Positions 1 to 49,001 of a stretch of DNA of 49,001 bases are shown in pieces. The stretch spans positions 24,858 through 73,858 of the forward strand of contig CAZTBN010000001.1 of NCBI GenBank assembly GCA_964611955.1, given 5' to 3'. The number at the start of each line of letters is the position of its first letter. Positions within the stretch are counted from its first letter, which is position 1. The DNA is from an uncultured Pseudomonadales bacterium. Lineage in GTDB: Bacteria; Patescibacteriota; Microgenomatia; UBA1400; PJMF01. The position numbers and the translations under genes are program-made. Below the pieces are notes generated by a model. The model had not been told where the DNA came from. It ran no database searches and saw only the letters and a list, made by a program, of their open reading frames with translations.

Positions 1-648
1 ATCAACATCCTCACTCTTTTTCCAGAGTTTTTCAGTTCTCCTTTGCAAACCTCAATGCTCAAGATAGCTCAAACTCAACAAAAGATAGAGTTTAAGTTGA
101 TCAATATCAGAGATTTTGCTCAAGATAAGCATCAAATTACCGACGAGCCTCCTTATGGCGGTGGCGCAGGCATGATCATGAAAATCGAGCCCATTGCTCT
201 CGCTCTTCAATCTCTAAAACTAGAAAAAAATCAACTGGACAAATTAATTTTATTAACCTCAGCTAAAGGACAATTGTTTACTCAAGCACTTGCTACTGAA
301 TATTCACAACTCACAGAATTAACCTTAATTTGTGGACACTATCAAGATGTAGATCAACGAGTGGCTGATTATTTAGTCGATGGAGAAATAAGTATTGGCA
401 ATTACATTTTAACTGGTGGCGAACCTGCGACTTTAGTCATTGCTGATGCTGTTACCCGTTTAATTCCTGGTGTATTAGGCAATCAAGCCAGTTTAGCTAA
501 CGAATCACATAGTCAGACTCAAATAAAAAGTGCGCCTCAATATACTAGGCCAGAGAACTATCAAGGTTGGACTGTGCCATCAGTTTTATTATCTGGAGAT
601 CATCAAAAAATAGAGCAGTGGCGCAAAAAAAAATTAAAACTTAATTAA
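1..648 (+). CDS. trmD: tRNA (guanine37-N1)-methyltransferase TrmD, 5'-truncated by the window edge
   Basis: Frame 1 is open from nt 1 (INILTLFPEFFSSPL... precedes the track's Met at 43). TrmD/SPOUT signatures DEPPYGGGAGMIMKIEP, LICGHYQDVDQRV, ISIGNYILTGGE. TAA stop at 646-648. Confidence 0.9.
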   Translation: MNILTLFPEFFSSPLQTSMLKIAQTQQKIEFKLINIRDFAQDKHQITDEPPYGGGAGMIMKIEPIALALQSLKLEKNQLDKLILLTSAKGQLFTQALATEYSQLTELTLICGHYQDVDQRVADYLVDGEISIGNYILTGGEPATLVIADAVTRLIPGVLGNQASLANESHSQTQIKSAPQYTRPENYQGWTVPSVLLSGDHQKIEQWRKKKLKLN

Positions 649-1515
649 TTTTATCGCTTCCCTAATATTCTTTTGTTTAAACGGTAAAATTTTAGTTAGT
701 TTAGCTGTGCTTAAAGCGGTATTTTTTTGATAAGGGCGATTTAACGTTTTTAAATAGTCTGCTAACTTCCCAGCTTTGACTTCACCTGGTAGTTGAAAAA
801 TTTCTTTAAGGGCTTGAGCAAACTCATAATCAGTCCATTGTTCTCCACTAGTAGCATGAAATAAACCTGTAGTTTTTTGTTCCACAAAAAAATTTAGTAC
901 TTGAGTGAAATCATCAATAAAAGTTGGGCCAAAATAATGATCAATAAACATGGGATAAAGATTGTTATCGCGCAGACCATTAAATAAGCGATGAGCAAGA
1001 TCAAGTTTGGGAAAAGCATCAGATCGAAACGGTTGATCTATGCGTAAAATTGTCCAATTTATTTCACTTTGGGCGATTAATTGTTCGGCTTCAAATTTGG
1101 TTTGACCATACCATTCAATGGGATGGGGTGTATCGGTTTCTGTGTATAACTCAGTTTTTTTACCATCAAAAACATAAGCTGTAGAAATGTAAATTAAATA
1201 TTTATTAAACTGTTCACAAGCTTTGATAATATTTTTAGTACCGACTACATTAACTTGATAAGCCACTCCTTCTTTATTATCGCGCTGTTCCCAAGCTTTA
1301 GTCACATCGGTGAAGGCAGCCAAATGGATAACTGTATCAGCTGCTGATGTTGCAAAGGAGTTCATTACTGCTGATTCATCAGTAATATCAACTGGATTGG
1401 TTGGATGAGAAAGCTCTAAACTATCAACTTCATATTTTGGAGCATAAGTTTGAATGAAGTGCGAACCAACCAAACCATTGGCGCCAGTAGTGAGTAAAGG
1501 AATTTTGTTCATCAT
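634..1515 (-). CDS. rmlD: dTDP-4-dehydrorhamnose reductase-like SDR (RmlD family)
   Basis: N-terminal Rossmann motif LLTTGANGLVGSHF and catalytic YGQTKFEAEQ (YxxxK), at RmlD-like length. The track start at 1551 is a GTG that overlaps rmlB. I prefer the ATG-ATG at 1515/1512, which lies just after the rmlB stop (1520). The 3' end overlaps trmD convergently by 15 nt. Confidence 0.7.
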   Translation of the reverse strand: MMNKIPLLTTGANGLVGSHFIQTYAPKYEVDSLELSHPTNPVDITDESAVMNSFATSAADTVIHLAAFTDVTKAWEQRDNKEGVAYQVNVVGTKNIIKACEQFNKYLIYISTAYVFDGKKTELYTETDTPHPIEWYGQTKFEAEQLIAQSEINWTILRIDQPFRSDAFPKLDLAHRLFNGLRDNNLYPMFIDHYFGPTFIDDFTQVLNFFVEQKTTGLFHATSGEQWTDYEFAQALKEIFQLPGEVKAGKLADYLKTLNRPYQKNTALSTAKLTKILPFKQKNIREAIKLIKF

Positions 1516-1519
1516 GAAC

Positions 1520-2560
1520 TTATTTATGATATTGTTGTTTAAACCAAGCACTATTTTTAGCTTTTAACTCTTGCCACCATGATTGATTTTCTTGATACCA
1601 AGCAATAGTCTGTTGTAAACCTTGTTCTAAACTGACTTGGGGTTGCCAACCTAACTCAGTTTTAAGTTTTGTCCAGTCAACAGCATAACGTCTGTCATGA
1701 CCAGGACGATCAGTGATTTGCTCAATCATATTATCTGATTTGCCCATTAACTTAATAATCATTTGTGCAATTTGTAGATTAGAAATATCTTCAGTTAAAC
1801 CTCCGACTAAATAAGTCGCTCTTTTTTTACCAGAATTAATAATCAGATCAATAGCTCGGCAGTGATCATCAACAAACAGCCAATCACGCACATATTTACC
1901 ATCTCCATAAATAGGAATGGTTTTATTTTCCAATAAGTTGGTGATAGCTAGAGCAAAGAATTTTTCAGGAAATTGATATGGACCATAATTGTTTGAGCAA
2001 TTACTAATAGTGTAGTTTAGACCATATGTCTCTCCGTAAGCCCTAACCAAATGGTCGCTGCCAGCCTTACTAGCTGAATAAGGACTTCTAGGATCATAGG
2101 CAGTCGTTTCAGAAAATAAGGAGTTTGAATCTAGAGGCAGTGAGCCAAAGACTTCATCAGTAGAAATATGATGAAATAATTTAATGTTATGCTTGACTGC
2201 TGAGTCTAATAAAACTTGGGTACCCAAAACATTGGTTTTGAGAAAAAGCAGGGGATCATGAATGGAACGATCGACATGAGTTTCAGCTGCGAAATGAACT
2301 ACAATCTCCACCTCAGGCATAATATTATCAACTAAGGCTTGATTATTTATATCGCCCTGAACAAAAGTGTAATGATCATTATTTTCAATATCAATTAGGT
2401 TGTTTAAGTTACCGGCATAAGTAAGTACGTCTAAATTAATGATTCTGTCCTGAGGATATTTAGCTAACCAGTAATGAATAAAATTAGAACCAATAAAACC
2501 AGCCCCTCCTGTTACAAGTAAAGTTTTTGGTTTTGAGCTAGTGAATTGAGTTTGTGTCAT
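1520..2560 (-). CDS. rfbB: dTDP-glucose 4,6-dehydratase
   Basis: LLVTGGAGFIGSNFIHYWL, HFAAETHVDRSI, STDEVFG and YSASKAGSDHLVRAY are classic RmlB blocks. The track start at 2575 is TTG; the first ATG (MTQTQF...) is at 2560. Confidence 0.9.
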   Translation of the reverse strand: MTQTQFTSSKPKTLLVTGGAGFIGSNFIHYWLAKYPQDRIINLDVLTYAGNLNNLIDIENNDHYTFVQGDINNQALVDNIMPEVEIVVHFAAETHVDRSIHDPLLFLKTNVLGTQVLLDSAVKHNIKLFHHISTDEVFGSLPLDSNSLFSETTAYDPRSPYSASKAGSDHLVRAYGETYGLNYTISNCSNNYGPYQFPEKFFALAITNLLENKTIPIYGDGKYVRDWLFVDDHCRAIDLIINSGKKRATYLVGGLTEDISNLQIAQMIIKLMGKSDNMIEQITDRPGHDRRYAVDWTKLKTELGWQPQVSLEQGLQQTIAWYQENQSWWQELKAKNSAWFKQQYHK

Positions 2561-2577
2561 GAAATTATGTTTCAAAT

Positions 2578-2799
2578 TTATAAATCATAAGAATCATCAA
2601 TCAAGTTTTGTAGTTCATCACGGCCCAACATCATTCTAACTCTAACGTATTTATCCTCTAATTGTAAATATTTTTTAGTTTCCAAGCGATATTGCGATTT
2701 GTAATAACTGGCTAGGTAGATTAAACCAATAATAATTACCACTAAAATTCTAATTAAAGTCTTAGGATTAATCGGTTGCACAAGTTTATTATGGTTCAT
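2578..2799 (-). CDS. small single-pass membrane protein, unknown function
   Basis: 73-aa ORF with an ATG start and one hydrophobic helix (LIRILVVIIIGLIYLASYY) followed by a charged tail. It sits between the LCP gene and rfbB on the same strand. I recognise no family. Confidence 0.45.
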   Translation of the reverse strand: MNHNKLVQPINPKTLIRILVVIIIGLIYLASYYKSQYRLETKKYLQLEDKYVRVRMMLGRDELQNLIDDSYDL

Positions 2800-2836
2800 G
2801 TTAAAGCGTTTAATGATTGTTATTGTAGCATCGGTA

Positions 2837-3973
2837 TTAATTTAGGGCAGAACTATTGTCGGAATCAAAATGAGAATGGATAAATTCCTGAAAACTTTTG
2901 TGATTTCTGATGATGTAGACCCACTGATTATCAAATGGTTTGAGGTTTTTTGGATGTTCAATAACTCCGTTTGGATCATCTGGATAGATTGGTAAGGCTA
3001 AATTGTTAACAGTTATTTCTTTTTCATTACGCACTAACTTCACTGCCAATGATAACGTCTGCTGAATTGGAAAGTACTGTTCAACTCTATCTTGATAAAA
3101 TTTTAACAATAATCCACCAATTTCTGGTTGTTGCCAATATAAGCCGGGTTGTGATAATTTTTTAAGCAAAGCTTGAAAAACCTGTTGCTGTCGTTTGGAT
3201 CGAGCAATATCATCTCCCTCAGTTTCATTAAAGCTGTGACGACTGCGAATATACTTTAAAGCAGTTTCTCCATTCATCGTTTGTACTCCAGTGTTAAATT
3301 CAATGGTTTCGTAAAGCACAGCAGGATCTGTTTCAGTAGTAAGATCAACGTCATCTCTAGGAAACTGTTCATCAATAAAACCTGCTTCAACATTAATGGT
3401 CACTCCACCAACAATATCAATCAGTTTTTTTAAATCAGCTAAATAAATTACCAAACTCTGATCAATTTTGATCTTAGCTAATTCTTGCATTACTTCTTGA
3501 GGAAACTGTTGGGGAGAGGCAGGGTAACGGTCTTTACCATACTCATAAAGGGTATTAATTTTAGTTTTATAAGCATCGCTCCAAATATCTCTGGGCATAT
3601 TTAGTAAAGTGATCTGATTAGAATTTTTATTTACCCCAACTAACAACATGGTATCTGATAATTGGGGAGCATTAGGACGATTGGCAACATCATCCAGACC
3701 CAAAATTAAAAAGGTGGAATTAGTGTTATTGTTAGAGTCATTTGGTGACGTGAGCTGTTTAACAAGATTAACAACATCTGTGTGAGATAGTTCGGCAGCA
3801 GCTAAAAATCGCTGGTATTTGTGATAAATAATAGTGCCAAAAAAAATAACTGCAAAGAAAATTGCTCCGATATAAGCTATGAGCCCAATGAGTAAACCTC
3901 TTAAAAGGGTTTTTTGGTTTAAATTGCTCAACAAGGATGTGTTAGATTTTTGTATTTGCATAAAACTAATCAT
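2837..3973 (-). CDS. LytR-CpsA-Psr (LCP) family glycopolymer-to-cell-wall phosphotransferase
   Basis: N-terminal TM helix, then the LCP core blocks FLILGLDD, LSDTMLLVGV, LLNMPRDIW, ALKYIRSRHS and DIARSKRQQQVFQALLKKL. An alternative ATG lies at 3961. Confidence 0.85.
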   Translation of the reverse strand: MISFMQIQKSNTSLLSNLNQKTLLRGLLIGLIAYIGAIFFAVIFFGTIIYHKYQRFLAAAELSHTDVVNLVKQLTSPNDSNNNTNSTFLILGLDDVANRPNAPQLSDTMLLVGVNKNSNQITLLNMPRDIWSDAYKTKINTLYEYGKDRYPASPQQFPQEVMQELAKIKIDQSLVIYLADLKKLIDIVGGVTINVEAGFIDEQFPRDDVDLTTETDPAVLYETIEFNTGVQTMNGETALKYIRSRHSFNETEGDDIARSKRQQQVFQALLKKLSQPGLYWQQPEIGGLLLKFYQDRVEQYFPIQQTLSLAVKLVRNEKEITVNNLALPIYPDDPNGVIEHPKNLKPFDNQWVYIIRNHKSFQEFIHSHFDSDNSSALN

Positions 3974-4030
3974 TATCTTATCAAAAGTAACAGATGCAAG
4001 CTACACACACTAAGTGTTACAATATTTTTC

Positions 4031-5803
4031 ATGAATCAGTTTAGATTTTTATTGCAAAAAAAACAGCTGCAGTATTGGTTATTGTTGATTATTTTTTTAG
4101 TAGCATCTTGGCCATTATTAAAACCAGGAATGTTTAAAATTCATGATTTTACTCACGGAGCTCGAATTGCAGAAATGACTCAAGCTTTGCAAGATGGACA
4201 GTTTCCAGTACGCTGGACTCAGCATTTTGGGTTTGGTTATGGCATGCCCCTTTTTGAGTTTTATGCCCCCTTGCCTTTTTATCTAGGTAGTATTTTTTAT
4301 TGGTTATTTGGCAACTTATTAGGATCAGTTAAATTCATATTTTTACTGACTAATGGATTAAGTCTTCTAGGAGCGTATCTATTAGGCAAAAAACTATTTA
4401 AAACAGACTTGGCTGGTATAGTGACTAGTTTAACCTTTACACTAGCTCCTTATCGATTTTTAAATTTATATATTCGAGGAGCAGCTAGCGAACTCTGGGG
4501 CATTATGGCTCTGCCTTGGATTATTTGGTCAACTGTGAAACTGATTCATAAAGAAAAATGGAGTTGGTTGTGGAGTATTGTTAGTTGGAGTGTGTTGTTT
4601 CTAAGCCACAATATTTCCACCTTAATTTTTACTCCATTTATTTTTGTGTTAATAGGACTTTATCTCATGACTGTTTATTTCAACAAACAACTAAATTTTA
4701 AAGATATTTTAAAATTCATGACTGAGATCAGTACGTCTTTATTATTAGCCATTGGTCTGAGTTCTTTTTATTTAATACCTGCTTTTGTAGAAAAAGATTT
4801 AACCAAAGTCAGCGATTATATTTTGGGATATTACTTTAACTACAAGTTACATTTTTTATATATTAGACAATTTTTTAGACCTAACTGGAGTTTTGGTGGA
4901 AGCGAATGGGGGCCAGACGATCCCATCTCTTTTTTCTTAGGTTATGGTCAACTGTTAGTAATTGTCTTAATCATGATTGCTATCATTTTCATGATCAGAA
5001 AAACTGTGATATCTAAAAATAGATCAAATTTGATTCACTTAAGCTGGCCACTGGGTTTAATAGGCTTATTTTTCGCTTCATTAATCATGACTACTGAAAA
5101 ATCACAAGTGCTTTGGCATAATATTTCTTTATTAGAATTTGTTCAATTTCCATGGAGATTTTTAGGCATGTCTATTTTTATTTTGGCCTTATTGGCTGGT
5201 TGGCTTGTTCAATATAGTCAGCTGGTTTTACTTAAACTTAAAAAACAAACATTTTATTTTCTATTAGTAGGCACAATCCTAGTTTCCTTATTATTTAATC
5301 TTCGTTTTACTCAACCGGAAATGTTTATTGAAGATACGCAAGCAATCTATTATGCTAATCCAGCTAAAATAAGCCTAGAAATGAGTCAGATTTTACCTGA
5401 TTATTTGCCCCTCAGCTTGGAATCAAATATTCAACCGCCGCCTTCATTGATTGTTAAAGATTTAAGTTTTAGTGAGCAGGATTATGAAATTCTAGTTAAC
5501 CGCAGTCATGAAAAATTGATTAAATTTCACACTACCGAACCTTTAAAAATTAATGTGGCATTAGCTTATTATCCAGGATGGAAGGCTTGGAATGGTTTAA
5601 CTCCAACTAAACTTGCAGTTGCCAGCAATGGTACGATGTTAGTTAATTTGAATGAAGGAGATAATTTAATTGCTCTCAAATTTACTAATACACCTATTAG
5701 ATTATTAAGTGACCTAATCAGTTTGCTATCATTGTTAATTATTGGACTGCTTATTTTTATTAATCAAATTAACTATCAAAAACTCAGTGTTAATCAAAAC
5801 TAA
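4031..5803 (+). CDS. polytopic membrane protein, GT-C-like (COG5617 / PTPS-related membrane protein type), paralog of 22082-23761
   Basis: More than 10 predicted TM helices. N-terminal loop HDFTHGARIAEMTQALQDGQFPVRW...GYGMPLFEFYAPL, plus LSHNISTLIF and FVQFPWRFLG blocks shared with 22082-23761. The track start at 3950 overlaps the divergent LCP gene; the first ATG (MNQFRF) is at 4031. Confidence 0.6.
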   Translation: MNQFRFLLQKKQLQYWLLLIIFLVASWPLLKPGMFKIHDFTHGARIAEMTQALQDGQFPVRWTQHFGFGYGMPLFEFYAPLPFYLGSIFYWLFGNLLGSVKFIFLLTNGLSLLGAYLLGKKLFKTDLAGIVTSLTFTLAPYRFLNLYIRGAASELWGIMALPWIIWSTVKLIHKEKWSWLWSIVSWSVLFLSHNISTLIFTPFIFVLIGLYLMTVYFNKQLNFKDILKFMTEISTSLLLAIGLSSFYLIPAFVEKDLTKVSDYILGYYFNYKLHFLYIRQFFRPNWSFGGSEWGPDDPISFFLGYGQLLVIVLIMIAIIFMIRKTVISKNRSNLIHLSWPLGLIGLFFASLIMTTEKSQVLWHNISLLEFVQFPWRFLGMSIFILALLAGWLVQYSQLVLLKLKKQTFYFLLVGTILVSLLFNLRFTQPEMFIEDTQAIYYANPAKISLEMSQILPDYLPLSLESNIQPPPSLIVKDLSFSEQDYEILVNRSHEKLIKFHTTEPLKINVALAYYPGWKAWNGLTPTKLAVASNGTMLVNLNEGDNLIALKFTNTPIRLLSDLISLLSLLIIGLLIFINQINYQKLSVNQN

Positions 5804-7283
5804 GCCAACACCAATCAATACCAATCATGATACTGAAGAGATATTAACTGATCAGGTTATCAGTGACATCAAAAAGAAATCTGTTTCTGGAGCTTTTTCC
5901 TATTTTTTAAGAACAATCTTTTTACAAGGATTAGGATTAATCTCGATTTTTCTGTTAAGTGCTTTTTTTAATCCAGAAGACTTTGGGGTTTATGGTTATG
6001 TGGTGCAAATTATTGGATTGTTAATCTTTTTTTCAGATATTGGTTTGGCAGCTGCTTTGATCCAAAAGAAAAAAGCACCGAGTTTAACTGATTATCGCAC
6101 TGCCTTTACTGTGCAACAACTTTTATCCTGGCTGATTGTGCTAGTAGTTTTGATTATTTATGCCACCGGCATTGTCCAGCGTACAGTCGGTCATCAAGGA
6201 GTTTTGATTCTAATGGCTTTAGCTATTTCTTTTCCTCTAGCTTCCCTAAAAACAATATCTTCAATCCAGTTAGAAAGAGAACTTAAATTTTCCTTGTTAA
6301 TTGTGCCGCAGATTTTTGAACAAGTTACTTTCAATGGCATTTTGCTTTATTTTGCCTGGAAAGGAATGGGTGCCACTGCTTATGCTTGGGCGATTTTAGT
6401 GAGATCAATTTTGGGAACGGTAGTAATGCTCATTATTAAGCCTTGGAAGATTGGTTTTGCCTTTAACAAGCAATCATTTAAAGAGATGCTTAACTTTGGA
6501 GCCAAATTTCAAATTAATGATTTTCTCGCTAGAATTAAAGATCAACTTTTTTTCATTGTGTTAGGCCAAGTTTTACCTTTAACTCAATTTGGTTATATTC
6601 AATGGGCTAAAAATTGGTCAATGTATCCTTACAATTTAACAGTGCAAAATGTGATGGCTATTACTTTTCCCACTTTTGCTCGTTTACAAAAACGAAAAGA
6701 TTTACTTAAAAAAGCTTTAGAAAAGTCTGTTTTTTTTATTAGTTTATTAATTTTTCCTATTTTAGCTGGCATGTGTTTGCTCATAGTGCCCTTAACTCGA
6801 GTTATTCCTCAATATGAAAAGTGGCAACCAGCTGTTTTCAGTTTTATTGCTTTTGCAGCTAGTGTTTCTTGGGCTTCTATCTCCACGCCCATGGTAAATG
6901 CTTTAAATGCGATTGGTAAAATTAACACTTCTCTAAAATTAATGATTATCTGGACGATTTTAACTTGGATCTTGACTCCCATCTTGTTATTGATGGCAGG
7001 ATTTAATGGTGTTGCCTTGGCAGCATTAATAATTTCCTTCACTTCTGTTTTGTCAGTTAAATATGTTCAAAAATATATTGCCGTTGATGTTTGGAATCAA
7101 GTCTGGCGACAATTAATAGCCACACTAGTTATGATCATCCTCGGTTTTTTCTTACAACCAATGGCTAGTCTTAGTATCATTAAATTCTTATTTTCGGCAG
7201 TAGTGATGGGAGCATCATACTTATTTATCTTGCTCATTATTGCTCGTGATAAATTAATGACTGAAATAAAATCTCTTCGCTAG
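5787..7283 (+). CDS. wzx: Wzx-like oligo/polysaccharide flippase (MOP superfamily)
   Basis: About 12-14 TM helices with typical polysaccharide-biosynthesis-protein architecture (FGVYGYVVQIIGLLIFFSDIGLAAALIQKK, LNFGAKFQINDFL). The start is uncertain: GTG at 5787 (17-nt overlap) or TTG at 5742. There is no ATG upstream of the conserved N-terminus. Confidence 0.75.
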   Translation: MLIKTKPTPINTNHDTEEILTDQVISDIKKKSVSGAFSYFLRTIFLQGLGLISIFLLSAFFNPEDFGVYGYVVQIIGLLIFFSDIGLAAALIQKKKAPSLTDYRTAFTVQQLLSWLIVLVVLIIYATGIVQRTVGHQGVLILMALAISFPLASLKTISSIQLERELKFSLLIVPQIFEQVTFNGILLYFAWKGMGATAYAWAILVRSILGTVVMLIIKPWKIGFAFNKQSFKEMLNFGAKFQINDFLARIKDQLFFIVLGQVLPLTQFGYIQWAKNWSMYPYNLTVQNVMAITFPTFARLQKRKDLLKKALEKSVFFISLLIFPILAGMCLLIVPLTRVIPQYEKWQPAVFSFIAFAASVSWASISTPMVNALNAIGKINTSLKLMIIWTILTWILTPILLLMAGFNGVALAALIISFTSVLSVKYVQKYIAVDVWNQVWRQLIATLVMIILGFFLQPMASLSIIKFLFSAVVMGASYLFILLIIARDKLMTEIKSLR

Positions 7284-7377
7284 TGCTTGAGTTATCAATT
7301 GAGTCAGTTTGGTTTATAATGATTATTAAGGTTTAATCAGAACTGCTCTTGACTAAATTATTAAATACCTGGTCACT

Positions 7378-8283
7378 ATGACACTTTCAGTTGCAATTAA
7401 CACCAAAAATGCTGCCCTTACTCTGGAAAAAACATTAAAATCAGTTAAGTTTGCTGATGAAATCGTGGTAGTGGATATGCATAGCACTGATAATACTGTG
7501 AAAATTGCGCAAAAATATACTGATAAAATTTTTCAATATAAAGATGTAGGTTTTGCCGATCCAGCTCGGAACTTCGCTTTTAGTAAAACCACTAGTGAGT
7601 GGATCTTAATGATCGATGCTGATGAGGTTTTAAGTCCTGGTCTTATTAAATATATTAAACAGGTTATTCAATCTAAGCAGGCTGCAGATATTTATTTAAT
7701 TCCTCGCCAAAACGTAATTTTTAATAAAAAAATGAAATATACAGGCTGGTGGCCAGATTATCAACCGCGTTTATTTAAAAAAGGTCATATAGATTGGCCT
7801 GATAAGGTTCATCAACATCCGGTATTAACTGGTAATGTTAAAAAAGTGACAGCGACTGAACAGCTAGCTATTCTCCATCTTAATTATCCAGATGTATCTT
7901 CATTTATTAGCCGTTTAAATCGTTATACCTCGCTTCAAGCTCATGAAGCCACTCATGGTTTTCCTGAAACTATTAATTCTGGAATCATTGTTAGTAATTT
8001 TTTTGATGAATTCTTTAAACGGTTTTTCGTTTTTTCTGGATTCAAAGATAACGTCGTTGGTACGGGCATGTCGTTTTTACAAGCTTGCTATGAGTTAGTG
8101 GTTAAACTGAAAATATGGGAGTTACAGTCATCTTCTCATACAGACCTTAGCACCATTGAGGTAATAAGGTCTTTAGAAAAATCACGCAATCATCTTAACT
8201 ATTGGTTAGCAGATTGGCATATTAAAAATTCTGTCGGTTTAAAACAAATCTATTGGAAAATTAGAAGAAAATTTCAGTTTTAA
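7378..8283 (+). CDS. family 2 glycosyltransferase, LgtF/WaaE-like subclass
   Basis: LSVAINTKNAA...EIVVVDMHSTDNTVKIAQKY...MIDADE. The C-terminal amphipathic tail has a KIWELQ motif shared with 9257-10090. Confidence 0.8.
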   Translation: MTLSVAINTKNAALTLEKTLKSVKFADEIVVVDMHSTDNTVKIAQKYTDKIFQYKDVGFADPARNFAFSKTTSEWILMIDADEVLSPGLIKYIKQVIQSKQAADIYLIPRQNVIFNKKMKYTGWWPDYQPRLFKKGHIDWPDKVHQHPVLTGNVKKVTATEQLAILHLNYPDVSSFISRLNRYTSLQAHEATHGFPETINSGIIVSNFFDEFFKRFFVFSGFKDNVVGTGMSFLQACYELVVKLKIWELQSSSHTDLSTIEVIRSLEKSRNHLNYWLADWHIKNSVGLKQIYWKIRRKFQF

Positions 8284-8285
8284 AT

Positions 8286-9227
8286 ATGTCTGAAGTCCAG
8301 CCATTAATTACTATCATTATTGTTAATTACGATACTACTAATTTAACTTTAGAGTGCCTGCAATCACTTTTGAAGTTAGAACGTGATGGTTTTCGCTATA
8401 ATATTTTGATAGTTGATAATGGTTCACAAAAAGAGTTCAAAATTCCCCATAAATTAAGTAGTCTTAAGCAAACTTATGCTGAATCGATTGACACGATTCG
8501 CACCGAAGCCAATATTGGCTTTACCGGAGGTAATAACTTAGGCATGAGTCATGCAGTCAAATTTTATAATCCTGATTATTTTTTGTTATTAAACTCCGAT
8601 ACCACAGTCACACCCAGTTTTTTAAAACATCTTTATCTAGGAATTCAGGGAGAAGATAGGGGGATTGCCACCAGTAAAATATATTTTGAAGCAGGTAAAG
8701 AGTTTCATCATCAGAGTTATAAAAAATCACAAAAAGGCAAGGTGATTTGGTTTGCTGGTGGTACAATTGACTGGCCTAATTTAATGGCTTTTCATCGTGG
8801 AGTGGATGAGGTTGATCGAGGTCAGTTTGATCAGTTAGCAACCACTGATTTTGCCACAGGTTGTTGTATGTTAATTAAACGAGAAGTTATAGAAAAAATA
8901 GGTATTTTAGACAAAAGATACTTTCTATATTTAGAAGATGTTGATTTTAGTATTAGAGCAATAAAAAAGGGTTATAGTCTTGTTTTTTGTCCACAAGCAG
9001 TAATATTTCATAAAAATGCAGGATCTTCTGGAGGAGCAGGTTCCGATATTCATTTATATTACCAAACTCGCAATAGATTATTGTTCTTTTTACAGCATGC
9101 TCGGTTAAGAATTAAAATTACTGCAATTCGTTATTTATTTAAACTATTAACTAGTAGTAGCTCTATTCAACGTCAGGCTGCTTTTGATTATATTATGCAG
9201 CGATTTGGCAAACAGCCAGTTATTTAA
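8286..9227 (+). CDS. family 2 glycosyltransferase, rhamnosyltransferase-like subclass
   Basis: ITIIIVNYDTTNLTLECLQSL, VDNGS, GFTGGNNLG, LLLNSDT, GCCMLIKRE, YLEDVDFSIRA. Confidence 0.85.
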   Translation: MSEVQPLITIIIVNYDTTNLTLECLQSLLKLERDGFRYNILIVDNGSQKEFKIPHKLSSLKQTYAESIDTIRTEANIGFTGGNNLGMSHAVKFYNPDYFLLLNSDTTVTPSFLKHLYLGIQGEDRGIATSKIYFEAGKEFHHQSYKKSQKGKVIWFAGGTIDWPNLMAFHRGVDEVDRGQFDQLATTDFATGCCMLIKREVIEKIGILDKRYFLYLEDVDFSIRAIKKGYSLVFCPQAVIFHKNAGSSGGAGSDIHLYYQTRNRLLFFLQHARLRIKITAIRYLFKLLTSSSSIQRQAAFDYIMQRFGKQPVI

Positions 9228-9256
9228 CTATCAGTTTTAAGTTATTATTAAAAGAT

Positions 9257-10090
9257 ATGGATCATAAAATTACAGCCATTATATTGGCTAAAAACTCAGC
9301 AGAGATTATTTCAAACTGTATTCAAACACTGACATGGGTTACTCAAATTTTAGTGATTGATACTGGTTCTGATGATAATACTACTGAAATTGCGGAAAGT
9401 CTGGGTGCTCAGGTGATTCATTTTGCCCATTCTTCATTTGCCAGACTTCGCAACGAAGCCTTAAGTCATGTTGACACTGATTGGTTATTTTATATCGATG
9501 CTGATGAGCGAGTCACTCCCACCTTAGCTAAAGAGATTTTAGTTCATATTGAAACTCAAGATGCAACTGTTCTTTCCATGATGAGACAAAATATCTGTTA
9601 CGGCCAAAAGTTTAACCATGGCGGTTGGAATGAGGATGAAGTGACTAGAGTTTTTAAAAAAGAAGCTTTAAAAAAGTGGGTAGGTAAAGTCCATGAAAGT
9701 CCAGAATATGAGGGTCAGGCTTTGCGTCTGCGCAGTCCACTGATTCATCTCACTCATCGCAACACTGTTGAGGGTTTGCAAAAAACTATTAATTGGACTC
9801 CTATTGAAGCAGAATTGCTTTTTAAGAGTAATTTACCCAGGGTGACCTTTGTCACCATTATTAGAAAAGGAGTCATGGAATTTTTACGCAGGGGCGTTTT
9901 TAAAAAAGGGTACCAGGATGGTATGCCTGGTGTCATCGAAGCTATTGTCCAAGGTATTAATAAAATGCTCATTTATATTCAAGTTTGGGAACTGCAACAA
10001 GCTCCACCCTTAGAGGAACAATATCACAAACAAGAAATAAAAATAGCTAAATTGTGGGAGGATGAGGATATCAAACACTTTAACTCTTAA
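9257..10090 (+). CDS. family 2 glycosyltransferase, LgtF/WaaE-like subclass
   Basis: ITAIILAKNSAE, LVIDTGSDDNTTEIAESLGA, YIDADE, KKGYQDGMPGV and QVWELQ. Paralog of 7378-8283 and 20242-21012. Confidence 0.8.
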   Translation: MDHKITAIILAKNSAEIISNCIQTLTWVTQILVIDTGSDDNTTEIAESLGAQVIHFAHSSFARLRNEALSHVDTDWLFYIDADERVTPTLAKEILVHIETQDATVLSMMRQNICYGQKFNHGGWNEDEVTRVFKKEALKKWVGKVHESPEYEGQALRLRSPLIHLTHRNTVEGLQKTINWTPIEAELLFKSNLPRVTFVTIIRKGVMEFLRRGVFKKGYQDGMPGVIEAIVQGINKMLIYIQVWELQQAPPLEEQYHKQEIKIAKLWEDEDIKHFNS

Positions 10091-10093
10091 GTT

Positions 10094-11203
10094 ATGAAAA
10101 TTTGTTTATTCAGTCCTTATTTTCCAAACAATTTTGGAGGTGGCGAAAAGTATTTATTAGATGTCGCTCTGGCTTTTGCCAATGACAGTCATAATCAAGT
10201 CTTTTTAGCTATTGGAGGCTGTCGTAATCTGAGTCAAACTCAACTCAATACCATTAAATACACCTATTCCCAATTTATTAATAAATCATTAGCTAAAATT
10301 CAGTTTATCAATACCCCTTTAGGAACCAGTAAATTTTCTGTTGCTAAATTATTTTGGACTAAACAATTTGATGTGTTGTTTTATTTAACTGATGGGAGCC
10401 TTTTTTTCTCACTGGCACGTAAAAATATTTTACATATTCAAGTACCACTCAAGCTTGATAAATCATCTTTTCTGGAGCGACAAAAATTAAAAAATTGGCA
10501 GACTAAAATTACTAATTCTTATTTTACCAAAACAGTGATCGAGCCAACTTGGGAAACTAAAATTAATTATGTTCATCAACCCATGGTAGAGGCTAGTGAT
10601 ATTATTCAAGCTACAGATTTTCAATCGAAACAACCTATTATTATTAATGTTGGTAGATTTTTTCCCCAACTCCATAGCAAACGTCAAGACATTTTAGTCA
10701 AAATTTTTGCTAAATTATTAAGAAAATATAAAAAGGAAATGGTTGGTTGGAAATTGGTATTAATCGGTAGTGTGGAACATGAAGGCTATGCTCAATATGT
10801 TCATCAGCTAGCCAAAGGTTTACCTATTGAAATCTTGCATCATGTTAATCGGGCAGAGTTGATTCAAAAATTAACTCACAGTAGCATCTATTGGCACGGG
10901 ACTGGCTATCGAGTTAACGAGTTTGATCATCCTGAAAAACTTGAGCATTTTGGCATTACTACAGTAGAAGCCATGGCTGCTGGCAATGTGCCAGTGGTTT
11001 TAGGCAAAGGTGGCCAAGTTGAGGTCATTGGTAGCGGGTTTGCAGACTGGAGCTGGTTAACACAAAAAGATTGTATTAAAAAAACAGTTCAATTAGTGCG
11101 AAATCCAAGCCTACGATTAAAACTGCAACAACAAGCTCAACTTCAATCAAAACAATTTTCTGCTGAGGTTTTTATTCATAAATTAAATCAAATGCTTGCC
11201 TAA
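10094..11203 (+). CDS. family 4 (GT-B) glycosyltransferase
   Basis: N-terminal FSPYFPNNFGGGEKYLLDVA and C-terminal E-x7-E region EHFGITTVEAMAAGNVPVV. Confidence 0.8.
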   Translation: MKICLFSPYFPNNFGGGEKYLLDVALAFANDSHNQVFLAIGGCRNLSQTQLNTIKYTYSQFINKSLAKIQFINTPLGTSKFSVAKLFWTKQFDVLFYLTDGSLFFSLARKNILHIQVPLKLDKSSFLERQKLKNWQTKITNSYFTKTVIEPTWETKINYVHQPMVEASDIIQATDFQSKQPIIINVGRFFPQLHSKRQDILVKIFAKLLRKYKKEMVGWKLVLIGSVEHEGYAQYVHQLAKGLPIEILHHVNRAELIQKLTHSSIYWHGTGYRVNEFDHPEKLEHFGITTVEAMAAGNVPVVLGKGGQVEVIGSGFADWSWLTQKDCIKKTVQLVRNPSLRLKLQQQAQLQSKQFSAEVFIHKLNQMLA

Positions 11204-11205
11204 TT

Positions 11206-13695
11206 ATGACTCGTACTCTTCCTATCAGCATTGTTATTCCTACCTATAATGGTAAAAGACAGTTACAAAAAAATTTGTCTAGTGTAACTGCACAACTTAA
11301 GAAAAACGATGAACTATGTTTGGTTGACGATGCCAGTTCAGATAATACTCTGCAATATTTAAGTAAAAAATTTCATCTAAAATATGAGGCTTTAGGCGGA
11401 GATAAATTTGGTTCATTTGAGCTATATACCGGCAGTTTGCCCAATCAGGCACAAATCAAGGTCATTGTTAATTTAAACAATTTAAGATTTGCAGCGAGCG
11501 TTAATCGTGCTGTCGAGCAAATCAAACATGATTATTTTTTGTTAATCAATAATGATGTGGAGTTACTGACAGGAGCAGTAACTCAACTTCTGCAAAATTT
11601 TACTAAAAATGAATCATTATTTGCAGTCGGCTGTTTAGAAATCGAACCCAACCAAGACAATATTTTCGGAGGTAAGAACAGATTATTCTTTGAAAAAGGT
11701 TTATTCAGACATAACCGTGCTGAGGACTTTACTACTGGGGAAACCGCTTGGGCAAGTGGTGGTAGCGCCATGTTTGATCGAGCTAAATGGATTAAGCTTA
11801 ATGGCTTTGATCCAGATTTTTATCCAGCTTACTGGGAAGATGTTGATTTATCTTATAGAGCTAAACAACAAGGATGGCATGTTTTATTTGATCAGGATGC
11901 TAAAGTAATTCATAACCACGAATCAACCAATCTTGATGTCTTTGGTCAAAAAGAATTAGAAAAAATAAGTTGGCGCAATGGCCGTCGTTTTACTAAAAAA
12001 CATGCTACTTTTAAACAAAAGTTACAATATTACTGGTATAAACCTTACTGGAACTTAAAATTACTAAAACAGGGTTTACATTCTCAAGAAATTTTAGCAT
12101 TAATTGCAATTTTATTTTTAGCTACGGTGCTCAGACTGTATCAGTTGGGAATTGTACCCGCTGGTATGACTTGGGATGAAGCTGCTATTGGCTACAATGG
12201 CTACGGAGTCATTCAAACCAGAAGAGATGAATGGTTGCAAAAATTACCTGTTTCGTTTAAATCATTTGGCGATTACAAAGCACCAGCTGCTATTTATATC
12301 AATGGACTGTTTACCTCTATTTTTGGATTAAATTTAACTATTGTCAGGTTGCCCTTTGCTTTATGCGGAGTTTTAGCTGTTTGGGGCCTAATTAAATTCA
12401 CTTATGAGTTAGCCTTAATTCATTTTCCTCGTAATGTTAAAGGGAAAGGTTTGACTGCACGAGATCTATCTTTATTAGCTGGATTCATGCTGGCAGTCTC
12501 TCCCTGGCATTTACATTTAAGTCGCACCGGTTTTGAATCAAGCATGGCCTTAACTTTTATAATTTGGGGTTTTTATTTCTTGCTCTTATTTATCAAAAAT
12601 TTGTCAAGATTAACATTAACTCAACTACTTCAATATTTAATTCCAGCTGTTGTTTTGTTGGTATTGCCTTTATATACCTATCATAGTCCCAAAATTTTTA
12701 TTCCAGTTTTTATTATTATTTTTGCCCTGATTCATTTAAATTTGATTAAACGAAAATTAATTAATATCGCTGTTGGCATCTTTATGGGCATAATGCTACT
12801 GCTGCCTTTAATTAAAGATGCTGTGTTTAGTGAGGGGCTAACCAGATCTGGCAGCTTAATTTTATTTCAAAATAACTCATTGACTGGAATAATTGCTTTA
12901 TTAGGTAAAAATTTATTAGCTCATCTTTCACCAGCTTTTTTAGTGGGTGGCTGGACTGACAGCTTGCGTCATGGTGCTGGAACCTATGGAGTGCTTTATT
13001 TGCTTACCTTTCTTTTTTGTTTGATTAGCATTCTTGTATCACTTAATAAGAAAATTTTTAGAAATTACTGGTTGAAACTATCTCTAGTCTGGATTTTTTT
13101 AGGTTTACTCCCAGCGGTTTTAGGTGATACTTATCCTCAAGCTAATCGAGCTTTATTAGCTTTACCTGGTTTTATCTGGCTTTCCTTTATTGGCTTAAAC
13201 TGGTTAATTCTAAAACTTGCTCACAAAACTTCACCTTTCCAACTTTCTAAAACAACTATTTTTATCATTTTAGGCTTGATTTATTTAGCTAATATTGGTG
13301 CTTATCTAACTCATTATTATCATACCTTTGCTTTTCAAAGCGCTAGTGATTATCAAGAGGGATATATTGATGCGATGCAATTAGCATATGAATATGAAAA
13401 AGGTACCAATGGCAAACCCGAAGTTAATCAAATTATTGTTTCTACTCATTATGGTCAACCCTATATTTATGCTTTGTTTGTGCGCAAAACTAATCCTATT
13501 TGGTATCAAGGGGGTTCGCTGAATAAATATTTTTTTGTTGACCAAGTTAAGGAGTCAGACCTATTGAAAGATAATATTTTAGTCATTAGCACTGTAGAAC
13601 AATTAGTAAGCAGACAGCCAGATCATATTATTCATAGCACTGGAGGCTTAACCAGATTTAAAGTCTATTATACTGGCTATCATCATGACAATTAA
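11206..13695 (+). CDS. bifunctional fusion: N-terminal GT2 (GT-A) domain plus C-terminal ArnT/PMT-like GT-C membrane glycosyltransferase
   Basis: aa 1-~290: ISIVIPTYNGKRQL, LVDDASSDN, LLINNDVE, WEDVDLSYRA. From I296 (nt ~12091) there are many TM helices, with W-D-E at 12172-12180 and SFGDYK, HLSRTGFE and TYHSPKIF blocks shared with the next three GT-C genes. One uninterrupted 829-aa ORF. Confidence 0.8.
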   Translation: MTRTLPISIVIPTYNGKRQLQKNLSSVTAQLKKNDELCLVDDASSDNTLQYLSKKFHLKYEALGGDKFGSFELYTGSLPNQAQIKVIVNLNNLRFAASVNRAVEQIKHDYFLLINNDVELLTGAVTQLLQNFTKNESLFAVGCLEIEPNQDNIFGGKNRLFFEKGLFRHNRAEDFTTGETAWASGGSAMFDRAKWIKLNGFDPDFYPAYWEDVDLSYRAKQQGWHVLFDQDAKVIHNHESTNLDVFGQKELEKISWRNGRRFTKKHATFKQKLQYYWYKPYWNLKLLKQGLHSQEILALIAILFLATVLRLYQLGIVPAGMTWDEAAIGYNGYGVIQTRRDEWLQKLPVSFKSFGDYKAPAAIYINGLFTSIFGLNLTIVRLPFALCGVLAVWGLIKFTYELALIHFPRNVKGKGLTARDLSLLAGFMLAVSPWHLHLSRTGFESSMALTFIIWGFYFLLLFIKNLSRLTLTQLLQYLIPAVVLLVLPLYTYHSPKIFIPVFIIIFALIHLNLIKRKLINIAVGIFMGIMLLLPLIKDAVFSEGLTRSGSLILFQNNSLTGIIALLGKNLLAHLSPAFLVGGWTDSLRHGAGTYGVLYLLTFLFCLISILVSLNKKIFRNYWLKLSLVWIFLGLLPAVLGDTYPQANRALLALPGFIWLSFIGLNWLILKLAHKTSPFQLSKTTIFIILGLIYLANIGAYLTHYYHTFAFQSASDYQEGYIDAMQLAYEYEKGTNGKPEVNQIIVSTHYGQPYIYALFVRKTNPIWYQGGSLNKYFFVDQVKESDLLKDNILVISTVEQLVSRQPDHIIHSTGGLTRFKVYYTGYHHDN

Positions 13696-15307
13696 AAAAG
13701 AGGTTTTATTAACCTTTGTAATTCTGCTGCTGGCTTTGTTGATAAGAGGATTTAAACTCGGTAGTAATCCGCCAGGATTGTATTGGGAAGAAGTAGCTCT
13801 AGGATATGATGCCTATTCTATCTGGAAAACTGGAGCTGATCATCATGGCAATCCTTGGCCAATTGTGGCCTTTGAATCATTTGGAGATTGGAAGCCAAGT
13901 CTTTATTTTTATGTCACAGCCCCTTTTGTTGGTTTACTAGGATTAAACTCAGTAACTGTGAGATTGCCTTCATTAATTGCAGGCATGGCCATTGTTTACG
14001 GCGCAGGAGTGTTAGCTAATTTAGTTTTTAAATCATTAACTCAACAAAACAACCAAAAGATCAAACTACTTGGCATGTTGGTCACTGCCTTAAATCCTTG
14101 GGCTATACATTTTTCCAGAGCTGCCTGGGAAGTAAATCTGGCAACTGCCTTGATTCTCTGGGGAGTAATTAGCGGTTTATTATTTTTAAATTCTAACAAA
14201 ATAAAACATCTGATTTATTGTTCGTTCTTGTTAATTCTCTCTATGTATACTTATCATTCGGCCAGAATTTTAGCTCCAGTTTTAGGATTATCAATTTTAG
14301 TCTCCTTGGTAAGGAGTTTTAACAACTGGCCTCAACTTAAAAAGTATGTCATCACCAATCAATTATCGCTACTTGCTTTGCTGTTAATTAGCCTTATGGT
14401 CCTAGCCCCTTTAATAACAAATTTAACTAATAAATCCATAACTCAACGATTTGCTGAAACAAGTATTTTTTCTAACCTAGAGATCATTCAGCTGAGTAAT
14501 GATCAAAAAGAGTTTTTCAATAATTCATTGATCTCAAAGCTTATTTTTCATCGTTATTTATTGTTTGGCCGCGAAGTTGTTCATAATTTTTTGAGTCATT
14601 TTGATTTTAAATTTTTATTTGTGAGCGGAGATATAAATCCCAGACATTCAATCCAATCTTTTGCTCATTTTTACTATCTCGATCTTATATTTCTTTTAGC
14701 TGGAGCAATAGTTTTTTTAAAAAATAAAAAAAATCCAGTCATTTTGATTTTACTTACCTGGTTAATTATAGGTATTTTGCCAGCCTCAATTACAACCGGC
14801 TCTCCTCATGCTTTAAGAATCTTGCCCACCCTGCCGGTCTTTATTGTTTTAATCGTGCTAGGCATTACTTTGCTTTATAACGAGTTGAAAAAAATTATTG
14901 CTAAAAAATTTTTCAAAACATACCAATTAGGTTTTACTGTCGGTTTAGTTTTGGTCTATTTATTTTTCTTTAGTTGGTATTATCATGCTTTTATGCTAAT
15001 CTACCCAACTCAATATGCTTCAGAATGGCAGGCTCAATATCCGGCCTTAATTGCTCAAGTACAACAGCTACAAGCTCAGCAGCCTAATTCAGATATAATC
15101 ATCAGTAGAGAGTGGGGTAGACCAGCCATGTATTATTGGTTCTATACTCAAACTGATCCCAGAGAGGTTCAGGCAGTAGCCAAATCTGTTAAAAAAGATC
15201 AAGGAGAGTTCCTTGAGTTTAAACAGTTACAATTTACATCTCAGGGATTTTCTCAACCTAATATAATGGTACAACTTAAAGATGAAAATATTAACACAAC
15301 TAACTAA
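13685..15307 (+). CDS. ArnT/PMT-like GT-C membrane glycosyltransferase (paralog 2)
   Basis: GLYWEEVALGYDAY, ESFGDWKPSLYFY, HFSRAAWEVN, TYHSARIL, SPHALRILP; many TM helices. The ATG overlaps the upstream gene by 11 nt. Confidence 0.8.
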   Translation: MTIKKEVLLTFVILLLALLIRGFKLGSNPPGLYWEEVALGYDAYSIWKTGADHHGNPWPIVAFESFGDWKPSLYFYVTAPFVGLLGLNSVTVRLPSLIAGMAIVYGAGVLANLVFKSLTQQNNQKIKLLGMLVTALNPWAIHFSRAAWEVNLATALILWGVISGLLFLNSNKIKHLIYCSFLLILSMYTYHSARILAPVLGLSILVSLVRSFNNWPQLKKYVITNQLSLLALLLISLMVLAPLITNLTNKSITQRFAETSIFSNLEIIQLSNDQKEFFNNSLISKLIFHRYLLFGREVVHNFLSHFDFKFLFVSGDINPRHSIQSFAHFYYLDLIFLLAGAIVFLKNKKNPVILILLTWLIIGILPASITTGSPHALRILPTLPVFIVLIVLGITLLYNELKKIIAKKFFKTYQLGFTVGLVLVYLFFFSWYYHAFMLIYPTQYASEWQAQYPALIAQVQQLQAQQPNSDIIISREWGRPAMYYWFYTQTDPREVQAVAKSVKKDQGEFLEFKQLQFTSQGFSQPNIMVQLKDENINTTN

Positions 15308-17114
15308 CCTAATTAGTGATATTTCACAGTTTGATCAGTCTTTGATTAAGCTAGAACATCCTGCTAATCCAGAATTTGGAGATTATTCTACCAATATTGC
15401 TTTAACAACTTTTTCTAAATTAGATCAAGAGTTCATGAGTAGTCATAAACTCACCTCTGTCTTAGATTATGCTAACTTTTTACTGGAACAGCTAAAACAA
15501 GCTTTAGCTAAGCATGAAACTATAGCCCAACAGATAGAATCGGTGTCAATGATAAAACCTGGATTTATCAACTTCAAATTATCAACTCAATTTTTTAGTC
15601 AAGCTTTAGCTGAAGTTTTATCTAATTCTGATTATGGAAAAAGTAAGATCGGTCAGGGCATAACTTGGGAAATAGAACATACTTCTCCTAATCCCAATAA
15701 AGCTATGCACTTGGGTCATCTGCGTAATAACGTTACCGGCATGGCAATTGCTAGACTTTGGGAAGCGGTGGGTATTAAAGTAATTTGTGATGCGATTAAC
15801 AATGATCGGGGTATAGCTATTGCTAAATTAATGTGGGGTTATTTAAAATTTGCTAAAAAAAATGATCAGACTATCACTGATCTTCAGTATTGGTTTGATC
15901 ATCAACAAGAATGGCTTTCTCCTGAAGATCTAAACTTAAGTTCTGATAAATTTGTTGATCAACTTTATACTAAAGCAGCCCAGGATGTTGAGTCTGATAA
16001 AAGCGCAGAAACACAAGTAAGACAGATGGTCATTGATTGGGAAAATAAAGACAAACTAACTTGGGAGCTATGGAGAAAGGTTTTAGACTATTCTCTTAGC
16101 GGACAACAACAAACTCTTACCAGATTGGGCAACCGTTGGGATAAGATATGGCACGAGCACGAACACTACCAGCAAGGAAAAGATTTAGTGGCACAAGGAT
16201 TAAAGTTGGGGATTTTTAAGAAACTGCCTGATGGGGCAATTCTCACTGATCTGACCAAGTTTAATCTTCCTGACACAATTTTACAAAAAAGCGATGGCAC
16301 TTCCTTATACATCACTCAAGATCTTGCTTTGACTAAACTTAAAATTGCTGAGTTTAAGGCCAGTAAATTACACTGGGTGGTAGGGCCTGAACAAAGTTTA
16401 GCTCTTAAACAACTGTTTGCTGTTTGCGATCAGCTCAAAATTGCGAAATTTAAAACTCTGACGCACATAGATTTTGGTTACATGAGTATTAAAGGTGAGG
16501 GCAAGATGAGTTCCCGCTCTGGAAATGTAGTTTATGTTGATGATTTTATTGATGAAGTCAAGGCTAAAGTTAAACAGATACTCAATAATCAAGAGAATCA
16601 AACCTTTGATCCAATTGAGTTAGAAACTATTGCAGAAAAAATTGCTGTGGGGGCGGTTAAATACTCGATCTTAAAAATTGGTCGTAATACAGATACGCAG
16701 TTTGATTTTAAGACGGCGTTAAAAATAGATGGTAACTCCGGTCCTTATTTACAATACACTGTAGCAAGAGCTAAAGCTGTACTCAGAAAAGCAGCTATAA
16801 ATCATCAGGACTTGGTCGCTCAATTTTCTGCTTTAAAGCAAATGCAACTCAGTTCAGTTGAACTTAAAGTTTTAAAGCTTATTTATCAATTTCCAGAAAT
16901 TATTTTGTTTGCTGCTGATACCAATGAGCCTAGTGCTTTGGCTACTTATATCTATGAACTCGCGCAAAGTTTTAATAGTTTTTATAATCAAGAGCATATT
17001 CTTCAAGCTGCATCAGATCATAAAATTTTTAGGTTGGCTCTGGTTAAAGCTGTTGCTAGAATTTTAGAAACTGGATTAGCCATTCTTGGCATAGACACAC
17101 TAGCACAAATGTAA
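15282..17114 (+). CDS. argS: arginine--tRNA ligase
   Basis: Class I HIGH region HTSPNPNKAMHLGHLRNN, KMSKS-equivalent GKMSSRSG, and a DALR anticodon-binding-type C-terminus ending ...LGIDTLAQM. The N-terminal FGDYSTNIAL is typical of ArgS. Confidence 0.93.
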   Translation: MKILTQLTNLISDISQFDQSLIKLEHPANPEFGDYSTNIALTTFSKLDQEFMSSHKLTSVLDYANFLLEQLKQALAKHETIAQQIESVSMIKPGFINFKLSTQFFSQALAEVLSNSDYGKSKIGQGITWEIEHTSPNPNKAMHLGHLRNNVTGMAIARLWEAVGIKVICDAINNDRGIAIAKLMWGYLKFAKKNDQTITDLQYWFDHQQEWLSPEDLNLSSDKFVDQLYTKAAQDVESDKSAETQVRQMVIDWENKDKLTWELWRKVLDYSLSGQQQTLTRLGNRWDKIWHEHEHYQQGKDLVAQGLKLGIFKKLPDGAILTDLTKFNLPDTILQKSDGTSLYITQDLALTKLKIAEFKASKLHWVVGPEQSLALKQLFAVCDQLKIAKFKTLTHIDFGYMSIKGEGKMSSRSGNVVYVDDFIDEVKAKVKQILNNQENQTFDPIELETIAEKIAVGAVKYSILKIGRNTDTQFDFKTALKIDGNSGPYLQYTVARAKAVLRKAAINHQDLVAQFSALKQMQLSSVELKVLKLIYQFPEIILFAADTNEPSALATYIYELAQSFNSFYNQEHILQAASDHKIFRLALVKAVARILETGLAILGIDTLAQM

Positions 17115-17124
17115 TTTTTCAATT

Positions 17125-18684
17125 ATGTTTAAAAAAATTTGCCCATTTTTTGTGTTAAATCTCTCAAGAAAAAATGTTGTGTGGATTATGCTAGCTTTTA
17201 TTTTGGTTGGCATAGCCTTTCGTATTTATAGATTTTCCCAGCAACCAACGGGTTTATATTGGGATGAAATCGCTATGGCAGTTGATGCCAGTGCTGTGAG
17301 TAAAACCGGCAATGATATGCACGGCCATCACTGGCTACAACCGATCTTTGTTTCTTATGGGGATTATAAACTACCAATTTATATTTGGTTATCATCTATT
17401 GTGGCCATGGTTAGTGCTAGCCCTGAAATAATTGCTAGACTACCTAGTTTAATTGCTGGGTTAGGCACGATTGCCATGACTGGCCTGATTGGCATTAAAT
17501 TATTTTCTCACTCTTCTCAAAGCAAAAATTATAAACTGTTAACTTTTATTAGCAGTGTTTTTATCATTGCTATTTCTCCAACTGCAATGCACTTTTCTAG
17601 AGTGGGATTTGAAGCTCATTTGGGACAGTTCATCCTTGCCATGGCTGTATATCTAGCATTATTTGCTAAACTCAGATGGCACATTTTGGCCCAAGTAATG
17701 GCTGTAATTGCCACTAATACTTATTATTCAATTAGATTTGTTTGGCCAATTATTTATTTACTGATTATTGTGCTTGATATACCTCAGTCATTACGTGACA
17801 CAGCGCTGACGCTAAAAAAAAGATGGTCATTTTTTGCTCAGGGTGCCATATTATTTTCTTTATATTGGCTGATGTTAATCCCAATGCAAAACTCTGTTTT
17901 TTATAATTCTATGCAGCAATTTCGCTTAGGAGCTGATTCAATTTTAACTGTTCAAGATTGGGCTGTGGAATCTAATCAATTGCGTGAAGAGGTAGGAAAC
18001 TCTTTTGTTTCCAGAATTTTTTATCATCGTGATTGGCTGATGTTGCGTCAATTTTTGAGCAACCTAAGTAATAATATGTCCTTAAATACTATTTTTATCA
18101 AAGCAGATAATAACTTAAGACATAGCAGCGGTAATCATGGTTTATTTTTTCTACCTTTTTTACCTATTTTAATTTGGGGATTATTCAAACTATTTGAGAA
18201 AAATAAACTAATTTTACTACTCTTAGTCTGTTGGTGGTTAGTTGGACTAGTACCAGCCTCAGTCCCGATGGAAACTCCCCATAGCTTGCGCTCTCTTAAT
18301 AGTTTAATTCCTTTATCATTAATGATTGCTTTTGGTTGGTTACAGCTTGTGGCACAGTTTTCAGTTAAACAGCTTGAGCAAAAAACTCTTTATTTTTTCT
18401 GGGGATTAGTTATTGCCTTACTGTTTAGCTTAATCTCTTTTTATCACTATTATTTTTATCTTTATCCCCTAAAATCAGCTGACTATTGGCAAACTGGATA
18501 CAAGCAAACAGCTCTTGAAACTTGTCAACAAGCTCAACAACAGCCTACTGTGTTAGTTAACCATCATGATCAAAGATTTTTTCTTTGGATATTGGGTTAC
18601 TGTTCTTTTTCTCAGAACTCGTTAGATGAAGCAATCTTTAAGGATTACCAGTTGCAACAACTAGAAAATATTAAGTTTCTATGA
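17125..18684 (+). CDS. ArnT/PMT-like GT-C membrane glycosyltransferase (paralog 3)
   Basis: GLYWDEIAMAVDAS, VSYGDYKLPIYIW, HFSRVGFEAH, TYYSIRFV, TPHSLRSLN; many TM helices. Confidence 0.8.
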   Translation: MFKKICPFFVLNLSRKNVVWIMLAFILVGIAFRIYRFSQQPTGLYWDEIAMAVDASAVSKTGNDMHGHHWLQPIFVSYGDYKLPIYIWLSSIVAMVSASPEIIARLPSLIAGLGTIAMTGLIGIKLFSHSSQSKNYKLLTFISSVFIIAISPTAMHFSRVGFEAHLGQFILAMAVYLALFAKLRWHILAQVMAVIATNTYYSIRFVWPIIYLLIIVLDIPQSLRDTALTLKKRWSFFAQGAILFSLYWLMLIPMQNSVFYNSMQQFRLGADSILTVQDWAVESNQLREEVGNSFVSRIFYHRDWLMLRQFLSNLSNNMSLNTIFIKADNNLRHSSGNHGLFFLPFLPILIWGLFKLFEKNKLILLLLVCWWLVGLVPASVPMETPHSLRSLNSLIPLSLMIAFGWLQLVAQFSVKQLEQKTLYFFWGLVIALLFSLISFYHYYFYLYPLKSADYWQTGYKQTALETCQQAQQQPTVLVNHHDQRFFLWILGYCSFSQNSLDEAIFKDYQLQQLENIKFL

Positions 18685-20231
18685 ACAAATTCTTAGCTTT
18701 AGTTTTAATTATCGTGATTGCAACTGTTTTAAGAGTTTATCAACTGGGTGCTAATCCCACTATTCTAAATCGAGATGAAGCTGCTATTGCTTATAATGCT
18801 TTGTTATTAAAATACTCAGGCCAGGATGAATGGCGACAATCCTGGCCCATAGCTTTTAAGTCTTTTGGTGATTACAAATTGCCTGGATACATCTACACCC
18901 TTTTACCATTTTTATTGATTCAGGAAAATGAGTTTATGGTTAGACTGCCCGCTGCTATAGCAGGAATTTTAATCGTCTTGATTACCTATAAAATTGGTCT
19001 TAGTTTGTTTGAAAAAAAATACGCATTACTGTTAAGTCTAGTGATTGCTTTGTCTCCATTTGCTATTTTTTATTCTAGAATGGCTTGGGAAGCCAACTTG
19101 GGCTTAATGTGGTCATTATTAAGTTTATACTTATTATTTTTTCATCAGCCTGGAAAAACTAAATTTAAGCTACATTCAGATATCATGGCTGTTTTAGCTG
19201 TAATTTTAGCAATAGTAACTTACAACACGCCTTTGATTTATTTGCCGATAGTAATTTTATTAGTGATCCTAACTAGAGTTAAATTATCTTATAAAGAGTT
19301 TCTCCCTTTAACAATTATTTTGAGCGGTATTTTGATATTTTTTTTAATTGCTTTTAATAATCTCAACTCTCAAAAAACTGGCATTATTATTTTTACTGAT
19401 CCGACAGTATGGCAACAGTATGTTGAGTACAGAAATAGCTTATCAAGCGCCTTAGTCCCTCTCTTTGGTAATAAATATGTTTATTGGTTAAAAATAATGA
19501 TAAATAATGTCATTAAAACTTTGTCCTATAAATTTTTAGTTTCAGCTGGAGGCTCACATCCTTGGCATCAAGTTCCAGGTTTTGGTCATTTATATAGCAG
19601 TATTTATTTTTTAGGCTTAGGCGGTATCTGTTTGAGCATTATCGATTTGATCAAAACAGCTAAAAAAGGGATTGAGCAAATTTTAACTGATAAAAAATTC
19701 AGTTTATTATTGCTGTTGGGTGCTGGCTTAATACCGTCGATCATAACCACTGATTCACCCCATGCCACAAGAAGTTTATTGTTTTTGGTTATTTTTACTG
19801 TCTTTTCAGTAATAGCATTAAAAAAAATAAATTATTTTATAAAAAAAGAAACTCTTGGAATTGCTCTTTTTTCATTAGTATTAGTTTTCCAAGCAGCGAT
19901 TTATCTTCATGCTTATTTTGTCAACTATCCTCAGCAACAATCGATCTTAAAACCTGGCTATGATCAAGCTATAATGAAACTGAACCATGCTACTAATCAA
20001 CCTGTTGTGGTGCAAGCTGACGGTTATCAATATATAGTCACCGCCTGGTATTTAAACATTAGACCAACTGATTTTTTTGAAACTGTACAAAGACAAGAAC
20101 CTGATACGGCTGGTTTATATTATGGTCGCAAGTTGATGAACTATGAGTTTGTGTCATCATTAGATAACTTGCCTGAAAATAGTATAATTCTATATTGGCA
20201 TTCACAAACTAACAGTTGGAATTACAAATAA
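18681..20231 (+). CDS. ArnT/PMT-like GT-C membrane glycosyltransferase (paralog 4)
   Basis: ILNRDEAAIAYNAL, FKSFGDYKLPGYIY, FYSRMAWEAN, TYNTPLIY, SPHATRSLL. ATGA start/stop overlap with the upstream paralog. Confidence 0.8.
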   Translation: MNKFLALVLIIVIATVLRVYQLGANPTILNRDEAAIAYNALLLKYSGQDEWRQSWPIAFKSFGDYKLPGYIYTLLPFLLIQENEFMVRLPAAIAGILIVLITYKIGLSLFEKKYALLLSLVIALSPFAIFYSRMAWEANLGLMWSLLSLYLLFFHQPGKTKFKLHSDIMAVLAVILAIVTYNTPLIYLPIVILLVILTRVKLSYKEFLPLTIILSGILIFFLIAFNNLNSQKTGIIIFTDPTVWQQYVEYRNSLSSALVPLFGNKYVYWLKIMINNVIKTLSYKFLVSAGGSHPWHQVPGFGHLYSSIYFLGLGGICLSIIDLIKTAKKGIEQILTDKKFSLLLLLGAGLIPSIITTDSPHATRSLLFLVIFTVFSVIALKKINYFIKKETLGIALFSLVLVFQAAIYLHAYFVNYPQQQSILKPGYDQAIMKLNHATNQPVVVQADGYQYIVTAWYLNIRPTDFFETVQRQEPDTAGLYYGRKLMNYEFVSSLDNLPENSIILYWHSQTNSWNYK

Positions 20232-20241
20232 TTTATTACTT

Positions 20242-21012
20242 ATGATTTCAGTAGTTTTAGCAACTCATAACGAGGAAAAAAATTTAGCCAGAGCTCTTGA
20301 TTCAATTAAACAGTTTGCTAACGAAATAGTAATTGTTGATGGTAATTCTACTGACAACACAGTTAAGATTGCTCAATCCTATCAAGCAGTGGTGCTTCAA
20401 ACTACCAACAAACCAATATTTCACATTAATAAACAACTAGCAATTGATCAAGCTAAAAATAACTTAATTTTGCAGCTAGATGCTGATGAAACTGTTGATC
20501 AAGAATTAGCAAAATTTATTATTGATTTAGACCAAAACTTAATGGTTCAGCCTTCAGCTGTTATAGATAGTGCTTGGTGGATTAGAAGAAAGAATAATTT
20601 TTTAGGACATTGGCTAAAAAAAGGTGGTCAATACCCAGACCCTGTGATCAGATTATTTATCAAAAATAAAGCCTTTTTACCTCAAAAAAGTGTGCATGAG
20701 CAAATGACCGTCAAGGGCAGTATCGGTTGGGCAACAGGACATCTCTGCCATTATTCCAATCCTACCTTAGCTGATTATTGGCGCAAATTACAAGCCTATA
20801 CTGCTCTGGAGGCTGATAAATTTTCTAAAACTAAGTTGACTGTGCCATTGGCTTTATACTACTTATTTATTAAACCAATTATCACTTTTTTAACTCTCTT
20901 TTTTAGACATAAGGGTTTTATAGATGGTATTTATGGATTCTTATTTGCTTTTTTAAGTGCTCTTCATTTTCCTATTATTATTTACAAAGTTATTAAACAA
21001 AAATTTTCATGA
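20242..21012 (+). CDS. family 2 glycosyltransferase, LgtF/WaaE-like subclass with a hydrophobic C-terminal tail
   Basis: ISVVLATHNEEKNL, IVIVDGNSTDNTVKIAQSY, QLDADE, RHKGFIDGIYGF. The C-terminus has two hydrophobic segments. Confidence 0.8.
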   Translation: MISVVLATHNEEKNLARALDSIKQFANEIVIVDGNSTDNTVKIAQSYQAVVLQTTNKPIFHINKQLAIDQAKNNLILQLDADETVDQELAKFIIDLDQNLMVQPSAVIDSAWWIRRKNNFLGHWLKKGGQYPDPVIRLFIKNKAFLPQKSVHEQMTVKGSIGWATGHLCHYSNPTLADYWRKLQAYTALEADKFSKTKLTVPLALYYLFIKPIITFLTLFFRHKGFIDGIYGFLFAFLSALHFPIIIYKVIKQKFS

Positions 21013-22070
21013 ATAAAAATAAAAAAAATCAGCAAACCATTAATGTCTGGTTAGATGCAGCTCCATTGTCTAACGATAATAAAGATAGGGGTGTAGGAAT
21101 GTATACTCGCTGTTTAATAAATGAACTGGAAAAAATTCCCAATCTCACTTTAGAAAAAAAATATCACAGATCAACAACTAATATTATTCACTATCCTTAT
21201 TTTGATTTATTTTTTCCTACCTTACCTATTCTTAAAAAAACTAATACTGTAGTGACCATTCACGACGTCATTCCCTTATTGTTTCCAGAGAAATACCCAG
21301 TGGGTATAAAAGGAAACCTAGCTCTGCACAAACAAAAACTTTCGCTTTCAACTGTTAAAGCTGTGATTACTGATTCTTGGTCCTCAAAAAAAGATATAGG
21401 TAAATTTTTAGGCGTGAATAATAATAAAATTCATGTTGTTCATTTAGCCCCAAACCCAGATATTAAAAAATTCCCTGCTAATCTGATAAAAAAAGTGATT
21501 GAAAAATATCATTTACCGAAAAATTATGTTTTATATGTGGGTGATATTAATTACAACAAAAATTTGCCAGCATTGATTAAAGCCATTAAATATTTGCCCG
21601 AACAAATTTCCTTAGTCTTGGTAGGTAAAAATTTTAAACAGCAAGATATTCCTGAATGGCACTGGATAGCGACCCAAATGAGCATGAGTAATGTAGCTGA
21701 TAGAATCACCTTTATTGACTCAATCAATAATAAATCTAATCTAGATTTAAGTGCGATCTATAGTGGGGCGATCTGCTATGTTCAGCCATCTTTTTATGAA
21801 GGATTTGGCCTGCCAGTCTTGGAGGCCATGAGAGCCTTAACTCCAGTGGTCACAGGCGATAACTCTTCACTTAAAGAAGTTGGTTCTAATAAAGTTTTAT
21901 ATACAGAACTGGATGCAGAAAACATTGCCCAGGCTATTCAACAAGTCATATCCTGGCCAGATGAAAAAAGAGCAGAGGTTATTTCCCAGGCTTTAGCATG
22001 GTCTCAAACTTTTAGTTGGCAAAAAACCGCTTTAGAAACTGCTGAAGTTTACCAAAAAATTTTATCTTAG
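21009..22070 (+). CDS. family 4 (GT-B) glycosyltransferase
   Basis: VVTIHDVIP and the C-terminal YEGFGLPVLEAMRALTPVVTGDNSSLKEVG (E-x7-E). ATGA overlap with the upstream GT2. Confidence 0.85.
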   Translation: MNKNKKNQQTINVWLDAAPLSNDNKDRGVGMYTRCLINELEKIPNLTLEKKYHRSTTNIIHYPYFDLFFPTLPILKKTNTVVTIHDVIPLLFPEKYPVGIKGNLALHKQKLSLSTVKAVITDSWSSKKDIGKFLGVNNNKIHVVHLAPNPDIKKFPANLIKKVIEKYHLPKNYVLYVGDINYNKNLPALIKAIKYLPEQISLVLVGKNFKQQDIPEWHWIATQMSMSNVADRITFIDSINNKSNLDLSAIYSGAICYVQPSFYEGFGLPVLEAMRALTPVVTGDNSSLKEVGSNKVLYTELDAENIAQAIQQVISWPDEKRAEVISQALAWSQTFSWQKTALETAEVYQKILS

Positions 22071-22081
22071 CTTGCCCTATT

Positions 22082-23761
22082 ATGGTAAAAAAAACATTTA
22101 CTCAGCTCAATTTTGGGTCACAACTGTTTTTTGGTATCTTGCTTCTTTTAGGTTTTGTTTTTTTATTCAAGATTTATCTTAATACTGGTTTACCCTCAAC
22201 TCATGATGGTAATAACCATCTAATCAGGTTTGCTAACTACAAGCTAGCATTAAAAGAACTTCAATTTCCTCCGCGCTGGGCACCTAATTTATTAAATCAT
22301 TATGGGTATCCTGTTTTCAATTTTAATTATCCCTTGGCGAATATTTTATCTATTCCATTTAGCATTTTTAAAATCAGTTACGAACTAACTTTTAAGATCA
22401 TTACCCTAGCTAGTTTTATTTTTGGATTAATCGGTTTAAGAAACTGGCTACGCTTATTAAAAGTTAAAAATAACATAATTTATTTAGCCTTAACCAGCTA
22501 CTTAATTAATCCTTATGTGATAAATTTACTCTATTTCAGAGGCAATATTGGTGAAATTATGGCACTCAATCTATTCATTTGGTTAATGTACCTCACAGAG
22601 TTAATCAAGCATCAGCATAATTTTCATCATCAACATAACTTGTGGTTGGGGATCTGTCTATTTTCTCTTTTTTTAATATCGCATAACGTTACCGTACTTT
22701 TTGGGATTCCCATTATTTTTAGTTATGGCTTAGCTAAAAAACTTAGCGTGAGACAATTCCTGACTTTAAGCAAATATTTAATATTTGGTATTGGCTTTTC
22801 GCTCTGGTTTTGGTTGCCTGCTTTGCTGGAAAAAAATCAAACTATTCTCAATAATGCTGATCTATCTCTATTGTATTTACAATATTTTCCTACTTTTAAT
22901 CAATTAATAAATTCTCCACTATCTTTTGGTTTCAGTTATGCTTCTCCAGTAGATGGCTTATCAGCATCAATAGGAAGCTTATTAGTTGTTGTACTTGTTT
23001 TATTTTTTATTAATCTCTTGGCAAACCTAATTACAAAGCACAAAATAAAAATTTCTCAACAGCTGACTGTAATATTGGGAATGATTTTTGTTTTTACTTT
23101 GCTTCAGCTCAAGATGACAGCTGCAATTTGGCAACTCATTCCTCTGGCTAACTTTATTCAATTTCCCTGGCGTTTATCTTTATTTATTGCTGCCCTTTTT
23201 CCTGTGGCTTTCTCTTTAATAGTGCCAAAAAATCAATTAATTTTGAGAGCCAGTATCGTTATTATTATCTGGCAGTTAATTATTTTAAGTAAGTTACAAC
23301 CTATTAGCTACTCTACAGCCAGTAATGAAGTTTATGATACATCAATCGAAACAACATCCACTATTAGTGAAAATATGAGTAAAACTTTTACTTATGATTA
23401 TTTTCAAAACAATGAACTTAATCTAGACATTATAGAGGGCCAAGGCAAAGTTCTAATCAATAATTGGCAAGGATCAAGAAGAAAGTATGATTTATTTCTG
23501 ACACAAAAATCTTTAATTGTTGAACCAACCATGAATTTTTCCGGCTGGGAAACATACGCCAATCAGCAAAAAATTACTTATACTGATTCTAAAATTATTG
23601 GTGGCAGAATTGCCTATTGGCTGGATAAAGGTGATTATCATATAGAAACTAGATTTACGCAAAATACTTGGCCCAGAAAAATTGGTAATACTGTTTTTAT
23701 CATCACCGCTTTTATCACTAGTTATTTTATAATTAAGCAATGGCCTCACAAAAACTTTTAA
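22082..23761 (+). CDS. polytopic membrane protein, GT-C-like (COG5617 / PTPS-related type), paralog of 4031-5803
   Basis: THDGNNHLIRFANYKLALKELQFPPRW, HYGYPVFNFNYPL, ISHNVTVLFG and FIQFPWRLS align block-for-block with 4031-5803. It carries a His-rich loop KHQHNFHHQHN (22607-22639). Confidence 0.6.
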   Translation: MVKKTFTQLNFGSQLFFGILLLLGFVFLFKIYLNTGLPSTHDGNNHLIRFANYKLALKELQFPPRWAPNLLNHYGYPVFNFNYPLANILSIPFSIFKISYELTFKIITLASFIFGLIGLRNWLRLLKVKNNIIYLALTSYLINPYVINLLYFRGNIGEIMALNLFIWLMYLTELIKHQHNFHHQHNLWLGICLFSLFLISHNVTVLFGIPIIFSYGLAKKLSVRQFLTLSKYLIFGIGFSLWFWLPALLEKNQTILNNADLSLLYLQYFPTFNQLINSPLSFGFSYASPVDGLSASIGSLLVVVLVLFFINLLANLITKHKIKISQQLTVILGMIFVFTLLQLKMTAAIWQLIPLANFIQFPWRLSLFIAALFPVAFSLIVPKNQLILRASIVIIIWQLIILSKLQPISYSTASNEVYDTSIETTSTISENMSKTFTYDYFQNNELNLDIIEGQGKVLINNWQGSRRKYDLFLTQKSLIVEPTMNFSGWETYANQQKITYTDSKIIGGRIAYWLDKGDYHIETRFTQNTWPRKIGNTVFIITAFITSYFIIKQWPHKNF

Positions 23762-24900
23762 TCAAACTTATTATTTATTGGCTGTGCTGGAGATTATTTT
23801 TATCTTTATTAATCTTAGTTGCTCCTTACGTACTCAACTATCTACCTAGTTTCCCTTATTCTCAGTTATTAATTGAGTCCAACCTGTCAAAACAAGTTTA
23901 TTCCTGGGCTAATTTTGATGGTGTTCATTATTTAAATATTGCTGAAAACGGTTATTTAAAAACTGGATTGATTCAAGCATTTTTTCCAGTCTATCCATTT
24001 TTAATCAATTTTGTTTCTCAAACAGGTTTGCATGTCATTGAAAGCGGCTTAATCATTAGCAATATAAGTTTACTGGGTGTTCTATTTTTGGGTTATCAGC
24101 TAACTAAAAAATGGTTTAATAATGACACTGCCAATCAATTTTTATTAGTATTATTGCTATTTCCTACCTCTTTTTATTTTGGAGCAGTTTATACTGAATC
24201 CTTATTTTTATTATTAGTTTTAGCTGGTATTTGGTACTACGAACAACAAAAAAACCTGTTTTCAGGCCTTTTAATGGGCTTGTCATCTGGAGTGAGGTTA
24301 GTGGGAGTGGCTCTAATACCCTCATTTTTACTCAAGTGGATGAAAAAGTCACAACTTCAACCAATGGCTTTTAAAAAAATAATTAGCAAGAATTGGCAAT
24401 TTTTAATTGGATTGAGCATTGGCTCGTTGGTTTTTGTGAGCTATATGTATTTTTTATATCTCAAATTCAATGATCCATTATATTTTGCTACAGTGCAATC
24501 TTCGTTTGGAGCCGGTCGCGAACTTGGTTTTATTTCGTTACCGCGAGTTTTTTTCCGTTCGCTTAAAATTTTACTCACAGCCCGTCCTTTTAATTTAAAA
24601 TATTTTAGTTATGCGCAAGATTTTTTAATTTCAATAGTAGTTGGACTAGGAATTATATTTTCGTTTAAAAAGATAAAATTACAATACGTTATTTTTTCTA
24701 TTTTTGCTTATCTACTGCCAACTTTAACCGGCACTCTTTCTAGTATGCCTAGATATGTTTTGATCATCTTCCCAGTAATAATCTGGTGGTCTGATTACTT
24801 AACCCATCATCCCAGGTTAAAACTAATTTATTATCCCATCTCCATCAGTTTATTAATTATCAATACTATTCTCTTTATTCAAGGTTACTGGGTAGCCTGA
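23740..24900 (+). CDS. PIG-V-like membrane mannosyltransferase (GT-C fold)
   Basis: YSWANFDGVHYLNIAENGY...AFFPVYPFLI matches the W-x-DG/S-x-x-Y-x-x-IA-x-x-GY / FFPlyP signature of bacterial PIG-V family proteins. About 9-10 TM helices. The ATG overlaps the upstream gene by 22 nt. Confidence 0.6.
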   Translation: MASQKLLIKLIIYWLCWRLFLSLLILVAPYVLNYLPSFPYSQLLIESNLSKQVYSWANFDGVHYLNIAENGYLKTGLIQAFFPVYPFLINFVSQTGLHVIESGLIISNISLLGVLFLGYQLTKKWFNNDTANQFLLVLLLFPTSFYFGAVYTESLFLLLVLAGIWYYEQQKNLFSGLLMGLSSGVRLVGVALIPSFLLKWMKKSQLQPMAFKKIISKNWQFLIGLSIGSLVFVSYMYFLYLKFNDPLYFATVQSSFGAGRELGFISLPRVFFRSLKILLTARPFNLKYFSYAQDFLISIVVGLGIIFSFKKIKLQYVIFSIFAYLLPTLTGTLSSMPRYVLIIFPVIIWWSDYLTHHPRLKLIYYPISISLLIINTILFIQGYWVA

Positions 24901-24925
24901 TATAATTAGCTGTGAAAGGCATATT

Positions 24926-25849
24926 ATGAAAATTCTTATTACTGGCGGTGCTGGTTTTATCGCTTCTCATGTTGCTGATTTATTAATCACCAATGGTCAT
25001 GAGGTGGCAATCTTAGATAATTTATCAACTGGGAAAAAAGAGTTTATTAATCCCAATGCTCAATTTTATCAAGCTGATATTACTGATAAAAACAGAATTG
25101 AAGATATTTTGGCTGAGTTTAAACCAGAATTAATTAATCACCACGCTGCTCATATTCAAGTGGGACACTCGGTAGAAGATCCGCAGTTTGATGCCCAAAA
25201 TAATATCATTGGTTTATTAAATCTGATGCAGTCAGCAGTTAAGTATGGTGTGAGCAAGGTAATTATGGCTTCAACTGGTGGTGCTATGTACGGTAATAAA
25301 CAAACACCTTTCTCAGAAAGTATGAAAGAGGAACCTCTATCACCTTATGGTGTTTCTAAAAGAGCAGGGGAGTTATATTTAAATTATTATCACGAGCAAT
25401 ATGGCATCAATTACATTGCCTTGCGTTACGCTAATGTTTATGGCCCGAGACAAAATCCACATGGAGAATCAGGTGTCGTGGCTATTTTTTCTGAGATGCT
25501 AGCTCAAAACCAACAACCTGTAATTAATGGTGATGGTACTCATACTCGAGATTATGTGTATGTGAAAGATGTAGCCCAAGCCAACCTAATGGCTATTGAT
25601 AGCGATTTTATTGGAGCAATCAATATTGGTACTGCTACTGAAATCTCCACTAATGAGGTATTTGATAAAGTTGTGAAGGAGTTTGGCCTTAAAATCGCAA
25701 AAAAATACGGTCCAGCTCGACCTGGAGAACAAGTGACTAGCTCACTAGATTATTCATTAGCCAAGAAAATTTTAAACTGGGAGCCTACTATCAATTTTGA
25801 TATAGGAGTGAAACAAGTTGTGCAGTGGTATCAAAATAAAAAAGTTTAA
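24926..25849 (+). CDS. galE: UDP-glucose 4-epimerase-like NAD-dependent epimerase
   Basis: ILITGGAGFIASHV, ASTGGAMYG, SPYGVSKRAGE (YxxxK), LRYANVYGPRQ, DGTHTRDYVYVKDVA. An SD-like GAAAGG lies at 24914-24919. Confidence 0.8.
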   Translation: MKILITGGAGFIASHVADLLITNGHEVAILDNLSTGKKEFINPNAQFYQADITDKNRIEDILAEFKPELINHHAAHIQVGHSVEDPQFDAQNNIIGLLNLMQSAVKYGVSKVIMASTGGAMYGNKQTPFSESMKEEPLSPYGVSKRAGELYLNYYHEQYGINYIALRYANVYGPRQNPHGESGVVAIFSEMLAQNQQPVINGDGTHTRDYVYVKDVAQANLMAIDSDFIGAINIGTATEISTNEVFDKVVKEFGLKIAKKYGPARPGEQVTSSLDYSLAKKILNWEPTINFDIGVKQVVQWYQNKKV

Positions 25850-25984
25850 TAAATGAAAATAATCTTACTCATTATTGCTTTAATTTCAGTGATTAGAGCT
25901 AGGTTAAAAAAACAATAATCTAACCTTTTTCACTACTTTTTCCTATCCAGTTCAGCTTTGATCTTCGCTATAATATTCTTAATT

Positions 25985-27325
25985 ATGATCTTTGCAAAAC
26001 CTCAATCTCTTAATCATTATAAAGATTTAGCACTTGCTTCAACTGGATTGAAACAATCTCTGATCAACATCTTTGGTTCTAGCCTAGCTAGTGGTTTTGC
26101 TGCCTTATCCTTAATCATTATTTCTCGTTATTTAGGTCCAATTTATTTTGGACAGTTTAGTACTGCCTTTGCTTTATTATTAATCTTAGTCCGTTTTAAT
26201 GATCTAGGTTTAAGCATTGCTACAAGCAAACTGGTGCCTGCCACTCAAGATCAGACCATTCAGCAAACCCTACTCGGTCTTATTTTTCGTTATCGCTTAG
26301 CTTTATCTGGCATTATTATTGTCGCTGGTTTTATTTTTAGTCAATTTTTGCCTAGTTTTTTATTAACCGATAACAGTTCTTTGATTTTGTTGGCTTTTTT
26401 ATTAAGTATTGCCATTTCTTTTTTTGAGCACACTCAATTTTCTCTTCAAGCTTTACACCAATTTAAACTAGCAGCCATTTTAAATGGTTCTCAAGGAATC
26501 TTAAAATTACTTTTATCTTTACCATTTATTTTCTTAATTTTGCAAAGTTCATTTTCTTTAAGTTCAGCTGTGATTCTGATTTTTATTTTTTATATGATTG
26601 CTCCAGCTATTCCAACTTTAATCATCAAATTAATTAATCCTGCTCGCTTACCTTTATCAATCAACCTTCCGCAGTCTGAGGCTGTGCCAAGTTTGAATAA
26701 AAAAATTTGGCAAATTACAAAACATGCTGGTTTAGGCATTGTGGCTGCTGGCATTATTGAAAATATTGATATTCTTTTTGTCCAAGCTTACTTAACTAAT
26801 TATGAAGCTGGTTTATTAGCTGGAGTTTCCCGAATTGCGTTATTACTTTATGTGCTCGCTTATGCTTTAGGCAATGTACTGAATCCCAGAGTGGCTCGCT
26901 ACGTTAATATTGAAAATCTTAAAAAGTTTTGGAATAAGGCTTGGCTGATTGTGGCATTTTCTATAGTCGGATTTGTGTTAAGCATGATCCTAGCTGAGCC
27001 TTTAATTATGTATTCCATTGGAGTTGAATATTTGCCCGCGCTAGGATTAATGAGAATATTATTAGCAGCTGGTTTTGTAACTATTGCCGGAATGCCTTTT
27101 ATTGCAATGTTTTATAGCTTTAATTTACCTTGGTACTTTTCGGTTTCTGGAGTTGTGCAACTAATAATTATTTTAGTGGGTAATGGCTTACTCATACCGG
27201 AATATGGAGTCAATGCCTCAGCATGGACAAGATTAGTAGCTAGAGTAGTCCTGCTAGTGATGACCATTGTGCTGGCTCGCTATCACTTGAACAAACAATT
27301 GCTTGCCACTGATCAAAAAAACTAG
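25985..27325 (+). CDS. second Wzx-like flippase (MOP superfamily)
   Basis: Multi-TM protein with polysaccharide-biosynthesis-protein layout (SRYLGPIYFGQFSTAFALLLILVRFNDLGL). The track start at 25958 is TTG. I prefer the ATG at 25985 because a TATAAT hexamer (25969-25974) lies inside the TTG-extended version. Confidence 0.7.
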   Translation: MIFAKPQSLNHYKDLALASTGLKQSLINIFGSSLASGFAALSLIIISRYLGPIYFGQFSTAFALLLILVRFNDLGLSIATSKLVPATQDQTIQQTLLGLIFRYRLALSGIIIVAGFIFSQFLPSFLLTDNSSLILLAFLLSIAISFFEHTQFSLQALHQFKLAAILNGSQGILKLLLSLPFIFLILQSSFSLSSAVILIFIFYMIAPAIPTLIIKLINPARLPLSINLPQSEAVPSLNKKIWQITKHAGLGIVAAGIIENIDILFVQAYLTNYEAGLLAGVSRIALLLYVLAYALGNVLNPRVARYVNIENLKKFWNKAWLIVAFSIVGFVLSMILAEPLIMYSIGVEYLPALGLMRILLAAGFVTIAGMPFIAMFYSFNLPWYFSVSGVVQLIIILVGNGLLIPEYGVNASAWTRLVARVVLLVMTIVLARYHLNKQLLATDQKN

Positions 27326-27346
27326 TTTCATTTTTCTTTTCTCAAC

Positions 27347-27380
27347 AAAAAAGCGAGCAATCTTCATTACTCGCTTTTAT
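27347..27380. terminator. bidirectional rho-independent terminator between convergent genes
   Basis: Hairpin AGCGAG-c-AA / loop tcttca / TT-a-CTCGCT (27352-27375). It is flanked by an A6 run (27347-27352) and TTT (27376-27378). On the minus strand the stem is followed by TTTTTT, so it is strongest for the 27405-27743 gene. Confidence 0.55.
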
Positions 27381-27404
27381 CTCAACGTCAAGTTTTAAAA
27401 AAAA

Positions 27405-27743
27405 TTATTTGATCTTAGTTTCTAGCTGTTGTGCCCATTCTCCCACTACTGGCAACATAAATTTTTCTCCTTGATAAGCTTTCACCATTAACACTATCCA
27501 AAGAATGAAAGTGAGTGGAGCTAAAATAACAGAAACTATAGTACCCAAAAATGGAATCAAAGAAATAATCATTAATCCTCCAAATACTACCACACTTTGA
27601 GCAGCATGGAACCTAACTAGCTTATCTTCTTTTTCAATTAACAAGAAGATTAAACCAGTAATCCAACCAGCTAAATAAGTAAGTAAGACTTTTAGGTTGC
27701 CATCGACCTTAATTGTTGTGGGAGTAGTTTGTTTTTCTGTCAT
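27405..27743 (-). CDS. small membrane protein, DUF4870-like
   Basis: 112 aa with three hydrophobic helices and the motif EKEDKLVRFHAAQSVVVFG, which resembles the H-x-x-QS signature of DUF4870 proteins. The family assignment is from memory only. Confidence 0.5.
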   Translation of the reverse strand: MTEKQTTPTTIKVDGNLKVLLTYLAGWITGLIFLLIEKEDKLVRFHAAQSVVVFGGLMIISLIPFLGTIVSVILAPLTFILWIVLMVKAYQGEKFMLPVVGEWAQQLETKIK

Positions 27744-27749
27744 GATTTA

Positions 27750-27777
27750 ATCATATCTAACCACCAATAACTGTCAA
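27750..27777 (-). promoter_or_regulatory. near-consensus sigma-70-type promoter, predicted leaderless transcript for 27405-27743
   Basis: The minus strand reads TTGACA-N16-TATGAT-taaatc-ATG. -35 at 27777-27772, -10 at 27755-27750, and only 6 nt between the -10 and the ATG (27743). Confidence 0.45.
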
Positions 27778-27839
27778 GCAGGAATTGAAATGGAATCAAG
27801 CCTTATATAGGTAAAACTGAATTAACTGAAAACTATTTT

Positions 27840-28862
27840 TTACTTGTTGAGATGGGTTTTAAAATATTCAATGGTTAAGTTTAAACCCTGTTCAAACTTA
27901 ACTTGTGGTTCCCAATTAAGTAATTTTTTAGCTTTACTAATATCTGGCTTGCGCCGAGTCGGATCATCCTTAGGTAATGGCTTAAAAATCATATCTTGGT
28001 TGGGATCAAATTTACCAATGATAAGTTGTTTAACTAGTTGAGCCGTTTCAAATACAGTTAGTTCCTGAGGATTACCTAAATTAATTGTTTCTCCTTTTAA
28101 ATTGGGTAAACCAGCTAATGATAAAATTCCAGCCACCAAATCAGTCACATAACAATAAGATCTAGTTTGCTGACCTTCACCATAAACTGGCACAGGCTCT
28201 CCAGCTAAAGAAAATTTAATAAAATTAGGAATCACTCTGCCGTCATTAATATCCATTCTGGGACCGTAAGTATTAAAAATACGAACAATCCGAACGTCCA
28301 TAGCAAACTCTCTTTCATAAACTCCACAAATAGTTTCACCCAAACGTTTGGCCTCATCATAGCAAGAACGAATCCCATTGGGATTAACATTACCCCAATA
28401 AGATTCTGGTTGAGGATGTTGTAACGGATCGCCATAAACCTCGCTAGTACTAGCAAAAATAAATCTTGCTTGGGGCTGATGAGCTAATAAAAAATCTAAT
28501 AACTGATGAGTGGCCCAAGAGTTAACGAGATAAGTTTCCCTAGGAAAAGCTTGGTATTTATCAGGACTGGCAGCTGAAGCAAAATGAAAAACAAAATCAA
28601 TGGCAGAATCAATTGTTAAGTATGTTGCCGGAGGTTGATTAACATCAGCTTTAATAAAAGTAAAGTTTTTTGCAAACTCTCCTGCAGTTTGCAACATAGA
28701 TTCAAGATTATCATTACTGCCAGTTGAAAAATTATCAACTCCAATTACTTTTGCTCCTAGTTTCAATAAACTTTCGCAAAGATGTGAGCCGATAAAACCA
28801 GCTGCCCCTGTTACTACACAACTTTTATTTTGCAAGAAATTATCAATGTTCATGAATAACAT
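27840..28862 (-). CDS. uxs: UDP-glucuronate decarboxylase (UDP-xylose synthase)
   Basis: VVTGAAGFIGSHL, STSEVYGDPLQHPQPESYWGNVNPNGIRSCYDEAKR, RIVRIFNTYGPRM..DGRVIPNFI, GEGQQTRSYCYVTDLV and DDPTRRKPDISKAKKLLNWEP are near-collinear with eukaryotic and bacterial UXS. Confidence 0.9.
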   Translation of the reverse strand: MLFMNIDNFLQNKSCVVTGAAGFIGSHLCESLLKLGAKVIGVDNFSTGSNDNLESMLQTAGEFAKNFTFIKADVNQPPATYLTIDSAIDFVFHFASAASPDKYQAFPRETYLVNSWATHQLLDFLLAHQPQARFIFASTSEVYGDPLQHPQPESYWGNVNPNGIRSCYDEAKRLGETICGVYEREFAMDVRIVRIFNTYGPRMDINDGRVIPNFIKFSLAGEPVPVYGEGQQTRSYCYVTDLVAGILSLAGLPNLKGETINLGNPQELTVFETAQLVKQLIIGKFDPNQDMIFKPLPKDDPTRRKPDISKAKKLLNWEPQVKFEQGLNLTIEYFKTHLNK

Positions 28863-29003
28863 TCTAGCAAATAATTATACTTAAAACTATAATCTGATCA
28901 TTATTATGGTAGAACATAGTAAAATTAGAATCATGCTTTAAAAGTAATGCATTAAGTTACAGTTTTCTTATTTGATAGTTATCTAGTAGAATAGTGTTTA
29001 TTG

Positions 29004-30542
29004 ATGCTTAAACTAAAAAACATTCAGCCTATCTGGTTTATTTTAATTTTAGCCTTAATCTTGCGTATACCATTGCTCAATGGTTCTTTTTGGTTGGATG
29101 AGGCAGCTCAAGCCTTAGAAAGCGCTCGACCATTATCACAACAGTTTGATATCATTGGCGATTTTCAGCCCCCTTTGATGCATCTGTTCACTTTTCTGGC
29201 TTTATTAATGAGTCAACAAGAATGGTGGGCCAGGCTAATAACTGCTCTAATTCCTGGATTGATTAGTATCGGCTTAGCTTATACAATCGGAAAAAAATTA
29301 TTTAATCAAGCCACTGGCTTAATAACTGCTTTATTGTTGGCCACTTCTTCTTTTCATATTTTTTATGCTCAAGAACTGCGTCCCTACAGTTTAGCTCTGA
29401 TGTGGGCCATGTTTTCTTGGTTAGCATTAATCACAGTTTGGAATCAGCTACCACGCACTTTTATAACATTGAAATCAATATTTAAAAATTGGTGGCCTTA
29501 TATCTTGGTCACAACTTTAGGATTATTCACCAGTTACACCTATCCTTTTATAGTTTTAGCTCAACTAATAATAACTTTATTACTCTATAAAAAACAGTTA
29601 ACTGCTCATTTAATCGCAGCCTGTACTGCTGGAGCTTTATTTTTACCTTGGTTACCAACATTTTTAAAACAACTTCACGCTGGGCAATTATTACGCTCTG
29701 ATCTGCCAGGCTGGTCAAGTTTAGTTAGTTTTACTCAACTTAAAGCATTACCGTTAGTGATGGGAAAATTAGTTTTTGGAGTTATCAGACTTGATGTCAA
29801 TCTAGTTTTCATCAGCCTGAGTGTTGTTTTAGTTCTCCTCATATTACTATTAGCAATTAAATTATGGCAAGTTAACAAGAGTTCTGTTCAGCATTTTTTC
29901 ACCAAGCCCAATAACAAAAACTATTTACTTAGCTTTTTAGCTCTCAGTTTACCCTTGCTTTTGGGTTGGTTAGTTTCGTTTGTGGTGCCGGTGATTCATC
30001 CTAAAAGATTTTTGTTTATTCAACCATTTATTTATCTGTTCATTTCTAGTCTCGTAGTCGGTAACTGGCAACTCAAACAAAAATTCAATCAAGTTTTAGC
30101 AGTTATTTTATTATCATCGCTATTAATAATTAATGTTTTTTCCACAGTGAATTATTATCAAAAACCAGATTTACAACGAGAAAATTGGCGTCAGGTTTAC
30201 CAATTGATCTCTGCTCGTTTTCCAGAAAGAGATACCTTAATTGTTTTTGGATTCAATGATCCATTCGCACCTTGGGAGTGGTATGCAGGTAAACAATTTC
30301 CTACTTTGTCTACAGGTTATTTACACAGTCAAACATTGCCCCTAGTGCAAGAAAAACTCAAGCCAGCGACTGAGTATCAATTTGTTTTAGTTTTTGATTA
30401 TCTGCGGGATTATACTGATCCTTATAACTATATTCCTGCTGCTTTGGAAGAGTTTGGCTATGAGCTGTATGAACTAATTGATCAAAAAAATATTGGCTTT
30501 ATACGTGTCTATATTAAAAATAAAACAGCCATTACCGGCTAA
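29004..30542 (+). CDS. GT-C membrane glycosyltransferase (ArnT/PMT-like, distinct subfamily)
   Basis: After TM1 comes SFWLDEAAQALES (D-E pair in the first external loop), then 11 or more TM helices and a soluble C-terminal domain. The track start at 29001 is TTG, immediately followed by the ATG at 29004. Confidence 0.7.
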   Translation: MLKLKNIQPIWFILILALILRIPLLNGSFWLDEAAQALESARPLSQQFDIIGDFQPPLMHLFTFLALLMSQQEWWARLITALIPGLISIGLAYTIGKKLFNQATGLITALLLATSSFHIFYAQELRPYSLALMWAMFSWLALITVWNQLPRTFITLKSIFKNWWPYILVTTLGLFTSYTYPFIVLAQLIITLLLYKKQLTAHLIAACTAGALFLPWLPTFLKQLHAGQLLRSDLPGWSSLVSFTQLKALPLVMGKLVFGVIRLDVNLVFISLSVVLVLLILLLAIKLWQVNKSSVQHFFTKPNNKNYLLSFLALSLPLLLGWLVSFVVPVIHPKRFLFIQPFIYLFISSLVVGNWQLKQKFNQVLAVILLSSLLIINVFSTVNYYQKPDLQRENWRQVYQLISARFPERDTLIVFGFNDPFAPWEWYAGKQFPTLSTGYLHSQTLPLVQEKLKPATEYQFVLVFDYLRDYTDPYNYIPAALEEFGYELYELIDQKNIGFIRVYIKNKTAITG

Positions 30543-30548
30543 TGTGAT

Positions 30549-31679
30549 ATGAATATTGGTTTAGATATTACTGCTTTAATTTATCAACGTGGTGTTTCGC
30601 GTTACACTGCTAATTTGGTTAGAGCCTTAAGTACTCATACTAACAATCATTTAAAATTATATGGTAGCTCATTGCGTCAACATGCATTTTTAACTGCTAG
30701 TGCCAAAAGTTTAACCAGTAACAAAGTTCAAGATCAATATCATATTCAAAAACTACCGCCATCGGTTTTACAGTTACTCTGGAGTCTGGGACTTAATCAA
30801 ATTCAATCCCATTTTTCTAAATTAGATGTTTTTCATAGTTGGGACTGGATCCAACCACCAGATAAAAATATTCCCTTAGTGTCAACCATTCATGACCTAG
30901 CTATTTTAAAATATCCTGAAACTGCTCATCCAAAAATTGTCAAGGCACATCAAAAAAGTTGGCAACAACTTAAAGATAGAAAAGCACATATTATCGCAGT
31001 CAGTCAGGCTACCAAAAAAGATGTGGTCGAACTATTAAACTTTCCTAACTGGCGTGTACATGTGGTGCCTGAAGCTTTACCCACTGAAATTTTAGATATT
31101 AGTTTAAGCTTGATCGATAAGGACATTACTGTCATTAAGAATAAATATCAACTTGATAAGCCTTATATTTTATTTGTTGGAGTTAGAGAGCCTCGCAAAA
31201 ACTTGGAGCGACTGATTAAAGCTTGGTTACCCTTACAAGAAAAAGTAGATTTGATAGTAGTTGGTGATAAAGGTTGGAGTGAACAAACTGTAACTAATAG
31301 TACTCATTTAAGATTTTTAGGCAAAGTCTCTGATCAAGCTCTATGTGTTTTATATTCTGAAGCAGAGCTATTTGCTTATCCTTCTCTGTATGAAGGTTTT
31401 GGTCTACCAATTTTGGAAGCTTTTCAATACGGTACTCCTGTCTTAACCTCTGACTTATCAGCCATGATTGAGGTGGCAGGTAATGCTGCAGAGTTAGTTG
31501 ATCCTTTCAGTATTACTGATATTAGAAGAGGCATTAATAAAATTCTTAACGAAAACAGTGAATCACAAAAAAAGAGATTACAGCGCATGATTATTCGCAA
31601 ACAAATGTTTGACTGGAAAAAAGTTGCCTGGCAAACTGAAAAAGTATATCAACAAGCAATTGAAGATTTTAATAATTAA
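30549..31679 (+). CDS. family 4 (GT-B) glycosyltransferase
   Basis: VSTIHDLAILKYPE, FVGVREPRKN, YEGFGLPILEAFQYGTPVLTSDLSAMIEVAG. Confidence 0.85.
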   Translation: MNIGLDITALIYQRGVSRYTANLVRALSTHTNNHLKLYGSSLRQHAFLTASAKSLTSNKVQDQYHIQKLPPSVLQLLWSLGLNQIQSHFSKLDVFHSWDWIQPPDKNIPLVSTIHDLAILKYPETAHPKIVKAHQKSWQQLKDRKAHIIAVSQATKKDVVELLNFPNWRVHVVPEALPTEILDISLSLIDKDITVIKNKYQLDKPYILFVGVREPRKNLERLIKAWLPLQEKVDLIVVGDKGWSEQTVTNSTHLRFLGKVSDQALCVLYSEAELFAYPSLYEGFGLPILEAFQYGTPVLTSDLSAMIEVAGNAAELVDPFSITDIRRGINKILNENSESQKKRLQRMIIRKQMFDWKKVAWQTEKVYQQAIEDFNN

Positions 31680-31681
31680 AG

Positions 31682-32839
31682 ATGCCTATGATTTCTTTAG
31701 CCATCGATGCCAATGAAGCTAATGTTGCCAATAGAGTGGGCAGTAATGTCTATGCCTTTCACATTTTAACAGAGTTAGCTAAGTTAATTAGCCATGATCC
31801 TCAAGTTAAAGCAACAGTTTTATTAGCTCAGCCTCCGCTATCAGATTTGCCTAAGGAAAATAATAGTTGGCACTATCGGGTGGTGACTCCTAAAACATTT
31901 TGGACTCAATTCGCCTTACCTTTATATCTTTATCAACATAAAACTCAATTTGATCTTTTTTATACTCCGGGTCACTACGCGCCTCGCTGGTGCGCTATTC
32001 CTTATGTTTCTAGTGTTATGGATTTAGCCTTTTTACATTTTCCAGATCAATTTAAAACTAGTGATTTAATTCAACTTAAAAATTGGACTAATTATAGTGT
32101 TCGCCATGCTCAAAAAATTGTCACTATTAGTGAATTTTCCAAACAGGAAATCATTAATGCTTATCAGCGCAGTCAAGATGATATTGTAGTGGCTTATCCA
32201 AGTTCAAGTTTTCCTGATGAAAATACTTTTTCTCAAACTAAAAATAGTTTAAAAAAATTAAAAATTAATAAACCATATTTTTTATTTATCGGTACTTTGC
32301 AACCTAGAAAAAATCTGATTACTTTAATCAAAGCCTATGAGCTTTTCTGTGAGGAACAAAAAAAATTAAAATCTGCTAAACCAGTGCCTGTCCTAGTTTT
32401 AGCTGGAAAAATTGGTTGGTTAGCTCAGCCAATTTTAGACTCCATTAACAACTCTACTGTCAAAGAGCAGATTATCTTAACTGGTTTTGTGCCCGATTCT
32501 ATTAAAGTCAGTCTCTATCAAAACGCTCTCGCTACTATTTTAGTTGGCTTATATGAAGGTTTTGGACTGCCTGCTTTAGAATCAATGCAGTTTCAAACTT
32601 TACCTATTGTCAGTAATAACAGTAGCTTGCCTGAAGTGGTAGACCAAGCTGGAATTTTAGTTAATCCACACAAGTCAGCTAACATTTCTCAAGGACTGAT
32701 GAAGGCCTATAATTTGTCGGCACTACACCAAGCTCAATTTAATAAACGAATGAAAGAACAAGTAGCTAAGTTTTCTTGGCAAAAAAGTGCCCAAAAAATT
32801 TATCAACTCTTATTAAATACAGCTAGTCATAATGGCTAA
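31682..32839 (+). CDS. family 4 (GT-B) glycosyltransferase
   Basis: VSSVMDLAFLHFPD, FIGTLQPRKN, YEGFGLPALESMQFQTLPIVSNNSSLPEVV. Paralogous in layout to 30549-31679. Confidence 0.85.
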   Translation: MPMISLAIDANEANVANRVGSNVYAFHILTELAKLISHDPQVKATVLLAQPPLSDLPKENNSWHYRVVTPKTFWTQFALPLYLYQHKTQFDLFYTPGHYAPRWCAIPYVSSVMDLAFLHFPDQFKTSDLIQLKNWTNYSVRHAQKIVTISEFSKQEIINAYQRSQDDIVVAYPSSSFPDENTFSQTKNSLKKLKINKPYFLFIGTLQPRKNLITLIKAYELFCEEQKKLKSAKPVPVLVLAGKIGWLAQPILDSINNSTVKEQIILTGFVPDSIKVSLYQNALATILVGLYEGFGLPALESMQFQTLPIVSNNSSLPEVVDQAGILVNPHKSANISQGLMKAYNLSALHQAQFNKRMKEQVAKFSWQKSAQKIYQLLLNTASHNG

Positions 32840-33350
32840 GCTTCCTAAAATCGATACTAGTAATGAGATCATCTTGGGTATTGATCCCGGATATGATCGT
32901 TTAGGTTGGGCTATTGCTCAAAATAATTCTGGTTGGACCAACATTAAACTTGGTTGTATTGAAACTAACCGTACTCAAACGATTATTCAGCGTTATCAGC
33001 AACTTGAACTTGATTTGCAAAAGATTATTGATCAATATCGTCCTACCCAAGCTGCTGTGGAAACCTTATTTTTTGCTAATAATGTTACTACTGCGATGAA
33101 AGTGGCTGAAGTGAGAGGCATTGTGTTAGCTATTCTAATCAGAAATAATCTTGCTATTAGTCAATACAATCCAATGCAAATTAAAGAAACTGTGACAGGA
33201 ACTGGCAAAGCAGATAAAAAAGCAGTTGAAAAAATGGTGCGCCTGGAGTTTAAAATAGCTGAAAAAAATATTTTAGATGATGCTCTGGATGCTTTGGCAG
33301 TGGTTTTTACCCACTATATTTTGTCAAGAAACATGAAATACTATGCTTAA
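32832..33350 (+). CDS. ruvC: crossover junction endodeoxyribonuclease RuvC
   Basis: ILGIDPGYDRLGWAI (catalytic Asp), AAVETLFF (Glu), GTGKADKKAV, DDALDALAVVF (acidic pair). The ATG overlaps the upstream GT4 gene by 8 nt. Confidence 0.9.
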   Translation: MAKLPKIDTSNEIILGIDPGYDRLGWAIAQNNSGWTNIKLGCIETNRTQTIIQRYQQLELDLQKIIDQYRPTQAAVETLFFANNVTTAMKVAEVRGIVLAILIRNNLAISQYNPMQIKETVTGTGKADKKAVEKMVRLEFKIAEKNILDDALDALAVVFTHYILSRNMKYYA

Positions 33351-33370
33351 GTTATTAACTATGTAAAATT

Positions 33371-33928
33371 ATGATTGCTTATCTTAAAGGAACTCCAAAA
33401 ATTGTTGATAATTTTGTCATTATTATGACCAATGGCGTTGGCTATAAAGTAGAAGTAGGCTCACAAACCCTAGCTCAGTTATCTACCCAAGAAGTTGAGT
33501 TATATATTCATACTTATGTCAGAGAAGATCGTTTGGAATTATTTGGATTTTTACAATTAGCTCAACTTAAGCTATTTAAGCTGATGATTGAGATTTCTGG
33601 AGTCGGACCTAAAACAGCCATAGAAATCGTTGATCGTAATCCAGAACAAATTGTACAGGCAGTTCAAAACTCAGAAGTTAGCTTTTTTAAAGGTATTCCT
33701 AGAATTGGCAAAAAAACAGCTCAAAAAATTATTCTAGAACTCAAACCCAAGTTAGGTAGTTTAAAGGAGTTAAGTTTAGGCCCTCGCTCTCCTAAAGAAC
33801 AAGATGTGTGTGAGGCTTTGACAGTATTGGGCTATGAAGAAAGCGATATCATCGCGATTTTACAGGATTGCAATTTAGAAGAACTGAGTGTCGAAGAAGC
33901 GGTAAGACAGGTGTTGAAGAAGATGTAG
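33371..33928 (+). CDS. ruvA: Holliday junction branch-migration complex subunit RuvA
   Basis: MIAYLKGT..., NGVGYKV, helix-hairpin-helix ISGVGPKTAIEI and IPRIGKKTAQKIILEL, plus a C-terminal domain III. Confidence 0.9.
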   Translation: MIAYLKGTPKIVDNFVIIMTNGVGYKVEVGSQTLAQLSTQEVELYIHTYVREDRLELFGFLQLAQLKLFKLMIEISGVGPKTAIEIVDRNPEQIVQAVQNSEVSFFKGIPRIGKKTAQKIILELKPKLGSLKELSLGPRSPKEQDVCEALTVLGYEESDIIAILQDCNLEELSVEEAVRQVLKKM

Positions 33929-33960
33929 AGTTAATAAAATTCAATTATTCTCAATTGTTA

Positions 33961-33989
33961 TTGTTAATACTATTTTGATACATTATAAT
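33961..33989 (+). promoter_or_regulatory. candidate sigma-70-type promoter upstream of the orphan region
   Basis: TTGTTA (33961-33966) - 17 nt - TATAAT (33984-33989), 30 nt upstream of the ATG at 34020. AT-rich context makes chance matches likely. Confidence 0.3.
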
Positions 33990-34019
33990 TGTTTAATTAT
34001 TAATCAGCATTAATTTTTG

Positions 34020-34365
34020 ATGAAAAGAGAATCAGACCAGACTAACGCTCTAGAAGAACAAAAAGGCAACTCCTGAAAAACCATCAGGGGGAAATTAACC
34101 AGGTTTTAACACTTTTAAGAACACATCTCAAAAAAATAAAATCAGCAGGAGATCCAAGTTACGAATATTTGGCTCAATCATTAACGGCTCTAATCAACTC
34201 ATATGAAAATATTATGAGTATACCTCCGCAACAAATCAATTTTTTGGAATTTATAATAAAACTCTATCCGCAACTATCAAGGCCTATAGCATTCAAGAAG
34301 ATGCTGCCAGAGATTCAGAACTTGTCAAAATTTATAATAGTTTAACTTTATGGTGGACCTTCTAG
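34020..34365 (+). pseudogene. frame-disrupted orphan coding remnant (possibly the 5' part of the 34384-34809 ORF)
   Basis: ATG at 34020 gives 18 codons and then TGA (34074-34076). Protein-like reading continues in the next frame from about 34076 (KNHQGEINQVLTLLRTHLKKIKSAGDPSYEYLAQSLTALINSYENIMSIPPQQIN). After a T6 run (34240-34245) it continues in the third frame (...IKAYSIQEDAARDSELVKIYNSLTLWWTF) to TAG at 34363-34365. That third frame is the same frame as the 34384 ORF. Confidence 0.35.
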
Positions 34366-34383
34366 TATCATTCATTATTAAAA

Positions 34384-34809
34384 TTGTTAAAACAGATCAA
34401 TATTAATTATTCAAGCATAAAAGTGATCGATCAAGAAAGAAAATCCGAGGAAAATCCAAAATTTGCAGCTCAAGAATTGCCAGTTTTATTTAAAAAACAC
34501 TGGCCTAATATTGGTCAAATGTTAAGAAGTTTGCAATTATTAGCTGCCTTTGTTAATTCACACAATCAAAATGATAATGAACGCCAGGAAATTCAAACTA
34601 CTTGCAAGGAATTAAGCCGCCAATATTATTCGCTTGAAATAATTGAAGGGTTATTAAATGATGGATCAATTTTTAATGAAAGTGCTAATGAATTGAATAA
34701 AAAATCTTTATTAGACTTAATGGCAAGACTAGAATCTATATTAGGACGATATCAAGCTAAATTCTCAAGCCCAAGATACCAAAAATGGCTTGATGATGTA
34801 GAATCTTAA
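34384..34809 (+). CDS. hypothetical protein (helical, no recognisable domain); may be the 3' part of a decayed gene
   Basis: 141-codon ORF beginning with TTG. The first ATG is far internal (MLRSLQ). No SD and no family recognised. Confidence 0.35.
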   Translation: MLKQININYSSIKVIDQERKSEENPKFAAQELPVLFKKHWPNIGQMLRSLQLLAAFVNSHNQNDNERQEIQTTCKELSRQYYSLEIIEGLLNDGSIFNESANELNKKSLLDLMARLESILGRYQAKFSSPRYQKWLDDVES

Positions 34810-34932
34810 GCTATCTCTAATCTACTAAAATTTCACACCCCTCTTTCCTATGTTATGATAGTCTCAGTAAAATCATGATTCGTTGGATTTGATTATCTGT
34901 TTTTTAAATTGCTCAAATACAACTCAATTTAT

Positions 34933-35925
34933 ATGCCAATTAACTCTACTAACCATCTTGACGAAGAATTACTTATCAACTCCTTGCGAGCCTCAGATTG
35001 GCAGGAGTTTTATGGTCAAGAGTTAATTAAAAAATCCTTACGTATCGCTATTAAAGCAACTAAAGAACGCCATGAACCATTAGACCACATCTTACTTTAC
35101 GGTCCACCCGGTTTGGGCAAAACTACATTGGCTCACTTAGTTGCCAAGGAACTCGACGTTAATATCAAGGTAACTTCTGGCACAGCTTTGGCTAAAACCG
35201 GCGATCTAGCTGCTATTCTCACCAATCTCAAAGACGGAGATGTACTTTTTATAGATGAAATTCATCGTCTTCCTAAAGCAGTAGAGGAAACACTCTATCC
35301 AGTTATGGAGGATTATGCTCTTGATATAGTGATTGGCAAAGGCCCGTCAGCTCGCACAGTTCGTTTAGATTTACCTAAATTTACTTTAATTGGTGCTACT
35401 ACCAGATACGGATTATTAGCTGGGCCATTTCGTGACCGTTTTGGCATTATTCACCGTCTAAACTTTTATAAATCAGATGAACTCTGTCCTATTTTGGCTA
35501 AAGCTTCACAAAAACTAGATGTGCAGCTGGATCAAGACTCAGCTCTCACCATTAGTGTTAGAGCCAGGGGTACTCCCCGCATTGCTCTTAAACTTCTGAA
35601 ACGAGTGCGAGATTTTGCTCAAGTGCAAAAACAAGCCATTAATGAGCAGTTAATTGCCACAGCTCTGCAAATGCTCACAATTGATGAGCTAGGCCTTGAT
35701 CAAAACGATCGTTCATTTTTATCAAAAATTATTTACAAACACAACGGTGGCCCGATTGGTTTAAAAACCATCTCAGCTACTATTCATGAAGATCCAGGCA
35801 CCATTGAAGAGGTGATTGAGCCTTATTTATTAGAGCTAGGTTTTATCAATCGCACCTCACAAGGTAGAGTAGTAACTCCTAAGGCTTATCAACACTTAAA
35901 AATTAAATATAATAAAAAAGACTAG
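34933..35925 (+). CDS. ruvB: Holliday junction DNA helicase RuvB
   Basis: FYGQE..., Walker A LLYGPPGLGKTTLA, Walker B VLFIDEIHRL, sensor GATTRYGLLAGPFRDRFG, and ARGTPRIALKLLKRVRD. The track start at 34909 is TTG; the ATG (MPINST) is at 34933. Confidence 0.93.
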   Translation: MPINSTNHLDEELLINSLRASDWQEFYGQELIKKSLRIAIKATKERHEPLDHILLYGPPGLGKTTLAHLVAKELDVNIKVTSGTALAKTGDLAAILTNLKDGDVLFIDEIHRLPKAVEETLYPVMEDYALDIVIGKGPSARTVRLDLPKFTLIGATTRYGLLAGPFRDRFGIIHRLNFYKSDELCPILAKASQKLDVQLDQDSALTISVRARGTPRIALKLLKRVRDFAQVQKQAINEQLIATALQMLTIDELGLDQNDRSFLSKIIYKHNGGPIGLKTISATIHEDPGTIEEVIEPYLLELGFINRTSQGRVVTPKAYQHLKIKYNKKD

Positions 35926-35958
35926 TGATTATTTTATTTACAAACTAAATATTTAACC

Positions 35959-36537
35959 GTGCTTAAAAAAATCCAACGCCGACTCACCGCTATTTATCTT
36001 GAAACAGTCACCGGATTTTTATGGTGGGGTGTGGGTTACCTGCCTTTCCATTCACTTAGAAAATTTTTTTATCGCTTGTTTGGTATGAAAATTAATAGTC
36101 ATTCTACAATTCACATGATGGCTCGTATTTATGATCCCAGACACATCAAAATTGGAACAGATAGCTTGATTGGCGAGCGAGTTACTCTTGATGGCAGACG
36201 TCAACTGCCTAATTCTCAAGGCGAGTTAATCATTGGTGATCATGTAGATATTGCCTCTGAGGTGATGATTTGGACAAGTCAGCATGATATTAATGATCCG
36301 AGTATGAAAACAATTGAAACAAAAGTGGTGATTGAAGATTACGTTTTTATTGGTCCCAGAGCGATTATTTTACCTGGAATAACTATCGGCAAAGGAGCAG
36401 TAATTGCTGCCGGAGCAGTGGTGACTAAAGATGTGCTTCCTTTGGCAATCATGGCTGGTATTCCAGCCCAACAAATCAAGACTCGCAATCAGGATGCACT
36501 TAATTACACTCTAGGAAGGCCCAGACTTTTTCAATAA
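35959..36537 (+). CDS. hexapeptide-repeat (left-handed beta-helix) O-acetyltransferase, WcaF/WbbJ-like
   Basis: GTG start and a hydrophobic N-terminal segment. LbH repeats follow: IGDHVDIASEVMIW, VIEDYVFIGPRAIILPGITIGKGAVIAAGAVVTKDV. Confidence 0.8.
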   Translation: MLKKIQRRLTAIYLETVTGFLWWGVGYLPFHSLRKFFYRLFGMKINSHSTIHMMARIYDPRHIKIGTDSLIGERVTLDGRRQLPNSQGELIIGDHVDIASEVMIWTSQHDINDPSMKTIETKVVIEDYVFIGPRAIILPGITIGKGAVIAAGAVVTKDVLPLAIMAGIPAQQIKTRNQDALNYTLGRPRLFQ

Positions 36538-36552
36538 CTACGCTTTACAGTC

Positions 36553-37569
36553 ATGCCACTTATTGAACTTCAGCCCTTTTTATCGATTATTATTGTTTCT
36601 TTTAATACCAGTAACTTAACCTTGCAGGCAGTTAAGGCTGTCATTGCTGAGTTAAAATCAAGCAAAACTCTGCACCAAGCCAGCGAGATTATTGTCGTAG
36701 ATAATCATTCTCAAGATGATTCTGTAGCACAATTAAAACAACTGCAAAAACAAACTCCCCAATTAATTATTATTGAAACTGAAAAAAACTTAGGTTTTGC
36801 TAAAGCCAATAACTTAGGTATTAAACAAAGCCAAGGTAACTATATTTTGTTACTTAATTCTGACACTATTGTTCAGCCAGGTGCTTTAACACAACTAGTC
36901 CGCACCTTTGAAATAAATCCAGTGACTGAAGTGACTGCTGCTTTATCATCTCAGCAAGGAAAACTGGATAAACTAGGCATTCTAGCCGCGACTTTATTAT
37001 ATCCAGACGGTTCTTGGCAAGCTCAAGGTGGTCAAGTTCCCAATTTAATTACCTTAATGATGCAAATGTTTTTCCTGGATGATCTGCCTGTGATTGGTCC
37101 TTTATTACCCAGTGCACAAGAGACTGGCCGCACCGGTCGTTTGAGAAAAAAGTTATTGGTTTCGATTACCACTCAACCTCAGCAAAAAGGGTGGGTGGGT
37201 GGTACGGCCATGATGATTAGAAAAGAAGTTTTACAGGATATTGAGTTGCTAGACGAAAATATTTTTATGTATGGTGAGGATATGGAGTTTTGTCTTCGCG
37301 CCCGCAAACATCACTGGGATATTGCCCTTGATCCTCAAGCCAAAGTCGTTCATCTAGGTAGCGCTAGTTCGTCAGCGGAAAATGCCATTTTAGGAGAGTT
37401 CAAAGCTTATTTATATATTTGGTCCAAGCATAAGCCTCATTGGCAAATTCCTTTAGTCAAGGGTATTTTATATCTAGGAGCCCAGCTAAGAAGATTTGTT
37501 TTTGGTACAATCTTAAAAGACCAAGCTAAAGCTCAGGCTTACCAAAAAGCTAAAAATTTGTTACTCTAA
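36553..37569 (+). CDS. family 2 glycosyltransferase, rhamnosyltransferase-like subclass
   Basis: LSIIIVSFNTSNLT, VVDNHSQDDS, GFAKANNLG, LLLNSDT, GGTAMMIRKE, MYGEDMEFCLRA. Confidence 0.85.
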   Translation: MPLIELQPFLSIIIVSFNTSNLTLQAVKAVIAELKSSKTLHQASEIIVVDNHSQDDSVAQLKQLQKQTPQLIIIETEKNLGFAKANNLGIKQSQGNYILLLNSDTIVQPGALTQLVRTFEINPVTEVTAALSSQQGKLDKLGILAATLLYPDGSWQAQGGQVPNLITLMMQMFFLDDLPVIGPLLPSAQETGRTGRLRKKLLVSITTQPQQKGWVGGTAMMIRKEVLQDIELLDENIFMYGEDMEFCLRARKHHWDIALDPQAKVVHLGSASSSAENAILGEFKAYLYIWSKHKPHWQIPLVKGILYLGAQLRRFVFGTILKDQAKAQAYQKAKNLLL

Positions 37570-37581
37570 AATCTTTGTGAT

Positions 37582-39303
37582 ATGACTAAAAAATTTAATA
37601 AAATTTTAAATTGGTTTGATGAAAATATTTTGTTGATTTTGAGCGGTTTTTTAATTGCTTTTATTCCTTTATTTCCCAAAATTCCTTTAGTTGATTTAAT
37701 TCCAGGCTATATTGTGCGCATGCGTATTGAAGATATTTTTGTTTTTATCACTGCTTTGGTCTGGTTTATCCAAGTCTTGAGAAAAAAAGTCAAATGGCAT
37801 TCAATCATCTTCAGCATTATTGTGGCATATTTAGTGATTGGGCTGTTATCAATTCTGTCAGCGATCTTTGTTATTCCTAGTATTCCTTTACAGCTGCTTC
37901 ACATTGGTAAAACAGTTTTACACTGGGTGAGATATTTTGAGTATTTTATGCTGTTTACCATTACCTTTTCTGCAGTGAAATCTAAAAAAGATGTGCAACT
38001 TTTAATTTATATTGTTATTTTGACCACTTTAGCCATCGTTGTTTATGGTTATGGCCAACGTTATTATTACTGGCCAGTGTACTCAACCATGAATCGAGAG
38101 TTCAGTAAAGGCGTTCGGCTTTACTTAACTGAAAATGCTCGAGTTCAGTCCACGTTTGCTGGACATTATGATTTGGCAGCTTACTTGGTGATTGTTTTAA
38201 ACTTAATTTTAGCATTAGCACTAAAAGCTACTCGGAAACTAAAAAAAATATTATTTTATGGTGTTTATTTAGTTGGTTTGTGGTTGCTAATTTTAACTGC
38301 CTCTCGCGCTTCATATATTGCATATTATTGCGGAACTTTAGCTGTAATTGCTTTAATCACTGCTGAACAAAAAACCTTAGCTAAAAAACTTAAATATGGG
38401 TTGTCTCATTTTGTCGGTTTTTCCTTATTAATGGTGATCATGACTTTGACTTTTGGTAAAGATATTCAAGACAGATTTTTGCATGTCATGCGAGCTTATC
38501 CTGAAATTGAACATAATGTAGTGGCTGCTAAAGAATTTGTAGAAAATTCTACACACGACATTGAAGCATTTCTAGGCCTTAAGGAAAAAAGAACCATTCC
38601 TGATAATTGGGTAGGAGTAGATAACGTTTTAACCAATACTGATGAACGACCAACCACAACTGCTCCTGATCGCACTCGGCCAGATGATGTTTACGTTGAT
38701 GTACCTATCACTACCAGTGTTGCCACTGAATCTGCTGATGGTACTACTACCTATACCACTGTCAGTAGTGAACGCACTTGGTCAGCCAATGCTATGAAAT
38801 ATGGCCTGTCGACTGCCATACGTCTGGATACTCTCTGGCCCAATGCCATTAATGGCTTTAAGTTTAATCCTTTACTGGGTAAGGGTTATGCCACCTTAAA
38901 CAAGGAATCATTTGAGCATTTTACTGAGGCTGAGAGTACAGATAATAATTATCTTCGTATTTTAGGAGAAACAGGTTTATTAGGATTTATGACTTTTTTT
39001 GCTATTGTAGTCATTGCTATTTATTTAGCCTTTAAATTCTCGCAAGCAGATCACTCTGACACTGCCGTCATTAGTATTGGTTACATTGGAGCTTCAATTG
39101 GTTTATTGGTTAATGCCCTTTATATTGATGTATTTGCTTCATCAAAGATAGCCTTTACCTACTGGGCTATTACCGGTGCAGTCATGGCTCTTTATACTCT
39201 TGAGTCTAATCAACCATTGCTGGGAAAAATAAAGATAATGACTCGCTCTCGCCACTCAAAAAGTTCTGTTCCAAATCAACTAAACTTAAAAAAGAAGTCT
39301 TAA
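37582..39303 (+). CDS. O-antigen ligase / Wzy-like polymerase family membrane protein
   Basis: Blocks typical of the Wzy_C/O-antigen-ligase family: STFAGHYDLAAYL, ILTASRASYIAY, RLDTLWPNAINGFKFNPLLGKGYA, TDNNYLRILGETGLLGF. There is a large external loop with a Thr/Pro-rich stretch. Confidence 0.75.
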   Translation: MTKKFNKILNWFDENILLILSGFLIAFIPLFPKIPLVDLIPGYIVRMRIEDIFVFITALVWFIQVLRKKVKWHSIIFSIIVAYLVIGLLSILSAIFVIPSIPLQLLHIGKTVLHWVRYFEYFMLFTITFSAVKSKKDVQLLIYIVILTTLAIVVYGYGQRYYYWPVYSTMNREFSKGVRLYLTENARVQSTFAGHYDLAAYLVIVLNLILALALKATRKLKKILFYGVYLVGLWLLILTASRASYIAYYCGTLAVIALITAEQKTLAKKLKYGLSHFVGFSLLMVIMTLTFGKDIQDRFLHVMRAYPEIEHNVVAAKEFVENSTHDIEAFLGLKEKRTIPDNWVGVDNVLTNTDERPTTTAPDRTRPDDVYVDVPITTSVATESADGTTTYTTVSSERTWSANAMKYGLSTAIRLDTLWPNAINGFKFNPLLGKGYATLNKESFEHFTEAESTDNNYLRILGETGLLGFMTFFAIVVIAIYLAFKFSQADHSDTAVISIGYIGASIGLLVNALYIDVFASSKIAFTYWAITGAVMALYTLESNQPLLGKIKIMTRSRHSKSSVPNQLNLKKKS

Positions 39304-40775
39304 TGCAACTATCATTTCAGCGCTTGGCGCAAATTTGCCGTCACCATAATTTTCAACTAGTCATTATTTTGTTAATCTCGTTTATTTTTCGTTTGTATCG
39401 AATTGATAATCCTATGCTAGATTGGCATGCTTTTAGACAAGCAGATACTGCTTCAGTCACTTATCGCTATACACAAGAAGGAATTGATTTGTTGCATCCC
39501 AGATATCACGATTTATCTAATATCCAATCTGGACTGGAAAACCCGCAAGGTTATCGTATGGTTGAGTTTCCCTTTATTAATGGCTTGATTGCTCAAATTT
39601 TAATTGCTTTTCCTGCCTTAGACTTTGCTATGACCAATCGTTTTATTGCAATATTATTTTCTATGGGTACACTGCTTTCTTTTTATTGGTTAATCAGCTC
39701 AATCAGCTCAAAAAAAATAGCCTTAGTCAGCACTGCTTTTTTAGGATTTTTACCATACTCAATTTATTATTCACGCGTGGTTTTACCAGAGCCGTTCATG
39801 TTATGTTTTAGCACACTCTCTTTAGCCCTATTTGTGGCATATTTTAAACAAAAAAAATCTGTTTTTATTTGGTTGTCGTGTTTATGCCTAGCATTAGCGC
39901 TATTACTTAAACCATTTGTGGCTTTTTTAGCTCCAGTTTATTTTACGCTCATGCTGATTTATGATCCTAAATTTTATAAAAAACTTAGTATTTATTTATA
40001 TCCCTTATTAGCCTTTACGCCCTTAGTTTTGTGGCGAATCTGGATCAATAACTTTCCTGAAGGTGTGCCAGCTTCGGAATGGTTATTAAATGGCGATGGC
40101 ATTCGCTTACGACCGGCTTGGTTTCGTTGGCTTTTCTGGGAAAGATTAACCAAGATGTTTGCTGGTATCACCGGCTTATTTTTTATTGCTGCCAACTTAA
40201 CCAAACGAGACCGCTTGTTAATTATCATCGGTAGCTGGTGGCTTGGCATTCTCGGTTATTTTATTGTAGTGGCAACCGGTAATGTTAAACACGATTATTA
40301 TCAAGTTTTAAGCTTACCCATTCTTGCTTTTACTTTAGGCAGAGGTAGTTTTTTATGGACCAATTTTTTATCTAGATTCCTGAAAAACAAAACAAGTTTT
40401 GCTCGGATTTTGGCTGTGGCTAGCACAATAGTGATTACAGTTTTACTGTTCACTATTAGCTGGATTCAAGTTAAAGGTTTCTTTAATGTCAATCACTGGG
40501 AATATGAAAAAATTGGACAAGAAGCAGATAGATTATTGCCTAAGCAGGCTAAGGTGATTGCTCCAGCTATGGGTGACACCATGTTTTTATTCCAAACTAG
40601 AAGAACTGGCTGGCCCATTGGTTTTAACATTGATGAAAAAATCAAACAAGGTGCTACTCATTATGTAACCAACATTTTTGACGATGAGGCGACTGAATTA
40701 GAAAATAAATATATCACTCTTAAAAAAACTAGCGAGTATATTATCATCGATCTTACCAATGAAAAATTACCCTAA
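39303..40775 (+). CDS. GT-C membrane glycosyltransferase (ArnT-like, RQADTA subfamily)
   Basis: The first loop after TM1 reads MLDWHAFRQADTASVTYRY. YSRVVLPEP and KPF blocks follow, with 11 or more TM helices and a soluble C-terminal domain. TAATG stop/start overlap with the upstream gene. Confidence 0.65.
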   Translation: MQLSFQRLAQICRHHNFQLVIILLISFIFRLYRIDNPMLDWHAFRQADTASVTYRYTQEGIDLLHPRYHDLSNIQSGLENPQGYRMVEFPFINGLIAQILIAFPALDFAMTNRFIAILFSMGTLLSFYWLISSISSKKIALVSTAFLGFLPYSIYYSRVVLPEPFMLCFSTLSLALFVAYFKQKKSVFIWLSCLCLALALLLKPFVAFLAPVYFTLMLIYDPKFYKKLSIYLYPLLAFTPLVLWRIWINNFPEGVPASEWLLNGDGIRLRPAWFRWLFWERLTKMFAGITGLFFIAANLTKRDRLLIIIGSWWLGILGYFIVVATGNVKHDYYQVLSLPILAFTLGRGSFLWTNFLSRFLKNKTSFARILAVASTIVITVLLFTISWIQVKGFFNVNHWEYEKIGQEADRLLPKQAKVIAPAMGDTMFLFQTRRTGWPIGFNIDEKIKQGATHYVTNIFDDEATELENKYITLKKTSEYIIIDLTNEKLP

Positions 40776-40787
40776 TTTTTTTGTTTT

Positions 40788-41972
40788 ATGAAAATTTTAA
40801 TGCTGACTCCTTATTTACCATATCCACTTTTGTCTGGTGGACAGATTAGAACCTATAATTTACTCAAACAGCTCTCGAATAAACATGAGATTACCTTATT
40901 TGCACTGATTAAAAATAATCATGAAAAAATATATATCAAGGAAATTCAGCCTTTCTGTAAAAAAATTAAAGTTTTTAAGCGCTCTAGTAAACCATTTACT
41001 CTGCTCAATATCTTAAAAACTGCTTTTTCTAGTTATCCATTTTTAGTGATGAGAAATCGTGTTCCTGAAGCTGTGGCTGCTATTAAAGATGAGCTAGCCG
41101 AGAATCAATACGATCTGATCCATGCTGAAACTTTTTACATGATGCCTCATATTCCTACTACTAAAACTCCAGTGCTGTTGGTGGAGCAAACCATTGAATA
41201 TTTAGGCTATGAATCTTATGCCCATAAAAAATCATTACTAGTCAAATTAATGCTCAATTATGATGTAGATAAGATCAGAAAATGGGAAAAGTATTATTGG
41301 CAAAAGGCTAACAGACTGGTCACCATGAGCAAAGAGGATCAAGAGTATGTGCAACAATTTTTAGTTAAAAAGAAAAAAGTAGAGGTGGTTTCTAATGGAG
41401 TTGATAGTGCTTGGTTTGCGCAAACAAAACGGCAACTACCTGAAAAACCAACCGTGGTTTATGTTGGCACTTTTAAATGGTTGCCTAATATCGAAGCTGT
41501 TCAATATTTAGTAAAAGAAGTTTGGCCCAAAATTAAGCAGAGTATGCCCGATGTCCACCTAAATATTGTAGGCAATGAACCTACTCCAGAAATTGTTAAT
41601 TTTCAAAATTTAGATGACAACATTCATGTCACTGGCAGAATTCCTGATATTCGGGATGCATTTAAACAAGCTCATGTTTTATTAGCGCCTGTGTTTAGTG
41701 GTAAAGGCACGCGCTATAAAATTCTAGAGGCTATGGCCAGTGGCACCCCAGTGGTTGCTACCACCACAGCAGTAGAAGGACTTAACCTGAAACACAACCA
41801 ACATGCTCTGATTAGTAATGATGCCCAAACTATGGCTGATTATGTTGTGCAGTTGTTGAATGATGAAAAATTATGGAATCAGTTAGCCACTAATGGCAAA
41901 AAAATTGTCAGTCAGCAATATGATTGGCGACTCATTTCCAAAAAATTAGATAAAATTTATCAATCAATGTAA
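40788..41972 (+). CDS. family 4 (GT-B) glycosyltransferase
   Basis: MKILMLTPYLPYPLLSGGQIRTYNLLKQL, YVGTFKWLPN, GKGTRYKILEAMASGTPVVATTTAVEGL. Confidence 0.85.
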   Translation: MKILMLTPYLPYPLLSGGQIRTYNLLKQLSNKHEITLFALIKNNHEKIYIKEIQPFCKKIKVFKRSSKPFTLLNILKTAFSSYPFLVMRNRVPEAVAAIKDELAENQYDLIHAETFYMMPHIPTTKTPVLLVEQTIEYLGYESYAHKKSLLVKLMLNYDVDKIRKWEKYYWQKANRLVTMSKEDQEYVQQFLVKKKKVEVVSNGVDSAWFAQTKRQLPEKPTVVYVGTFKWLPNIEAVQYLVKEVWPKIKQSMPDVHLNIVGNEPTPEIVNFQNLDDNIHVTGRIPDIRDAFKQAHVLLAPVFSGKGTRYKILEAMASGTPVVATTTAVEGLNLKHNQHALISNDAQTMADYVVQLLNDEKLWNQLATNGKKIVSQQYDWRLISKKLDKIYQSM

Positions 41973-41988
41973 TTAAACATCTTTTTTT

Positions 41989-42861
41989 ATGAAGCAAGCC
42001 ACTCTGACATTAGTAATTTTGAACTACAACAGTAAATTTTGGCTAAAAAAGTTACTGGAAAGTCTTAAAACTTATTATTTAGATAATACTAAAACTAAAG
42101 TGGCAACGGTGGTGGTTGATAATCACAGCGATGATGATTCATTAGCTATGCTCAAAACAGATTTTCCTTGGGTGAAACTTGTGGAACAAGAAGAAAATCT
42201 TGGTTTTGCCGCAGGCAACAATGTGGTTCTGAAAAGAATAGAAACCCCTTATGTGATGTTGCTCAATAGTGATACTGAGCTAACTGCCAACTCAAATTTA
42301 GATTCTTTAATCACTTTTATGGATAACAATGAAAAGGTGGCTGTAGCCACTCCCAAACTTCTTCTTTCCAATGGTGCTTTAGATTGGGCTTGCCATCGAG
42401 GAGAACCAACTCCCTGGGCCTCTTTCACTTACTTTACTAAACTAGCTCAGTTACTGCCTCAGTCACAGCTATTTGGTCAATATCATCAAACTTACAAAGA
42501 TTTAGCAACCCAACATTTCATTGCTGCTTGTAGCGGAGCAGCCATGTTAATTAGAACTAAATACATGAATGAGGTTGGGTTCTTAGATGAAAACTTTTTT
42601 ATGTATGGTGAAGATTTGGATTGGTGTAAACGATTTAGAAATGCTGGCTATCAAATCAGTTTTCATCCAGAAGTCAGTATTATTCATCACAAATATAAAT
42701 CAGGTATTCAAACAGAGTCGCCTTTAACTTCTTTACAGTCTAAACGTTATTTCTACAACACTATGTTGCTGTATTATGACAAACATTATCTTGATAAATA
42801 TCCTAAAATAATTAGGTTTTTTCTCAGATTATTTGTTTTTATCAAAAAAGGAGGCATGTGA
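41989..42861 (+). CDS. family 2 glycosyltransferase, rhamnosyltransferase-like subclass
   Basis: LTLVILNYNSKFWL, VVDNHSDDDS, GFAAGNN, MLLNSDT, CSGAAMLIRTK, MYGEDLDWCKRF. Confidence 0.85.
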   Translation: MKQATLTLVILNYNSKFWLKKLLESLKTYYLDNTKTKVATVVVDNHSDDDSLAMLKTDFPWVKLVEQEENLGFAAGNNVVLKRIETPYVMLLNSDTELTANSNLDSLITFMDNNEKVAVATPKLLLSNGALDWACHRGEPTPWASFTYFTKLAQLLPQSQLFGQYHQTYKDLATQHFIAACSGAAMLIRTKYMNEVGFLDENFFMYGEDLDWCKRFRNAGYQISFHPEVSIIHHKYKSGIQTESPLTSLQSKRYFYNTMLLYYDKHYLDKYPKIIRFFLRLFVFIKKGGM

Positions 42862-44021
42862 GTTCAAACTCCACCACCAATAAACCCTTAACCATTGGTA
42901 TTGATGCCAGATTGTGTGGCAAAAGGCATGCTGGTATTGGTCGCTATATTGAAAATTTACTAGTAGAGCTGGTCAAATTAAAACCAAACTCAGTTAAGTT
43001 CATCTTTTTTTTTCATGATCAAGAACAAGAGCAAGCCATAAAAAAAATAATAGGAACTGATCAGAACTATACTGCTGTTTTTGTGCCTATTAGGCATTAT
43101 TCTCTGGAAGAACAATGGCGCTGGCCTAGAATTCTACACAGTCATCATTTGAGTTTGCTTCATGTGCCTCATTTTAATATTCCCTTGTTATATCAAGGAA
43201 AAATCATCATTACCATTCATGATTTATTATGGCATGAGCAAATAGGTCCTCAAGCCACAACCTTGAGCGCTAGTAAATATTATTTAAAATACTTAGCTTA
43301 TCGCTTAGTCACTAGCCAAGCACTAATGAGAGCTAAAAAGATTTTAGTGCCTACAAAAACAGTTAAAAATATTTTGGCAAAATTTCATGCTCAAGCTTTA
43401 GACAAAACTGTAGTCACTTATGAAGGTATTAGTGACTCTTTTTTACAAATTTTTGAAAAACTCAAGAAAAATCCGCAATTATTAACTAAAAAATTTAACA
43501 CCAACTCATTAATTTATGTCGGTTCATTATATCCTCACAAAAATATTGAGGTTGTTTTTCAAGCTTTAACACTAAATCCCAAACTGTTATTAACTATTGT
43601 CTGTGCTCGCAATGTATTTTTAAAAAGAACTCAGGAACGGATCAAAGAATTACAGCTAGAAAAACAGGTCACGCTCACTGGTTACTTAACTGATCAGCAA
43701 TTAATTTCTGCCATGCAATCATCATTAGCTTTAATCCAACCATCTAAATCAGAAGGTTTTGGTTTGACAGCCATTGAAGCCATGGCAGCAGGCACTCCTG
43801 TGATTGCTTCCAATCTACCGGTTTTCCAAGAGTTATATGCTGATGCACCAATGTATTTTAATCCTAATAATGTTAATCAACTGTTGGCTCAAATTAATAA
43901 TTTACAACAACCTAAGCTCAGAGTTGAGCAAATTAAAAAAGGACTAAAAGTAGCTGATCAATATAGCTGGTCAAAGATGGCTCAAATAACACTAGATCAA
44001 TATTTGTCAGTTGAAGATTAA
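42858..44021 (+). CDS. family 4 (GT-B) glycosyltransferase
   Basis: GTG start inside ATGTGA (4-nt overlap), preceded by GGAGG at 42850-42854. LTIGIDARL, IITIHDLLWHE, YVGSLYPHKN, SEGFGLTAIEAMAAGTPVIASNLPVFQE. Confidence 0.85.
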   Translation: MSSNSTTNKPLTIGIDARLCGKRHAGIGRYIENLLVELVKLKPNSVKFIFFFHDQEQEQAIKKIIGTDQNYTAVFVPIRHYSLEEQWRWPRILHSHHLSLLHVPHFNIPLLYQGKIIITIHDLLWHEQIGPQATTLSASKYYLKYLAYRLVTSQALMRAKKILVPTKTVKNILAKFHAQALDKTVVTYEGISDSFLQIFEKLKKNPQLLTKKFNTNSLIYVGSLYPHKNIEVVFQALTLNPKLLLTIVCARNVFLKRTQERIKELQLEKQVTLTGYLTDQQLISAMQSSLALIQPSKSEGFGLTAIEAMAAGTPVIASNLPVFQELYADAPMYFNPNNVNQLLAQINNLQQPKLRVEQIKKGLKVADQYSWSKMAQITLDQYLSVED

Positions 44022-44036
44022 TTTTGTTGACTCACT

Positions 44037-45221
44037 ATGACAGAACTTCAGCCCTTGAGTGCTAAACAAATCAAAGTAGCTTTAATCTATGATCGGGTAA
44101 ATGCTCCCTATGGTGGAGCAGAGCAGGTGTTGCTAGCTTTACAACAACTATTTCCTGACGCTCCACTTTTTACCTCAATCTATCAAGAGAAAAAAGCTCT
44201 CTGGGCTAAACAATTTACTGTTATTCCCAGCTTTTTAAATAATATTCCCTTGGCCAAAACTGCTTACCGTTGGTTTTTGCCACTAATGCCTTTGGCTTTT
44301 GAGTCTTTGGATTTATCAGCGTATCAATTAATTATTTCCGTGACCAGTGCTGAAGCCAAAGGCGTAATTACGCAACCAAATCAAACTCATGTCTGTTATT
44401 TACTCACTCCACCTAGATATTTATATGATTTTAAAACTGAATATATTCAAGCACTACCTCTATTTAAATGTCCCATCGTTAAATTTTTAATTCAACAACT
44501 ACTAGCTTATGTGAAATGGTGGGATCAAGTGGCGATTTCGCGGCCTGATGTCATTATTCCTTTATCAAAACTGGTGCAAACCAGAGTTAAGAATATCTAT
44601 CATCTAGCCACTGGTTCAGTAATTTACCCGCCCATTGATGTGATCAACTTAGCAAGTGATGATCAATCATTAACTCAGTTTTCTTTACCGCAAGAATTTT
44701 TATTAGTTGTAAGCCGTTTAGTGCCCTACAAACGTCTTGATTTAGCTATCAGCGCCAGTTATCAACTAAAACAAAATTTGGTCATAGTAGGTGAGGGTCC
44801 AGAACTTACTAGACTTAAGCGTCAGGCCAGACAACTTGCTCAAACTCACCAAGAATCAAGAATCTATTTTTTACCCACTCAACCTCAATCAATAGTTAAT
44901 GCTTTGATTAAAAAAGCTAAACTCTTTCTAGCTCCAGGGATTGATGATTTTGGTTTAAGTCCGTTGCAGGCAAATTTGATGGGAACACCAGCGATTATTA
45001 ATGCTCACAGTGGGGTAGCCGAGGTTTTTCAAGCTGGGATTCAGGGAGAAAAAATGAGTCAGTCGTCTAGCGATGCCTTGGTAACCAGTCTGCAAAAAGC
45101 GCTATCAACTACTTATAATTCTGCTAAAATGAAAAACTATGTATCTCAATATAATACCAACAAATTCTTGCATGAATTTGCAAATGTGTTACAACCTTTT
45201 ATATCACAATACATAAATTAA
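44037..45221 (+). CDS. family 4-like (GT-B) glycosyltransferase
   Basis: KVALIYDRVNAPYGGAEQVLLAL, VVSRLVPYKR and DDFGLSPLQANLMGTPAIINAHSGVAEV (degenerate E-x7-E region). Confidence 0.7.
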   Translation: MTELQPLSAKQIKVALIYDRVNAPYGGAEQVLLALQQLFPDAPLFTSIYQEKKALWAKQFTVIPSFLNNIPLAKTAYRWFLPLMPLAFESLDLSAYQLIISVTSAEAKGVITQPNQTHVCYLLTPPRYLYDFKTEYIQALPLFKCPIVKFLIQQLLAYVKWWDQVAISRPDVIIPLSKLVQTRVKNIYHLATGSVIYPPIDVINLASDDQSLTQFSLPQEFLLVVSRLVPYKRLDLAISASYQLKQNLVIVGEGPELTRLKRQARQLAQTHQESRIYFLPTQPQSIVNALIKKAKLFLAPGIDDFGLSPLQANLMGTPAIINAHSGVAEVFQAGIQGEKMSQSSSDALVTSLQKALSTTYNSAKMKNYVSQYNTNKFLHEFANVLQPFISQYIN

Positions 45222-45230
45222 TAATCAAAT

Positions 45231-46334
45231 ATGAAAAACTATAACCATGTCTATGCAGTGATTCTCGCAGGCGGAGGTGGCACCAGACTTTGGCCAAAAT
45301 CTAGAGATAATTATCCTAAGCAATTTTTAAAACTGGTTGATCATCGCACCATGGTTCAGGTGGCAGCAGATCGCCTGCATAAAATGTTACCTTGGGAAAA
45401 AATTATTGTAGTGAGCAACAAGCAATATGAACAAGATATCAAAGAGCAACTGCCACACATTCCCACCACTAACATTATTTGTGAGCCTGATAAAAAGGAA
45501 ACTGCTTTGGCTATGCTGGTCGGTGCATTGTATGCCAAAACACTTGATCCTAAAGCAGTAGTCATGAATGCTGCTTCTGATCACACCCTGACCAATGATG
45601 ATGAGTTTATCAGAGTCATGACCCAGGCTTTAGCTGTAGCCAGCGAAAATGATTATTTAGTAACTATAGGGATTAGTCCAACCGAACCTAATACTGGCTT
45701 TGGTTACATTAAAGCAGGCAAAAAAATTAAAACATTAACTGATACCTTACCTTTATTTCAAGTAGAAAGTTTTTCTGAAAAGCCAAATCTTGAAACTGCT
45801 CAAAAATACATTGCCACTGGCAAATATTATTGGAATGCCAATATGTACGTCTGGTCTGCTGACAGCATTATTAATGCTTTTAAAAAATATGATGCAGAGT
45901 TTTATGATTTAACTCAAACACTGCGTCAGTTAACTGGGACAAAATTCCACCAAGCCTTACCAGCCATTTATCTAAAAGCTAAAAAGATCTCAATTGACTA
46001 TGCCATCAGTGAAAAAGCAGATAATCTAGTTTTAATTCCTGGAGATTTTGGTTGGAATGATGTGGGCTACTGGAAAGTGGTTTATGATTTAGGTAAAAAA
46101 AATGATCAACAAAATGTGATTACTAATGATCATGATCAGCCTCAAACGATTGCTATCAATTCTGAAAATAACTTAATACACACCAATAACCGTTTGGTGG
46201 CTTTATTAGATGTTAATGACATGATTATCGTTGATACTGATGAGATTTTATTGATCGTGCCTAAAGATAAAAGCCAAGATATTAAAAAAATTGTGGAGCA
46301 GTTAAAAGACCAAGATAAAAAAGAATACTTATGA
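45231..46334 (+). CDS. manC: mannose-1-phosphate guanylyltransferase (no PMI/cupin domain)
   Basis: VILAGGGGTRLWPKSRDNYPKQFL, EPDKKETALA, GISPTEPNTGFGYI, FSEKPNLETAQKY, YWNANMYVW, GWNDVGYW. Confidence 0.9.
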   Translation: MKNYNHVYAVILAGGGGTRLWPKSRDNYPKQFLKLVDHRTMVQVAADRLHKMLPWEKIIVVSNKQYEQDIKEQLPHIPTTNIICEPDKKETALAMLVGALYAKTLDPKAVVMNAASDHTLTNDDEFIRVMTQALAVASENDYLVTIGISPTEPNTGFGYIKAGKKIKTLTDTLPLFQVESFSEKPNLETAQKYIATGKYYWNANMYVWSADSIINAFKKYDAEFYDLTQTLRQLTGTKFHQALPAIYLKAKKISIDYAISEKADNLVLIPGDFGWNDVGYWKVVYDLGKKNDQQNVITNDHDQPQTIAINSENNLIHTNNRLVALLDVNDMIIVDTDEILLIVPKDKSQDIKKIVEQLKDQDKKEYL

Positions 46335-46957
46335 CCTACAATCAACAAAAAAGAGTCTTAGACTTGATCGTGGCCATCACTTTAATCATTGTTTTTTTAC
46401 CTTTCTGGATTGTTGTGCCGATTCTTATCTATCTAGATTCTGGTAAACCAATTATTTTCAAGCACCGTCGAGTTGGCAAGGATGGCAAAGAGTTTATGAT
46501 TTTTAAATTTCGCTCCATGGTGCCGAATGCTCAAGATTTATTAACCAAAAAATATCCTCAATTACTCAAACAATTCAAAGAAGGCGACTGGAAAATTGAG
46601 GCTAAACGCGATCCTCGCATTACTAAACTAGGTCGGTTAATGCGCACCTTTACCATTGATGAGTTTCCTCAATTATTTAATGTCATCAGGGGAGAAATGA
46701 GCATGGTCGGCCCCAGAGCTTACGTGGAACAAGAACTAAAAGAGCAGATGGATAAACATCCAGAAACAAAAAAATATTTGAAAAATATTTTAGCTGTTAA
46801 GCCAGGCATCACTGGTATTTGGCAAACTAGCGGTCGCAATGAAATTCCTTTTACCCAAAGAGCTAAAATTGATTCTCACTATGCCACTGATAACTGCTTA
46901 TGGCACGATCTTAAAATTTTACTTAAAACTCCCCACGCCATGTTATCTAAGTGGTAA
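46331..46957 (+). CDS. small monotopic phosphoglycosyl transferase (bacterial sugar transferase, PglC/WbaP C-terminal type); pathway-initiating enzyme
   Basis: Re-entrant helix LDLIVAITLIIVFLPFWIVVPILIYL, then PIIFKHRRVGKDGKEFMIFKFRSM, DPRITKLGRLMRTFTIDEFPQLFNVIRGEMSMVGPRA, KPGITGIWQ. ATGA overlap with manC. Confidence 0.9.
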   Translation: MTYNQQKRVLDLIVAITLIIVFLPFWIVVPILIYLDSGKPIIFKHRRVGKDGKEFMIFKFRSMVPNAQDLLTKKYPQLLKQFKEGDWKIEAKRDPRITKLGRLMRTFTIDEFPQLFNVIRGEMSMVGPRAYVEQELKEQMDKHPETKKYLKNILAVKPGITGIWQTSGRNEIPFTQRAKIDSHYATDNCLWHDLKILLKTPHAMLSKW

Positions 46958-47004
46958 CAATAATTTTTCCAGCACAAAACTTCATTTTTTGTTATACTTA
47001 TAGA

Positions 47005-49001
47005 ATGTTTAAACTTACTAAGCCAGCCTTTAATTTTAAAAAAAAATCGCCACAACCAGTAGCAGCTGAAACTACTCAGTCTAACTCACAAGATCCTTTG
47101 CTCACCGCTCAGCCTACAGTTAAAAAACATAAATTTTGGCCAGAAAAAAAATCTAAACAAATTTTGCTCATAGTTGGCATGGTGTTGTTGGTTTTATTAT
47201 CTGCAGTCGGTGCCATTGGTGCCTATAGCTATGGTGTCACTAAACAACTACAAGCTCAAGGCAATCAACTGCAAACTCAAGTCAGATCAGCCTATGATCA
47301 ATTTAAAGCTCAAAATTTGCCAGGCACTGAAACAGCGCTAGTTGAAGCAAAAACTCAACTACAAACAGTTAAACAAACTTATTCGAAATTAAAACTTTAC
47401 AACTCTTTACCATTCTTAAACAAGTATTATCAAGATGGTGAGGCAGGTTTAGCAGCAGCAGAATCTGGTTTAGAAGCAGCAGTGGTGGCAGCTAAAGCCA
47501 TTACTCCTTATGCTGACATTCTTGGTTTTGAAGGAGAAGCTACTTTTGCTGGCGGCACTGCTGAAGATCGCATTGGGCTGTTACTACAAACTTTAGCAAT
47601 GGTAGTACCGCAATTAGATGAGATCGAACAAAATTTAGAGCAAGCCCAAACTCAGCTAAACAGTATTGATCCCAATCGTTATCCAGAAGAATTTAAAGGT
47701 ATGGCCATCAGAAGCAGTCTTGTGTCTGCCCAAGAATCGGCTGATCAAGGTTTAACTTTATTAACCAAGTTTCGTCCGGTGATAGAACAGTTACCAACCA
47801 TTGCTGGTGGTAAAGAACGCAAAAAATATTTAATTTTATTTCAAAATAATAATGAATTGCGACCAACCGGTGGTTTTTTAACTGCTTATGCCATTATTTT
47901 TATTGAAAACGGTAAAGTCACGCCAGAAAAATCAGATGATATTTATGAGCTAGATAAAAAATTTAGCCAAAGAATTCCGATTCCAGAAAGTTTAGGTCGT
48001 TATCTAACCACTGAAAAATATTGGCATTTAAGAGATATGAACATCTCGCCAGATTTCAAGTTATCAATGGATACTTTTTTTGAATATTATTCTCAAGTTA
48101 GGGGCGAACCAGACAATATTGATGGTATTATCGCGCTTGATACTGATGTTTTGACTCGTTTATTAGAAATTTTAGGGCCTGTGGAAGTAGCTGGTTATGG
48201 TACTTTTAGTGCTGAAACTGATCCGCGCTGTGATTGCCCTCAAGTAGTTTATGCTTTAAGTGAAATTATTACTCGTCCAACTCCTTATTTAAGAGAGGAT
48301 CGTAAAGGCATTTTAGGTCCAATGATGCAAGCTATTTTGCAAAAAACTTATCAAGCACCTAAACAATATTGGTCTGATATGTTTACTATGATCTGGGATA
48401 TGACTAATGCTAAATCTTTGCAATTATATTTCCTTGATGATAAATCTCAGCTAGCTGCTGAAAACGCTAATGCTGCCGGTCGCATGATTCCGCCTGAAAA
48501 CTCTGATTTTATTGCTATTGTTGATGCTAATCTTGGTGGTGCTAAATCAAACTTATTTACTAGTTATAGCGTGTTGCAAACTATTGAGGGTCCAGTTGAC
48601 GGCAAACTGACTAAAACCGTGGAAATTACCTATCGTAACTCGCGTAAAGCTGATAATTGTAATTTAGAGGCAGGGCTATTATGTTTGAACTCGACTGCGC
48701 CTACTTGGCATCGTTTATATCTGCCTAAGGGAACGCAGTTAACAGAGGCTCAAGGTTTTGAAAACGAAGCTAAAGTTTATGAAGAGCAAGGTTTTCAAGT
48801 GATTGATGGCTTTTTCAAACTTGATCCTTTAGGTGCTGCTAAAATTAGAATCAATTATCAAGTACCTTATACTTTGGATGATTATAGATTAACAATCTGG
48901 AAACAAGGCGGAGTGGATGCTTTTGAAACCATTCTTGATATTAATGGCAATCAAACTCAATTATTAATTGATAAAGATACTGTTTTCCAAGATCAGTTTT
49001 A
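47005..49001 (+). CDS. DUF4012 domain-containing envelope protein, 3'-truncated by the window edge
   Basis: Not in the ORF track because no stop is reached. ATG at 47005, basic N-terminus, one TM helix (ILLIVGMVLLVLLSAVGAIGAY) and a Q-rich coiled segment. The hallmark YLILFQNNNELRPTGGFLTAYAII follows, then IIALDTDVL and DANLGGAKSN. Open to nt 49001. Confidence 0.8.
   Translation, partial: MFKLTKPAFNFKKKSPQPVAAETTQSNSQDPLLTAQPTVKKHKFWPEKKSKQILLIVGMVLLVLLSAVGAIGAYSYGVTKQLQAQGNQLQTQVRSAYDQFKAQNLPGTETALVEAKTQLQTVKQTYSKLKLYNSLPFLNKYYQDGEAGLAAAESGLEAAVVAAKAITPYADILGFEGEATFAGGTAEDRIGLLLQTLAMVVPQLDEIEQNLEQAQTQLNSIDPNRYPEEFKGMAIRSSLVSAQESADQGLTLLTKFRPVIEQLPTIAGGKERKKYLILFQNNNELRPTGGFLTAYAIIFIENGKVTPEKSDDIYELDKKFSQRIPIPESLGRYLTTEKYWHLRDMNISPDFKLSMDTFFEYYSQVRGEPDNIDGIIALDTDVLTRLLEILGPVEVAGYGTFSAETDPRCDCPQVVYALSEIITRPTPYLREDRKGILGPMMQAILQKTYQAPKQYWSDMFTMIWDMTNAKSLQLYFLDDKSQLAAENANAAGRMIPPENSDFIAIVDANLGGAKSNLFTSYSVLQTIEGPVDGKLTKTVEITYRNSRKADNCNLEAGLLCLNSTAPTWHRLYLPKGTQLTEAQGFENEAKVYEEQGFQVIDGFFKLDPLGAAKIRINYQVPYTLDDYRLTIWKQGGVDAFETILDINGNQTQLLIDKDTVFQDQF

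Follow-up and report, generated by a model that had tools for sequence, protein, structure and literature searches.

Four diverged ArnT/PMT-like GT-C glycosyltransferase paralogs in a conserved cell-envelope gene cluster of a patescibacterial genome

Likeness to described GT-C systems

ArnT, the lipid A 4-amino-4-deoxy-L-arabinose transferase (GT83; structures 5EZM and 5F15), has the same GT-C_A architecture as four membrane proteins, here referred to as G1 to G4, that are encoded within the 49,001-nucleotide stretch of DNA analyzed here (the window). Functional roles of the ArnT, TMTC, and oligosaccharyltransferase (OST) residues used for comparison have been described previously (PMC5377068 and PMC7801869). 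In B. cenocepacia ArnT, Y43, K69, R254, and E493 are functionally required (PMC5377068), and the YFEKP motif of ArnT (E84/K85) and the SHKSYRP motif of TMTCs make contacts to lipid-phosphate or metal (PMC5377068, PMC7801869). The EL1 motifs of ArnT and G1-G4 are collinear, namely W..DE..Y, D(E)W, an acidic-Lys-Pro motif (YFEKP versus FGDYKxP) that precedes the second EL1 helix in both, and FGxNxxxVR at TM2, and both have a C-terminal extracytoplasmic domain. However, ArnT has 13 TM helices versus 11 in our model, where the Lys motif is located on a β-hairpin, unlike in ArnT; K203 of ArnT is replaced by an invariant Tyr in the G1-G4 family; the arnBCADTEF context typical of ArnT is absent; and no lipid A pathway for the host was found within the window. 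Orthology to ArnT or PMT was considered and rejected, as NCBIfam and PDB sequence searches gave no match and 11, not 13, TM helices are predicted.

PMTs (GT39) and TMTC1-4 have in common with G1-G4 a DE/DD motif in EL1 and a conserved Arg before TM10 (PMC7801869), and G4 and many homologs match Pfam PMT_2/PMT. The M2-type basic motif of TMTCs reads S-H-K-S-Y-R-P versus S-F-G-D-Y-K-x-P in G1-G4, which, unlike PMTs and TMTCs, have no MIR or TPR domains and lie among glycopolymer machinery rather than in a protein secretion context. The OSTs PglB, AglB, and STT3 (GT66) also share an EL1 acidic residue and the Arg before TM10, but G1-G4 have neither the WWDYG motif nor the large C-terminal domain of these enzymes, are only 10 to 13% identical to them in sequence, and have motifs that are nearer to those of monophosphate-donor enzymes.

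Precedents for multicomponent extracytoplasmic glycosylation are provided by GtrA/GtrB/GtrC, GacI/J/K/L, WpsA/B/G/J, and GT136 pentofuranose systems, which combine a GT-C outside, a lipid-linked donor made inside, and a flippase (PMC10821137, PMC11127046). Their logic is that proposed for the G1-G4 cluster, including an LCP ligase and a wall polysaccharide that contains rhamnose (PMC10821137, PMC11127046), and the variable presence of G1-G4 resembles that of serotype-converting modules. In contrast to these systems, there are four or more GT-Cs per operon here instead of the usual one, one of them (G1) is fused to a GT2 of the chain-building type, and, unlike in Gtr systems, no GtrB-type synthase or GtrA-type flippase is recognizable adjoining G1-G4. 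Mycobacterial embCAB and AftA-D (GT53/GT85/GT87/GT89) are, like G1-G4, tandem and anciently diverged GT-C paralogs; they act in series outside the membrane, as G1-G4 may. The polymer on which they act has a backbone made by cytoplasmic GT2s (WbbL, GlfT1/2) and is ligated to peptidoglycan by an LCP, a logic that may be similar here, and EmbB is a Foldseek match of G3. However, G1-G4 are much smaller, have no C-terminal carbohydrate-binding modules, and belong to a different sequence family, and no decaprenyl-phospho-arabinose pathway genes were seen. G1-G4 are a divergent yet recognizable branch of a well-known superfamily and not a new kind of system.

An ancient array interrupted by argS

A sequence-only reading of this DNA had described four consecutive + strand membrane proteins. 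The strand and the limits of the four open reading frames stood: G1 (11206-13695, 829 amino acids), in which a cytoplasmic GT-A/GT2 domain at the N terminus is fused to a GT-C membrane glycosyltransferase, and its GT-C paralogs G2 (13685-15307, 540 amino acids), G3 (17125-18684, 519 amino acids, the most divergent), and G4 (18681-20231, 516 amino acids). The genes are not strictly consecutive, since G2 and G3 are separated by a complete arginyl-tRNA synthetase gene, argS (15282-17114, + strand; Pfam tRNA-synt_1d at 5e-44, DALR_1, and Arg_tRNA_synt_N), that does not belong to the family. The overlaps are 11 nt for G1/G2 and 4 nt for G3/G4. In pairwise BLASTP comparisons over ~450 to 540 amino acids, G1-G4 are 26 to 33% identical (85 to 166 bits; E values of 5e-21 to 1e-48), and their four-way alignment has 36 invariant columns; judged from sequence, this similarity is far beyond chance. 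G4 matches Pfam PMT_2 (8e-8; 33 bits versus a cutoff of 26.1), the GT-C parts of G1-G3 fall below the Pfam thresholds for PMT_2/PMT, and G2 and G3 had no match in Pfam or NCBIfam. The NCBIfam search gave no match for any of the four proteins, nor did profile searches of PDB sequences with the family, even at an E value of ≤10.

The family comprises ~6,100 representatives (50% identity, E ≤ 1e-30), is partly annotated as GT39/ArnT-like, and is concentrated in Patescibacteria; many homologs carry PF13231/PF02366 and names such as "glycosyltransferase family 39" or ArnT-like. The G1 protein is identical to database protein P0001. Sequence comparison indicates that G1-G4 are four ancient orthogroups, with identities of 41 to 46% within and 21 to 26% between groups and bootstrap support for monophyly of 86/100 for G1 and 100/100 for G2. 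The order G2-(argS)-G3-G4 is found at 21 of 51 loci, with argS at this position in 9 of the 51. This divergence, together with a gene order kept in many genomes, supports the earlier view that the paralogs are too diverged to be recent duplicates. However, the closest relatives lack G2-G4 altogether and the copy number of the family varies between genomes.

Fold, topology, and conserved blocks

The AF2 model of full-length G1 (pLDDT 93.4, pTM 0.92) aligned with yeast Stt3 over 569 columns in Foldseek (3e-8). For the G3 model (pLDDT 82.2, pTM 0.87), the top 25 Foldseek matches include the GT-C proteins PglB, AglB, STT3A/B, Pmt4 (2.9e-3), PIG-U, EmbB, and GPI-MT-I, the best being PglB/AglB/STT3 (E values from 5e-6 for PglB to 2e-4; TMq 0.45 to 0.51), with TM-scores of ~0.5 and a high global rmsd. 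ArnT was absent from the top 50 structural matches, of which the best were protein-modifying OSTs. The predicted GT-C fold thus held for the G1 and G3 models, and G4 passes Pfam PMT_2. In profile-profile comparisons, hhalign linked the family to ArnT with E values of 0.023 in one run and 0.0018 over 476 columns in another, a statistically weak link (probability, 2 to 15%) that places DE on DE and K358 on the Lys of YFEKP.

In G1, the GT-A (GT2) catalytic domain (amino acids 1 to 247; 11206-11946; Pfam Glycos_transf_2, 3.6e-20, amino acids 8 to 192) has invariant residues, among 16 fusion orthologs, that include D41 D42, N115 D117, E211 D212 D214, and H236 H238. Its top Foldseek matches are ppGalNAc-T2 (9e-10) and the O-polysaccharide fucosyltransferase WrtF (2e-8; TMt 0.63 to 0.66), and it is similar to WrtF and COG1216-type GT2s (PMC12595478). 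A K/R-rich linker of two long helices (amino acids 248 to 266 and 269 to 291; 11947-12078) joins it with TM1 of the GT-C membrane module (amino acids 294 to 711; 12085-13338), which has 11 predicted TM helices, is N-in/C-out, and has in EL1 a helix (323 to 338) and a β-hairpin (351 to 358). The C-terminal extracytoplasmic α/β domain (amino acids 712 to 829; 13339-13692) contains a conserved YGQPYIYALFVRKTNPIWYQGG motif. GT2 and GT-C are fused in ~25 loci and encoded by separate genes in ~45.

By positive-inside statistics over 69 sequences, cytoplasmic loops carry net charges of +0.5 to +3.0 and short outer loops of ~0, and all conserved blocks lie outside. In G1, the DE motif is also placed outside because a single TM helix separates it from the preceding GT2 domain, which depends on NDP-sugar from the cytosol; an external position of the D/E-E pair, as originally suggested, is therefore predicted on both grounds.

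The five collinear blocks reported as common to the four proteins were recovered verbatim at collinear positions, all on the + strand. Block 1 (G1 residues 320 to 333, 12163-12204; G2 31 to 44, 13775-13816; G3 43 to 56, 17251-17292; G4 28 to 41, 18762-18803) reads W-D324-E325...GY in G1 and is clan motif M1, the acidic catalytic motif of EL1; E325 does not vary among 88 sequences, and hhalign aligned the block with the DE motif of ArnT. Block 2 (G1 351 to 364, 12256-12297; G2 63 to 76, 13871-13912; G3 75 to 88, 17347-17388; G4 59 to 72, 18855-18896), S353-F-G-D356-Y-K358-x-P in G1, forms the β-hairpin immediately preceding the second EL1 helix. This SFGDYK block had not been mapped to any characterized member, but it has positional equivalents in ArnT YFEKP (E84/K85) and TMTC motif M2 SHKSYRP, and we propose it as a candidate lipid-phosphate/metal site equivalent to these two motifs. 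Block 3 (G1 437 to 445, 12514-12540; G2 142 to 150, 14108-14134; G3 156 to 164, 17590-17616; G4 130 to 138, 19068-19094) is S-R440-xxx-E444 at the outer end of TM3/TM4, one column off ArnT D135(Ec)/D158(Cm) in hhalign. Block 4 (G1 491 to 498, 12676-12699; G2 189 to 196, 14249-14272; G3 199 to 206, 17719-17742; G4 180 to 187, 19218-19241), T-Y492-H...P500 at EL3, places TYH over the TKG motif of ArnT (Cm K203) in hhalign, with position 493 being group specific (H/H/F,Y/N). Block 5 (G1 644 to 651, 13135-13158; G2 373 to 381, 14801-14827; G3 384 to 392, 18274-18300; G4 359 to 367, 19755-19781), P644-Q-A-N-R648 in G1, is in the TM9-TM10 external loop. Its invariant Arg (PHxxR) immediately precedes TM10 and matches by position the phosphate-binding Arg (M7) found before TM10 in OSTs and TMTCs (PMC7801869). 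The degeneracy noted for this block in the fusion protein is real for the present G1 (PQANR) but peculiar to this genome, with PHxNR in 19 of 20 G1 orthologs.

Across 88 sequences, 14 columns are invariant and kept in every orthogroup. G1-G4 and 19 to 20 orthologs of each group all retain E325, D341, S353, D356, K358, R381, R440, E444, Y492, and R648. That the proteins have the GT-C fold and the topology described above and keep every clan motif is demonstrated or strongly supported by these data. A further 12 columns are fixed in a group-specific manner, 10 in external loops, 2 adjoining E444, and none in the cytoplasm. Such fixed residues adjoining the catalytic blocks are the one line of evidence from which we infer the four specificities, acting in series, that had been suggested.

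Genomic context and proposed role

By synteny, G1-G4 are part of a large and conserved cluster of cell-envelope genes in this bacterium, an uncultivated member of the candidate phyla radiation. Its upstream part (634-11203) encodes rmlD (634-1551), rmlB (1520-2575), and LCP (2837-3973) on the - strand and, on the + strand, a PTPS_related/PMT_2 GT-C-like protein (3950-5803), a Wzx flippase (5742-7283), three GT2s (7378-8283, 8286-9227, and 9257-10090), and a GT4 (10094-11203). The downstream part (20242-25849, + strand) encodes a GT2 with a C-terminal hydrophobic segment (20242-21012), a GT4 (21009-22070), a membrane protein paralogous to that at 3950-5803 (22082-23761), a PIG-V/GT87-like protein (23740-24900), and an NAD-dependent sugar epimerase/dehydratase (24926-25849). 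The window contains two Wzx-type flippases. No polyprenyl-phosphate-sugar synthase of the GtrB/DPMS/ArnC type was identified within it, the GT2 at 20242-21012 being the only one with a C-terminal hydrophobic segment. With its LCP, Wzx, rmlBD, and GT2/GT4 genes, this context points to a wall glycopolymer that is decorated or elongated outside the cytoplasm.

It is conceivable, but unlikely, that G1-G4 are bacterial PMT-like protein O-glycosyltransferases that, with polyprenyl-P-sugar as donor, glycosylate secreted, S-layer, or pilus proteins on Ser/Thr while these are being exported. The Pfam PMT_2 match of G4, the PF02366/PF13231 and "glycosyltransferase family 39" labels of many homologs, and the presence of protein-modifying OSTs and Pmt4 among the top structural matches would all fit such a role, as would the GT2s starting at 7378, 9257, and 20242, whose best PDB relatives are the flagellin/peptide glycosyltransferases GmaR, ThuS-like, and SunS (GmaR and SunS for 20242-21012). 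Yeast Pmt1 and Pmt2 form heterodimers; the four paralogs could likewise pair, as the overlaps of the G1 gene with G2 and of the G3 gene with G4 would allow, or could have different protein substrates. However, the synteny with the LCP ligase, Wzx flippases, rmlBD, and many GT2/GT4 genes is tight and conserved, the Pfam scan of G1-G4 detected neither MIR nor any other peptide-binding domain, the sequence motifs are at least as ArnT-like (lipid/glycan acceptor) as PMT-like, and copy number varies, as would be anticipated for enzymes that decorate a glycan.

Somewhat more doubtful still is the idea that some or all of G1-G4 are not monosaccharide transferases but act as polymerases or ligases on oligosaccharide repeat units linked to polyprenyl-(P)P, polymerizing a flipped unit or transferring an entire chain to a different wall polymer. 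Wzx-type flippases, two of which are present, typically flip Und-PP-oligosaccharides, and the structurally nearest enzymes, PglB, AglB, and STT3, use PP-linked oligosaccharides. The Arg before TM10 is a positional match to the OST phosphate-binding Arg (PMC7801869), and the lactococcal GT-C enzymes WpsH and WpsJ provide a precedent (PMC10821137). Nevertheless, the alignment of the DE motif and of the YFEKP Lys is with enzymes of the ArnT/PMT type, whose donors are monophosphate linked; the window also encodes a separate Wzy_C/O-antigen-ligase-like protein (37582-39303); and a row of four polymerases or ligases would be unusual. That at least one paralog is an inactive scaffold or decaying duplicate, making the array redundant rather than a functional series, is very improbable: G2-G4 are missing from the closest relatives and the window's G1 has Q for the conserved H of PHxxR, but every open reading frame is intact, all clan motif residues are kept in the four proteins and in 19 to 20 orthologs per group, and the orthogroups are ancient with conserved positions.

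We therefore favor, with a probability of about 0.6, the reading that G1-G4 are catalytically competent GT-C enzymes (GT-C_A/PMT-ArnT-OST clan) with active sites outside the cytoplasmic membrane that build a wall glycopolymer; their sugar donors, acceptor, and order of action we infer entirely. The failure to identify a polyprenyl-phosphate-sugar synthase in the window, the weak profile link to ArnT, the absence of ArnT from the top 50 structural matches, and TM-scores of only ~0.5 count against this reading. A backbone would be assembled in the cytoplasm by the operon's GT2/GT4 enzymes, including rhamnosyltransferase-like GT2s supplied by rmlBD, and exported via a Wzx-type flippase. Each GT-C would then transfer sugar from an outward-flipped polyprenyl-phosphate-linked donor onto the growing cell-wall glycopolymer, which the LCP enzyme would attach to peptidoglycan in the last step. 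In these enzymes, the EL1 D/E-E pair very probably serves as catalytic base or metal ligand, the SFGDYKxP hairpin has its invariant Lys and Asp where ArnT has E84/K85, the acidic residue of SRxxxE is close to ArnT D158, and the invariant Arg directly before TM10 resembles the OST phosphate-binding Arg. G1 would be the core member, although this status is partly a sampling artifact because G1 itself served as the bait for collecting the related loci. Its coupling, by fusion or adjacency, to a Leloir GT2 most like glycan-chain-building enzymes suggests that one cytoplasmic and one extracytoplasmic step are tied to the same polymer. Since the fixed residues beside the catalytic blocks differ between orthogroups, the four groups in all likelihood differ in the residue that they add or the linkage that they form, and G1-G4 may constitute a modular decoration/elongation set that varies in copy number between genomes.

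Paralogy, fold, and topology of the array proteins

Four paralogous plus-strand genes, here referred to as G1 (positions 11206 to 13695, 829 amino acids), G2 (13685 to 15307, 540 amino acids), G3 (17125 to 18684, 519 amino acids), and G4 (18681 to 20231, 516 amino acids), encode GT-C membrane proteins, with G1 carrying an additional N-terminal GT2 domain. The sequence-only reading had described them as consecutive, which is slightly off: the array comprises five plus-strand open reading frames, with a complete arginyl-tRNA synthetase gene, argS (15282 to 17114, plus strand, 610 amino acids; Pfam tRNA-synt_1d, 5e-44; DALR_1, 3e-29; and Arg_tRNA_synt_N) lying between G2 and G3. The five collinear blocks it had listed are each found verbatim in all four proteins; with G1 numbering, used throughout, they read W-D324-E325, SFGDYKxP, SRxxxE, TYH, and P644-Q-A-N-R648. 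A four-way alignment of the membrane parts contains 36 invariant columns at 24 to 30% identity, and pairwise BLASTP scores range from 85 to 166 bits over 200 to 540 residues (E values of 5e-21 to 1e-48). None of the five other GT-C-like proteins in the window matched G1 to G4 at a comparable level by BLASTP, and the four therefore form a distinct family. Reading frames overlap by 11 nt at G1/G2 (13685 to 13695), by 26 nt at G2/argS (15282 to 15307), and by 4 nt, ATGA, at G3/G4 (18681 to 18684), and the remaining junctions (GT4/G1, argS/G3, and G4/GT2) are gaps of 2 to 10 nt. Judging from its sequence, the entire stretch around the array has the appearance of a single long operon whose genes are translationally coupled. 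Scans of the window for consensus promoters and terminators gave hits at chance level only, and no tRNA genes were found in it.

G4 scores above the gathering threshold of Pfam PMT_2 (PF13231; 33.0 versus 26.1 bits), and PF13231 or PF02366 is present in about half of the homologs among the matches listed. The only Pfam match of G1 is its GT2 domain (PF00535, 3.6e-20); the GT-C parts of G1 to G3 have no Pfam PMT or PMT_2 match, G2 and G3 are without any Pfam or NCBIfam match, and no NCBIfam model matched the GT-C part of any of the four. Profile searches of PDB sequences with 4-sequence and 69-sequence profiles returned nothing even at E ≤ 10, so that a fold comparison was needed to establish a link to solved structures. 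The AF2 model of full-length G1, built from an 88-sequence alignment, had a pLDDT of 93.4 and a pTM of 0.92. Foldseek matches of G1 were dominated by its GT-A domain but did include a 569-column alignment to yeast Stt3 (3e-8); G3, the most divergent paralog, was therefore modeled alone for a clean GT-C comparison (pLDDT 82.2, pTM 0.87). Its matches at ranks 1 to 25 in the PDB were all GT-C enzymes or GT-C-like subunits, among them PglB (5OGL, 5e-6), AglB, human and yeast STT3, Pmt4, PIG-U, EmbB, and GPI-MT-I. Query TM-scores for these GT-C matches were 0.45 to 0.51, and unrelated transporters reached probabilities of at most 0.14. The models and structural comparisons bear out the earlier GT-C assignment and support this fold for G1 to G4.

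The AF2 models have 11 transmembrane (TM) helices and a 65-residue external loop after TM1 (EL1), in agreement with the GT-C_A class (7 to 13 TM helices, N terminus inside, and a loop after TM1). The D/E-E pair, whose placement in the cytoplasm would contradict a GT-C enzyme, is predicted to lie outside the membrane together with the other conserved blocks, because of the charge bias of the loops and the position of the cytoplasmic GT2 domain. With loops assigned from the helices of the G1 model, all predicted cytoplasmic loops of 69 family members are net positive (+0.5 to +3.0; about 12.5 Lys plus Arg in about 49 residues); on the outer side, the short loops are neutral, and the long segments (EL1, EL4, and the C-terminal domain) range from neutral to negative. 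A single TM helix separates the W-D324-E325 motif of G1 from the upstream Leloir-type GT2 domain, a type of enzyme that needs cytosolic nucleotide sugars.

Probable counterparts of the conserved blocks in characterized enzymes

Fourteen columns are invariant in the 88-sequence alignment (R310, E325, D341, S353, D356, K358, R381, P383, R440, E444, Y492, P500, P644, and R648); E325 is present in 88 of 88 sequences, and all four orthogroups have D or E at position 324. The first periplasmic loop of ArnT contains two conserved motifs, RYA and YFEKP, the Tyr and Lys of which are needed for function (PMC5377068). In the ArnT structure, E84/K85 touch the metal or undecaprenyl phosphate, and D158 and K203 contact the sugar; TMTCs have an equivalent SHKSYRP motif directly before the second EL1 helix, and the carrier phosphate is bound by a strictly conserved Arg in the TM9-TM10 loop (PglB R375, AglB R426, and STT3 R404/405/459) (PMC7801869).

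Alignment with ArnT, proposed earlier as a check, placed the blocks collinearly, but at hhalign probabilities of only 2 to 15%. The match of the family to the single ArnT sequence was statistically weak (probability 2%, E value 0.023), as was that to an ArnT alignment (probability 14.6%, E value 0.0018, 476 columns); the support stays weak because this alignment is shallow, the database search with E. coli ArnT having contributed only relatives with at least 76% identity. Within these weak alignments, DE falls over DE, K358 over the Lys of YFEKP, FGxNxxxVR(LP) over ArnT FGANNFGVR, and T-Y492-H over the T-K-G motif that is home to K203(Cm), and E444 is one column off D135(Ec), which equals D158(Cm) when E. 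coli numbering is anchored to 5EZM with a presumed 3-residue construct offset. In the G1 model, SFGDYK forms a β-hairpin (residues 351 to 358) directly before the second EL1 helix (residues 360 to 373), which is the site of motif M2 of the PMT-ArnT-OST clan, and R648 is located in an external loop, immediately ahead of a TM helix, as is the Arg of clan motif M7. Both K358 and R648 are invariant and, by sequence and secondary structure, occupy positions at which residues binding the lipid phosphate would be expected. Block 1 is thus the probable equivalent of clan motif M1, with a predicted catalytic acid, and block 2 that of M2, a putative phosphate/metal site. The SFGDYK block, previously described as impossible to map to any characterized member, appears from hhalign and from the hairpin position to have its counterparts in ArnT YFEKP and TMTC SHKSYRP. 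Blocks 3 and 4 would correspond roughly to the D158 and K203 regions of ArnT, the Lys of the latter being replaced by Tyr, and block 5 is predicted to be M7-like. Residue 645 within block 5 of G1 (13135 to 13158) is Gln, the corresponding residue being His in 19 of 20 G1 orthologs and in all G2 to G4 orthologs (PHxxR); the invariant Pro and Arg of the block are still present.

G1 to G4 do not qualify as ArnT/GT83 enzymes themselves, as the motifs differ (DEAAIGY versus DExRYA and SFGDYKxP versus YFEKP), no sequence match to curated ArnT models (NCBIfam) or solved ArnT (PDB, E ≤ 10) was found, and the window contains no arnBCADTEF-type genes for Ara4N donor synthesis.

Orthogroups, synteny, and the GT2-GT-C fusion

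The G1-to-G4 family is very large and partly annotated. Its profile retrieved at least 740 proteins at E ≤ 1e-5, and an exhaustive search of 1.84 billion representatives gave 6,117 at E ≤ 1e-30, 14,218 at ≤ 1e-10, and 25,025 at ≤ 1e-3. Many of the listed matches are named "glycosyltransferase family 39 protein," "ArnT family glycosyltransferase," or "hypothetical protein," and the hosts of those listed are Patescibacteria, Pacebacteria, Woesebacteria, and Shapirobacteria.

A synteny scan with one genome per species identified 153 loci with G1 relatives, 80 of which were fetched. The conserved order is LCP (minus strand), the GT-C-like gene starting at 3950, Wzx, three GT2 genes, and GT4, followed by G1, G2, (argS), G3, G4, GT2, GT4, the membrane protein gene starting at 22082, a PIG-V-like gene, and an epimerase gene. 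As to whether the array is lineage-wide, the flanking cluster is strongly conserved, and exactly G2-(argS)-G3-G4 follows in 21 of the 51 loci that extend at least 7 kb beyond G1 on its downstream side (including argS in 9 of the 21), but 14 of the 51 have none of G2 to G4. Six have G2 only, and other combinations or additional copies occur in the remainder. The loci most closely related to the window (L001, L003, L004, L008, L026, and L030; G1 identity, 50 to 56%) keep the whole flanking cluster without G2 to G4, G1-argS being followed by the downstream GT2 gene, and the full array is present in more distant genomes (G1 identity, about 40 to 48%). G2 to G4 therefore behave as a gain/loss module.

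The view that the paralogs are too diverged to be recent duplicates holds: they fall into four ancient orthogroups with conserved order. In a neighbor-joining analysis of 19 loci and the window, identity was 41 to 46% within and 21 to 26% between groups, and bootstrap monophyly was 86/100 for G1, 100/100 for G2, and 54/100 for G3; the G4 clade was pure save for one sequence that fell under the labeling threshold. Every motif residue is kept in all groups, and all four enzymes are thus predicted to be active. Twelve columns (323, 324, 331, 343, 354, 359, 362, 445, 446, 547, 588, and 647) are fixed within groups, differ between them, and adjoin the catalytic blocks, which would look like the pattern expected of diverged donor or acceptor specificity but is no proof of it. 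These and the 26 columns conserved across the four orthogroups are all located in external loops or TM helices, with none in the cytoplasm.

Several loci (L009, L015, L043, L064, L077, and others) encode additional family members, upstream near the first GT2 gene or as extra copies in the array; as these are only 23 to 32% identical to any window paralog, the family must contain more than four orthogroups. The placement of argS between G2 and G3 recurs in 9 of 51 related loci, and the gene directly follows G1 where G2 to G4 are absent. Its identity to the window argS is bimodal (51 to 56% in some loci and 26 to 32% in others), whereas G1 identity varies smoothly, a pattern suggestive of two lineages of argS or of a replacement event. 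Many of the fetched contigs are titled "uncultured Pseudomonadales bacterium" and carry the same Patescibacteria-type cluster as Pacebacteria, Woesebacteria, and Microgenomates contigs; in those submissions, the Pseudomonadales label appears to be a placeholder or a mistake in the taxonomy.

G1 is fused (about 800 to 850 amino acids) in about 25 loci and split in 45 into a GT2 gene (about 285 to 300 amino acids) and a GT-C gene (about 500 to 570 amino acids), the split genes occurring in all three relative frames and, in some loci, with another gene between them. By this genomic pattern, the genetic coupling of GT2 and GT-C is a genuine Rosetta-stone link. The DD, NxD, WEDxD, and HxH motifs are invariant in 16 fusion proteins, and the GT2 domain looks active. 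Its structural neighbors by Foldseek are ppGalNAc-Ts and WrtF, an O-polysaccharide fucosyltransferase (PMC12595478), its paralogs in the window are rhamnosyltransferase-like, COG1216-type GT2s (genes starting at 8286, 36553, and 41989), and the split form has no TM helix. In sequence and predicted structure, the domain resembles chain-building Leloir enzymes. On these same grounds, we think it likelier that the domain extends a lipid-linked glycan by a sugar at the cytoplasmic face and consider a function as a polyprenyl-phosphate-sugar synthase unlikely. No description of a G1-type GT2-GT-C fusion was found in the literature, which is not proof of absence.

A probable role in envelope glycan assembly

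The array lies among glycan genes: rmlB and rmlD (634 to 2575, minus strand), two Wzx/MOP-type flippase genes (5742 to 7283 and 25958 to 27325), a Wzy_C/O-antigen-ligase-like gene (37582 to 39303), an LCP ligase gene, seven GT2 genes, and several GT4 genes. Besides G1 to G4, five plus-strand genes of other families bring the GT-C-like genes in the 49-kb window to nine: 3950 to 5803 (PTPS_related, PF10131, with a PMT_2 match) and its paralog 22082 to 23761 (27% identity, 1e-25), 23740 to 24900 (PIG-V/GT87-like), 29001 to 30542 (weak PMT_2 match), and 39303 to 40775 (PMT, PF02366, Agl23-like). Housekeeping genes are interspersed, namely, trmD (43 to 648) and ruvC-ruvA-ORF-ruvB (32832 to 35925), the 141-amino-acid ORF between ruvA and ruvB (34384 to 34809) having no Pfam match; such interspersion is commonly seen in compact, streamlined genomes.

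As predicted GT-C enzymes, G1 to G4 would use a polyprenyl-phosphate-linked sugar donor. Multicomponent extracytoplasmic systems have an adjacent GtrB/DPMS/GacI-type synthase, a GT2 with C-terminal TM helices, and a flippase dedicated to the lipid-linked donor; none of the seven GT2s in the window was convincing as a GtrB/DPMS/ArnC-type synthase (NCBIfam, PDB sequences, hydropathy, and all-against-all BLAST), and no GtrA-like gene was seen there. The only one with a C-terminal hydrophobic segment is encoded at 20242 to 21012 and has a weak AglJ match (7e-9), far below the cutoff. It belongs to three small plus-strand GT2 genes flanking the array (the others being 7378 to 8283 and 9257 to 10090), whose products are mutually 24 to 30% identical. 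Their closest solved relatives by sequence are GmaR (7e-9 for 20242 and 7e-13 for 9257, the two searched), SunS, and ThuS-like proteins. GmaR is a flagellin glycosyltransferase, and SunS and ThuS-like proteins are peptide S-glycosyltransferases; by these similarities, the trio may glycosylate proteins or may be the lipid-sugar synthases that are otherwise missing.

In light of this gene content, the best-supported model is that a wall glycopolymer containing rhamnose is built in the cytoplasm, attached to a polyprenyl carrier, and flipped to the outside, where G1 to G4, possibly acting in series and with distinct specificities, would decorate or extend it with lipid-phosphate-linked sugars before the LCP enzyme ligates it to peptidoglycan. 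Mycobacterial embCAB/Aft provide a precedent for the logic of tandem paralogs. The GtrABC and GacIJKL/Wps multicomponent systems are further precedents (PMC10821137, PMC11127046). Alternatively, the acceptor may be a protein, as the structural neighbors include protein-modifying OSTs and the GT2 trio is closest to GmaR and SunS; the genomic context, however, indicates a glycopolymer. A bolder version of the glycopolymer reading, to which we would give perhaps one chance in seven, is that Microgenomates-group Patescibacteria produce the greater part of a complex wall glycan extracellularly, on a line of many GT-Cs resembling that for mycobacterial arabinan, with G1 coupling both faces of the membrane by joining a cytoplasmic chain-building GT2 and an extracytoplasmic GT-C on one polypeptide. 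In its strongest form, this reading has the GT2 domain making a lipid-linked intermediate, which would be passed across the membrane to the GT-C module of the same protein or to a heterodimer partner, e.g., G2; if so, G1 would be a self-contained inside-out glycosylation unit.

Taken together, the observation of the sequence-only reading was accurate and its interpretation essentially right: G1 to G4 represent a branch of the GT-C/PMT-ArnT clan that is divergent, very abundant, and annotated in part, and their genes lie in an envelope-glycan operon typical of Patescibacteria. The four proteins do not constitute a new enzyme class, as the GT-C fold, its catalytic logic, and tandem GT-C paralog arrays are already known. 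New are the motif mapping, the four conserved orthogroups with modular presence and absence, and the GT2-GT-C fusion/split, which nominates a functional partner. The subfamily is now defined by about 6,100 representative clusters and the diagnostic motifs W-DE, SFGDYKxP, SRxxxE, TYH, and PHxxR, and the high-confidence models, with blocks mapped to functionally tested residues of ArnT, TMTCs, and OSTs, offer direct targets for mutagenesis. CPR/Patescibacteria are uncultivated, have genomes of roughly 1 Mb, and live attached to other cells; their envelopes are, to our knowledge, almost uncharacterized, and we found no literature on GT-C enzymes in them, which again is no proof that there is none. 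About 17 genes make up the conserved operon, and the fact that four to nine of them encode GT-C proteins argues for an elaborate glycopolymer of the cell surface whose assembly takes place outside the membrane; such a polymer likely matters for attachment or host recognition.

Follow-up and report, generated by a model that had tools for sequence, protein, structure and literature searches.

A recurrent fusion of a GT2 domain to a GT-C glycosyltransferase in a conserved Patescibacteria cell-envelope sugar operon

The fusion gene and its operon

The gene described here occupies positions 11206..13695 on the + strand of the 49-kb window, i.e. the whole stretch of 49,001 nucleotides that was analysed, and begins with an ATG located 3 nt past the stop codon of an upstream GT4 gene; the features of the gene and of its operon given below lie on the same (+) strand. 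As proposed in the initial annotation, a single ORF of 829 codons plus stop spans both a GT2 and a GT-C domain, and chance is not expected to give an ORF of 829 amino acids in DNA with a GC content of 34.6%. The four GT2 motifs that had been pointed out are present in the translation (IVIPTYNG at residues 9-16, LVDDASSDN at 39-47, INNDVE at 113-118 and WEDVDLSYRA at 210-219), and the positions assigned to I296 (nt 12091) and to W323-D324-E325 (TGG-GAT-GAA, 12172-12180) are correct. Indeed, we could also validate that the GT-C half lacks a start of its own: past codon 230, the first in-frame ATG, GTG or TTG is the GTG of codon 308 (nt 12127), which is located within the first transmembrane helix (TM1), followed by the TTG of codon 314 and the ATG of codon 321, so that no start would yield a complete first helix. 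The fusion junction (12052..12090, residues 283-295) lies between a conserved P-Y-W motif (residues 280-282) and TM1, which is where split relatives carry a stop codon and the start codon of their GT-C gene.

The gene is part of an operon with the order GT2-GT2-GT2-GT4-GT2/GT-C-GT-C-GT-C. In a survey of the best 80 of 471 related loci, which are species representatives, this order is conserved in 48-67 of the 80 loci. Three GT2 genes (7378, 8286 and 9257; 7378..10090), which are found with the same strand and order in 56-65 of the 80 loci, precede the GT4 (Glycos_transf_1) gene at 10094..11203, whose orthologue in other lineages forms one gene with that of the GT2. On the other side, the end of the fusion gene overlaps by 11 nt with a paralogous GT-C gene (13685..15307) that is located immediately downstream in 59 of the 80 loci, and two more GT-C paralogues, which belong to the same subfamily, are located at 17125..18684 and 18681..20231. 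Altogether, the window holds at least eight GT-C-like genes and also encodes Wzx flippases, a Wzy-like protein, an LCP ligase, Bac_transf, ManC and the dTDP-rhamnose enzymes RmlD and RmlB-like. Neither a GtrA-like flippase nor an ArnC/GtrB/DPM1-type GT2 nor any other canonical polyprenyl-phosphate-sugar synthase was found within the 49 kb. The GT2 at 20242 was considered as a donor synthase because of its hydrophobic C-terminal helices, but was rejected since it groups with the paralogues 7378 and 9257 and yields a poor ArnC alignment (7.6 bits).

Both glycosyltransferase domains and their predicted topology

The GT2 catalytic domain, which has a GT-A fold, covers 11227..11955 (residues 8-250). 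This assignment is based on Pfam profile searches (PF00535 with 73 bits against a cut-off of 23.3, 3.6e-20, residues 8-192; PF13641 with 5.3e-11, residues 81-248), on an alignment with WbbL, and on the predicted fold, since the GT2 part was modelled by AF2 with a pLDDT above 90 and its top Foldseek matches are GT-A enzymes (ppGalNAc-T2, 1.3e-9, and WrtF). Among the fused orthologues D42, N115, D117, E211, D212 and D214 are invariant, and these residues fall into three motifs: D41-D42 of the LVDDAS nucleotide-binding motif (11326..11331), in which at least 90% of sequences share D41, N115-N116-D117 in the place of the DxD (11548..11556), and W210-E211-D212-V-D214 (11833..11847), an invariant WEDxD motif that aligns with WbbL and, weakly, with the GG..GF..ED region of beta4GalT1, and which putatively contains the catalytic base. 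Two long basic helices (11929..12078; residues 242-266 and 269-291), which are also found in stand-alone GT2 orthologues, close the GT2 part.

A caveat in the initial annotation had placed this domain in a rhamnosyltransferase-like class rather than with enzymes of the DPM1/ArnC/GtrB type, and our comparisons agree with this placement. The family HMM of the fusion GT2 scores 58-75 bits on the window's GT2s 8286, 36553 and 41989, versus 10-17 bits on its other three GT2s. The rhamnosyltransferase model TIGR01556 is listed for 8286, 36553 and 41989 at 50-66 bits, well below its cut-off of 200.55, and has no listing for the fusion protein at E ≤ 1 in the NCBIfam search. A reconstructed E. coli K-12 WbbL aligned with the family HMM over positions 96-243, the half from the DxD to the ED motif (32.4 bits; hhalign probability 95%), versus an alignment over only the first ~60 residues for ArnC and GtrB (E. 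coli ArnC, positions 4-62; GtrB, 6.8 bits). Similarly, the NCBIfam models EpsD, PgaC and MftF match the full GT2 domain and ArnC and PgfS match residues 7-54 only, and the similarity to the DPMS structure 5mlz is confined to the DxD region; similarity to ArnC, GtrB or DPMS was thus found for the generic nucleotide-binding part and not for the whole domain. A 'DAD' metal motif is typical of DPM1/GtrB-type enzymes. The fusion GT2 carries NND (residues 115-117) instead, and true ArnC-like GT2s at related loci show TDSD or TDGD followed by LQF. The GT2 domain is thus WbbL-like, and on the most likely reading it is a glycan-extending cytoplasmic transferase and not a donor synthase. A processive synthase was also considered (PF13632 at 1.4e-4, below its cut-off) and rejected, because the split orthologues have no membrane channel of their own and the C-terminal domain keeps the residues of the GT-C catalytic loop.

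In the C-terminal part, a membrane domain (12085..13338, residues 294-711) is predicted to cross the membrane with 11 helices, starting inside and ending outside, and is followed by a predicted extracytoplasmic alpha/beta domain (13339..13692, residues 712-829), as judged from the structure models and the charge distribution. The initial annotation had described a full GT-C paralog from I296 onwards. The GT-C identity holds through paralogy, relatives and fold, but the sequence itself yielded no real match when the C-terminal half was searched alone in Pfam, in NCBIfam or, both as a single sequence and as a 60-sequence profile, in the PDB, and its class was therefore taken from its relatives and the predicted fold. 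Specifically, the C-terminal half is a paralogue of the next gene (29% identity, E 5e-39), and PMT_2 (PF13231) matches 41 of 60 relatives at ~45% identity (best 9.7e-11), with no match for the fusion protein at E ≤ 10. The fold was modelled for the C-terminal domain separately, because redundant ppGalNAc-T entries dominated the Foldseek output for the full-length model; the first 30 PDB matches of the resulting model (pLDDT 91.5, pTM 0.93) are all GT-C enzymes, including AglB (1e-7), STT3, ArnT (TM 0.54), Pmt4, ALG12, ALG9, AftA, AftB and PimE. No signal was obtained against E. coli ArnT and YfdI with hhalign and hmmsearch (hhalign probability for ArnT, 0.3%), and the fusion protein has no NCBIfam match to the ArnT (GT83) family. 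PF02366 (PMT) and MIR domains, the latter being a feature of the luminal loop of eukaryotic PMTs (GT39), were not found in the fusion protein with Pfam, PF02366 being present in only 2 of the 60 relatives. WWDxG, a motif in the C-terminal domain of the oligosaccharyltransferases STT3, AglB and PglB (GT66), occurs in none of 57 family members.

Eight residues of the GT-C domain are invariant in the 57 fused sequences (D324, E325, D341, E342, R381, Y492, H493 and R547), and H437 and R440 are conserved in at least 90%. Two acidic motifs are located in the first outer loop, namely W323-D324-E325 (12172..12180), which harbors the putative GT-C catalytic acid pair and which we liken to the 'DE' motif of PMTs, and D341-E342-W343 (12226..12234). 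The alignment of 60 mostly stand-alone GT-C sequences shows E325 and D341 without exception, and D324 and E342 at a conservation of at least 90%. Judging from the conserved residues, both domains look active.

The proposed arrangement of a cytoplasmic GT2 and an outward-acting GT-C is compatible with the charge distribution. The linker is strongly positive, with a net charge of +6.6 over residues 250-293, and K and R make up 0.25 per residue in the predicted inner loops versus 0.07 in the outer loops, which puts the GT2 domain inside and, on the basis of this bias, would place the invariant D324-E325 in the first outer loop. The full-length structure was modelled with a pLDDT of 92.8 and a pTM of 0.90, and this pTM, from which alone the interface is deduced, suggests a defined arrangement of the two domains.

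Fused, split and alternative forms among relatives

The same architecture is found in related genomes, since about 57 protein clusters represent full-length fusions with 36-57% identity and 99% coverage. The relatives are MAGs of Woesebacteria, Pacebacteria and Microgenomates, and among the best 150 clusters at 50% identity about a dozen are full-length fusions, the remainder being mostly stand-alone GT-C proteins. At the level of loci, the pairing of GT2 and GT-C is conserved in 74 of the 80 loci, with 30 fused genes, 31 pairs of adjacent genes and 13 pairs separated by 1-3.7 kb. The statement that such steps are normally carried out by separate polypeptides fits these numbers, as most relatives encode the two enzymes separately.

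Split loci read '...PYWxxxxx*M..TM1' and their fused sister loci run straight through, so the junction looks like the result of a simple stop-codon loss. In a neighbour-joining tree, which was built without support values, the fused forms are spread over five clades or more. Two neighbours in a conserved Patescibacteria cell-envelope sugar operon have here been joined end to end, and this fusion is recurrent. Readthrough or recoding at split loci with a single in-frame stop was considered as well and rejected, because the two genes share a frame in only 12 of the 31 adjacent pairs, close to the one third expected by chance, and because each split GT-C gene owns a start codon just past the stop. 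As a separate point, the joining of neighbouring genes can be close to neutral under selection and does not necessarily imply substrate channelling.

In other lineages, the upstream GT4 is joined to the GT2 instead (GT4-GT2 fusion), which indicates that GT4, GT2 and GT-C form a conserved module. A separate ArnC/DPM1-like GT2, for which at least 150 ArnC residues could be aligned and whose alignment reaches ArnC residues 3-227, is present at 10 of the 80 loci, in nine cases with 49-75 bits.

Proposed function and comparison with known systems

We propose that the protein is a two-sided and probably bifunctional glycosyltransferase of a conserved cell-envelope glycan operon of Patescibacteria, an explanation to which we assign a probability of roughly 55%. 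At the cytoplasmic face, the WbbL-like GT2 would draw on a nucleotide sugar and lengthen a polyprenyl-linked glycan intermediate beside the neighbouring GT4, and its two basic C-terminal helices would lead directly into TM1 of the 11-helix GT-C domain. The outward GT-C, with its D324-E325 loop and C-terminal domain, would then glycosylate the product of the same pathway, taking the sugar from a polyprenyl-phosphate-linked donor that has been flipped. The fusion would have originated when the first of two adjacent, translationally coupled genes lost its stop codon, would have arisen, or been undone, several times, and would most likely fix a physical complex, with the GT-C serving as the membrane anchor of an otherwise soluble GT2. 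The fusion and its conservation, both folds, the GT2 class, the gene neighbourhood and the charge-based topology come from the analyses above, and we infer the substrates, the order of the steps and the complex as parts of this explanation. The recurrent fusion of neighbours in a conserved operon indicates that the two enzymes are functionally linked, and the GT4-GT2 fusion in other lineages is as expected for a glycan-extending GT2. A polyprenyl-phosphate-linked oligosaccharide that is built in the cytoplasm and then used outside by GT-C enzymes has precedent (PMC10821137).

Alternatively, the fusion could serve as an anchor or scaffold only, with the GT2 tethered to the membrane and the two active sites working on unrelated steps or substrates, or with a non-catalytic fused GT-C. 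We consider this unlikely. Most relatives keep the genes separate, and in 13 of the 80 loci they lie 1-3.7 kb apart, so the covalent linkage is dispensable; a single stop-codon loss suffices and happened repeatedly, which fits a low-cost event, and pairs of a catalytic subunit and an anchor that occur both split and fused are known from Alg13/Alg14 (PMC4973528) and Ppm1 (PMC3485146). However, the catalytic-loop residues of the GT-C are invariant or at least 90% conserved in fused and stand-alone forms, the pairing and the surrounding gene order are kept in 74 of the 80 loci, and the pTM of the full-length model suggests a defined arrangement of the domains.

The headline of the initial annotation, in which the GT2 makes a lipid-linked monosaccharide donor for its own GT-C in the style of ArnC/ArnT or GtrB/GtrC, was not supported. 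In its broader form, the GT2 would make a polyprenyl-phosphate sugar or short oligosaccharide donor inside, and its own GT-C and the downstream GT-C paralogues would use the flipped donor outside, which we regard as improbable. It could account for the conserved position of the GT2 directly in front of as many as four consecutive GT-C paralogues and for the lack of an ArnC/GtrB/DPM1-type GT2 and a GtrA-like flippase in the 49-kb window. The layout of catalytic domain, two basic interfacial helices and membrane is also in its favour, and resembles that of DPMS and GtrB. There is precedent for a soluble donor synthase and a membrane partner that exist as one protein or as two, namely Ppm1 D1-D2 of M. 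tuberculosis and Ppm2/Ppm1 of M. smegmatis, respectively (PMC3485146). Nevertheless, the GT2 aligns with ArnC, GtrB, DPMS and PgfS over the generic nucleotide-binding part only, it carries NND instead of DAD together with a WEDxD motif common to WbbL- and beta4GalT-type enzymes, a separate ArnC-like GT2 is present at related loci (10 of 80), and the same GT2 is joined to a cytoplasmic GT4 in other lineages. A more speculative variant, which we consider still more doubtful, is that a WbbL-type GT2 was recruited to make a polyprenyl-phosphate-linked donor (a monosaccharide or short oligosaccharide on a monophosphate carrier) and coupled to the GT-C that consumes it, which would result in a membrane-spanning make-and-use unit whose GT-C helix bundle might even help to pass the lipid-linked sugar across the membrane.

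Finally, it is very hard to sustain that an indel near 11950-12200, introduced in sequencing or assembly, turned two genes into one: the linker DNA contains short A-runs, and one relative (L031), though placed in a clade that is otherwise fused, has its gene split by a change of frame, so that the family is not free of frame errors or changes, but the architecture is uninterrupted in 30 independent species-representative genomes and ~57 protein clusters, the residues conserved among 57 orthologues share one frame across the junction (K265, Q271, P280 and W282 before, R310, P318, G320, D324 and E325 behind it), and a separate GT-C would have no start codon. The gene is thus confirmed to encode a cytoplasmic GT-A/GT2 domain and a GT-C enzyme truly fused in one polypeptide.

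The architecture is uncharacterised but already auto-annotated in databases, where members carry the JGI label 'GT2 family glycosyltransferase/4-amino-4-deoxy-L-arabinose transferase-like glycosyltransferase'; a published description of a GT2-GT-C fusion was not found in a literature search whose reach left out most subscription journals. Patescibacteria possess large uncharacterised GT-C expansions. The alternating fusions (GT4-GT2 versus GT2-GT-C) show which cytoplasmic transferases pair with which outer-face transferase and hence provide a concrete pairing for biochemical testing. In addition, one polypeptide with a predicted active site on each membrane face could be convenient for studying the inner- and outer-face organisation of envelope glycan assembly.

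With respect to known enzymes, the GT2 shares with WbbL-type and Glyco_tranf_2_3 GT2s the GT-A fold, the N-terminal nucleotide-binding motif, a single-Asp 'xxD' and the '(W/Y)xEDxDL' motif, and it is related to the TIGR01556-matching GT2s of the window; it differs by a beta-sheet insertion at ~138-171, by its two long basic C-terminal helices and by the covalently attached GT-C. The GT-C in turn resembles the ArnT/PMT/STT3-AglB class in its predicted fold, the N-terminus inside, a long first outer loop with invariant acids and an extracytoplasmic C-terminal domain, but it shows no significant sequence match to solved GT-C enzymes or E. coli ArnT, has neither WWDxG nor MIR, has 11 predicted helices (counted on the model) and not 13, and carries an N-terminal GT2. 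As a system, it is comparable to GtrA/B/C, ArnC/ArnT, CsbB/YfhO, GacI/J/K/L and WpsA/B/G/J, in which a cytoplasmic GT2 and an outer-face GT-C that work with polyprenyl-linked sugars are co-encoded (PMC10821137). In contrast to these systems, the fusion GT2 does not belong to the polyprenyl-phosphate-sugar-synthase class, both enzymes form one polypeptide, and the window is without a GtrA-type flippase. Ppm1 of M. tuberculosis (Rv2051c; membrane domain D1 and GT2 domain D2) is similar in that some species have a soluble GT2 and its polytopic membrane partner in one protein, and others encode the two parts by adjacent genes whose products interact (PMC3485146). However, the membrane domain of Ppm1 is not a GT-C and is located N-terminal to the GT2, which in Ppm1 is a donor synthase of the DPM1 type.

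The fused gene and its recurrence among relatives

The fusion gene (11206..13695, forward strand) is a single ORF of 829 codons with an ATG start, which begins 3 nt downstream of the preceding gene's stop codon and overlaps the start of the next gene by 11 nt at its 3' end. The motifs IVIPTYNG, LVDDASSDN, INNDVE and WEDVDLSYRA reported in the initial annotation were all found in its translation, and the coordinates proposed there are correct (residue 296 is I; the codons of W323-D324-E325 lie at 12172-12180). As for the GT-C part, which had been said to lack an independent start, a codon scan past codon 230 found no in-frame ATG, GTG or TTG before codon 308 (GTG, nt 12127), and this codon falls within the later half of the first transmembrane helix (TM1). 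From this we conclude that a membrane half with an intact first helix is not separately translatable.

A protein search revealed about 57 protein clusters aligning with 99% of the query (790-890 aa, 36-57% identity), all of which derive from Patescibacteria-type metagenome bins. The GT2-GT-C architecture is already auto-annotated in databases, some clusters carrying the JGI label 'GT2 family glycosyltransferase/4-amino-4-deoxy-L-arabinose transferase-like glycosyltransferase'. Across 57 aligned fused proteins, conserved residues on either side of the junction share one frame, and catalytic-type residues are invariant in both halves. Scanning one genome per species yielded 471 related loci, the best 80 of which were sorted with separate half-specific HMMs. 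The two halves are fused in 30 of these loci, encoded by adjacent genes in 31 (a GT2 of about 290 aa directly followed by a GT-C of about 540 aa) and located 1.1-3.7 kb apart in 13, while five loci have only the GT-C in view and one (L047) is interrupted by a contig end. Together with the full-length clusters, these 30 loci uphold the initial proposal of a real single-polypeptide fusion. If one representative per 50%-identity cluster is considered, full-length fusions make up about 12 of the best 150 and most others are stand-alone GT-C proteins; the fused state is the minority form of a widespread GT2/GT-C gene pair.

Since the junction in split loci reads '...PYWxxxxx*M(x)nTM1', whereas their fused sisters have an uninterrupted frame with a linker of 10-15 residues, the event looks like an end-to-end fusion through stop-codon loss. 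A neighbour-joining tree calculated from the GT-C halves, without support values, distributes the fused forms over no fewer than five clades, with split forms interleaved between them. Within an otherwise fused clade, a frame change separates the two halves of one pair (L031, 462-2944), which overlap by 124 nt; either the gene underwent fission recently or a sequencing frameshift is responsible. The record titles of many related contigs (e.g. L001-L005, L058, L066) name an 'uncultured Pseudomonadales bacterium', 'Vitreimonas sp.' or 'Methylococcaceae bacterium', whereas their gene content is that of Patescibacteria loci; the underlying bins are probably mislabelled or mis-binned.

Identity and orientation of the two halves

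The C-terminal half alone gave no Pfam, NCBIfam or PDB sequence matches, also when a 60-sequence profile was used. We nevertheless assign it to the ArnT/PMT/STT3 structural class of GT-C enzymes, because it is paralogous to the following gene (13685..15307; 29% identity, E 5e-39), because 41 of 60 relatives (about 45% identical) match Pfam PMT_2, and because PDB matches 1-30 of its AlphaFold2 model (pLDDT 91.5, pTM 0.93) are exclusively GT-C enzymes, among them AglB, yeast and human STT3, ArnT (TM 0.54/0.54), Pmt4, ALG12, ALG9, AftA, AftB and PimE. It belongs to no characterised family: the WWDxG motif occurs in 0 of 57 sequences of the fusion family, MIR domains were not found in this half and sequence comparison detected no similarity to E. 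coli ArnT.

The model of the full-length protein (pLDDT 92.8, pTM 0.90) predicts a GT-A domain, two long helices (242-266 and 269-291), eleven membrane helices and a C-terminal alpha/beta domain; a pTM of 0.90 for this two-domain chain implies that the relative domain placement is predicted with confidence. The charge distribution puts the GT2 half in the cytoplasm and the loop with D324-E325 and D341-E342 as well as the C-terminal domain outside, because across 57 sequences K+R per residue is 0.25 in inside-assigned versus 0.07 in outside-assigned loops, the linker before TM1 has a net charge of +6.6, and a signal-peptide-like N-terminus was not found in the fusion protein. The acidic first loop and C-terminal domain of solved GT-C enzymes are likewise outside.

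The class of the GT2 half (domain at residues 8-250; PF00535 73 bits versus a cut-off of 23.3, PF13641 5e-11) decides the mechanism. Whole-domain NCBIfam alignments were obtained with EpsD, PgaC, MftF and arsenosugar-type enzymes, and the models of the polyprenyl-phosphate sugar synthases ArnC and PgfS were confined to residues 7-54. A profile of residues 62-295 matched DPMS around the DxD region only and beta4GalT1 weakly in the 'GG..GF..ED' region. Among E. coli K-12 translations, the family HMM, a profile of the GT2 half of the fusion family, scored 32 bits with WbbL (reconstructed across the IS5 insertion; positions 96-243) and 6.8 bits with GtrB, and matched ArnC at positions 4-62 only. 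The suspicion that this half is rhamnosyltransferase-like, akin to the GT2s 8286, 36553 and 41989, is supported, as these three, which match the rhamnosyltransferase model TIGR01556, score 58-75 bits with the family HMM versus 10-17 bits for the GT2s 7378, 9257 and 20242.

Operon, donor-synthase candidates and surrounding locus

The gene lies in a conserved same-strand operon of three GT2 genes (7378, 8286, 9257), a GT4 gene (10094), the GT2/GT-C pair and three GT-C genes (13685, 17125, 18681), and for most members this order is kept by orthologues in 48-67 of the best 80 of 471 loci. In three related loci (L011, 4765-6804; L028, 4849-6942; L072, 4765-6930) and in protein clusters P0238 and P0239, the GT2 carries at its N-terminus a GT4 part orthologous to 10094..11203. 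These proteins have 680-723 aa, the GT-C being a separate downstream gene, and their GT4 part is 39-44% identical to that of the window (E 1e-98 and 6e-74). GT4, GT2 and GT-C thus form a chain of neighbours joined in differing ways, as expected for enzymes working side by side. Four GT-C genes of the same subfamily, the first being the C-terminal half of the fusion, stand in a row (11206..20231), broken by an arginyl-tRNA synthetase gene (15282..17114); with the HMM of this GT-C family, paralogues 13685, 17125 and 18681 score 266, 151 and 171 bits. The first outer loop carries W-E-E in 13685 and W-D-E in the other three.

A separate short soluble GT2 that can be aligned to 150 or more residues of ArnC's catalytic domain occurs in 10 of the best 80 of 471 loci, so that these lineages possess a canonical donor-synthesis candidate. 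The longest of these alignments spans ArnC residues 3-227, and nine of the ten GT2s score 49-75 bits. The nine, located in L017, L018, L019, L022, L023, L024 and L027 (all on the opposite strand), L028 (2336-3016) and L072 (2316-3008), have about 230-250 aa, match the entire ArnC catalytic domain and lie near the operon; they are candidate polyprenyl-phosphate sugar synthases that lack membrane helices of their own. The 49-kb window contains none of them, and no ORF in it has an ArnC alignment longer than about 115 residues. The only window GT2 with hydrophobic C-terminal helices (20242..21012; residues ~199-251) is paralogous to 7378 and 9257, and its alignment with ArnC is poor (7.6 bits).

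Jointly, the window genes are a large envelope-glycan locus, which also encodes RmlB-like and RmlD enzymes, an LCP (LytR-CpsA-Psr) ligase (2837..3973, reverse strand) at its left edge, two Wzx-type flippases, several GT4s, ManC and a Bac_transf initiating transferase. Polytopic glycan enzymes of other subfamilies than the GT-C row comprise further GT-C genes, for a PTPS_related/PMT_2 enzyme (3950..5803), a PIG-V-like protein (23740..24900), a PMT_2 protein (29001..30542) and a PMT protein (39303..40775), as well as genes for a Wzy_C protein (37582..39303) and a 559-aa membrane protein without family assignment (22082..23761). The density of GT-C-type genes within 49 kb is very high. ruvC, ruvA and ruvB lie in the middle of the locus (32832..35925), with a ruvA-ruvB gap of 980 nt (33929..34908) holding only short unassigned ORFs. 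After the Bac_transf gene, an ORF with an N-terminal membrane helix (46951..49001, at least 683 aa) continues past the right window end.

Proposed role and relation to known systems

Overall, we favour, at a probability of roughly 55%, a glycan-extending GT2 at the inner face fused to an outer-face GT-C of the same pathway. The GT2 half would extend a polyprenyl-linked intermediate from nucleotide sugars beside the GT4, the GT-C half would use a flipped polyprenyl-phosphate-linked donor, and the fusion would freeze their complex, with the soluble GT2 anchored by the GT-C. That the fusion serves anchoring only, or is near-neutral, seems distinctly less probable. Still less plausible is a self-supplying unit combining donor synthase and transferase, against which the match of ArnC and PgfS to residues 7-54 only argues. 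An assembly artefact is highly improbable given the 30 fused species-representative loci among the best 80 and the single frame of conserved residues across the junction.

Both domain families are already known, and there are precedents for bifunctional glycosyltransferases and for catalytic-plus-anchor pairs in either fused or split form. A literature search found no published description of a polypeptide that joins GT-A and GT-C domains so that each membrane face has one active site. The fusion is chiefly valuable as an indication of which enzymes pair with the numerous orphan GT-Cs of Patescibacteria. Regarding the favoured inner-face extension, cytoplasmic transferases of the lactococcal pellicle pathway can lengthen a polyprenyl-monophosphate-linked oligosaccharide that is later used outside by GT-C enzymes (PMC10821137). 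A further precedent is Ppm1, whose GT2 and membrane partner form one protein or two, depending on the species (PMC3485146).
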